A stretch of DNA of 32,000 bases from an uncultured Lentisphaeria bacterium (lineage in GTDB: Bacteria; Verrucomicrobiota; Lentisphaeria; JABSQK01; JAJFLO01): NCBI GenBank assembly GCA_951812855.1, contig OX638337.1, forward strand, positions 1,860,001 to 1,892,000, read 5' to 3'. This document shows positions 1 through 32,000 of the stretch, in pieces (within the stretch, counting starts at the first letter, position 1; each line of letters opens with the position of its first letter). The notes below the pieces were generated by a model. The model searched no databases and was not told where the DNA came from. It saw nothing but the letters and a program-made list of their open reading frames with translations. A program made the position numbers and the translations under genes.

Positions 1-942
1 ATCGCGAAGATTCGCTAGGGTTTTGTTTTCATTCGAATGGCTGCCCGCTTTCGCGAAAGCGGGAACGCCGAGTTCATCAAATTTAGCCAATACATTTCTA
101 CCTTGGGGGAGAGCGAGATGGTAGCTGTCAAAACATGAATTGTGGACTCTTTGACGTCCTGATGAGCCGATCATGCTCTGCTCGCAATGCTTTCTGAAAT
201 TCGAATCTCTCGCAAGACAAGCAATGAATGCCGTGCTCAAATCACCTTCGCTTCGAAAAACAATGAACTCGGTTGATCCAAATCCGACTGGATTCGCATC
301 CGTTAAGAAATCGACTACTCCAGTCTTACCATTTTCAAGGCACGGAGTAATTCTTGCCAAGAGAACATCGCCATTTTGGAATTTTGCCCCACCAGAATAA
401 GCCTTGTCAATTACTCCATCGATTGCGTAGCCGGACGTAGGAAGTGCTTTCATATCAGCAAATGGAGCAATATCTCCCTTCTTGAGCTTCGTCGGTGGAT
501 TGATGCTTATTGCTTTTGAAATAGTCATGACGTCCCACCCCTCGGGAATCCAGCCGAGTTGTTCGGTGAACTCGAAGGCGGCGGGGAAAAGAGAATGATG
601 AGTGCTAAGTGATGAATGATGAGAGGAGGAGTTTTCTGATTCAGCATTCAGCATTCTTAATTCAGCCTTCGCCTGCAATGCAGGCGGTATCGGATTGCCG
701 GCGGCGATGGCATTGTCGATCACCGGGTCAAAGTCCACAAACCAGCTCTTGAAAAATGCCTGTGCCATCCCTTCGAGCGTCGCATTCATCCGGTTATTCA
801 ACTCAATCTTGTCATCCAGTGATCCCAGGATGTGAGCAATCGCTTTCTGCTCGGGGAGAGGTGGGAGGGTTAGCTCGATGCTTTTGAGGGATGTTAAAGC
901 GTCTCCGAATCTGTTTCCACTTGTAGCGTGGATGGGTGTCTG
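1..942 (-). pseudogene. hsdS: 3' half of a type I R-M specificity subunit (HsdS): central conserved repeat plus second target-recognition domain; no start codon; runs off the left edge
   Basis: The minus-strand frame is open from 942 to beyond position 1, preceded by TGA/TAG at 943-948, with no Met near its 5' end. Translation reads ...ELTLPPLPEQKAIAHILGSLDDKIELNNRMNATLEGMAQAFFKSWFVDFDPVIDNAIAAGNPIP...LFPAAFEFTEQLGWIPEGW...GSSGRQRV...NKTLANLRD. This is the hallmark HsdS inter-TRD conserved region and the start of the C-terminal conserved region. It is absent from the ORF track because it is partial and start-less. Confidence 0.85.
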
Positions 943-991
943 CTATCAAGATGGGTATGTTGTTTACGTTCTCTTTTAACTTAGACGATTT

Positions 992-2701
992 TTATGAAAT
1001 CTCGTCTATCCAGTCTGATGGCTTGCCAGTAAAACGATTCAATAGCGGCGGGAGATTAGGACGTTGCCCATTAAAATAATCTTCTACTGAAAAAATCTGT
1101 ATTTTTGGGTAATTGCGGCCTTCAACTTCTATATTTTCTTGAGCGGCCGCACTGCGTATTTGCTTAGTAATCAGCGCATTTTTCATTACCACAAAAACAC
1201 CAAATGTTGCTTTCTCGCTGTTTATTGCACCAATAAAATCGCGTATATCGGCTGGTTTGATATTGCTTCCACCCTTTATCTGCGCTAAAACTGTTTTACG
1301 CTCCTCGTCTGGTTGGTTAGTAATAACATAGCCTTTGCCGTCCACACCGCGATCTCCCGTTTGCTTTTTATTCGGTGTAAGTCCAGTGATTTTTGCCACC
1401 GCCCAAGCCTCAAATTGAAAAGGATTGCGCTTAAATAAATCCCGAGCCGATGCCATATCATGAGGTGCGCCTTTTATGGTAAGCGTCTCGCCAAATCTGG
1501 CTTTATAGCCATCTTCGATAATAGCAATCGCAATATGCGTAATATCAATGCCGATGAATTGTCGCCGATTGTTACTGCTGCCATTCCCTTCAACATCACG
1601 GCAAACCCGAATTGTAGTACCACAACCGCAATAAGGGTCAAGTACGACATCGCCGGGGTTAGAGCTGACTTTGATAAATTGCCGCAATAACGCTTCCGGC
1701 TTTTGCGTATCATAGCCTAGGTACTCTTTATCTTTACCTTTGCTGTAATTAGTAAAGCCAGTGGGTGATAAGATCAAGTTTTGAGCAGGCTTTTTAGTAT
1801 CGGCCTGAGCGTAGCGTTTTAAGCCCGGCCATTTACCGTTTTTGGGATGATGGATAAGCCCGGCTTCATCCAAAGCATCCAAACGCTCATGAATCCCTTT
1901 TATTTGATCATAATGGGGAATAAAGTTGTCTTTTATGTAATCGGCATATTGCCCTTTGCCGATCTTGGGCACTGACCAGCAACGACCCATGGCAAACACA
2001 TCATAACCACGCCACGGTTGTGTACTAGGCGTACCTGCCTGTGCACTGTGTAAGGGGCCGGTTATATTGTCTGCACGGTAGCGTCCATGTTTATCCTGTG
2101 ATGGATAGGATTTTTTTATCTCGGCGAGGTTTTTTTGCGTAGCAATCGCTTGACCATTCCAGATGTAATCATTGCTTTTGCTGTAAAACAAAATGTAGTC
2201 GGTAATCCGCCCAAAACGCCTCGCATCATTGTGAGCAGTGGCACGGCGCCAAATAATAGTGTTTCTATAGTTGAACGGCTGAAAAATAGCATCTAACAAA
2301 ATTTTAATGTAATGCCCCGAGGTATCATCACAATGGAGATAAAGCGACCCAGTGTTTTTTAATAATCGGTGCATGTGATAAAGACGGGGGGCTAAATGAC
2401 ACAGATAAGCCAGCATCGGCGTTTTGGGTAGCATAGTTTTAATGCCTTGTATCGCTGTTGCCAGTTTGTTGTCTAAGATCAATGCTTTGTCCAGGTCTTG
2501 TACAGCCGTATCACCCCAGGACCAGGTATCGTCATAGGCTCTCACTTGTGCACCACTGCCAAATATCATGTTGTAATCGGCATTAGAATTAAATGGTGGA
2601 TCAAGATAAACCAGGTCAATGCTTTCATCAGCCCATTGCTCCATCCAAGCCAGATTGTCACCAAAATATAGCGTATTGGGTTTGATTTGATTGCTGTTCA
2701 T
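992..2701 (-). CDS. Beta-class (motif IV before motif I) N6-adenine/N4-cytosine DNA methyltransferase fused to a C-terminal Mrr-like PD-(D/E)xK restriction-endonuclease domain
   Basis: Catalytic motif IV is DPPFNS near the N-terminus and the SAM-binding motif I is VLDPYCGCGTT about 320 aa later, which is the beta-class order. The C-terminal ~150 aa read FEAWAVAKI...GDRGVDGKGYV...VLAQIKGG, matching the Mrr_cat pattern (FE...D-G-V/I-D-G...Q-x-K). The likely true start is ATG 2701 (MNSNQIKPNTLYFGDN), with GGGAG 6 nt upstream. The 12 extra codons in the ORF track (to 2737) are an out-of-frame read of the hsdM stub. Confidence 0.85.
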   Translation of the reverse strand: MNSNQIKPNTLYFGDNLAWMEQWADESIDLVYLDPPFNSNADYNMIFGSGAQVRAYDDTWSWGDTAVQDLDKALILDNKLATAIQGIKTMLPKTPMLAYLCHLAPRLYHMHRLLKNTGSLYLHCDDTSGHYIKILLDAIFQPFNYRNTIIWRRATAHNDARRFGRITDYILFYSKSNDYIWNGQAIATQKNLAEIKKSYPSQDKHGRYRADNITGPLHSAQAGTPSTQPWRGYDVFAMGRCWSVPKIGKGQYADYIKDNFIPHYDQIKGIHERLDALDEAGLIHHPKNGKWPGLKRYAQADTKKPAQNLILSPTGFTNYSKGKDKEYLGYDTQKPEALLRQFIKVSSNPGDVVLDPYCGCGTTIRVCRDVEGNGSSNNRRQFIGIDITHIAIAIIEDGYKARFGETLTIKGAPHDMASARDLFKRNPFQFEAWAVAKITGLTPNKKQTGDRGVDGKGYVITNQPDEERKTVLAQIKGGSNIKPADIRDFIGAINSEKATFGVFVVMKNALITKQIRSAAAQENIEVEGRNYPKIQIFSVEDYFNGQRPNLPPLLNRFTGKPSDWIDEIS

Positions 2702-2790
2702 TTTCCGCTCCCGCGAAGCCGGTTCGCCGAAGCCCACAGTGACTCTTCAAAGCCTTTATCGTTTTTCGCTGCTGCTTTTTTCTCAGTCAT
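2698..2790 (-). pseudogene. hsdM: 30-codon N-terminal stub of a type I R-M methylase subunit (HsdM)
   Basis: ATG at 2790 gives MTEKKAAAKNDKGFEESLWASANRLRGSGK*. GFEExLWxxAxxLRGS is the conserved HsdM N-terminal motif (normally followed by xxxxEYK...FLK). The frame stops at a TGA that overlaps the ATG of the downstream methyltransferase (ATGA at 2698-2701). Confidence 0.65.
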
Positions 2791-3029
2791 ATGAAATCCG
2801 GAGTCAATTCTGTGCAATTGATTTTAATAATTTGTAACTCGAAGGTATTGGAGGAAATGCTATTTTTAATTATTCACCCCGCAATCACGGTAATATCCCA
2901 TATCAATACGGTATAAACAATTATTTTTAAGGTAAAAGTTTTTTAAGCAGTCGATTCCTTTGTAAGGGGTGTCCTTGGTTTGATCCTTGGTTTCACACGC
3001 CTGTACTCCGACAAGCAAAGTGCGTCGAA

Positions 3030-3390
3030 TGGTGGAGGCGGGGGGAGTTGAACCCCCGTCCTAAATAAATACGACAACAGCCTCTACATGTTTAGTCTGC
3101 CTTTGGATTTATCGTCTCTCGGCCTGCCGGCAGACAGGGCTAACCTTAAGACTATTTTCCTGTTGGAGTTTCGCCCGGGTACCCGGAAACCCGATTCCCG
3201 AACTAACCTGATCGAGTCGCCTTCATCCCCTATCAGGTGTCAAGGTGAAGACGTCACCGACTTATCTTATGCGGCGAGTGCGAACTCTTCGTTTGCAGTT
3301 ATGTTTTTGACCGATGATTAACGAGGCCAACGATCATCCTCGACATGCCACTATTGCGTTACCTATCCAGTCGAATCCAGTTTCGCCCCC
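3030..3390 (-). ncRNA. ssrA: tmRNA (SsrA), 361 nt, encoded tag ANEEFALAA
   Basis: The minus strand begins GGGGGCGAAACTGGATTCGACTGGATAGG (5' acceptor/tRNA-like half). It ends GGACGGGGGTTCAACTCCCCCCGCCTCCACCA (T-arm plus acceptor plus CCA, 3030-3061). The internal tag reading frame is GCA AAC GAA GAG TTC GCA CTC GCC GCA TAA at 3296..3267, ending in the canonical ALAA. Confidence 0.96.
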
Positions 3391-3877
3391 GTGTATATAG
3401 AGAGTTTTGGTCAGTAACCTAACGGATAATTATACACCCAATATATAAAAAAAGTTTTAAAAGGTAAAGAATTATTCGATCATTTTTTTAATATATGTCT
3501 TGATATACATGAATCATTAAGTGTTATAGATGTATGAAAACAATAACGATATAAGCGGGCCTGTTTACAATAAGTTTAAATTTTAGGCGGAACAAAAGGA
3601 CCAAACAGCCTCTGAGATCACTGGAGTAAGTATAGAAGGATACAATAGATTTCATATTCGTGAACAGAATGGTTTAAGAACTTTGAGTCCAATTTCTGTG
3701 GGGAAGATTCATTAAAGACAGGGATATTTTGGGAGATATTTAAGAGTATTTATATTTATTATAGCAAATGATTTATTCTCATAATTGAGATTAAATTTTT
3801 CAATTTTGTATTAATATTATCACTTTAGTCTGATATGTAGTGTATACATTATACATCGGAGGTGAAGTGTGGTCAGA

Positions 3878-4106
3878 ATGCAAATATATTTGACAGAGAC
3901 TGAGCGTAATGCTTTGGCAGGCATTGCGTTGGAAACAGGCAAAAAACACAGTGAATTAATTCGAGAAACAGTAGATTGTTAATATCGAAAAAAATAGATC
4001 GAAAGATAAAGCAAGCTTATTACATCGAATGTCTGGAATGTGGAGTGATCGTCGTGATCTTCCTGATTTTGCGGAATTACGGCAGGAATGGGATAAAATT
4101 CAATAA
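3878..4106 (+). pseudogene. Ribbon-helix-helix (CopG/VapB-type) antitoxin, disrupted by a frameshift near 3975-3985
   Basis: MQIYLTETERNALAGIALETGKKHSELIRETVDC* (3878-3982) is an RHH N-terminus. The rest continues in another frame as IVNIEKNRSKDKASLLHRMSGMWSDRRDLPDFAELRQEWDKIQ*, ending at 4104-4106 and overlapping the next ATG (TAATG). GGAGGTG lies at 3859-3865, with an alternative in-frame GTG at 3869. Confidence 0.6.
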
Positions 4107-4281
4107 TGAGAGAGTTTTTAGTTGATACTAATATTTTTATTGATTTTTTCGTGGTCGTTCCAAGGTGGTAGAATTTATAAAAACGAATCGACTTTCCAAA
4201 GAAGCAATCGAAGCTGATGCGAATGATTTGAAATCTCTCGAAGAATTTGAGAAGAAAGCAACAAAGGGGGGCAAAAACTGA
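4106..4281 (+). pseudogene. PIN-domain toxin (VapC-type) N-terminal fragment, frameshifted in a T-run and truncated
   Basis: MREFLVDTNIFIDFF (the first conserved acidic residue of PIN domains lies in LVDTN) stops after 21 codons. Shifting frame at the T6 run (about 4146-4151) restores RGRSKVVEFIKTNR, typical of VapC. Similarity then ends (LSKEAIEADANDLK...GGKN*) near 4190, about 35 codons into what would normally be a ~130-aa protein. Confidence 0.6.
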
Positions 4282-4306
4282 TAGTTCAGGATTGACTCTG
4301 AAAAGT

Positions 4307-5161
4307 CTAAAACTTCATTAGAGGTAACCCGAATGGCACTATCCATATGGGCGATCCTAAATTTTTTTGATACCGGCTATTTATAAATTCATCTCCTGCC
4401 AGTTGCAAAAAATCATCTGGATTTAATTCACCTATATTGAAAGTAAGACTCAACCTTGGCATAACACCGGTAATCAGTCTTCGTGCACCACCTTTACCCA
4501 CATCTGACCATTTACCGGAATTTAATTTTCTCTTTATTGGAGAACTCATAGCACCTGTCTTAACGCGTTTCGTTTTCGGATCCTGATATAGTTTAAGAAC
4601 GAGTTTTAAATATTTCGGATTTCTCATTACATATTGCCTGCTGAACAGCTGTTCAACCGGGTCCCCCATTGAATCCATTCCATTCGGCTTTTTTTCCGTT
4701 CCGCATAAGAAGAATGGTGCAACTTCATTAAAATCCTTTACTAACCTGACCGGGGTAAGAACAGAATGTCTATAGGAAAGATCATGAATCTTGCCAATTT
4801 TCCATTTTCCAACTGACAAAATGTAATGCTCCTGGCGATTTGGTGGTTTTTTCGGAGGACGAAGTTGCTTGAAATAAAACAATGACAACCACGTCCAAAG
4901 ACCACAATCATTACGCATTTCATCTTTCCAGACGTCCTTTAATTTGTCCCAGAGATAAACACCAAACTCATGACGATGGGCAAATGATTTCTTTTCAATG
5001 GATACACCTAAACCCGAATCATAACTTTTTGGGGAATCAGTTAATAAATAAAAAGGGGGTTCTATTGATTCGCCATTTCTGGCCCTGTTTATATAATCTT
5101 GAAAATCTGAAATACCTTCATCTGTTAATTTTCGAATATTAATTGTCTTCTTTGTCCTCAA
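4307..5161 (-). CDS. Hypothetical protein, third gene (C) of the GHKL-ATPase operon; no recognisable family
   Basis: 284-codon ORF in the same orientation as the two upstream genes, overlapping gene B by 23 nt. Its start is apparently TTG at 5161, since no ATG occurs for 81 codons. Basic Lys/Arg-rich segments (PPKKPPNRQ, KRKLNSGKWSDVGKGGARR) are present. I could find no catalytic motif. Confidence 0.65.
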   Translation of the reverse strand: MRTKKTINIRKLTDEGISDFQDYINRARNGESIEPPFYLLTDSPKSYDSGLGVSIEKKSFAHRHEFGVYLWDKLKDVWKDEMRNDCGLWTWLSLFYFKQLRPPKKPPNRQEHYILSVGKWKIGKIHDLSYRHSVLTPVRLVKDFNEVAPFFLCGTEKKPNGMDSMGDPVEQLFSRQYVMRNPKYLKLVLKLYQDPKTKRVKTGAMSSPIKRKLNSGKWSDVGKGGARRLITGVMPRLSLTFNIGELNPDDFLQLAGDEFINSRYQKNLGSPIWIVPFGLPLMKF

Positions 5162-5906
5162 ATAAAAGGATTTTCTCTTTAACAGGATTAGTTTTTAACC
5201 AGGCATTGACGACATCATCAGCCCATTCTCTTATTTCATTTGGTGTTTCTGGGTCAAGTTCATCAGGTGATTTTATTCCTAAATTCGTAATAAAAGAAAT
5301 CCAGGCTTTTTTCCAGTCCGCATCAGTATTCGTCCGGGCCACATACTCCAATGCTTGATTTATTGCTTCGGGAATTATCAGAGCTCTGTAGTGAGGTTCG
5401 GCATCTTTTCCAAGCTTGTTAATCATCATTAAACCTGGATCGTTGTTTACAATGAGAATAGGCTGCGATCCTTCTCCGGCTTCAAGTCTCCAGAGTCTTT
5501 CACCAAGATCTCCCTGTTCAACAGGGAGGATAGGTGATGCTCCTTCCTCTTCTGTATCTTTTCTTGCAGCAAATCCTTCACATGAAGCAATAATCTTCTG
5601 TGTTTCAGGCTCACATATGAAAACTCTGAAGAGTAATGGTTTTAAGTTATCGATTTGAGAAAGACTATCAGAAAATGGAATCTTTGGTTCCTTAATAGTT
5701 CCGAGATTGATTCTATCCTCGGTGAATCCTGCATAGACAGTCATCCAGAGAGTTGAATTTTTGGGTAAACCATGTTTTTCAACTTCCAAGCTGTGCAGTA
5801 TAAAAGCATCCCGTTTATCTTCAATATAAGAAACTGAAATATCGATATCGCTCCGATCAATTCGTTTAATGCCAGTTGGGTTCGTCGTATGTGATTGAAA
5901 TTTCAT
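5139..5906 (-). CDS. Hypothetical protein, second gene (B) of the GHKL-ATPase operon; no recognisable family
   Basis: 255-codon ORF whose ATG (5906) overlaps the stop of gene A as ATGA (5903-5906). It has a beta-rich N-terminal half, an acidic central patch (RKDTEEEGASPILPVEQGDLGERLW) and a helical acidic C-terminus. No motif could be assigned. Confidence 0.7.
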   Translation of the reverse strand: MKFQSHTTNPTGIKRIDRSDIDISVSYIEDKRDAFILHSLEVEKHGLPKNSTLWMTVYAGFTEDRINLGTIKEPKIPFSDSLSQIDNLKPLLFRVFICEPETQKIIASCEGFAARKDTEEEGASPILPVEQGDLGERLWRLEAGEGSQPILIVNNDPGLMMINKLGKDAEPHYRALIIPEAINQALEYVARTNTDADWKKAWISFITNLGIKSPDELDPETPNEIREWADDVVNAWLKTNPVKEKILLFEDKEDN

Positions 5907-7747
5907 TCCGTGTTAACTCCTACTCTGGCCCGAACTCGTTGTTTTGAGCTGAATCCTGTAATTTCCAGGTAAAAATTTTTGTCGCTTATTTCATATTCGA
6001 TTAAATTCTCATTTCTACTTAAAATCTTCAGGTTTTCACATTTAAATTGTTCTTCCTTGAACTCGGAAAGATCAAAATCAAATGGATGATAATTAGAAAA
6101 TGGGTCACCAAAACCAGCCATTCTTTCATAAGCGACTTTAATTTTCCCGGTAACAGGATAAGAAATCTCGTTTCCCATTGCTGCAGGGCCCGGTTTTATT
6201 CTTATGCCTTGGCCATCATCAATATAAAGGAATTTTGGTCTGGATGGCAGCGTTTTTTTCCCTTGTTGTTTCTTTTTTCCTTTTCCTGAAGTTTTCTCTG
6301 ATTTTTTCTTTTTCCCTGAATAATCAGGTATAGATAAAATATCAACCAGAAGATCTTCCACTCTTTTTTCTTGACTTCCTCTGAGCATGTTAAAAAGCTT
6401 AGGCAAAGCATTCCGAACGTTTCGAATTGTGCTATGTCTATAATCATAATTTTCCCTTAGAGTATCTTCTTCCCTGTTCCATTGTAAATGAGAAGCAACT
6501 TCTGCGTTTGCCAGAAAGTCCGATATTTCCTCGTCCTCGGCAATTACCACAGCAAATACAGGCGACCTTTTGTTCAGGCTTTCTTCATCAGAGATTATCA
6601 AGTCACCCCTGACATAAATATGTTCACAGGAAGCCTGCTCTCTCTTTTGTATCCAGACTGTAATAAAAGAGCATACAGGTTTCTTATCTTTTGGATAAAC
6701 CATCACAGGAAATTTAATTCCGACATGCTTACCAAGATCAAAATTCTCCTTTATCTCGTCATATTTATTATTATTAAAGCTCTCCTCACTTAAAGGCTCT
6801 TCTTTCAACTTCCACCAGTCCTCTTTGGCGTGATACAGATCCTCTGGTTCTGAAGCATGAACATACTCAAGGAAAATAAGAAAATCTATGGATGGCTCCT
6901 CCCCGGCTAAATATGTTTCTGCAAGACCAATTAAATTAGACTCGGTAATTTTTTCACCACAGATTTCAATTTCAACTTTTGAGGAATATATCGTAAAGAA
7001 AAAATCTTTAAGAAGTGCTTTGATTAAATTTTCCCTGGATAGTGATTTTTGTGGAAATGGTATAATCCATGAGGTGCCCGGTTGACCAGGGTTTCTCTCC
7101 AGGCAGTAAGCATTTTTAAACTTTTCCAATATTTCGTTATCTGATGCAGGGATCGGTTGCTCTGGGTCGGAGCTGTCTTTTAAACCCCAGTAACAGTTTC
7201 TTCCATATTCCATTTCCTGAACTTCATAGGTGCTTGGGAAAACGCACTTCCCAAAAAGATGGCCGTATTTTTCCCCTTCTCTTGTGGATATTGACATTAA
7301 AGAATTTACAAGAGAGGCCATGTTATAAGTAATCTTACCTTCACCGGCCCGGCCCAATTCCCTTCCTTTTTTTGAAGCTTTTCCTTCGCCAAACCAGAAA
7401 TTTGCCCATCTTTCATCTTTTCCCTTTGCACCACTGTTATTCGTTTCCCCTGTTAATCCGCATGTGGAATATTCTTCAATGACTAATGCTTTGGGTTTAG
7501 AAAAATCAAGATCAGAACGATGAAAGCGTTTGTGTACTTCGAGGCAGGACGCTTTTAGGTGGGGCATTAGATCCTCTAGTATTTGTTGGTTGTAGTTCGC
7601 ATCCAAACCGGCAGTATTGTCTATTATCCGAATGGTAATTCGCGTTTTAGTTTCCGGCGTTTCTACCCGGGCATCAAGAAAATTCTGCATTAATTCCCGT
7701 ATAAAGATTTCAGCGAACTTCTTTGTTTCGCCAAGAAAATTATTCAT
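5903..7747 (-). CDS. GHKL/Bergerat-fold ATPase-domain protein (about 614 aa), first gene (A) of a three-gene operon
   Basis: N-box IRELMQNFLDA lies about 20 aa after Met 7747, with G1-like EEYSTCGLTGE and G2-like LGRAGEGKITYNMAS. It has a long unassigned middle region, a Lys-rich linker (SGKKKKSEKTSGKGKKKQQGKK) and a C-terminal domain of about 110 aa. The ORF track extends it to 8080, but residues 1-91 are a gltD-like remnant (see next feature). The alternative start is ATG 7807. Confidence 0.8.
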   Translation of the reverse strand: MNNFLGETKKFAEIFIRELMQNFLDARVETPETKTRITIRIIDNTAGLDANYNQQILEDLMPHLKASCLEVHKRFHRSDLDFSKPKALVIEEYSTCGLTGETNNSGAKGKDERWANFWFGEGKASKKGRELGRAGEGKITYNMASLVNSLMSISTREGEKYGHLFGKCVFPSTYEVQEMEYGRNCYWGLKDSSDPEQPIPASDNEILEKFKNAYCLERNPGQPGTSWIIPFPQKSLSRENLIKALLKDFFFTIYSSKVEIEICGEKITESNLIGLAETYLAGEEPSIDFLIFLEYVHASEPEDLYHAKEDWWKLKEEPLSEESFNNNKYDEIKENFDLGKHVGIKFPVMVYPKDKKPVCSFITVWIQKREQASCEHIYVRGDLIISDEESLNKRSPVFAVVIAEDEEISDFLANAEVASHLQWNREEDTLRENYDYRHSTIRNVRNALPKLFNMLRGSQEKRVEDLLVDILSIPDYSGKKKKSEKTSGKGKKKQQGKKTLPSRPKFLYIDDGQGIRIKPGPAAMGNEISYPVTGKIKVAYERMAGFGDPFSNYHPFDFDLSEFKEEQFKCENLKILSRNENLIEYEISDKNFYLEITGFSSKQRVRARVGVNTE

Positions 7748-7807
7748 AGCGATGGTTTTACCACGCTGATCTTTGGGGGCAAGTTTTGGAAAATCCCACT
7801 CGAGCAT

Positions 7808-8249
7808 TTTTGCAGCTCGTGCACAGGATCGTGCACAGTCAACAGCAGTAAATCCACCGCCAACAATCACGACATCCTGACCTTTCATCTCCCTGATTTC
7901 TCCATAATTAAACTTTTTCATGAAATCAAGACCTGGAATCTCCATTCCTTCTTCCATTCCCGGAAGTTTTAAGTCAGAAGGTCGAACTGAACCAACGGAA
8001 ACTAAAACGGCATCATAATCGTCGATAATTTTTGACATTAATTCGGCATCGATATATTGGCCGGTTTTAACAGTAACCAATCGTGCGTCTGAAGTAAAAT
8101 TCGTTGAATGAATCAGGGGTTCTTACCCCATTCCTGACCAATTCTTTTTGCATATTGGGCAAAGTTCTTCTGCGATCCCATGTCAACCTGGGTCGAGTTT
8201 TATGTTTTTTATTCTCATACTCAAAGCCAGCAAATGTTTTCTGCTCCAC
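7808..8249 (-). pseudogene. Remnants of a glutamate synthase small-subunit-like (GltD family) NAD(P)H oxidoreductase gene
   Basis: DYDAVLVSVGSVRPSDLKLPG...GQDVVIVGGGFTAVDCARSCARAAKM aligns with the GltD segment DYDAVFLGVGT...[26 protein letters not shown] (second Rossmann GGGxxAxD). The 60-aa ORF at 8067-8249 (QKTFAGFEYENKKHKTRP...) weakly resembles a GltD N-terminus. About 200 aa between the two pieces and everything after AAKM are missing. Confidence 0.6.
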
Positions 8250-8382
8250 TATTATCCCCCTGCATTGTCGTTGGGATAATTGTGCTAATTACTACAATTG
8301 TTCAGATATTCCTTAGTTAGTTTGTTTTTTCTTAACGTATAACGGTATAGGTGAAGTAACCTTCCTGGTCGTCTGTATGTAG

Positions 8383-9138
8383 TTACCCTTGGAAAATATT
8401 ATCACGGTGGTAGACTAGAAAATCACTACTTGGCTTGAATTTATCCGGGCACGAAATTGTCTTTCCTTCATATCTTTTTATGGTGCTTTTATAAAACTCA
8501 TCGGATGTCATATCTTTTTCAGAGATTATGATTGTCATATCATCTTGGATAGCAATTAACCCCATATCAAACGCCTTGTCATGGAGCACAGATAAGCAAA
8601 GTCCATTGCTGGGATTCAGACGATTTTCAGTATCTTCCCGCCAAGGTACAATATGACTTGCTACCAGCAGTTTTGGCATCGATAATCCACTGATACAACA
8701 TTTACTATTGTAAGCACTTAAAACAGATTTTCTAAAGAATTGTTGTCCAATACGTGCGTTAATTTTTGTTTCTTTCGTATGCCCGGAATAATTTTTTATT
8801 TCTGCCTTTGGATAATCCTCTTGTTCCGGTATTATTTGACCTAACGCTTTTGAGGATTCAACCACAAAAGTTCCCCAATTATTGTTCATCTCTCGCCACA
8901 TCTGTTTATCAGCCATTGATGCACCCGATAGACCTTTCCTTCCTGTTGCAGTAAGTTCAGGATCAAGGCTTGCAATATTGACTAACTTCATAGCCACAGC
9001 AGATGGCGTTCTTCCAATAGACTCGGCAACTTCAATGATTGTTGGATTGCGAGAGTGCATTTTTCCAAAAGGCATCTGACAGTACAAACCAAATGCCAAG
9101 AGTAATTCATGCCTTTCCCAATTTCTTCTTGCGTTCAT
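8383..9138 (-). CDS. HNH-family endonuclease (COG3183 / HNH_2-like putative restriction endonuclease)
   Basis: The C-terminal half reads RIGQQFFRKSVLSAYNSKCCISGLSMPKLLVASHIVPW...NPSNGLCLSVLHDKAFDMGLI. This fits the RxGQxxFRxxLLxxYxxxCxxxG...L.AsHIxPW...NGLxLxxxxHxxFDxGxI pattern. The N-terminal region (WERHELLLAFGLYCQMPFGKMHSRNPTIIEVAESIGRTPSAVAMKLVNIASLDP) is typical of the same family. Confidence 0.85.
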   Translation of the reverse strand: MNARRNWERHELLLAFGLYCQMPFGKMHSRNPTIIEVAESIGRTPSAVAMKLVNIASLDPELTATGRKGLSGASMADKQMWREMNNNWGTFVVESSKALGQIIPEQEDYPKAEIKNYSGHTKETKINARIGQQFFRKSVLSAYNSKCCISGLSMPKLLVASHIVPWREDTENRLNPSNGLCLSVLHDKAFDMGLIAIQDDMTIIISEKDMTSDEFYKSTIKRYEGKTISCPDKFKPSSDFLVYHRDNIFQG

Positions 9139-9390
9139 TTTTTGATCAACTTTTTTATTGAGTCGCGATTATCTTTTCCCAAAGATATTTGCAACGCAGA
9201 GCATTCTGCTGCCTTCCAGTATTTATTATTTTCGGCAATAAGTTCTTCTTTAGAAATCCTTAAAGCAAGATAATCATAATAACTATCTGGAACATCCCCG
9301 GGACAAAATGAGTGAAAAACCCTCTGACAATCCTCCTGGTCCCGCAAACAAATCAATAACGGGTACTTGTTCTATTTTGTTTGAATTCAT
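9135..9390 (-). pseudogene. dcm: 5' stub of a C5 cytosine DNA methyltransferase gene (motif I only) followed by unrelated open frame
   Basis: ATG 9390 gives MNSNKIEQVPVIDLFAGPGGLSEGFSLILSRGCSR* (stop at 9283-9285). VIDLFAGxGGLSxGF is C5-MTase motif I. No motif IV (PCQ), VI (ENV) or X could be found in any frame before the HNH start. The 73-aa track ORF (9135-9356) is another frame of this region and ends in ATGA with the HNH start. Confidence 0.6.
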
Positions 9391-9414
9391 ACCTGATTTT
9401 CATTTCTGAAACAA

Positions 9415-9903
9415 TTAATATTGCTTACTTTCTTCAGCGACTTCCAAGTATTCCGCATCCAATAGGGGATAGACAGCTAATCGATTCCGTAAAATAACAT
9501 TAAGACCAGTAATCTCTTTTGTTTCACATTCCCAAATTACCAGTACATTCCAACCCATTTCCTGAAGTTTATTTTCAAATTTTCGTGCATTTTCGACATT
9601 CTTCTTAAATTTTTCCTGCCAGAATGCAGCATTGGTTTTTGGTGAGGTACATCCTCTACAACCTTTGTGACGGTGCCAAAAACAGCCATGGACAAAGATA
9701 ACAGTCTTATGTTTTGCCAAAACAATATCCGGTTTTCCCGGCAGTCGTCCGGCTGGATACAATTTCTTTGAGACTTTACCCTGAAGCCGATATCGGTAAC
9801 CCAGTGCATGTAGTTGTGAGCGGACAATCTTTTCCGGTTTTGTATTCTCAGACCGGATCCGGCTCATATTCCAGCTGCGTTTTTTTACTGATAAATGATC
9901 CAT
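9415..9903 (-). CDS. vsr: Very short patch repair endonuclease (Vsr, T:G mismatch endonuclease)
   Basis: KRSWNMSRIRSENTKPEKIVRSQLHALGYRYRL...LPGKPDIVLAKHKTVIFVHGCFWHRHKGC...PKTNAAFWQEKFKKNVENARKFENKLQEMGWNVLVIWECE matches the Vsr family along its full length. Confidence 0.9.
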   Translation of the reverse strand: MDHLSVKKRSWNMSRIRSENTKPEKIVRSQLHALGYRYRLQGKVSKKLYPAGRLPGKPDIVLAKHKTVIFVHGCFWHRHKGCRGCTSPKTNAAFWQEKFKKNVENARKFENKLQEMGWNVLVIWECETKEITGLNVILRNRLAVYPLLDAEYLEVAEESKQY

Positions 9904-10296
9904 TTAAACAAAATGTACAAGTCTGATTTACTGTCTTATTAATATTATTTTATATCTCAATTTTGTACTGCTGATCCTAAACTAAAATTATCTTTCTCGA
10001 TTACCACCTTTCCCGTCAAATTATGTAAAATGGTAATCAGTCGATCCTTAAAAACGATTTAATATACTTGTTTCAATATGTTATGTATTATATTCAGTTG
10101 ATGAAATGACCGAAAAATTAACTGTTTATCCCTTGTATACGTTGATGTTGATATGATAAATTATAGTGAAGTTGTTACTGCAGCGGGTCCTGACAGCATT
10201 GCGAAAACACGGTCAGGGATGTACCGCCGGAACTCAGAAAAAAATTCGGAGAGCTTGATCGCAGAAAATGATTATTCGAGATAAAGAAATAACTGC

Positions 10297-13200
10297 ATGA
10301 ATGTTTCATTTAAGAAAATAACAGTTTTAATATGTGCTTTTTGGGCGATGATTTTACAGGGTTATGGGGAAACATATTCCTGTCACGGAGGAATTCACAC
10401 AACATCTCCGATTACATCTGCCGGAAGTCAGGCACGGTCAGATATACCCCGGGCGAATCGGTGGAGTAATGATGGGACAAATACCGTGGTTACGTTTAGT
10501 TTTGTTCTAACCCCGTATACTATAGATAAAGCAGCCGGTCATGATGCCGGCATTGAAATAAAGCCGATAATCAACGAGTCGAAAAAAGTTACTGACCCTG
10601 TCAGGTACCCGGCAGATACTTACCAATTGATTCTAAAGGCATTTGAAGCCTGGGAAGCGGTTGCTGACATCAGTTTCAAAGAACTCAATGAGGCAGATGG
10701 AAATATTGGTCAAATTCGGATTGCCAAGCATAAATTTAGTCAGCCGTTTGTTTTGGGACATGGATTTTTCCCCCCGTCAAAATTCAATGATGTTGCAGAA
10801 AATGATATTAGCGGGGATTTACACTTGAAATCTTTAAAAAATTGGAAAAGGCAAAAGGGATTGCTCTTTGCTGCAGTAGTACATGAAATTGGTCATAGTC
10901 TGGGGTTACAACATCTCTTTGCGACTGCAAGAAATGTAAATGAGGTTGAAAAAATTCTACCATTAACTAAAACCGATAATGTTATCATGTACGGCGAAAT
11001 TGGAAATAATGCAGGGCCGTTATCGAATAGCGACAAGGCGTATATCCAATCCTTATATAATCCACCGTCAGCTAAGATTATAAATGGAAATGGAAGAACA
11101 ATTTCCTGGCAGTTTCCACATGATCCTTTTATTTCTTCAAACGGGAATTCTGGATTCAATCCCTTAGATATTAACCAGAATGATACCGGTAACCCATTTA
11201 CTGCCAGGTATACTGGTCAATTTGCAGTAAATGTTAAGGTCCAGTTTTCGACAATGATAATTTCCAATCCGAGTGATCTGACTGACTTGGATAATAAAAC
11301 GATTCCGGAAAATATAAAATCAGAATTTGCAAATCATAATACAGGAACTTCCCCGTCATTGACATCAAGTGCATCTGTAACAGTGATCTCTCCGGGAAGT
11401 GAATGGCAAATTGAAGATCGGGGAGCGGTTTCATTACCTCGCAAATATATACTGAAAAAGGTAAACAATACCCTGGAGTTTTTTGAAATTGCGTTTAACA
11501 AAAATGATGTTTCTATAACGAGTTTGGTGCAGTCTTGTCCCTTAAAACATTTCAGGATTCAACGGGTTCCTCTAGTATTAAACGCCCTGGTGACCGATAA
11601 TGCCAAACGTGCTGCGAATAAATTATTTGATGATACCATTAACGATGGGAAATCATTATATTGGACACGGGTTGATAATGGCTATCTTTTAGAGATTAAA
11701 AATGCCCCGACAGTGAATGCCAGATTACCGTTAATAACGCCGCTTATCGCAACGGATTCAACAGTCTGGCGGTTTACCAGATCGTATATATTATCCAGTG
11801 ATCAAACTATCAAATATAGGGTTTTTGATGCAGATGGAAATTTAGTAACTGCGTTAAGCTCATCGGAATCAGGAGCTGAGCTAGAGCCCAATGTTCCTTC
11901 TTCTGTTCCTTCTTCAAAGCGTCAAGTCGATTTGTCCACACTTGAATATCAGAAGTTTTCGGTTGACTATTTTTTCACCAGAGGCGACGCTTTGCCATAT
12001 GAACTAGTGCATATCAACGATATTGAATTTGAAAATGTGTTGACAGAGAATGGTAACTATGTGTTATTTGACGCTGTGATTCCAACATCTGAATCATCAT
12101 TTTTGGTGAATGAAGTATCTTCAATTGATTCAGACTATGGTTTTAGAACAGTTTCTGTTTACAATGATAATTATTCGGTAACCTCAAGTCCTGTGTTCTT
12201 CAGAGTGTTGGGACCGGCTGTTAAAAATGTGAATGCTGTTCCAGCTGATAAAACGTATAACGCTTCCGATATCAATACCGTTATCACGTTAGAAATCGTT
12301 TTTACAACTAAAGTTATCGTTACTATCCAAGATAATAATATGCCTCCGACATTGTCTTTAGATAATGTCTTCGGAGGTTCAGCAGAATATCAATCCGGAT
12401 CAGGGACAAACACGTTAAAATTTCGTTATACAATTACAAAAAACGATAATACGTTTGGTAAACCATTGAATTATTCTTCAACGAAAGCTTTAGATCCCGG
12501 GGGCAGTACACTCACAGACAGTAATAGTACGATTGATCTAACCCTTCCTGAGCCAGATTCTTCAAATTCATTGGGTTCAAGTAATATTTTAATTGATACG
12601 ATTACGCCGATTGTAACTGTGAATCGTAAATCAACAAACGATACGACTCCTGATCTAAGCGGAACGATAGATGATAATTCCGCTTCTGTTTCAGTTTCAA
12701 TTGATGGTGAATCAGCTGTGGTTGCTGAGAATCGTGGAAATCGTACATGGCTGTTGCCGGGCACATTTATTGAAGAATTATCGGACGGGATTCATGAAAT
12801 TCAGGTAACAGCAACGGATTCAGCCGGCAATGTCGGAACGGATTCAACAACATCAGAACTTATAATTGATACTCGAGTATTAACCATTTTAAATGCCTTT
12901 ATTGCTGCAGATAACCGTTATATTGAACTTCGTTTCAATAACGGGGTTTATGGTGACAAATTGAAGTCATCACCAGTTGGTCTCGATGATTTTGACCTGT
13001 CTGTAAACGATGCCGGTGTCATGAGGAATTCTGTAAAATTTACAAAAATTGATGGCAGGGATCTTGAAGGCGGGGAATCGAATATTCGTATTGAATTTAG
13101 TTTGTCCGTGGCAGCAGATAAAAATGATATTATTACAATTGAACCTAAACCAAATTCAATATACGATGGAAATGGTATTGCATTAACAGGCAAAAACCTG

Positions 13201-14046
13201 CAACCTGTCAGAATTAAGCTCAATGAGATTGACAGTCTTCCCGAATTTACAGTAACATTAAATGTTGACCCAACACCAATTCCGCTGACATTTGGACAGG
13301 CTGATACCATCATGGATCCGATTACAAAAGCTTCTTCTTCATCCATATTTTATTTTGAATACAATTCTGAAAAGATTAAGAAACAATTAAATCCATTATC
13401 AGAGACGCCGACCCGATGGATTCTGAAATTTAGTCCAGATTCAGGGCAGACCGGACATATTTCCTGGGAGATTTCTAACACTAATCCGAATTACAGAGTC
13501 TACTTGCAAAAGATAAATGGTGGAGGAAATACTAATAATACCTTTGATCTAACGGATTCAAATTTGAAGTCTATTCCGGTTTCTGAAACGTCAACGTTCA
13601 AACTGGTTTATGGTCCACTTCTAATTGAAACTGTACCTGCATTAGCTGTTGGATGGAATTTAGTCAGTATGCCTCTTATCCTGACGAAAGCCATTGATAA
13701 GATTTTCGCAGACACAGTCCGATATCCAATTTGGTTCTGGGATGGAGATACATTTCAGCTAATGACCAATAATAATGCATTATTACCGAATATTGGGCAT
13801 TGGATCTACTTTAATAAAAGCACCAGAGTAACTCAAATTGAAGGAATAGCGGACAATTCAAAAGTAACTGTCGGAGATGGCTGGAATTTGATTGGAACGC
13901 CAGGAGAAATATTGTCGTTGTCGAATATGCCTGACAGTGATCATATTCAGAGTGCCTGGAAATACAATTCAACCTATACCCAATTTGAAAAAGTGACAGG
14001 TTCACTCAGTCCCTTTCATGGTATGTGGATATTTAGGAAAGAATAA
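10297..14046 (+). CDS. Large secreted protein: N-terminal matrixin-like metzincin zinc protease domain, Ig-like repeats, C-terminal duplicated GWNL-motif domain
   Basis: Signal-peptide-like N-terminus (KKITVLICAFWAMILQGYG). The zinc motif VVHEIGHSLGLQH (HExxHxxGxxH, His196 at nt 10882) is followed by a Met-turn-like VIMYG. A bacterial Ig-like segment reads DTITPIVTVNRKSTNDTTPDLSGTIDDNSASVSVSIDG...HEIQVTATDSAGNVGTDSTT. The C-terminus contains the motifs GWNLVSMP and GWNLIGTP. Confidence 0.8.
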   Translation: MNVSFKKITVLICAFWAMILQGYGETYSCHGGIHTTSPITSAGSQARSDIPRANRWSNDGTNTVVTFSFVLTPYTIDKAAGHDAGIEIKPIINESKKVTDPVRYPADTYQLILKAFEAWEAVADISFKELNEADGNIGQIRIAKHKFSQPFVLGHGFFPPSKFNDVAENDISGDLHLKSLKNWKRQKGLLFAAVVHEIGHSLGLQHLFATARNVNEVEKILPLTKTDNVIMYGEIGNNAGPLSNSDKAYIQSLYNPPSAKIINGNGRTISWQFPHDPFISSNGNSGFNPLDINQNDTGNPFTARYTGQFAVNVKVQFSTMIISNPSDLTDLDNKTIPENIKSEFANHNTGTSPSLTSSASVTVISPGSEWQIEDRGAVSLPRKYILKKVNNTLEFFEIAFNKNDVSITSLVQSCPLKHFRIQRVPLVLNALVTDNAKRAANKLFDDTINDGKSLYWTRVDNGYLLEIKNAPTVNARLPLITPLIATDSTVWRFTRSYILSSDQTIKYRVFDADGNLVTALSSSESGAELEPNVPSSVPSSKRQVDLSTLEYQKFSVDYFFTRGDALPYELVHINDIEFENVLTENGNYVLFDAVIPTSESSFLVNEVSSIDSDYGFRTVSVYNDNYSVTSSPVFFRVLGPAVKNVNAVPADKTYNASDINTVITLEIVFTTKVIVTIQDNNMPPTLSLDNVFGGSAEYQSGSGTNTLKFRYTITKNDNTFGKPLNYSSTKALDPGGSTLTDSNSTIDLTLPEPDSSNSLGSSNILIDTITPIVTVNRKSTNDTTPDLSGTIDDNSASVSVSIDGESAVVAENRGNRTWLLPGTFIEELSDGIHEIQVTATDSAGNVGTDSTTSELIIDTRVLTILNAFIAADNRYIELRFNNGVYGDKLKSSPVGLDDFDLSVNDAGVMRNSVKFTKIDGRDLEGGESNIRIEFSLSVAADKNDIITIEPKPNSIYDGNGIALTGKNLQPVRIKLNEIDSLPEFTVTLNVDPTPIPLTFGQADTIMDPITKASSSSIFYFEYNSEKIKKQLNPLSETPTRWILKFSPDSGQTGHISWEISNTNPNYRVYLQKINGGGNTNNTFDLTDSNLKSIPVSETSTFKLVYGPLLIETVPALAVGWNLVSMPLILTKAIDKIFADTVRYPIWFWDGDTFQLMTNNNALLPNIGHWIYFNKSTRVTQIEGIADNSKVTVGDGWNLIGTPGEILSLSNMPDSDHIQSAWKYNSTYTQFEKVTGSLSPFHGMWIFRKE

Positions 14047-14112
14047 TCCTGCAAATGAAGATACCACGAATTATCTTGAGTTTTGGTTAATGAATGAACA
14101 TAACGGCGAATA

Positions 14113-15093
14113 ATGAAATCAATATTGCTAACAGGTGGTGCTGGATATATAGGAAGCCATACAGCAAAGCTGCTCTGTCAAAAAGGGTATAGACCCGTTG
14201 TTTTTGATAATCTCAGTATAGGGCACCAATGGGCTGTCAACCGGGGGCCTTTTGTAAAAGCAGACCTTGCTGATAAAGATCAAATTCGCCAAACACTCGA
14301 AGATTATGAGATTGAAGCTGTTGTTCATCTTGCGGCCAGTGCATATGTTGGTGAATCCATGGAAAATCCACGAAAATACTTTCGTAACAATGTCGTTAAT
14401 TCCACGAATTTGCTTGAGGCAATGGATGACGCAGGAGTGAAGAAAATTGTTTTTTCATCAACATGTGCCCTGTATGGAAATCCTGAAACCCTGCCATTGA
14501 CCGAGTCTCACAGGAAACACCCAATCAATCCCTATGGAGATAGTAAATTATTCGTTGAACATATGTTGAAATGGCATGGAGAAGTATATGGATTAAACTG
14601 GACAGCACTCCGATATTTTAATGCCGGCGGTGCTGATCCTGATTGTGAAATTGGAGAAGATCATGATCCTGAAACCCATTTAATTCCACTCGTTATCTAT
14701 GCAGCACTGGGAAAAATAAAACAATTGAAGGTTTTTGGTACTGATTATGAAACTCCTGATGGTACCGCAATTCGAGATTATATTCATGTTAATGATTTGG
14801 CATCAGCACATTTGGCTGCACTGGAAAAATTAGATAAAAAATCTACTGAAAATGTATTCAACCTGGGAACTGGAATAGGTAATTCAGTAAAAGAAGTCAT
14901 AAAATCAGTTGAAAAAATTACAGGACTGAAGGTCCCTTTTCAAGAGAGTCCCAGACGCATGGGGGACCCGCCGGCTCTGGTCGCAGATTCACAATTAGCT
15001 CGAAATAAACTGGGCTGGGTGCCAAGCTGTCAAAGTCTGGATGATATTGTTGAAACAGCGTGGAACTGGCATAAAAAACATCATTGTTCTTAA
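14113..15093 (+). CDS. galE: UDP-glucose 4-epimerase
   Basis: ILLTGGAGYIGSHT (NAD-binding GxxGxxG), SSTCALYG...YGDSK (catalytic S/YxxxK), DGTAIRDYIHVNDLA, and a length of 326 aa all fit GalE. Confidence 0.92.
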   Translation: MKSILLTGGAGYIGSHTAKLLCQKGYRPVVFDNLSIGHQWAVNRGPFVKADLADKDQIRQTLEDYEIEAVVHLAASAYVGESMENPRKYFRNNVVNSTNLLEAMDDAGVKKIVFSSTCALYGNPETLPLTESHRKHPINPYGDSKLFVEHMLKWHGEVYGLNWTALRYFNAGGADPDCEIGEDHDPETHLIPLVIYAALGKIKQLKVFGTDYETPDGTAIRDYIHVNDLASAHLAALEKLDKKSTENVFNLGTGIGNSVKEVIKSVEKITGLKVPFQESPRRMGDPPALVADSQLARNKLGWVPSCQSLDDIVETAWNWHKKHHCS

Positions 15094-15126
15094 CTGTCCA
15101 AATACTCCCGGTCTTACTCTTAATTC

Positions 15127-15189
15127 TTACTCATAATCATAATCCAATTCTGGTAAGGGACGTATGGATTGGATTATGATTATGAGTAA
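15127..15189. repeat. Perfect 22-bp inverted repeat (hairpin, 19-nt loop) between convergent galE and ferredoxin genes; possible bidirectional terminator
   Basis: TTACTCATAATCATAATCCAAT (15127-15148) and its exact reverse complement ATTGGATTATGATTATGAGTAA (15168-15189). The stem is AT-rich and has no adjacent U-tract, so terminator function is uncertain. Confidence 0.6.
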
Positions 15190-15361
15190 AAGGATGAATG
15201 ATTTGAATATAAAGAAAATTTTATGATAACGATAAACAATTGTTCCTCTTTAGTTAATTGATGAGCAGTACGTTTATTCGATATTACATGTGAGTTATTT
15301 TTCGAAGGTCTAATTATAATAAAATTAATGGGTGCCAATCTAAAACAACAAATTAAACGCT

Positions 15362-15640
15362 TTAATCTTTTGCAAGCGGTTCTTTTTTTTCTATAATTAC
15401 AGGAAGAACTTGTGATTTTTCAGCATTTAATTTAATATAGTGCTGCCATTCTTCCGGAACATCTTCTTCTTCAAAAATAGCTTCAACCGGACATTCAGGA
15501 ACACAGGCTCCGCAGTCGATACATTCTTCAGGATCAATATACAATATTGTTTCACCCTCATGAAAACAGTCAACAGGACAGACCTCAACGCAATCCGTAT
15601 ATTTACATTTATCACATGGTTCTGTTACTATATAAGCCAT
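15362..15640 (-). CDS. fdxA: 7Fe-type ferredoxin ([3Fe-4S][4Fe-4S], FdxA-like)
   Basis: [28 protein letters not shown]...[22 protein letters not shown] closely parallels Azotobacter-type FdxA ([21 protein letters not shown]...CIDCALCEPECP). Confidence 0.9.
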
Positions 15641-16203
15641 CGCTTATTCCTTTAATCCCACTTCGTGGGCTTGGCCGCTGTGGCGGATTTAATTCCCCGA
15701 CGGCTGCCGTGCTTATCGAGCACTTTCGTACCACTGAGCGGTACGAGCTGTCTCATTCTGTCAGATGACAGTATCCAGCTGCATCGAGTCCAATATTTTT
15801 TCAAGCTGAGTCATACCCCGCTACATGCGGCGGGACCGTCGATTTTCTGGATCATGAATTTATAGACAGGGCAGCACTTTTGAGAAAAGAATTAATATTA
15901 TTCCGATTAATAAAGTATCAAAGATTTTTTAATTGAATCATATTAGAAGTTTCCAGTAAAATTCATTAACAGATTAATAGTGTCTTATTTGCGGTTCAGA
16001 TATTTTATAAGAATACTTGATTAAACCTGCCTTTTAACGATGAAATTCTATTATGGTGAAGCAATGTCAGGGGGTATAACTTTCTTTCTGTAATTTCACT
16101 TCTCCGGGTGTCGGACCGGAGGGCGACCCGAGCGGTTGCGGCAGCAATCGATTAGGCCGACGGGCCGGGATGCACGATAGTATTCAGGACGACTTTTCTG
16201 TAT

Positions 16204-16444
16204 ATCAGTTTCCCAGACATCATCATAGACGATGACGTACCCTAATATGGCAGAAAATATAAACAAACAATTAAAGCAACGAAGACGAAGGGCATCACTT
16301 TTCCCAAACGAGGCATCACTGCTCAGACTGGCAAGTGCCATTTTGATCGAAATCAGTAACCAACGGGACGCTGGAAAACCGGACCTGAAAATGGATGATC
16401 AGTGACCCGCGATTATCAAATGACAGAAAGAAAACTGCATTACC
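16204..16444 (+). mobile_element. IS256-family insertion sequence remnant: 3' end of the transposase gene plus IS terminus (copy A)
   Basis: The plus frame reads YPNMAENINKQLKQRRRRASLFPNEASLLRLASAILIEISNQRDAGKPDLKMDDQ*. This is the conserved IS256 transposase C-terminus (xNxxExxNxxxKRRTRxxxxFPNExSxLRLxxAxLxExxxxW). An in-frame stop lies at 16226-16228, and possible degenerate transposase sequence (SFPDII) lies just upstream. It is about 85% identical to the inverted copy at 30924-31166. Confidence 0.75.
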
Positions 16445-16588
16445 ACAATAACAGCATGGGTTCTTAGAGATTGACTGTGTGATTTACAGTTGACATTATC
16501 AACTAAAAACTTGTTCAATTTCACTTTATCATCAGGATGGAAACTGCCGGAAACAGCAGGCGGTCTGATGTGAAACGTTCATGTGTTT

Positions 16589-17758
16589 CTAATTAATATC
16601 AGGACAAGGAACCTGTATTTCAATTCCAGCAGCTAAATCTTCATTGGATTTTATTGCTGGATTTGACTCCAGGATCCACTCAACTTTTGAACCATACATT
16701 TCAGATATAGATTCCAGCGTATCACTGCCTGCAATATAATGTGGTAAATTTTTGAATTTAGATGGCTTTTTTATTGAAGATTTATTTTTAGAACTGTCAG
16801 GAACATTGATAGTTACATCAACTTCGGTTGTTGGACTGTCAGTTTCTGAACTATTAAATTCCGGATAGGAATTTTCAGACTGCGGCATTGTCGCCTGGCT
16901 GCTGCCTGGGGGTTGGTTATTTTCCTCTGCGATTGGTGTAAGAATTAAAGTCTGGCCGATATCCAGTCTGTTTGATTTTAAACCATTCAATTTTTTGATT
17001 TTATCAACTCTCAGATTGAATTTTCTTCCGATTTTCCATAACGAATCGCCTTTTACAACTGTATAGATCCCGGAGGCAGGTACTGATTTTCCTTCAATTT
17101 TGCTTATCTTTTTTCTCTTCTCTTTCTTTTTGACAACGGGTCTCTCATTTGCAGGAATAAATTTCCCGCCGGGTGGAATTGTTAATGATGTGCCAATTTT
17201 TAAAATTTGTGATCCATTTATGTTATTTTCACTTGCGATCTCTTGAGAGGTTACTCCGTACATTCTTGCAATTGCCCATAGTGAATCCCCTTTTTTTACT
17301 GTATAAGTAATTGGTTTGACCTCGCTTACTGTTGGCAGCGTATCCGGAACAATTTTTACAGGTGTAATTTTCGGTGCCGTATCAGGAACCGGTCGTTTTA
17401 TTGGTTTTTGGCTGACAGGTTCTTCAATAATGGTATTTCTTATTGGTACAATATCAGATAAGTTCATGACGGGTTTGATTACATCTGATGTACGTTTTTG
17501 GGGAGATTTTGTTAATGCTTTCGATGCAGGTTGGGTTTTATTGGCAGTATTTTCAACTATTCCGATATTATCTGCGGTTTCAGATACATCGTAACTTGGA
17601 TCAAGGTATGGGGGAGGTACGTTTCCTCTGGGCTCAAGAATTTTGACTTTATTTTTGTCTATGGTATTGCAACCAGTTAAAATTACTACAATAAAAATTA
17701 AAGCTGTGACGGGAGGGGTTAGACTGGAACTCAAACTTGTATTAGATGAAGACTTCAT
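16589..17758 (-). CDS. LysM-repeat lipoprotein (three LysM domains)
   Basis: A lipobox VVILTGC follows the hydrophobic N-terminus. The three LysM units are YTVKKGDSLWAIARMYGVTSQEIASENNI, YTVVKGDSLWKIGRKFNLRVDKIKKLNGL and YIAGSDTLESISEMYGSKVEWILESNP. Its start overlaps the murD stop by 17 nt. Confidence 0.85.
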   Translation of the reverse strand: MKSSSNTSLSSSLTPPVTALIFIVVILTGCNTIDKNKVKILEPRGNVPPPYLDPSYDVSETADNIGIVENTANKTQPASKALTKSPQKRTSDVIKPVMNLSDIVPIRNTIIEEPVSQKPIKRPVPDTAPKITPVKIVPDTLPTVSEVKPITYTVKKGDSLWAIARMYGVTSQEIASENNINGSQILKIGTSLTIPPGGKFIPANERPVVKKKEKRKKISKIEGKSVPASGIYTVVKGDSLWKIGRKFNLRVDKIKKLNGLKSNRLDIGQTLILTPIAEENNQPPGSSQATMPQSENSYPEFNSSETDSPTTEVDVTINVPDSSKNKSSIKKPSKFKNLPHYIAGSDTLESISEMYGSKVEWILESNPAIKSNEDLAAGIEIQVPCPDIN

Positions 17759-19163
17759 TTTTTGTTATCCTTTTGACTTCGGTGATAAATAAATTGCCTC
17801 TTTCTTCATAATTAGAAAACATATCGCAACTTGAACATCCTGGAGAAAATAGAATAATATCTCCTGGAACTGCTGAAATTGCGGCTTTTTTTACTGCATT
17901 TGTTAGATTTGTACATTTGAAACAGGTATTTGAGTTACCCCAAATTGACGCCAAATAATCTTTTGTCTCACCTATCAGGTAAATGCTTTTAACATAGTAT
18001 CGCAGATATGAGATTACTTGTTCAAAATTCATTTTTTTATTACGTCCGCCGGCGATTAATATAACGTTTCTATGGTGATTTTTTAACACATTTCCAAAAG
18101 TTTTTAAAGCTTGAATTAATGAATCTGGATTAGTTGATTTCGAATCATTAATAAAACGAATACCATTTTCTTCAATTACTAATTCTTGTCTATGAGCAGG
18201 TATAGAAAATGTATTTATACCTGATAGAGTTACGGTGTGGTCGAGACCCAGCGATTTGCAAACAGCTAATGTCGCCAGGACATTTTCAATATTATGATTT
18301 CCAGAATGATTTAATTCAGTGACGGTGGAAATGGTTTTAATTTTTGCTGATTTGTTTCGGAAATTTATATAATTATTATTTTCCAGAAAATAATCGGCGT
18401 TCATATGCCTGGTGCCTGCACTAAATGTCTTTGGAGAAGGTGAAGGGCAATGTTTCCATTGTTTCTTAAAACTGTCTAATAAATTTACATTAATTATAAT
18501 CTGTTTTGGATCACTGATTTTATTGAAGAGTCTCATTTTAGTTAACGAATAATCGTCATATGATGAATATCGATCCAAATGATCTTCTGAAATATTCAAT
18601 ATTATGGCTAATGCCGGGGAAAAATCGATAATATATTCTAATTGAAAAGAACTTACTTCAGCGACTAAATAATCAAAGTCTTTACTATTCTCAGCTGCTT
18701 TACTTAATGCATAACCATTATTGCCGACAGCCAGACTTTTTTTCCCTGCAGATCGTAAGCAATGATTAATCATTTCAACGGTAGTTGTTTTTCCGTTAGT
18801 ACCGGTAATTGCAATAATCGGGCAGTTGCAAAACCATGACCCAAACTCAAGCTCACTAATAATTGGACATTTTTTAAGCTTAACCAGTTCTAATAATGAC
18901 CCACACAGCTTTATACCTGGGCTGATGATTATCAAATCCAGGTTTGAGTGCCAATTTTTTCCTAAAAAGTTTAAATGGACAGCAGCCCCTTTTCGTGTCA
19001 GTATATTCGCACGATTTATGAGAATTGGGCTTATATTTGTATCGATGATATTGACTTTGGCACCAAAACATAAGGCTAGCTGAGCAGCCTCAAAACCGCT
19101 GATCCCCAAGCCTAAAATTAATATATTTTTATTGAAAATATTTTGGTGTCTCACGAATTTCAC
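17742..19163 (-). CDS. murD: UDP-N-acetylmuramoyl-L-alanine--D-glutamate ligase
   Basis: The N-terminal Rossmann motif ILILGLGISG, the Mur ligase P-loop AITGTNGKTTT, and a length of 473 aa fit MurD. Confidence 0.9.
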   Translation of the reverse strand: MKFVRHQNIFNKNILILGLGISGFEAAQLALCFGAKVNIIDTNISPILINRANILTRKGAAVHLNFLGKNWHSNLDLIIISPGIKLCGSLLELVKLKKCPIISELEFGSWFCNCPIIAITGTNGKTTTVEMINHCLRSAGKKSLAVGNNGYALSKAAENSKDFDYLVAEVSSFQLEYIIDFSPALAIILNISEDHLDRYSSYDDYSLTKMRLFNKISDPKQIIINVNLLDSFKKQWKHCPSPSPKTFSAGTRHMNADYFLENNNYINFRNKSAKIKTISTVTELNHSGNHNIENVLATLAVCKSLGLDHTVTLSGINTFSIPAHRQELVIEENGIRFINDSKSTNPDSLIQALKTFGNVLKNHHRNVILIAGGRNKKMNFEQVISYLRYYVKSIYLIGETKDYLASIWGNSNTCFKCTNLTNAVKKAAISAVPGDIILFSPGCSSCDMFSNYEERGNLFITEVKRITKNEVFI

Positions 19164-19398
19164 TACAATTTCTCTTATTTAAATCATTGTAATTTAGTAA
19201 CAGAATTGTTACAAGATAAAAATATAGAATTAGGGGAAATAGGGATATAATTACGAGGATTTAGATTTCAAGTGTATTAAACGTTTTGTATTCAAAAAAA
19301 TGCAAGGTGGTGCTATTGAATGCAGATCGGTTCAGCATTGGAAAACGATTTTAATAATTGATTTTCGTTTTTTTCTTACACGAATACTTATGATAACG

Positions 19399-20589
19399 TT
19401 AAGTCTGGTTTGATATAATTTCTTTAATTCGTTTCGCAAGTTCAATCATGCTGTAGGGTTTTTGTAAAAATCCTGCTGCACCTGCATTAAGAACATCTCT
19501 GGCATCTTCTTCTTTAACATAACCGCTGGAAAGAAGGACTCTCACATCAGGATCGATTTTTTTCAGTGCAAAAAATGCGTCGTGACCATTCATTTCAGGC
19601 ATAACCATATCAAGTAAAACCAGGTCGATTTTCCCCGGATTTTCTTTGAATATTTCAACACATTCTCGACCATCTGAGGCTAAAACTACGGTATAACCCA
19701 TATTCTGAAGCATATCAATAACGACCTCCCAAATTATATCTTCATCATCAACTAATAAAATTGTTTCGTTTCCTTTTAGGTCTGTCTCATCAATATTCTT
19801 TTCGGTATAGGTATACATCGATACTTTGTTTTGAAGCAACGGGAAATAGAGAACACACGCTTTTTCAGTACTATCGGGTTTTGACAGTAACATGTCTCCG
19901 CCATGCTGTTTAACGACTCCATATATGTAAATTAATCTTTCGGACAAATGGTTGGACGATAAAATTTGAGATTCAAAAACCTGGAAGAGACCCTTGGCTA
20001 AATCAATAGACGAATTTTCATGCAGAGTTATGGTGACTTTCAAAAAATCACCGGCATTCAGTGAGGTTTTTTGATTTTTATATCTATCTTCCTCTAAAGT
20101 TTCCGTAGAAAAATCGAATTTAATACCTTTTTGATTCCCGGATTTATCATCATTGAAAATGCAGGGGATATCAAAAAATAATTGTTGCAGCAGGAATAGG
20201 TTTCCTGAAATAAATGTATTGTTATTTTCGAATACATTTAGATTGGCGGTTATTTCAAAAGTACCGATTTTATTTATACGCTTGACAATAGCGTTTATCA
20301 GGACTTGAAAGTCGATCGATTCAAAATCATATGGCTGCTGTTCATTTATGCGGTCGAGAAGGTAAAGAATTTCACTCATGCGATCAACCGCGGTTTTTGC
20401 CTCGTTTAAATATAATCCTGCTGGAGACTGGGTGTCAATTTCTAAATCAATCAGACTATGGTAACTTTTTAAATGTTTAAGTAAATAAAACAATCCAGCA
20501 TATATTCCATGATTTATTGCTGTTGAGTTTTTAGAATTTTCATCAGTGGTGTTATTATTTGACAGATAATCGTCAACTGACTTATTCAT
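19399..20589 (-). CDS. Response-regulator receiver domain protein with an N-terminal histidine-kinase-like region carrying degenerate ATP-binding motifs
   Basis: The C-terminal REC domain reads ILLVDDEDIIWEVV...IDLVLLDMVMPEMNG...VLLSSGY...GFLQKP, with the acidic pocket, phospho-acceptor Asp and conserved Lys. The upstream ~250 aa have HK-like layout (VVKQHGGDMLLSKPDSTEKACVLYFPL resembles the end of HATPase_c). I could not find an N-box Asn, a DxGxG or a GxGLGL motif. Confidence 0.75.
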   Translation of the reverse strand: MNKSVDDYLSNNNTTDENSKNSTAINHGIYAGLFYLLKHLKSYHSLIDLEIDTQSPAGLYLNEAKTAVDRMSEILYLLDRINEQQPYDFESIDFQVLINAIVKRINKIGTFEITANLNVFENNNTFISGNLFLLQQLFFDIPCIFNDDKSGNQKGIKFDFSTETLEEDRYKNQKTSLNAGDFLKVTITLHENSSIDLAKGLFQVFESQILSSNHLSERLIYIYGVVKQHGGDMLLSKPDSTEKACVLYFPLLQNKVSMYTYTEKNIDETDLKGNETILLVDDEDIIWEVVIDMLQNMGYTVVLASDGRECVEIFKENPGKIDLVLLDMVMPEMNGHDAFFALKKIDPDVRVLLSSGYVKEEDARDVLNAGAAGFLQKPYSMIELAKRIKEIISNQT

Positions 20590-20731
20590 TTTATTCTATC
20601 CATTGGGATGGTTTAATGATTATAGGCCAAGTCTACATCAAATGCTTAATAAAGTCTATCGCCGGTATCTTACAATTTTTTAAAAATCTAAAAAAAGCAG
20701 TAAAACCATTCTATTTACCCAAATGAATAAA

Positions 20732-21829
20732 CTAGTAGGATCGTTTTCTGATATAGACACTCTGGAGGATTCCGACACAACTTAGCATCAGTATCATGAA
20801 GGAACCGCCATAACTGACAAATGGCAGTGGAAGCCCAATAATAGGGGCCATGCCCATCGTCATGCCAATATTTATATAAATATGCACACAAAGCAGTATC
20901 GCAATACCGCATGCGAGGTTTCGACCAAAATTATCATTTGCTTTGATAGAGATATATAAGGCGGTCAAAATCATTGTGCTAAAGATTATGATTAGTAACG
21001 TACTTCCTATAAAACCTGTTTCCTCAGCGATGACAGAAAAAATGAAATCGGTCGGTGCGACCCTCCTCGGCAGGAATCCAAGAACATTTTGAGTTCCTTT
21101 CATAAAACCTTTTCCTGACAAACCGCCACTGCCCACTGCTAAAAGTGATTGACGGGCATTCCAGCCTTCATTCGTCGAATTTTTGGAAGGACTCAAGAAT
21201 ATTTCTATACGTTTTTTTTGATGATCTTTTAAACCATACCGATAAACAAATGGTGATACTGTCAGAGCGAAAATAACGCAATAAAAAATCCATTTAGTCT
21301 TTATACCACTTATAAATAAAATGCCCAGGGCAATTGGTATTAATATACTGGCACTGCCAGGGTCTGGTTGTATCAGAATTAATACCACAGGAATTAATAT
21401 CAAAATCCCGGGAAAAATCATTTCTGTAATGTACTTAAATTTTACAGATGGTCTGGACGCAAACCATGATAAGCTGATAATCAGTCCGAATTTTGCAAAT
21501 TCCGACGGTTGAATGGTCACTCCGGGAATTATTTTCAGCCAGCTTTTCGCACCGTTAATTCTGGAGCCAAACAGTAAAACGGCAATCAACAAAAAGATTG
21601 TCAGTGAATATATCAGCCATGAGTACTTTCCCAAAATCAAATAATCAATTGATGCAATTTTTAGCATTATGATCGTGCCAATGCCCATCCAAATCAGCTG
21701 CTTAATCCAAAAGACACTAAAAGAACCTCCTGTTTGCTGCCCCGTTCCATAAATAAAGGCAATCCCGTAACTCATTGATGCATAGACCAAAAACAAAAGG
21801 AGGAAATTCATTTTTTTGAGTTGTTGCAT
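20732..21829 (-). CDS. rodA: SEDS-family peptidoglycan glycosyltransferase, RodA-like
   Basis: QPSEFAKF, QPDPGSA and AVGSGGLSGKGFMKGTQNVLGFLPRRVAPTDFIFSVIAEETG parallel E. coli RodA ([37 protein letters not shown]). IGLPLPFVSYGGS is also present. The protein is multi-pass membrane, 365 aa. Confidence 0.85.
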   Translation of the reverse strand: MQQLKKMNFLLLFLVYASMSYGIAFIYGTGQQTGGSFSVFWIKQLIWMGIGTIIMLKIASIDYLILGKYSWLIYSLTIFLLIAVLLFGSRINGAKSWLKIIPGVTIQPSEFAKFGLIISLSWFASRPSVKFKYITEMIFPGILILIPVVLILIQPDPGSASILIPIALGILFISGIKTKWIFYCVIFALTVSPFVYRYGLKDHQKKRIEIFLSPSKNSTNEGWNARQSLLAVGSGGLSGKGFMKGTQNVLGFLPRRVAPTDFIFSVIAEETGFIGSTLLIIIFSTMILTALYISIKANDNFGRNLACGIAILLCVHIYINIGMTMGMAPIIGLPLPFVSYGGSFMILMLSCVGILQSVYIRKRSY

Positions 21830-22188
21830 CTTTTAAACCGGATATTTTTCAATAGTCATCTGCCTGGAAATAGCTGATTGAGGTTGAATGATTTTCATTG
21901 CTGTAATACGAAAGAGGTCTTGGTCACAGACCTTATTTATGATCCCCATTGCCCTCCGGCCATTTCCTTTTCTGTGATATAACGCTGAAGACCTTTTGAT
22001 CGCTGAAGTAATTTTTTTGATAATCTTTTAGACTCTTCAATAAGTTGGATTCCTGGGTTGACCGCTGGTTGTTATCACTCACGATAGACTATCTTCCCAT
22101 TGCAGTTTGTATAATCTAATAATTCCTGCGACATTTACGCAGGATGGATTCATGTTCAGTGTAGAATTAATAATGAATAACATACTCT

Positions 22189-22983
22189 ATGGATACTGAA
22201 AATACATTAAAAAACTGGGTCAGTGAGTTGGAAAAAATTATGGAGCAGTTACGTGATAAAGAAAATGGCTGCCCATGGGATATTGAACAAAACCATAAAT
22301 CGCTAAAACGCTGTCTCATCGAAGAAGCTTACGAGCTTATAGATGCCATCGACAATGGGAATGATGAAAATATGATTGAAGAATTGGGAGATGTATTACT
22401 TCAAGTTATCTTCCATTGTCAACTTGCAAAAGAAGAAAACCGATTTGATTTACAAACTTCCGCACAACGATGCTGTGAAAAATTGATCCATCGGCACCCT
22501 CATGTTTTCAGTGATAAAAAATTAGATAATGCAGAGGCTGTATTAAAGCAATGGGAAAGGATTAAACGGAAGGAACCCGGCCACTCAAAACGCAAATCAG
22601 TTTTAGATGGTGTTGCTGATAGTTTGCCAGCATTAATGCAGGCAGAACAGATTCAAAAAAAGGCTGCAAGAGTCGGATTTGACTGGCCGTCGATTGAAGG
22701 CGTTATTAGGAAAATTGAAGAAGAGCTTGACGAACTGAAAGTGAGCATAGCAGAGAATGACAAGGCGGGATTTGACGAAGAACTTGGTGATTTATTGTTT
22801 TCCGTTGCCAACCTTTCCCGATATAAAGGGAAATCACCAGAGGATTTATTACGAAGTAATATTCAAAAATTCTATAATCGCTTTCAATATGTTGAGGATG
22901 AAATTAAAAAGCAGAATAAAAAAATAGAAGAATGCAGTATAAATGAACTTGAAGAACTATGGCAGGATGCGAAGGAATTGTAA
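22189..22983 (+). CDS. mazG: Nucleoside triphosphate pyrophosphohydrolase MazG
   Basis: GCPWDIEQNHKSLKRCLIEEAYELIDAI...EELGDVLLQVIFH forms the first MazG domain. A second EEL(D/G)DLLF repeat (EELGDLLFSVANLSRY) follows. HRHPHVF is also present. Confidence 0.9.
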   Translation: MDTENTLKNWVSELEKIMEQLRDKENGCPWDIEQNHKSLKRCLIEEAYELIDAIDNGNDENMIEELGDVLLQVIFHCQLAKEENRFDLQTSAQRCCEKLIHRHPHVFSDKKLDNAEAVLKQWERIKRKEPGHSKRKSVLDGVADSLPALMQAEQIQKKAARVGFDWPSIEGVIRKIEEELDELKVSIAENDKAGFDEELGDLLFSVANLSRYKGKSPEDLLRSNIQKFYNRFQYVEDEIKKQNKKIEECSINELEELWQDAKEL

Positions 22984-23395
22984 ATTTATTGGAGTATCCG
23001 AAAACCAAAAATTCTTTATGGATGTCTATGACAGGTGTCTTTTCTATTTTGACCATTGCATAAACTCTTGGGACTAAATTTTTTACCGCCGGGTCTTTGT
23101 CCAGGCATTTTGATAAATTGATTGAATTAAAATCAACTCTGCCTGTCGAATGAATTTGATTTGGTGCGATGACTAAATCCATTATCTTCGCGTTTATATC
23201 TATGTATAAACACTCTTCTTTCGATGTTAACTCTTTTTCTTTGTAAAATTGATTATTAATATCTGAAATTGTGTCCCGAATAAGAAGACTGATCTTTTAC
23301 GTTTCAGAATTGCAAATTATTATTCTGTCTTGTTAAAGTGAACCGTTATGCAATAATCAGCATTTTATATTTTTGAATTTCAATAAGGATAAATA

Positions 23396-24739
23396 ATGGG
23401 CAGATTTAACCCAAATCGTGTTGTTAATCAGGCACGGTTATATAGTGAAGTCATCTATGACGTTGTAAAGAGTTCAATTAGTACAGGATATCCAACTGAT
23501 AGAAAACTGGCTTCGTTTTTTAGAAAAAATAAGAAATTTGGATCTTCAGACCGGCGGTTCGTCAGTGAAACTGTATTCTCATTGTTCCGATGGTGGGGCT
23601 GGTTAAGAAAATTTGCCAGATCAGAATCTGTTTTATGGAATATTAAAGACTATAATGTCGCCACAAATCAGAGCTGGTTACGAATTCTGTTAGCAGCAAA
23701 TTTATTAGACAGAGATGCGTTACATCCGATTGCAGCCCAATGGAAAAATTCGTTGAAAGATTTTCGAACATTTTCTAAGTATTTAGAAACCCTTGGTGAG
23801 AGGATTATTGAAGAAAAAGCTGCTGGAATAAGTGCAATCTTTAAGGTTCAGACATTGACTGAACGTGATCTTGTCCCAATATGGTTTTCAGATGAATGCT
23901 ATATTCCCAAAGAGAATCTCTCGCTGCTAATTAATATGTTTCAAAAACGACCGCCAATATGGATTCGGGGGCAATGTAAAAATATAGTGGCTTTATGCGA
24001 TGAATTAAAAAAAGAAGGACTGACTGCCCGTCGATCTGATTTTTTAGCTGATGCGATATTAATTGACCAGCCGAAAAAAAATCTTTTTGAACTGGAGTCG
24101 TTTAAATCCGGTAAATTTGAAATTCAGGATTTCGCATCGCAGGTCATCGGTTATGTTTGTCATGCAAATGCAGGACAGCGATGGTGGGACATATGCGCTG
24201 GTGCCGGGGGTAAAAGTTTACAGCTGGCTTCCATGATGAAGGCAAAAGGAGTTGTCGTTTCAACAGATATAAGGCAATGGAAATTAGACGATCTAAAACG
24301 GAGATTGCGTCGAGGCCGATTTTCAAACATATCAATTCGTGAATGGCATGGGAAAGGCGTACCGGGAAGACCTGCAAATTTTGATGGTGTATTAGTCGAT
24401 GCTCCCTGTTCCTGTTCAGGAACTTGGCGAAGAAATCCTGATGCTCGGTGGACCATGACACATGATGATGTAAAATCATTTCCCAAAATACAATTAGAAA
24501 TTTTAAATAAAGCAGCTAAAGGTGTTAAGAAAAATGGCGTTTTAGTCTATGCGACATGTTCTATATTTGACAGGGAAAACGAGAGTATTATTCAGGAATT
24601 TATTGCCAGCCGAGATGATTTTAGGTTGGATTCGTTTTCCCATCCAATTTCAAAAAAAACTGTGACAGGCATGTTGAGAATCTGGCCCGAAGAAGCAAAT
24701 TCAGATGCAGTTTTTGTTTGTAAAATGATTAGAGTTTAA
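23396..24739 (+). CDS. rsmB: 16S rRNA m5C methyltransferase, RsmB/Sun (NOL1/NOP2) family
   Basis: SAM motif WDICAGAGGKSLQLA, catalytic DAPCSCSGTWRRNPD and YATCSI motifs, and an N-terminal NusB-like region. Confidence 0.82.
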   Translation: MGRFNPNRVVNQARLYSEVIYDVVKSSISTGYPTDRKLASFFRKNKKFGSSDRRFVSETVFSLFRWWGWLRKFARSESVLWNIKDYNVATNQSWLRILLAANLLDRDALHPIAAQWKNSLKDFRTFSKYLETLGERIIEEKAAGISAIFKVQTLTERDLVPIWFSDECYIPKENLSLLINMFQKRPPIWIRGQCKNIVALCDELKKEGLTARRSDFLADAILIDQPKKNLFELESFKSGKFEIQDFASQVIGYVCHANAGQRWWDICAGAGGKSLQLASMMKAKGVVVSTDIRQWKLDDLKRRLRRGRFSNISIREWHGKGVPGRPANFDGVLVDAPCSCSGTWRRNPDARWTMTHDDVKSFPKIQLEILNKAAKGVKKNGVLVYATCSIFDRENESIIQEFIASRDDFRLDSFSHPISKKTVTGMLRIWPEEANSDAVFVCKMIRV

Positions 24740-24779
24740 GGATGGTGGTCGGCTTAGCCCGGTTATATCAATCTGAACA

Positions 24780-27700
24780 CTAACCTAATATCGGTCCTAA
24801 TCGATCTCGGACTTTTGTGAAGGCATCTTCGGGTACGACCGGATTAATGAGGTTCAATATTTCAGGAGGGTGATAGTCCTTGTCAGATGTTGTCTCTATT
24901 GCTGCAGATATCTGTTCCTGATATCTTTTTTGCAGTTCATTCGTAGCGGGATTGTTATTTTTCCAGGGGGTCAAGTCATTATCTCTGATACTTGTTATAA
25001 TGGAATAAGGAAGAAGATCAAATCTATCTTTTCCAAGGAAGCTGGATACTAATTGTGCCAACCATTGTTTAGCGTTTTCTATTGACCCTGCAGTATAGGA
25101 TTTGGGAAAAATGCCTTTCTTATGGGACAGAAAAACAGTAAACTCTGTGCCTTCAGGAATTTTTCCGGCAGCGTTCAGTGTGATAAAAAACAGGTAGGGT
25201 TCCAATATATGCCAGCTTGGTTTGTTCTGTTTTATCTCAGATTTTGCTGTTAATTTCAAACAGGCATTCAGGCAGCCGTCGTTTAAATTTTGCCAAACAA
25301 ATGGCAATGACCCGATAAGCTCGATTGTTTGTGATTGCTCACGTTCTGGATTCACAATGTCAAAAACAAAAGCAGAAAGCCGGAGATCATTTTTTTGAAC
25401 TGAATCGACATTCCCAAGTGTTACATGTGAGAGAAGTCTCCGGCCATTACTTGTTTGTCCATCCAGAAAATTAACTAAAGAGTTTTTTACATTTACGCTG
25501 CCCGTGATTCGTTCAGATATATTTTCTGCAAAATGCCGCCGATTCAAATCACCAAAATTATCAGCGGGAACAAGTGAGCACTGCTGCCAATGAGTATGCA
25601 AATTGTCCAGATACACGTCTTTATTTTCAATATCAATTTCATTTCCGGAGTATTGACGAATGAACGTCTCTAATACATCAATTTCAAATACCCAATCTCG
25701 TGGATATGATGAGAAAAACGGTTCATTTTCTTCAAGTTCTTTCGTCTCGTGCCGATCATTAAACAAAGTCAAGTGAAAGTGCAGTCCAGCTTCGATCGGG
25801 TTTTCCAGAAATTTTGCAAGGTCCCGCAGTGATATTGATTGTCTTTTAGGCAGCTCTTCCTGATGAACGGGATGAAATTCAAATGAAGGCAGCGTGCGGT
25901 TAAGCTGCTCAACTACTCTGTTTCTAAAATCATCAAAACTAATATTTTCAGCTGATTTGCAGTCGTTCCCGTCTGAGGATTCAATCCTGTTGAGGATACC
26001 TGAAAGTGCCTGTAATTTTTCGGTTCTCGAGTAAGTTTCATAAACATCTGAATAGTCATTGTCTGGATTTGAGGTATCAAGATAGTGACCACTGTTCCCT
26101 TTCAGGGGTAAATCAATAACAGGCTGTTCGGATGTTAGAACATGGTTGTCCAGATAGTGAATTAACTGTTTTAAGACACTGCACGGGTAAAAATCTTCTT
26201 CTTTTTTCAAGTCACGGGAAACATAGCTTATATACAGTTTTTCCTGTGCAGACATCAACGTTTCAAGAAAGGTGTATCGATTGGCATCTGTTAGATCAAC
26301 ATCACCGGGTCTGGGGTGAAAAAAACGGCGTAAATCCAGCATGGATTCATCACGGGCTCCCGGAAATTCTCCTTCTTTCATCCCGAGAATATAAACAAGT
26401 CTGAATGGAATCGGACGCATTGGTCTAAGGGCGAATATGGAGATGCCGTGAGATAGAATCGTTCCTTTTCTGCTGGGAATCGTACCCAGCCCGGATTTTA
26501 TTATTTCTATAAGTAATTGAAGTGATAGCGTATTAGTTTCTAAATTGAGTTGATCGAAAATGATAGAATCCTGAAAAAACTCCAACAGTTTTTTGCGAAT
26601 AACCAATTCATTGGATCTTTCAACTGGAATGTCAATAAATTTACCATCTAACTTTTGAATATTTTGCCGCCATTGTGAAAGGTTCAGGTTAGCTGATTTT
26701 AACGGTATAAGATGTTTGAACAATGATTCAATTATGAATGAAAATTTACCGACACTGTCCTGATTACTGCTTTCCATGTCCGAGTACGGAACGATTCCTT
26801 TAAAATCGGGAAACGTTTTATCATTAAATTCAATCTCATCTGTCATGATCCGCCCGAAGCGGAGACGTGTTAACCCATGCGTCCATGAGAATGGCTGCGT
26901 ATCCGTTTGGTATTCAGTTTCAAAATTTCGAAAAATACCAAGTGAATCTGTCCATTCCAACCACTGCACAGCATCTAAACGCGTTGCGTTAATACCGGCA
27001 AGAAAACATGGGTTAAAAATCAAATTAAACAGCTCTTTTCGGGTAAAATCCCCCAATGCAAGGGTTAACATCGAAATCATCGCCTGTCCATAAATACTTT
27101 CAACCGCGGCATTACCATCATTAAGATTATAGGGTACCTGTCCGGAACCGGAAAAAACGTAGTCAATTGCCGGTTTATACTCCTTGAGGTTTGTGACCAT
27201 AACTGCAATATCGGTCAGTTTAAGTTCAGGATTCGTTTCCATATTGTGAATGATGGTGTGATAAACCATCTCTACTTCCCTGTAAATTGATGGACATGCA
27301 ATGATCTGGAGACTCTTGTCAGGTTTAACGCGGGTATTCTTGAGCAATCGGTGCCGGATGTTGTGTTGAAGCTCATGCAGGACAGAATTGTTCCCTTTAT
27401 CAGCTGATTCTTCTGCAAGCCACTCTCCTTCACAGTTCACTTGATTTTGAAACCGTTCTTCAAATTCACTGAGTAAAACCAACGTTTCCCGACCGGCGTG
27501 TCCCCAGGCCTGAAGCAATGGATTTTCTAAAAAATCTGTTTTAATGTTTGGTCTCAACTCATTATCGCTCATTGGCAATCTCAATTTTCGAATCCTTTCA
27601 AACTCCAACGCCCTTAGTTTACGTTGTTGTGAACGGGTGGGAATATCTTCCCAAAATTCACAGCAGACCGAATATTGGTACATATGAAGATTAAAGCAGT

Positions 27701-28460
27701 GACTGATTTGAAACAGGCAGTTTACATCTCGGGGTGTAAGACGGGTCATCCCGAATACCTGTACGGGCACGTGTTCTCGAGGCGTTCTGATTAATTTTTT
27801 ATAACTAAAAATTCGGGCTGCATATTCTGCAATCAGCAGATGATCAATCTCGGTTGCATTTTTTATCTGAGCACGTATACCGTCAGCCCCGAAAATATCA
27901 TAATAAAGTTTTCGCTCAGCGTGTTCAAGTTCAATTAATGATTGACGACTGGAATCAGATTCACTTATTCTGTTATTCTTCTGCCAATCCCATAACCATT
28001 GTGAACGGTGATACTCATAATGGCCTAAGAGTTTTGCTAAACGTGTTGCTAACTGCCAGATTTTTCTATTATTTATCCCATGTTCATCGACTATATATGA
28101 TTGAAAAATAGTAGAATTATCATCCCTGGATTGTGTTGAGTCCTGCAGGCAGTGCATAATCAGAAGTGTTAACTGTTTCTCATCAAGAAGCCTGGTTCCG
28201 GTACGTTTATCTGGATTCATAAAATGATCTAATTGCTGAATTAGATTCCATAATCCAACCTCAAAATAGTGGAAATCAATATTGGCTGTAACACCATTTT
28301 TCTTTGCAATCTGCAGTTGCAGCCAAAGTTTGACACTTTGGTTTGGAACGATGACAGTTTGTGTTGCGAACGGATCTCTTTCTGAGGAAGTACGAATAGT
28401 ATCTGCTAATTTATGTGCAAGATTTTCAAACGAACTGCTGAAATGTAGATATAAACTCAT
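24780..28460 (-). CDS. recC: Exodeoxyribonuclease V gamma subunit RecC
   Basis: The N-terminus DPFATQTVIVPNQSVKLWLQLQIAKKNGVTANIDF parallels E. coli RecC DPFEPEMILVQSTGMAQWLQMTLSQKFGIAANIDF. The internal segment RPMRPIPFRLVYILGMKEGEFP...RYTFLETLMSAQEKLYISYVSRD parallels MPMRSIPFKVVCLLGMNDGVYP...RYLFLEALISAQQKLYISYIGRS. Confidence 0.92.
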   Translation of the reverse strand: MSLYLHFSSSFENLAHKLADTIRTSSERDPFATQTVIVPNQSVKLWLQLQIAKKNGVTANIDFHYFEVGLWNLIQQLDHFMNPDKRTGTRLLDEKQLTLLIMHCLQDSTQSRDDNSTIFQSYIVDEHGINNRKIWQLATRLAKLLGHYEYHRSQWLWDWQKNNRISESDSSRQSLIELEHAERKLYYDIFGADGIRAQIKNATEIDHLLIAEYAARIFSYKKLIRTPREHVPVQVFGMTRLTPRDVNCLFQISHCFNLHMYQYSVCCEFWEDIPTRSQQRKLRALEFERIRKLRLPMSDNELRPNIKTDFLENPLLQAWGHAGRETLVLLSEFEERFQNQVNCEGEWLAEESADKGNNSVLHELQHNIRHRLLKNTRVKPDKSLQIIACPSIYREVEMVYHTIIHNMETNPELKLTDIAVMVTNLKEYKPAIDYVFSGSGQVPYNLNDGNAAVESIYGQAMISMLTLALGDFTRKELFNLIFNPCFLAGINATRLDAVQWLEWTDSLGIFRNFETEYQTDTQPFSWTHGLTRLRFGRIMTDEIEFNDKTFPDFKGIVPYSDMESSNQDSVGKFSFIIESLFKHLIPLKSANLNLSQWRQNIQKLDGKFIDIPVERSNELVIRKKLLEFFQDSIIFDQLNLETNTLSLQLLIEIIKSGLGTIPSRKGTILSHGISIFALRPMRPIPFRLVYILGMKEGEFPGARDESMLDLRRFFHPRPGDVDLTDANRYTFLETLMSAQEKLYISYVSRDLKKEEDFYPCSVLKQLIHYLDNHVLTSEQPVIDLPLKGNSGHYLDTSNPDNDYSDVYETYSRTEKLQALSGILNRIESSDGNDCKSAENISFDDFRNRVVEQLNRTLPSFEFHPVHQEELPKRQSISLRDLAKFLENPIEAGLHFHLTLFNDRHETKELEENEPFFSSYPRDWVFEIDVLETFIRQYSGNEIDIENKDVYLDNLHTHWQQCSLVPADNFGDLNRRHFAENISERITGSVNVKNSLVNFLDGQTSNGRRLLSHVTLGNVDSVQKNDLRLSAFVFDIVNPEREQSQTIELIGSLPFVWQNLNDGCLNACLKLTAKSEIKQNKPSWHILEPYLFFITLNAAGKIPEGTEFTVFLSHKKGIFPKSYTAGSIENAKQWLAQLVSSFLGKDRFDLLPYSIITSIRDNDLTPWKNNNPATNELQKRYQEQISAAIETTSDKDYHPPEILNLINPVVPEDAFTKVRDRLGPILG

Positions 28461-28707
28461 TTTGTTCGGGGTGTAATATTTTCTGCTGTCTGTAATGTAA
28501 GTGAGTCTGAAAATTCAAAGTATGTCATGACGTAACATTGTTGTACAGAGTAAACGACATTGAATCACTTGAAAATACTGCGTTTATCTGGATTCACAAT
28601 TATTTGGAATCACAGGGCATTGAATATTGAAATCAATAAAAATATGAGCGTTTAATAGAGTATATCGTCTTAAATGTAAATAGTGACGATCCTACATGTA
28701 AAATAAT

Positions 28708-30468
28708 ATGAAGACTGATAAAACCAACGTCCATATGGAAGCTGATTTGAAAGCGGAACGGCCGGGCAATTTGGTGTGCCATGTATCATGGACACATAAA
28801 TTGATTTGGATAACAGGTTCGCTTATTTCAGGAGGATTGGTGTCCATATGTTTCCCCCCGTTAGAATTTTCCTGGTATGCCTGGTTTTCATTACTTCCCA
28901 TTTTGTGTATCGGCTTAAAACCGGTTTCTAAACCGTTCTTTTTCGGCTATCTCTTTGGATTCGCACATTTTGCAACAACCTACTTTTGGTTAAACGAAGT
29001 GTTTATACTGGCATCAGCAGGTCTGGCTTCAATTTATGCTTTTATTCCTGCTGTCTGGATAAGCTGCAGCCGAAAATTTATAGATTATTTAGATGTCTCA
29101 GAAGACGAAGAATTGTTTCCCGGGCATGATCCTTCAATAGAGATTTCGCATCAGCTTACTGCTCCAAAGGTTTGTTTTGTTATTATTTTTATGAGTTGTT
29201 TCTGGTGCGGACTGGAGTGGTGCCGAAGCTGGTTTATGACCGGTTTTCCATGGAATCAATTCGGAATCAGTCAGTGGCAAAATTTCTTTCTTTTACCACT
29301 GTCACAGATAACAGGCGTATATGGAATTAGTTTTTTGATTGTTACGGTTAATCTTTCGCTCTATTTTTCAGGGAAATACTTAATTGAATCAAAACAAAAT
29401 GCAATTGACATTAAACCTGTACTGTGGTTTATATCGCCAGTTATCATTCTGCTTATTCTTGTTTCACTATGGTATACTACGTTACCTGAAGAATCTAAAC
29501 CTCAAGAAACTCTGAACGTTGCAGCTGTTCAAGGCAATATTCCTCAAAGTCGAATCTGGACACAAGAACAACTTGATTTAGCAATAGACGTTTATACTCG
29601 ATTAACACGGGAAATAGTTTCTTCTGAAAACCCCGATCTTGTCGTTTGGCCGGAAACTGCAATTCCGGCGAGTCTGCTATATAACGAGCAATGTTATGTG
29701 GCACTGCGTTCGATGTCAGCTGAGATCAAAACCCAATTGATCGCAGGAACAATCAACTATCGCTTTCCACCTGTTGCCAATGGAACCGGCGAATTGCCAA
29801 GAAGTTTTAACAGCTGCATTTATTTCGATAAAAATGGTGATGTGATAGATTCTTATGACAAAATTCACTTAGTCCCGTTTGGTGAGTATGTGCCATTTGA
29901 AGCCTACATTCCCCGGCTGAATGATTGGATAGGTATGGGCCGAAGTTTGTCAGAAGGACGGGAGTACACGGTAATGGCAGTTCAAAATAAAGCACATATC
30001 GGCATTAATATCTGCTACGAAGATATATTCCCGGAAATCAGTCGTCGAATGGTTCTCGAAGGTGCGAATGTCCTGCTTGTTATCACAAACGACGCCTGGT
30101 TTGGTGAATCATCAGGGGCCCGCCAACATTTATCCCATGCAGTTTTTAGAGCTGTAGAAAACCAAAGACCAATTTTAAGGAATGGAAATAATAGCGATAC
30201 GTGTATAATCATGCCGAATGGTGAAATTAAAGATTTAATGCGTGATCCGGTGAGCGGCTCATCATTTGCAAGAATGGCCCGGGTTTATAAGGTCCCGATT
30301 TGGGAATCACTGACAACCACGTTTTATACACGTTACGGCAATGTTTTTGCCGTTTTCTGTTTTGTAATCTCGCTATTGGGATTGATCTGGTGTTTTACGC
30401 GATTTCTTGATAAAAAAAGAAAATTATATGAATTGATTACCGAAGATTCAGAAAAAATTCTTTCTTGA
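28708..30468 (+). CDS. lnt: Apolipoprotein N-acyltransferase
   Basis: An N-terminal multi-pass membrane region (FPWNQFG) is followed by a CN-hydrolase domain (VAAVQGNIPQ, LVVWPETAIP, KIHLVPFGEYVP, NICYEDIFPE, NDAWFG). The start is uncertain (ATG 28708 or 28735). Confidence 0.9.
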   Translation: MKTDKTNVHMEADLKAERPGNLVCHVSWTHKLIWITGSLISGGLVSICFPPLEFSWYAWFSLLPILCIGLKPVSKPFFFGYLFGFAHFATTYFWLNEVFILASAGLASIYAFIPAVWISCSRKFIDYLDVSEDEELFPGHDPSIEISHQLTAPKVCFVIIFMSCFWCGLEWCRSWFMTGFPWNQFGISQWQNFFLLPLSQITGVYGISFLIVTVNLSLYFSGKYLIESKQNAIDIKPVLWFISPVIILLILVSLWYTTLPEESKPQETLNVAAVQGNIPQSRIWTQEQLDLAIDVYTRLTREIVSSENPDLVVWPETAIPASLLYNEQCYVALRSMSAEIKTQLIAGTINYRFPPVANGTGELPRSFNSCIYFDKNGDVIDSYDKIHLVPFGEYVPFEAYIPRLNDWIGMGRSLSEGREYTVMAVQNKAHIGINICYEDIFPEISRRMVLEGANVLLVITNDAWFGESSGARQHLSHAVFRAVENQRPILRNGNNSDTCIIMPNGEIKDLMRDPVSGSSFARMARVYKVPIWESLTTTFYTRYGNVFAVFCFVISLLGLIWCFTRFLDKKRKLYELITEDSEKILS

Positions 30469-30742
30469 CTATCAACATCGCTGAGCATCAGCTTAAAGTG
30501 GATGAATAATCAAATTCGATATTTTTCTTAGATCTGAATATTCAGCTGATCGCCTGCTCATACTCCAACTTCTCCTCTTATCCACAATAAATTTTCGTAA
30601 AAACCCAATCAGTTAATCCTTTAATATGCCATAAAATATTTGTAATAAATATGTTATATATCAGCGATGTTTTTTGACCGTTATTTTAATAATTCATTAG
30701 TTTTTCCGGTCATTTTGACTGTTAAATTTTAAGGAGAACACA

Positions 30743-30925
30743 GTGCAAAGTCAATCGAAGGTTTCAAATCAACAGCAGTGTTTATGTCAGGGGTTGTCAG
30801 AGATGCTTAATCCTGACCATGCGTTGTATCAAATCAATTATTATCGCGTAAGATTCCCCGGGATGAGGTTGATAAAGACTTTGCGACGTATTACACGGAT
30901 TTTGGTTGTCCTGCGAAGAGAACGG
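30743..30925 (+). pseudogene. N-terminal stub of an IS5/IS1182-type transposase (DUF772-like), frameshifted and cut off by the adjacent IS256 remnant
   Basis: ...GLSEMLNPDHALYQI is followed, after a frameshift, by NQLLSRKIPRDEVDKDFATYYTDFGCPAKRTVMQ. This matches the DUF772 pattern (L.P.HPL..L...IDW...E..F...Y....GRPA.P.RLMV). The sequence ends exactly where the IS256-like terminus begins (about 30924). Confidence 0.5.
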
Positions 30926-31166
30926 TAATGCAGTTTTTTCTGTAATTTGATAATCGCGGGTCATTAATCATCCATTTTCAGGTATCGCTTTCCAGCGTCC
31001 CGTTGGTTACTGATTTCGATCAAAATGGCAGTTGCCGATCTAAGTAATGATGCCTCGTTTGGGAAGAGTGATGCGATGCGTGTTCGTCGCTTTAATTTCT
31101 TGTTTATGTTTTCTGCCATATCAGTGGTACGTCATCGTCTATGGTGATGTTTGTTTGGAAACTGAT
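30924..31166 (-). mobile_element. IS256-family insertion sequence remnant: 3' end of the transposase gene plus IS terminus (copy B, inverted relative to copy A)
   Basis: The minus strand reads MAENINKKLKRRTRIASLFPNEASLLRSATAILIEISNQRDAGKRYLKMDD*, followed by the same terminal sequence as copy A (CCCGCGATTATCAAAT.ACAGAAA.AA.TGCATTACC). A 1-nt indel relative to copy A breaks the frame upstream. Confidence 0.75.
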
Positions 31167-31217
31167 GCCGACTCCATTGAATAAATCATGTTAAACGACT
31201 GGGCAGCAGAGGAAATC

Positions 31218-31847
31218 TTACGGGCTTGTGTTCAGCTTTTTTTCATTAGGCAGATTAAATTGTTGGGAACGGGATTGAATTTTTTCTTCCATGATATTAA
31301 AGAGATCCTCCAGGGTTCCCTGGTTTAATACTTGATTATATTGTGAACGGTATGTGGATATCAAACTAATACCTTGAATTTCGATATCATAAATTTTCAA
31401 CATATCTCTGGACTTATATATTTTAAACAGGATTAAATATTGTTCGCTTTTTGATTCCATAGTCATAGGGATATGGATTTTATTCTTAACTAATTCTGAT
31501 TTACCAAGTTCAACAGTTTCATCTTCAAAGAGTAGAAACTTTTCCAACATAGACGTATGCATTCGTTTTGTGAATAACGTCACAAACCGTTCCTGCTGTT
31601 CGGGGTTACTCGTCATCCATTGGTGCTTTCCCATTGTTAATTTTGCCATTAAACTGAAATCAACAATCGGAGCAATTGTATCAATAATATGTTGTTTCCT
31701 GGTCTCAGAATCCAATGATTTGTTACTCAAAACAGAGAGGATGTTATTAATAGAATCGCCAATCATTTTTTCTGCATCACGCTGTATATCTGATTTAGCT
31801 GTGATAGATAAGAGCACGAGTAGGATTATATAGTAAAGTGGTTTCAT
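31218..31847 (-). CDS. mlaC: MlaC/Ttg2D-family periplasmic phospholipid-binding protein
   Basis: Signal peptide, 209 aa, and a toluene-tolerance-family pattern (IAPIVDFSLMAKLTMGKHQWMTSNPEQQERFVTLFTKRMHTSMLEKF...YKIYDIEIQGISLISTYRSQYNQVL). Its ATG overlaps the stop of the upstream gene (ATGA). Confidence 0.8.
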   Translation of the reverse strand: MKPLYYIILLVLLSITAKSDIQRDAEKMIGDSINNILSVLSNKSLDSETRKQHIIDTIAPIVDFSLMAKLTMGKHQWMTSNPEQQERFVTLFTKRMHTSMLEKFLLFEDETVELGKSELVKNKIHIPMTMESKSEQYLILFKIYKSRDMLKIYDIEIQGISLISTYRSQYNQVLNQGTLEDLFNIMEEKIQSRSQQFNLPNEKKLNTSP

Positions 31848-32000
31848 TTTTCTACTTTCGATTTTCGAAGGTTCTGCAGTGCATCGCGTGAAAAGGTATA
31901 CGGATCAACAGCATCTTTCATAAATGTATCATATTCATCAAGATGCAGGGACAGATGATTTACTCTCACAGTAAAACCTAATCCTGTTCTGGCAATATGC
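31844..32000 (-). CDS. mlaA: C-terminal end of a MlaA/VacJ-like lipoprotein (partial, continues beyond the window)
   Basis: The minus frame reads ...VNHLSLHLDEYDTFMKDAVDPYTFSRDALQNLRKSKVEK*. This resembles the MlaA C-terminal segment (...LLDSDKLLREAGDPYIMVREAYFQRHDF). Synteny with mlaC supports the call. Confidence 0.5.
   Translation of the reverse strand, partial: HIARTGLGFTVRVNHLSLHLDEYDTFMKDAVDPYTFSRDALQNLRKSKVEK

Follow-up and report, generated by a model that had tools for sequence, protein, structure and literature searches.

Bacterial ATPases combining a GHKL with an S5 domain were described by Iyer, Abhiman and Aravind (2008; PMC2292703), who assigned them to MORC and paraMORC families encoded, together with Dcm and Vsr, in predicted R-M operons, and gave an ExxxH motif for the paraMORC2 family. 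A related architecture has been studied by experiment in VcSduA, a paraMORC3-type Shedu protein in which a GHKL ATPase is fused to a DUF4263 PD-(D/E)xK nuclease, both being needed for anti-phage defence (PMC12137116). Topo VI-B, MutL, Hsp90/TRAP1 and GyrB 43K are likewise engines built from a GHKL and a transducer domain. In BsuMI of Bacillus subtilis, one or more m5C methyltransferase genes adjoin a three-gene restriction operon encoding a multi-subunit restriction enzyme, whose subunits, to our knowledge, are not GHKL proteins.

In a 32,000-nucleotide stretch of DNA from an uncultured Lentisphaeria bacterium (the window), three genes, A, B and C, place a GHKL ATPase beside two partners. Our best reading is that, in an R-M-like system of the paraMORC type linked to Dcm, as sketched by Iyer et al. 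(PMC2292703), this trio forms the effector half. The trio shares with MORC and paraMORC systems an N-terminal GHKL plus S5/transducer domain (in A), neighbourhoods containing cytosine methylases, Vsr, EcoRII-like and HNH nucleases, and a patchy, laterally mobile distribution. Kinship is supported by the predicted Dcm/Vsr R-M operons and by the paraMORC2 ExxxH motif, which resembles an invariant E436xxxH440 (AEVASH) in A, the families being compared here by description. In contrast, about 70% of MORC operons carry a superfamily II helicase, which accompanies the trio in a single locus (L100) among those examined, and paraMORC2 is described as mainly cyanobacterial and Gram-positive, whereas the trio occurs in Proteobacteria and Acidobacteriota. 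VcSduA is similarly a bacterial GHKL ATPase; however, it combines ATPase and recognisable nuclease in one polypeptide and has no methylase link, whereas A lacks a nuclease domain and would act, if it does so, with two separate partner proteins beside Dcm (PMC12137116). A further relative is the PADLOC candidate PDC-M33A, of similar length to A (627 positions), whose N-terminal ~290 positions are matched by 60/60 sampled A-family proteins (best E 3e-33; window A 2e-20). Only the GHKL half of A matches, the C-terminal half does not, and no PADLOC model recognises B, C or the neighbouring small gene s75, whether in the window or in sister loci; PDC-M33A represents a relative of the A family rather than the family itself. 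We found no mention of PDC-M33 in the literature searched. The first-pass annotation, which knew of no named GHKL system matching the trio, holds as far as experimental description goes, none being found in the searchable literature, but the trio does have relatives among known GHKL systems, in the MORC/paraMORC R-M operons of 2008 and the partial PDC-M33A match. The likeness to BsuMI, with m5C methyltransferase gene(s) beside three genes, is a lead only.

Results

Gene A has the GHKL ATPase fold and a transducer domain

The longest ORF spanning A (5903..8080, minus strand) encodes 725 aa from a TTG, and its first 91 codons are a gltD-like fragment (Pyr_redox_2, 1.3e-7; PRK12771, 3.3e-13 over residues 2-91) that the sibling haplotype lacks. 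Since the aligned homologues and the gene called in the sibling both begin at Met 7807 with MLxWxF, in which W4 is nearly invariant, we set the start there, which replaces the earlier estimate of about 614 aa from Met 7747. The GHKL motifs reported at first pass (N-box RELMQNFLDA, G1-like EEYSTCGLTG and G2 GRAGEGK) coincide with columns invariant across 148 family sequences: E38, Q41, N42 and D45 in the N-box, G117 and G120, and G152, G157 and K158. G244 is invariant as well. In the transducer region, R400, E436, H440 and W443 are invariant or nearly so.

The AlphaFold (AF2) model of A (pLDDT 91.7) confirms this assignment, with Foldseek matches to Topo VI-B (1.4e-11), TRAP1 (6.5e-8), MORC4 (2.5e-7) and GyrB (3.6e-7); the match probability was 1.0 for Topo VI-B, TRAP1/HtpG, MORC3/4 and GyrB 43K, and also for phage topoisomerase II and RIIA. 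Alignments to transducer-bearing GHKL ATPases run over ~500-750 columns, far past the first 250 residues. Pfam GHKL models, including HATPase_c_3, matched neither A nor 59 relatives at E<=0.01. The poly-Lys linker and beta-rich C-terminal domain proposed earlier are both present in the model, the latter with motifs AY..., FDFDL and GF and conserved columns Y560, D577, F578, N601, G618 and F619. Topo VI-B, TRAP1 and GyrB are thus among the best structural matches of A, and the conserved basic residue R400 would lie where these enzymes and MutL contact the gamma-phosphate. On the other side, sequence identity is ~10% and A ends in a different beta domain; the trio has neither a Topo VI-A/Spo11-like nor a Toprim partner, A lacks the C-terminal endonuclease motif of MutL, and B and C were unrelated to any known cofactor in our searches.

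Table 1. Coordinates of the trio, its parts and its surroundings in the window.
Feature	Position	Strand	Description
Gene A	5903..7807	-	634 aa, with stop codon at 5903-5905; GHKL ATPase, transducer, Lys-rich linker, C-terminal beta domain
A residues ~1-250	7058..7807	-	Bergerat (GHKL) ATP-binding domain; invariant columns and fold match; boundary approximate (model secondary structure)
A residues ~251-480	6368..7057	-	Transducer (S5-like) region, long helix at end; conserved columns and Foldseek; boundaries approximate
A residues ~495-525	6233..6325	-	Lys-rich low-confidence linker, KKKKSEKTSGKGKKKQQGKK; pLDDT <50 at residues 505-519
A residues 527-634	5906..6229	-	Conserved beta-rich C-terminal domain; all-beta in model, pLDDT 80-98
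Gene B	5139..5906	-	255 aa; directly 3' of A throughout; no family or PDB match
Gene C	4307..5161	-	284 aa from TTG 5161; directly 3' of B throughout
gltD-like fragment	7808..8080	-	Internal fragment of NAD(P)-binding oxidoreductase; in frame with A from TTG 8080; within foreign replacement segment
HNH_2 nuclease gene	8383..9138	-	251 aa, H-N-H motif intact; restriction-endonuclease-like family
dcm remnant	9313..9390	-	Initial 26 codons, up to and including motif I (FAGPGGLSEGFS); collinear with the same codons of L006 dcm, divergent beyond
vsr	9415..9903	-	Very short patch repair endonuclease, intact; Pfam Vsr 1.6e-25, PADLOC Vsr 3.8e-27
MTase-Mrr fusion	992-2737		Intact neighbour
vapB-like (RHH) gene	3878-3979	+	Broken; six-frame translation, by eye
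vapC-like gene	4106-4150; 4144-4278	+	Broken; PIN N-terminus, then frameshifted continuation; six-frame translation, by eye
Replacement segment	7812..9312		1501 bp in place of 2034 bp of sibling; blastn of L006 against window, and junction sequences

Genes B and C are coupled to A and match no known family

That the three co-directional minus-strand ORFs are coupled was borne out by the ORF list, by the ATGA shared between the A stop and B start (5906-5903), by the 23-nt overlap between B and C, and by the homologues, in which 4-nt stop/start overlaps recur. Matches to homologues reach E = 0 for this set, which marks all three as genuine genes rather than chance ORFs. The ancestral ATG of C is AAG in the window, leaving the TTG proposed at first pass as its sole start; the C terminus is a ~22-residue lineage-specific tail running into the vapC remnant.

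As the first reading had suspected, neither B nor C could be recognised by Pfam, NCBIfam, PADLOC or PDB profiles. Conserved residues in B are N9, T11, R65, G69, R94, W139, N154 and W202, and its alignment contains no conserved acidic residues; those in C are R131, H132, R228, D242 (N in the window) and E258. The AF2 model of C is confident at residues 1-100 only, and gave no Foldseek match. The absence of an obvious effector also stood up: Pfam, NCBIfam, PADLOC and PDB profile searches, together with hhalign against neighbouring nuclease families, detected neither a nuclease or helicase nor any other effector fold in A, B, C or s75. In the window, the three proteins retain every invariant residue of their families.

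The trio is a widespread, co-inherited unit linked to Dcm

The order A>B>C is kept in 69/69 non-redundant loci with room for it, the conservation check proposed with the first annotation, and identity matrices correlate strongly (A-B r=0.90, A-C r=0.91, B-C r=0.89); A, B and C are one co-inherited unit. The A family is widespread rather than rare, with at least 1367 representative clusters at 50% identity (E<=1e-30) and at least 519 confirmed metagenomic matches.

Among the 32 loci with at least 2.5 kb of flank on both sides, a C5 cytosine methylase (Dcm) accompanies the trio in 27 and Vsr in 22, while s75, a conserved 75-aa gene, lies directly upstream of A in 36/76 loci. Dcm is thus a tightly linked companion of the trio, Vsr a usual one and s75 a frequent one, and the normal form of the unit is [Vsr]-Dcm-s75-A-B-C, a layout found in Alpha-, Beta- and Gammaproteobacteria and Acidobacteriota; the operon first described as three genes is a conserved unit led by a GHKL ATPase, but one that normally has these additional members. 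Minimal cassettes between housekeeping genes (L001, L006) hold only Dcm, Vsr, s75 and ABC. Gaps between Dcm and ABC are often <50 bp, or the gene ends overlap, and the position and orientation of Dcm relative to ABC vary between loci. For A against Dcm, identities correlate at r=0.30 (Spearman 0.11); the Dcm partner switches lineage over time. Further neighbours, of restriction type, include EcoRII-like, MvaI/BcnI-like and HNH genes, a PLD-SNF2 fusion, Cas3 and IS elements; in ~16 loci a classical REase lies next to the same Dcm that adjoins ABC, and an HhH-GPD/EndoIII glycosylase is found in 5 loci without Vsr.

A replacement removed Dcm and s75 in the window

The sibling haplotype from the same metagenome (L006) reads Vsr-Dcm-s75-A-B-C, the window being the alternate contig (L007). 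One replacement event exchanged 2034 bp, comprising the dcm body and s75, for 1501 bp holding the HNH_2 nuclease gene and the gltD fragment, taking with it everything upstream of the A start codon; its junctions lie past dcm motif I and 4 nt ahead of A's ATG. The unit in the window is therefore incomplete, with Dcm and s75 replaced by the HNH_2 segment. The incoming gene matches Pfam HNH_2 (1.7e-12), PADLOC 'HNH' PDLC04132 (9e-121) and Type II HNH (1.6e-45), and near homologues adjoin other ABC cassettes. At the other end, the broken vapB/vapC stretch (3878..4278, plus strand) abuts the 3' end of C. The description of all neighbours as broken thus holds for dcm, gltD and vapB/vapC but not for HNH_2, Vsr and the MTase-Mrr fusion, which are intact.

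Intactness of the trio had been taken as a possible sign of selection. Since B and C differ from the sibling by 1 and 0 nt, the loss of Dcm and s75 is too recent for decay, and intactness reflects recency rather than proven selection; A differs by 13 non-synonymous and 3 synonymous codons.

Discussion

We put at roughly one in two the probability that A-B-C is the core of an ATP-driven module of the MORC/paraMORC kind, acting in R-M-like defence with the neighbouring Dcm and orphaned in the window. An A dimer would close on or loop DNA upon ATP binding, as in Topo VI-B, MutL and MORC, with B and C as obligate partners providing target discrimination and/or cleavage, or recruiting a neighbouring nuclease; Dcm would tag host DNA as self, and Vsr or the HhH-GPD glycosylase would mend T:G damage arising from 5-methylcytosine. 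The predicted fold of A, the invariant gene order, the Dcm/Vsr/s75 linkage and the restriction-type neighbours argue for this reading. Counting against it are the lack of an effector fold in A, B, C and s75, the lack of conserved acidic residues in B and the 5/32 well-flanked loci without Dcm; given the classical REases beside the same Dcm, the restriction enzyme may be something other than ABC, and the low A-Dcm correlation agrees badly with a sequence-specific reader that is paired with a single methylase. Also, the minus strand between HNH_2 and A holds no predicted terminator-like site, which leaves room for read-through expression; should ABC be expressed in this way, a strain that carries it intact and lacks Dcm implies that unmethylated self DNA does not make ABC lethal.

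Several of these observations would also fit ABC as a MutL-like accessory in the repair of 5-methylcytosine damage rather than an immune effector, loading at or signalling T:G mismatches and stimulating Vsr or a Mig-like glycosylase: the m5C methylase link stays constant despite lineage changes, Vsr or, in some loci without it, a glycosylase is at hand, ABC showed no nuclease domain in searches, a separate REase is already present in some loci, and the window retains Vsr and ABC together. E. coli MutL stimulates Vsr, and a functional interaction of the two is described in the literature (compare PMC6116569). We nevertheless find this quite improbable, as the trio is patchily distributed and moves horizontally amid IS elements and defence genes, ABC in Dcm-less loci pairs with a PLD-SNF2 fusion or HNH_2, and Vsr and glycosylase are both missing from the examined DNA of several Dcm+ABC loci. 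Vsr is, moreover, a common companion of Dcm genes in general, so its link may say nothing about ABC. The exchangeable methylase with its varying position and orientation, the classical REases and the Dcm-less loci could instead point to an independent defence module, either a guard firing on inhibition or loss of the adjacent Dcm-type R-M system, for which PrrC with EcoprrI is a precedent, or an abortive infection system, with methylation not used for self/non-self; a non-nuclease effector would then account for the absent nuclease motifs. This seems unlikely, since Dcm adjacency in 27/32 loci across phyla, often so close, is tighter than ordinary defence-island co-occurrence, and the window strain is evidently alive without Dcm, where a Dcm guard should have fired unless silenced.

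A rather unlikely alternative to orphaning is that the swap created a working methylase-less HNH_2 + A-B-C system, with HNH_2 as nuclease partner. HNH or HNH_2 genes adjoin ABC in several independent loci (L021, L035, L052, L057), including A-B-C-Dcm-HNH_2 in L021 and, in L057, A-B-C-HNH_2 with a 15-nt gap and Dcm absent within 2.5 kb; in L100, ABC stands with a PLD-SNF2 nuclease-helicase and without Dcm. In the window, the HNH motif and the invariant residues of the trio are intact, and the two are not separated by a predicted terminator. However, an HNH gene is found in only ~5/69 trio loci, homology among the HNH_2 loci is confined to the HNH ORF, and the same HNH_2 subfamily destroys A and part of B in L018/L020, which is the behaviour of an invader, not a partner. 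The junction itself, where a gltD pseudogene fragment is fused in frame to A and s75 and the native upstream region of A are gone, looks like an illegitimate replacement rather than a designed operon. On the preferred reading as an orphaned R-M-like module, the trio in the window is probably silent or inactive; the junction positions imply that the M gene and the operon's upstream region were lost together, which would be the viable route to losing the M of an R-M pair.

Gene A encodes a predicted GHKL ATPase with a transducer domain

The first-pass annotation had described A, B and C as three co-directional, coupled minus-strand ORFs, and this description holds: the A stop and the B start share an ATGA, B shares 23 nt with C, and each product has homologues with very strong E-values, which identifies all three as genes rather than chance ORFs. 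The extent of A required correction. Codons 1–91 of its longest ORF are a stretch from the interior of a gltD-like gene for an NAD(P)-binding oxidoreductase (Pyr_redox_2 1.3e-7; PRK12771 3.3e-13), and the start Met at 7807 (MLEWDF..., in which W4 is nearly invariant) is common to homologues and to the sibling haplotype, so that A comprises 634 residues instead of the roughly 614 first proposed.

The GHKL motifs initially read by eye in A turned out to be invariant columns of the family, whether 29 or 148 relatives are aligned. The N-box (ExxxNxxD) is present, with R37, E38, Q41, N42 and D45 invariant in the 29-, 60- and 148-sequence alignments; the G1 box (DxGxG) takes a variant form, E-[ED]-[FY]-x-T-x-G-L-x-G, in which G117 and G120 are invariant; and the G2 box (GxxGxG) reads GR[AW]GxGK, with G152, G157 and K158 invariant. 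In the 148-sequence alignment, R400 is invariant or nearly so, and a further motif, E436xxxH440 (AE[VEN][AP][SA]H..W; E436 nearly invariant, H440 invariant), lies directly past the transducer's last beta-alpha unit. An AlphaFold2 model built on the same 148 sequences (mean pLDDT 91.7) matched topoisomerase VI-B (1.4e-11), TRAP1/HtpG, MORC4, MORC3 and GyrB 43K in the PDB with Foldseek probability 1.0, over alignments of ~500–750 columns, and a viral structure library returned phage type II topoisomerase ATPase subunits and RIIA. Together, the motifs, the model and these structural matches indicate that A is a GHKL ATPase, with a predicted Bergerat fold and, after it, a transducer (S5-like) domain. 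By analogy with the superfamily, it would bind and hydrolyse ATP and undergo nucleotide-driven dimerisation. Past the transducer, the model places a long helix, then a linker rich in Lys and low in confidence (~495–525), and last a conserved all-beta domain (527–634).

Sequence-level searches saw little of this. Pfam and NCBIfam models gave zero matches to A or to 59 sampled relatives, and neither sequence nor profile searches of the PDB gave a meaningful match to A. The PADLOC model PDC-M33A matched 60 of 60 A-family proteins, only over positions 3–289 of 627 (best E 3e-33); B, C and s75 (the conserved small gene upstream of A) had no significant PADLOC match.

Coordinates of features in the window and of related nuclease genes at other loci
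Feature	Position	Strand	Description and basis
A ORF	5903..8080	-	725 aa from TTG; ORF listing
B	5139..5906	-	255 aa, ATG; ORF listing
C	4307..5161	-	284 aa, TTG; ORF listing
Broken toxin-antitoxin pair	3878-4278	+	RHH/VapB-like ORF and frameshifted PIN/VapC-like N-terminus; by eye
tmRNA	3030-3390	-	Rfam 199 bits; tag peptide ANEEFALAA
HNH_2	8383-9138		PADLOC 'HNH' model, 9e-121
dcm remnant	9313-9390		26 codons, 78 nt; L006 vs window comparison
HNH_2 copy, L018	1-1074		at another ABC cassette
HNH_2 copy, L020	2-532		at another ABC cassette
HNH_2 copy, L021	6496-7308		at another ABC cassette

B and C belong to no recognised family

Neither B nor C had been recognisable at first sight, and profile searches bear this out. 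Window proteins and distant homologues alike gave zero matches in Pfam, NCBIfam and PADLOC, and profiles compared with the PDB, first shallow and then of 75 (B) and 61 (C) sequences, returned nothing meaningful. Using hhalign, B, C and s75 matched none of Vsr (very short patch repair endonuclease), HNH_2, Dcm (C5 cytosine DNA methylase), EcoRII-like, MvaI/BcnI-like or HhH-GPD proteins, nor A, above a probability of 0.7%; the N-termini of B and C resemble each other faintly, at a probability of 7% that is not significant. An AF2 model of C from an alignment of 14 sequences was confident for residues 1–100 only, and Foldseek found no match to it below E=3, the model being poor beyond residue 100. 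Profile, hhalign and C-model searches identified no effector in B or C, and profile searches of A, B, C and s75, with fold searches of the A and C models (that of C poor past residue 100), gave no match to an endonuclease.

Conservation across the broad families picks out N9, T11, R65, G69, R94, W139, N154 and W202 in B, none of them acidic, and R131, H132, R228, D242 and E258 in C. Asp242 of C is kept by 90% or more of the 61 family members compared and is Asn across the window clade (about 4436–4438). The first-pass choice of TTG as the start of C is also borne out: the ancestral ATG, seen in a homologue with 83% identity (L008; ATGACGATTAAT), has become AAG in both haplotypes (window 5147–5149), leaving the upstream TTG (5159–5161) as the sole canonical start.

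ABC forms a widespread unit beside exchangeable cytosine methylases

A word-index search with A yielded 31 clusters, suggesting a rare family. An HMM search of 1.84 billion representatives (clusters at 50% identity) found at least 1367 A-family proteins at E<=1e-30; of these 1367 matches, the best 150 are nearly all full length. A metagenome scan using a sister-subgroup alignment as query (GRWGLGK / ENPAHT motifs) confirmed at least 519 relatives. Distant homologues of A (25–40% identity) lay, in every context examined, in an A-B-C order beside a C5 cytosine methylase, usually also with Vsr and a small upstream gene, and Dcm adjoins s75-A-B-C in the genomes of eight species of Alpha-, Beta- and Gammaproteobacteria and Acidobacteriota.

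In a local HMM census of 87 non-redundant loci, the order A>B>C, whose conservation had been proposed as a check, was found at 69 of the 69 loci with room downstream. Among the 32 loci having at least 2.5 kb on each side, 27 carry Dcm and 22 carry Vsr. At 36 of 76 loci, about half, the s75 gene (75 aa; motif RLIGNLSN..NY.Y...DV.KI; L006 7114–7341) stands immediately 5' of A; the window lacks this gene. Its product has no family match, its best PADLOC hit being at chance level (0.026), and could be a regulator or a fourth subunit. Pairwise-identity matrices correlate strongly within the trio (r=0.90 for A-B, 0.91 for A-C and 0.89 for B-C) and poorly between A and Dcm (r=0.30, Spearman 0.11). 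A, B and C make up one obligate evolutionary unit, whose methylase partner is swapped over time.

Other neighbours are of restriction and repair type. An EcoRII-like REase occurs at six loci, a MvaI/BcnI-like enzyme at four and HNH nucleases at several. At five Vsr-less loci (L011, L062, L075, L084 and L086), an HhH-GPD/EndoIII-type glycosylase adjoins Dcm and may be a functional stand-in for Vsr in T:G repair. In two loci, L001 and the sibling haplotype L006, the cassette consists of Dcm, Vsr, s75 and ABC only, between housekeeping genes. Dcm-less loci combine ABC with a PLD-SNF2 fusion (L100), with HNH_2 (L057) or with unknown proteins (L036, L085), or place it near HicB and Cas3 (L095). In the neighbourhoods examined, the PLD-SNF2 fusion is the only superfamily II helicase neighbour, with none among the recurrent neighbour clusters or in the window. 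Searches for ABC gave zero matches in phages and one weak match in plasmids; the sole match in a viral collection is s75 with a truncated A of 187 aa (L017 7662–8555; IMG/VR UViG_2684623073_000001).

The window haplotype has lost its methylase in a single replacement

Two versions of the locus occur in the same metagenome assembly, one on a 1.94-Mb primary contig (L006) and one on an 18.5-kb alternate contig (L007) that is 100% identical to window positions 1–15161. L006 has the order Vsr-Dcm-s75-A-B-C with an intact Dcm (538 aa; PF00145 3.5e-44) and is collinear with the window at 99.4%, one replaced segment apart: L006 5317–7350 (2034 bp; the dcm body and s75) corresponds to window 7812–9312 (1501 bp; the HNH_2 gene and a gltD fragment). 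The left junction falls just past dcm motif I (FAGPGGLSEGFS) and the right junction 4 nt 5' of the A ATG. No intact cognate methyltransferase was found in the window, where only 26 codons of dcm are left, and the persistence of this remnant marks the window haplotype as derived. Loss of Dcm, s75 and the region upstream of A in one event is the pattern expected where a methylase is not losable while its restriction partner is active, and lends weak support to an R-M-like role of ABC.

The first-pass annotation had taken the intactness of the trio amid broken genes as a possible sign of selection. The two haplotypes differ at one synonymous site in B and not at all in C; with sequences this close, intactness reflects recency and cannot count as evidence of selection. 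In A (window 5906–7807 vs L006 7355–9256), 13 codon differences are non-synonymous and three synonymous. We set aside a window-specific decay of A, since derived changes, in an alignment judged by eye, sit on both haplotypes; either relaxed or diversifying constraint or a recombination boundary near the A 3' end may account for the divergence.

The incoming nuclease gene recurs elsewhere. Its protein family includes the Type II enzymes AlwI, BbrI and HphI, and the same HNH_2 subfamily (E ~1e-60) is found at ABC cassettes of three unrelated lineages. L021 has the order A-B-C-Dcm-HNH_2, and in L018/L020 HNH_2 stands in place of A and the first third of B, L019 being otherwise identical. HNH_2 has thus replaced cassette parts twice, here dcm and s75, there A and a third of B, and its homology between loci ends at ORF boundaries. 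From these comparisons, HNH_2 looks like a mobile restriction-type gene invading ABC loci, and may also be a partner of ABC cassettes.

Candidate roles of the trio

Gene neighbourhoods show the ABC unit linked, tightly but flexibly, to m5C methylases and to enzymes of T:G repair, amid genes of restriction type. Our main reading, at a probability of about 0.5, assigns ABC to an R-M-like, ATP-dependent system of MORC/paraMORC type, in which it would form the effector half. In such a system, a dimer of A would clamp or loop DNA, B and C would provide discrimination and/or cleavage or bring in a nuclease, and Dcm would label self DNA. Several observations count against this reading, namely that no nuclease fold was found, that some loci already have a classical REase, that the methylase lineage shifts, that Dcm-less loci exist, and that the window strain is alive with an intact ABC and no Dcm. 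An independent or guard-type defence module is an unlikely description of ABC. For the window itself, a functional methylase-less configuration of HNH_2 and ABC is an equally unlikely reading.

ABC could conceivably act as a MutL-like helper in the repair of 5mC damage, which we regard as quite unlikely. A non-nucleolytic, methylation-linked clamp is very unlikely in our estimate; here ABC (with s75) would load on DNA that lacks host 5-methylcytosine and block its replication or expression without cutting. Such a clamp would account for the missing nuclease signature, the indifference to Dcm lineage and the fact that a strain lives on with ABC after losing Dcm, and, if true, would give eukaryotic MORC silencing a counterpart in prokaryotes, built on two protein folds new to science.

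Comparison with known systems

The R-M-effector reading has a precedent in the MORC and paraMORC1-5 GHKL+S5 ATPases, which Iyer, Abhiman and Aravind 2008 (PMC2292703) place in predicted R-M operons alongside cytosine methylases, Vsr, EcoRII-like and HNH enzymes. The ABC family shares this methylase, Vsr and restriction nuclease neighbourhood, although the window itself keeps just the dcm remnant. A resembles paraMORC2 as described there in architecture, context and the E436xxxH440 motif but differs from it in reported taxonomic range; MORC operons are there credited with a superfamily II helicase in about 70% of cases, unlike the ABC neighbourhoods examined other than L100. PDC-M33A is a partial relative of A and not the same family, and the partner models of PDC-M33 (a PADLOC candidate system) gave no match to B, C or s75 in the window and sister loci. 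Classical Type II R-M requires an intact cognate methyltransferase, which L006 has and the window lacks. That the trio could not at first be matched to the two-component Detocs type is borne out: HisKA, HATPase_c and Response_reg are all without match in A, B and C, and the structural neighbours of A are instead of topoisomerase, Hsp90 and MORC types. VcSduA (paraMORC3-type Shedu), a GHKL-nuclease fusion with demonstrated anti-phage defence (PMC12137116), differs from A in architecture. Our searches of the literature on PDC-M33, bacterial MORC and GHKL+Dcm defence found no account of an A-B-C system, nor, for the A family, an experimental test of a GHKL ATPase in methylase-linked restriction.

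ABC is a real, widespread and uncharacterised module, which confirms the first observation and supports in part the proposal of an undescribed defence system; the window copy is an incomplete, orphaned version of a Dcm-linked cassette, and GHKL ATPases in methylase-linked restriction were predicted in general terms in 2008. The A family, with at least 1367 clusters in several phyla, escapes Pfam and NCBIfam and is half seen by PADLOC, and it carries two obligate partners of unknown fold and a small conserved protein. The role of B and C would reveal how a clamp-type ATPase is coupled to bacterial cytosine methylation, and ABC could be added to defence-prediction tools as a system. The window provides a natural experiment, in which co-existing haplotypes of one species hold Dcm and s75 or HNH_2 in the same place, and directly raises the question whether unmethylated self DNA is at risk from the trio.

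Genomic surroundings in the window

The defence-type stretch is confined to about 1–10 kb; positions 14113–31847 hold Gram-negative housekeeping genes (epimerase, LysM protein, Mur ligase, response regulator, FtsW/RodA, MazG, RsmB, RecC, Lnt, MlaC). A repeat search found no island-bounding repeats, and promoter and terminator scans gave fewer sites than shuffled sequence and were hence uninformative. Broken vapB- and vapC-like genes follow C on its 3' side, with a lineage-specific C-terminal tail of C extending into them, and the tmRNA gene comes next. The tmRNA gene was rejected as the integration site of the cassette, the trio being on its 5' side and not at its 3' end. Just past the tmRNA 3' end, an intact 581-aa N6/N4 DNA methylase-Mrr nuclease fusion (992–2737, minus strand) shows 14 SNPs relative to the sibling haplotype.
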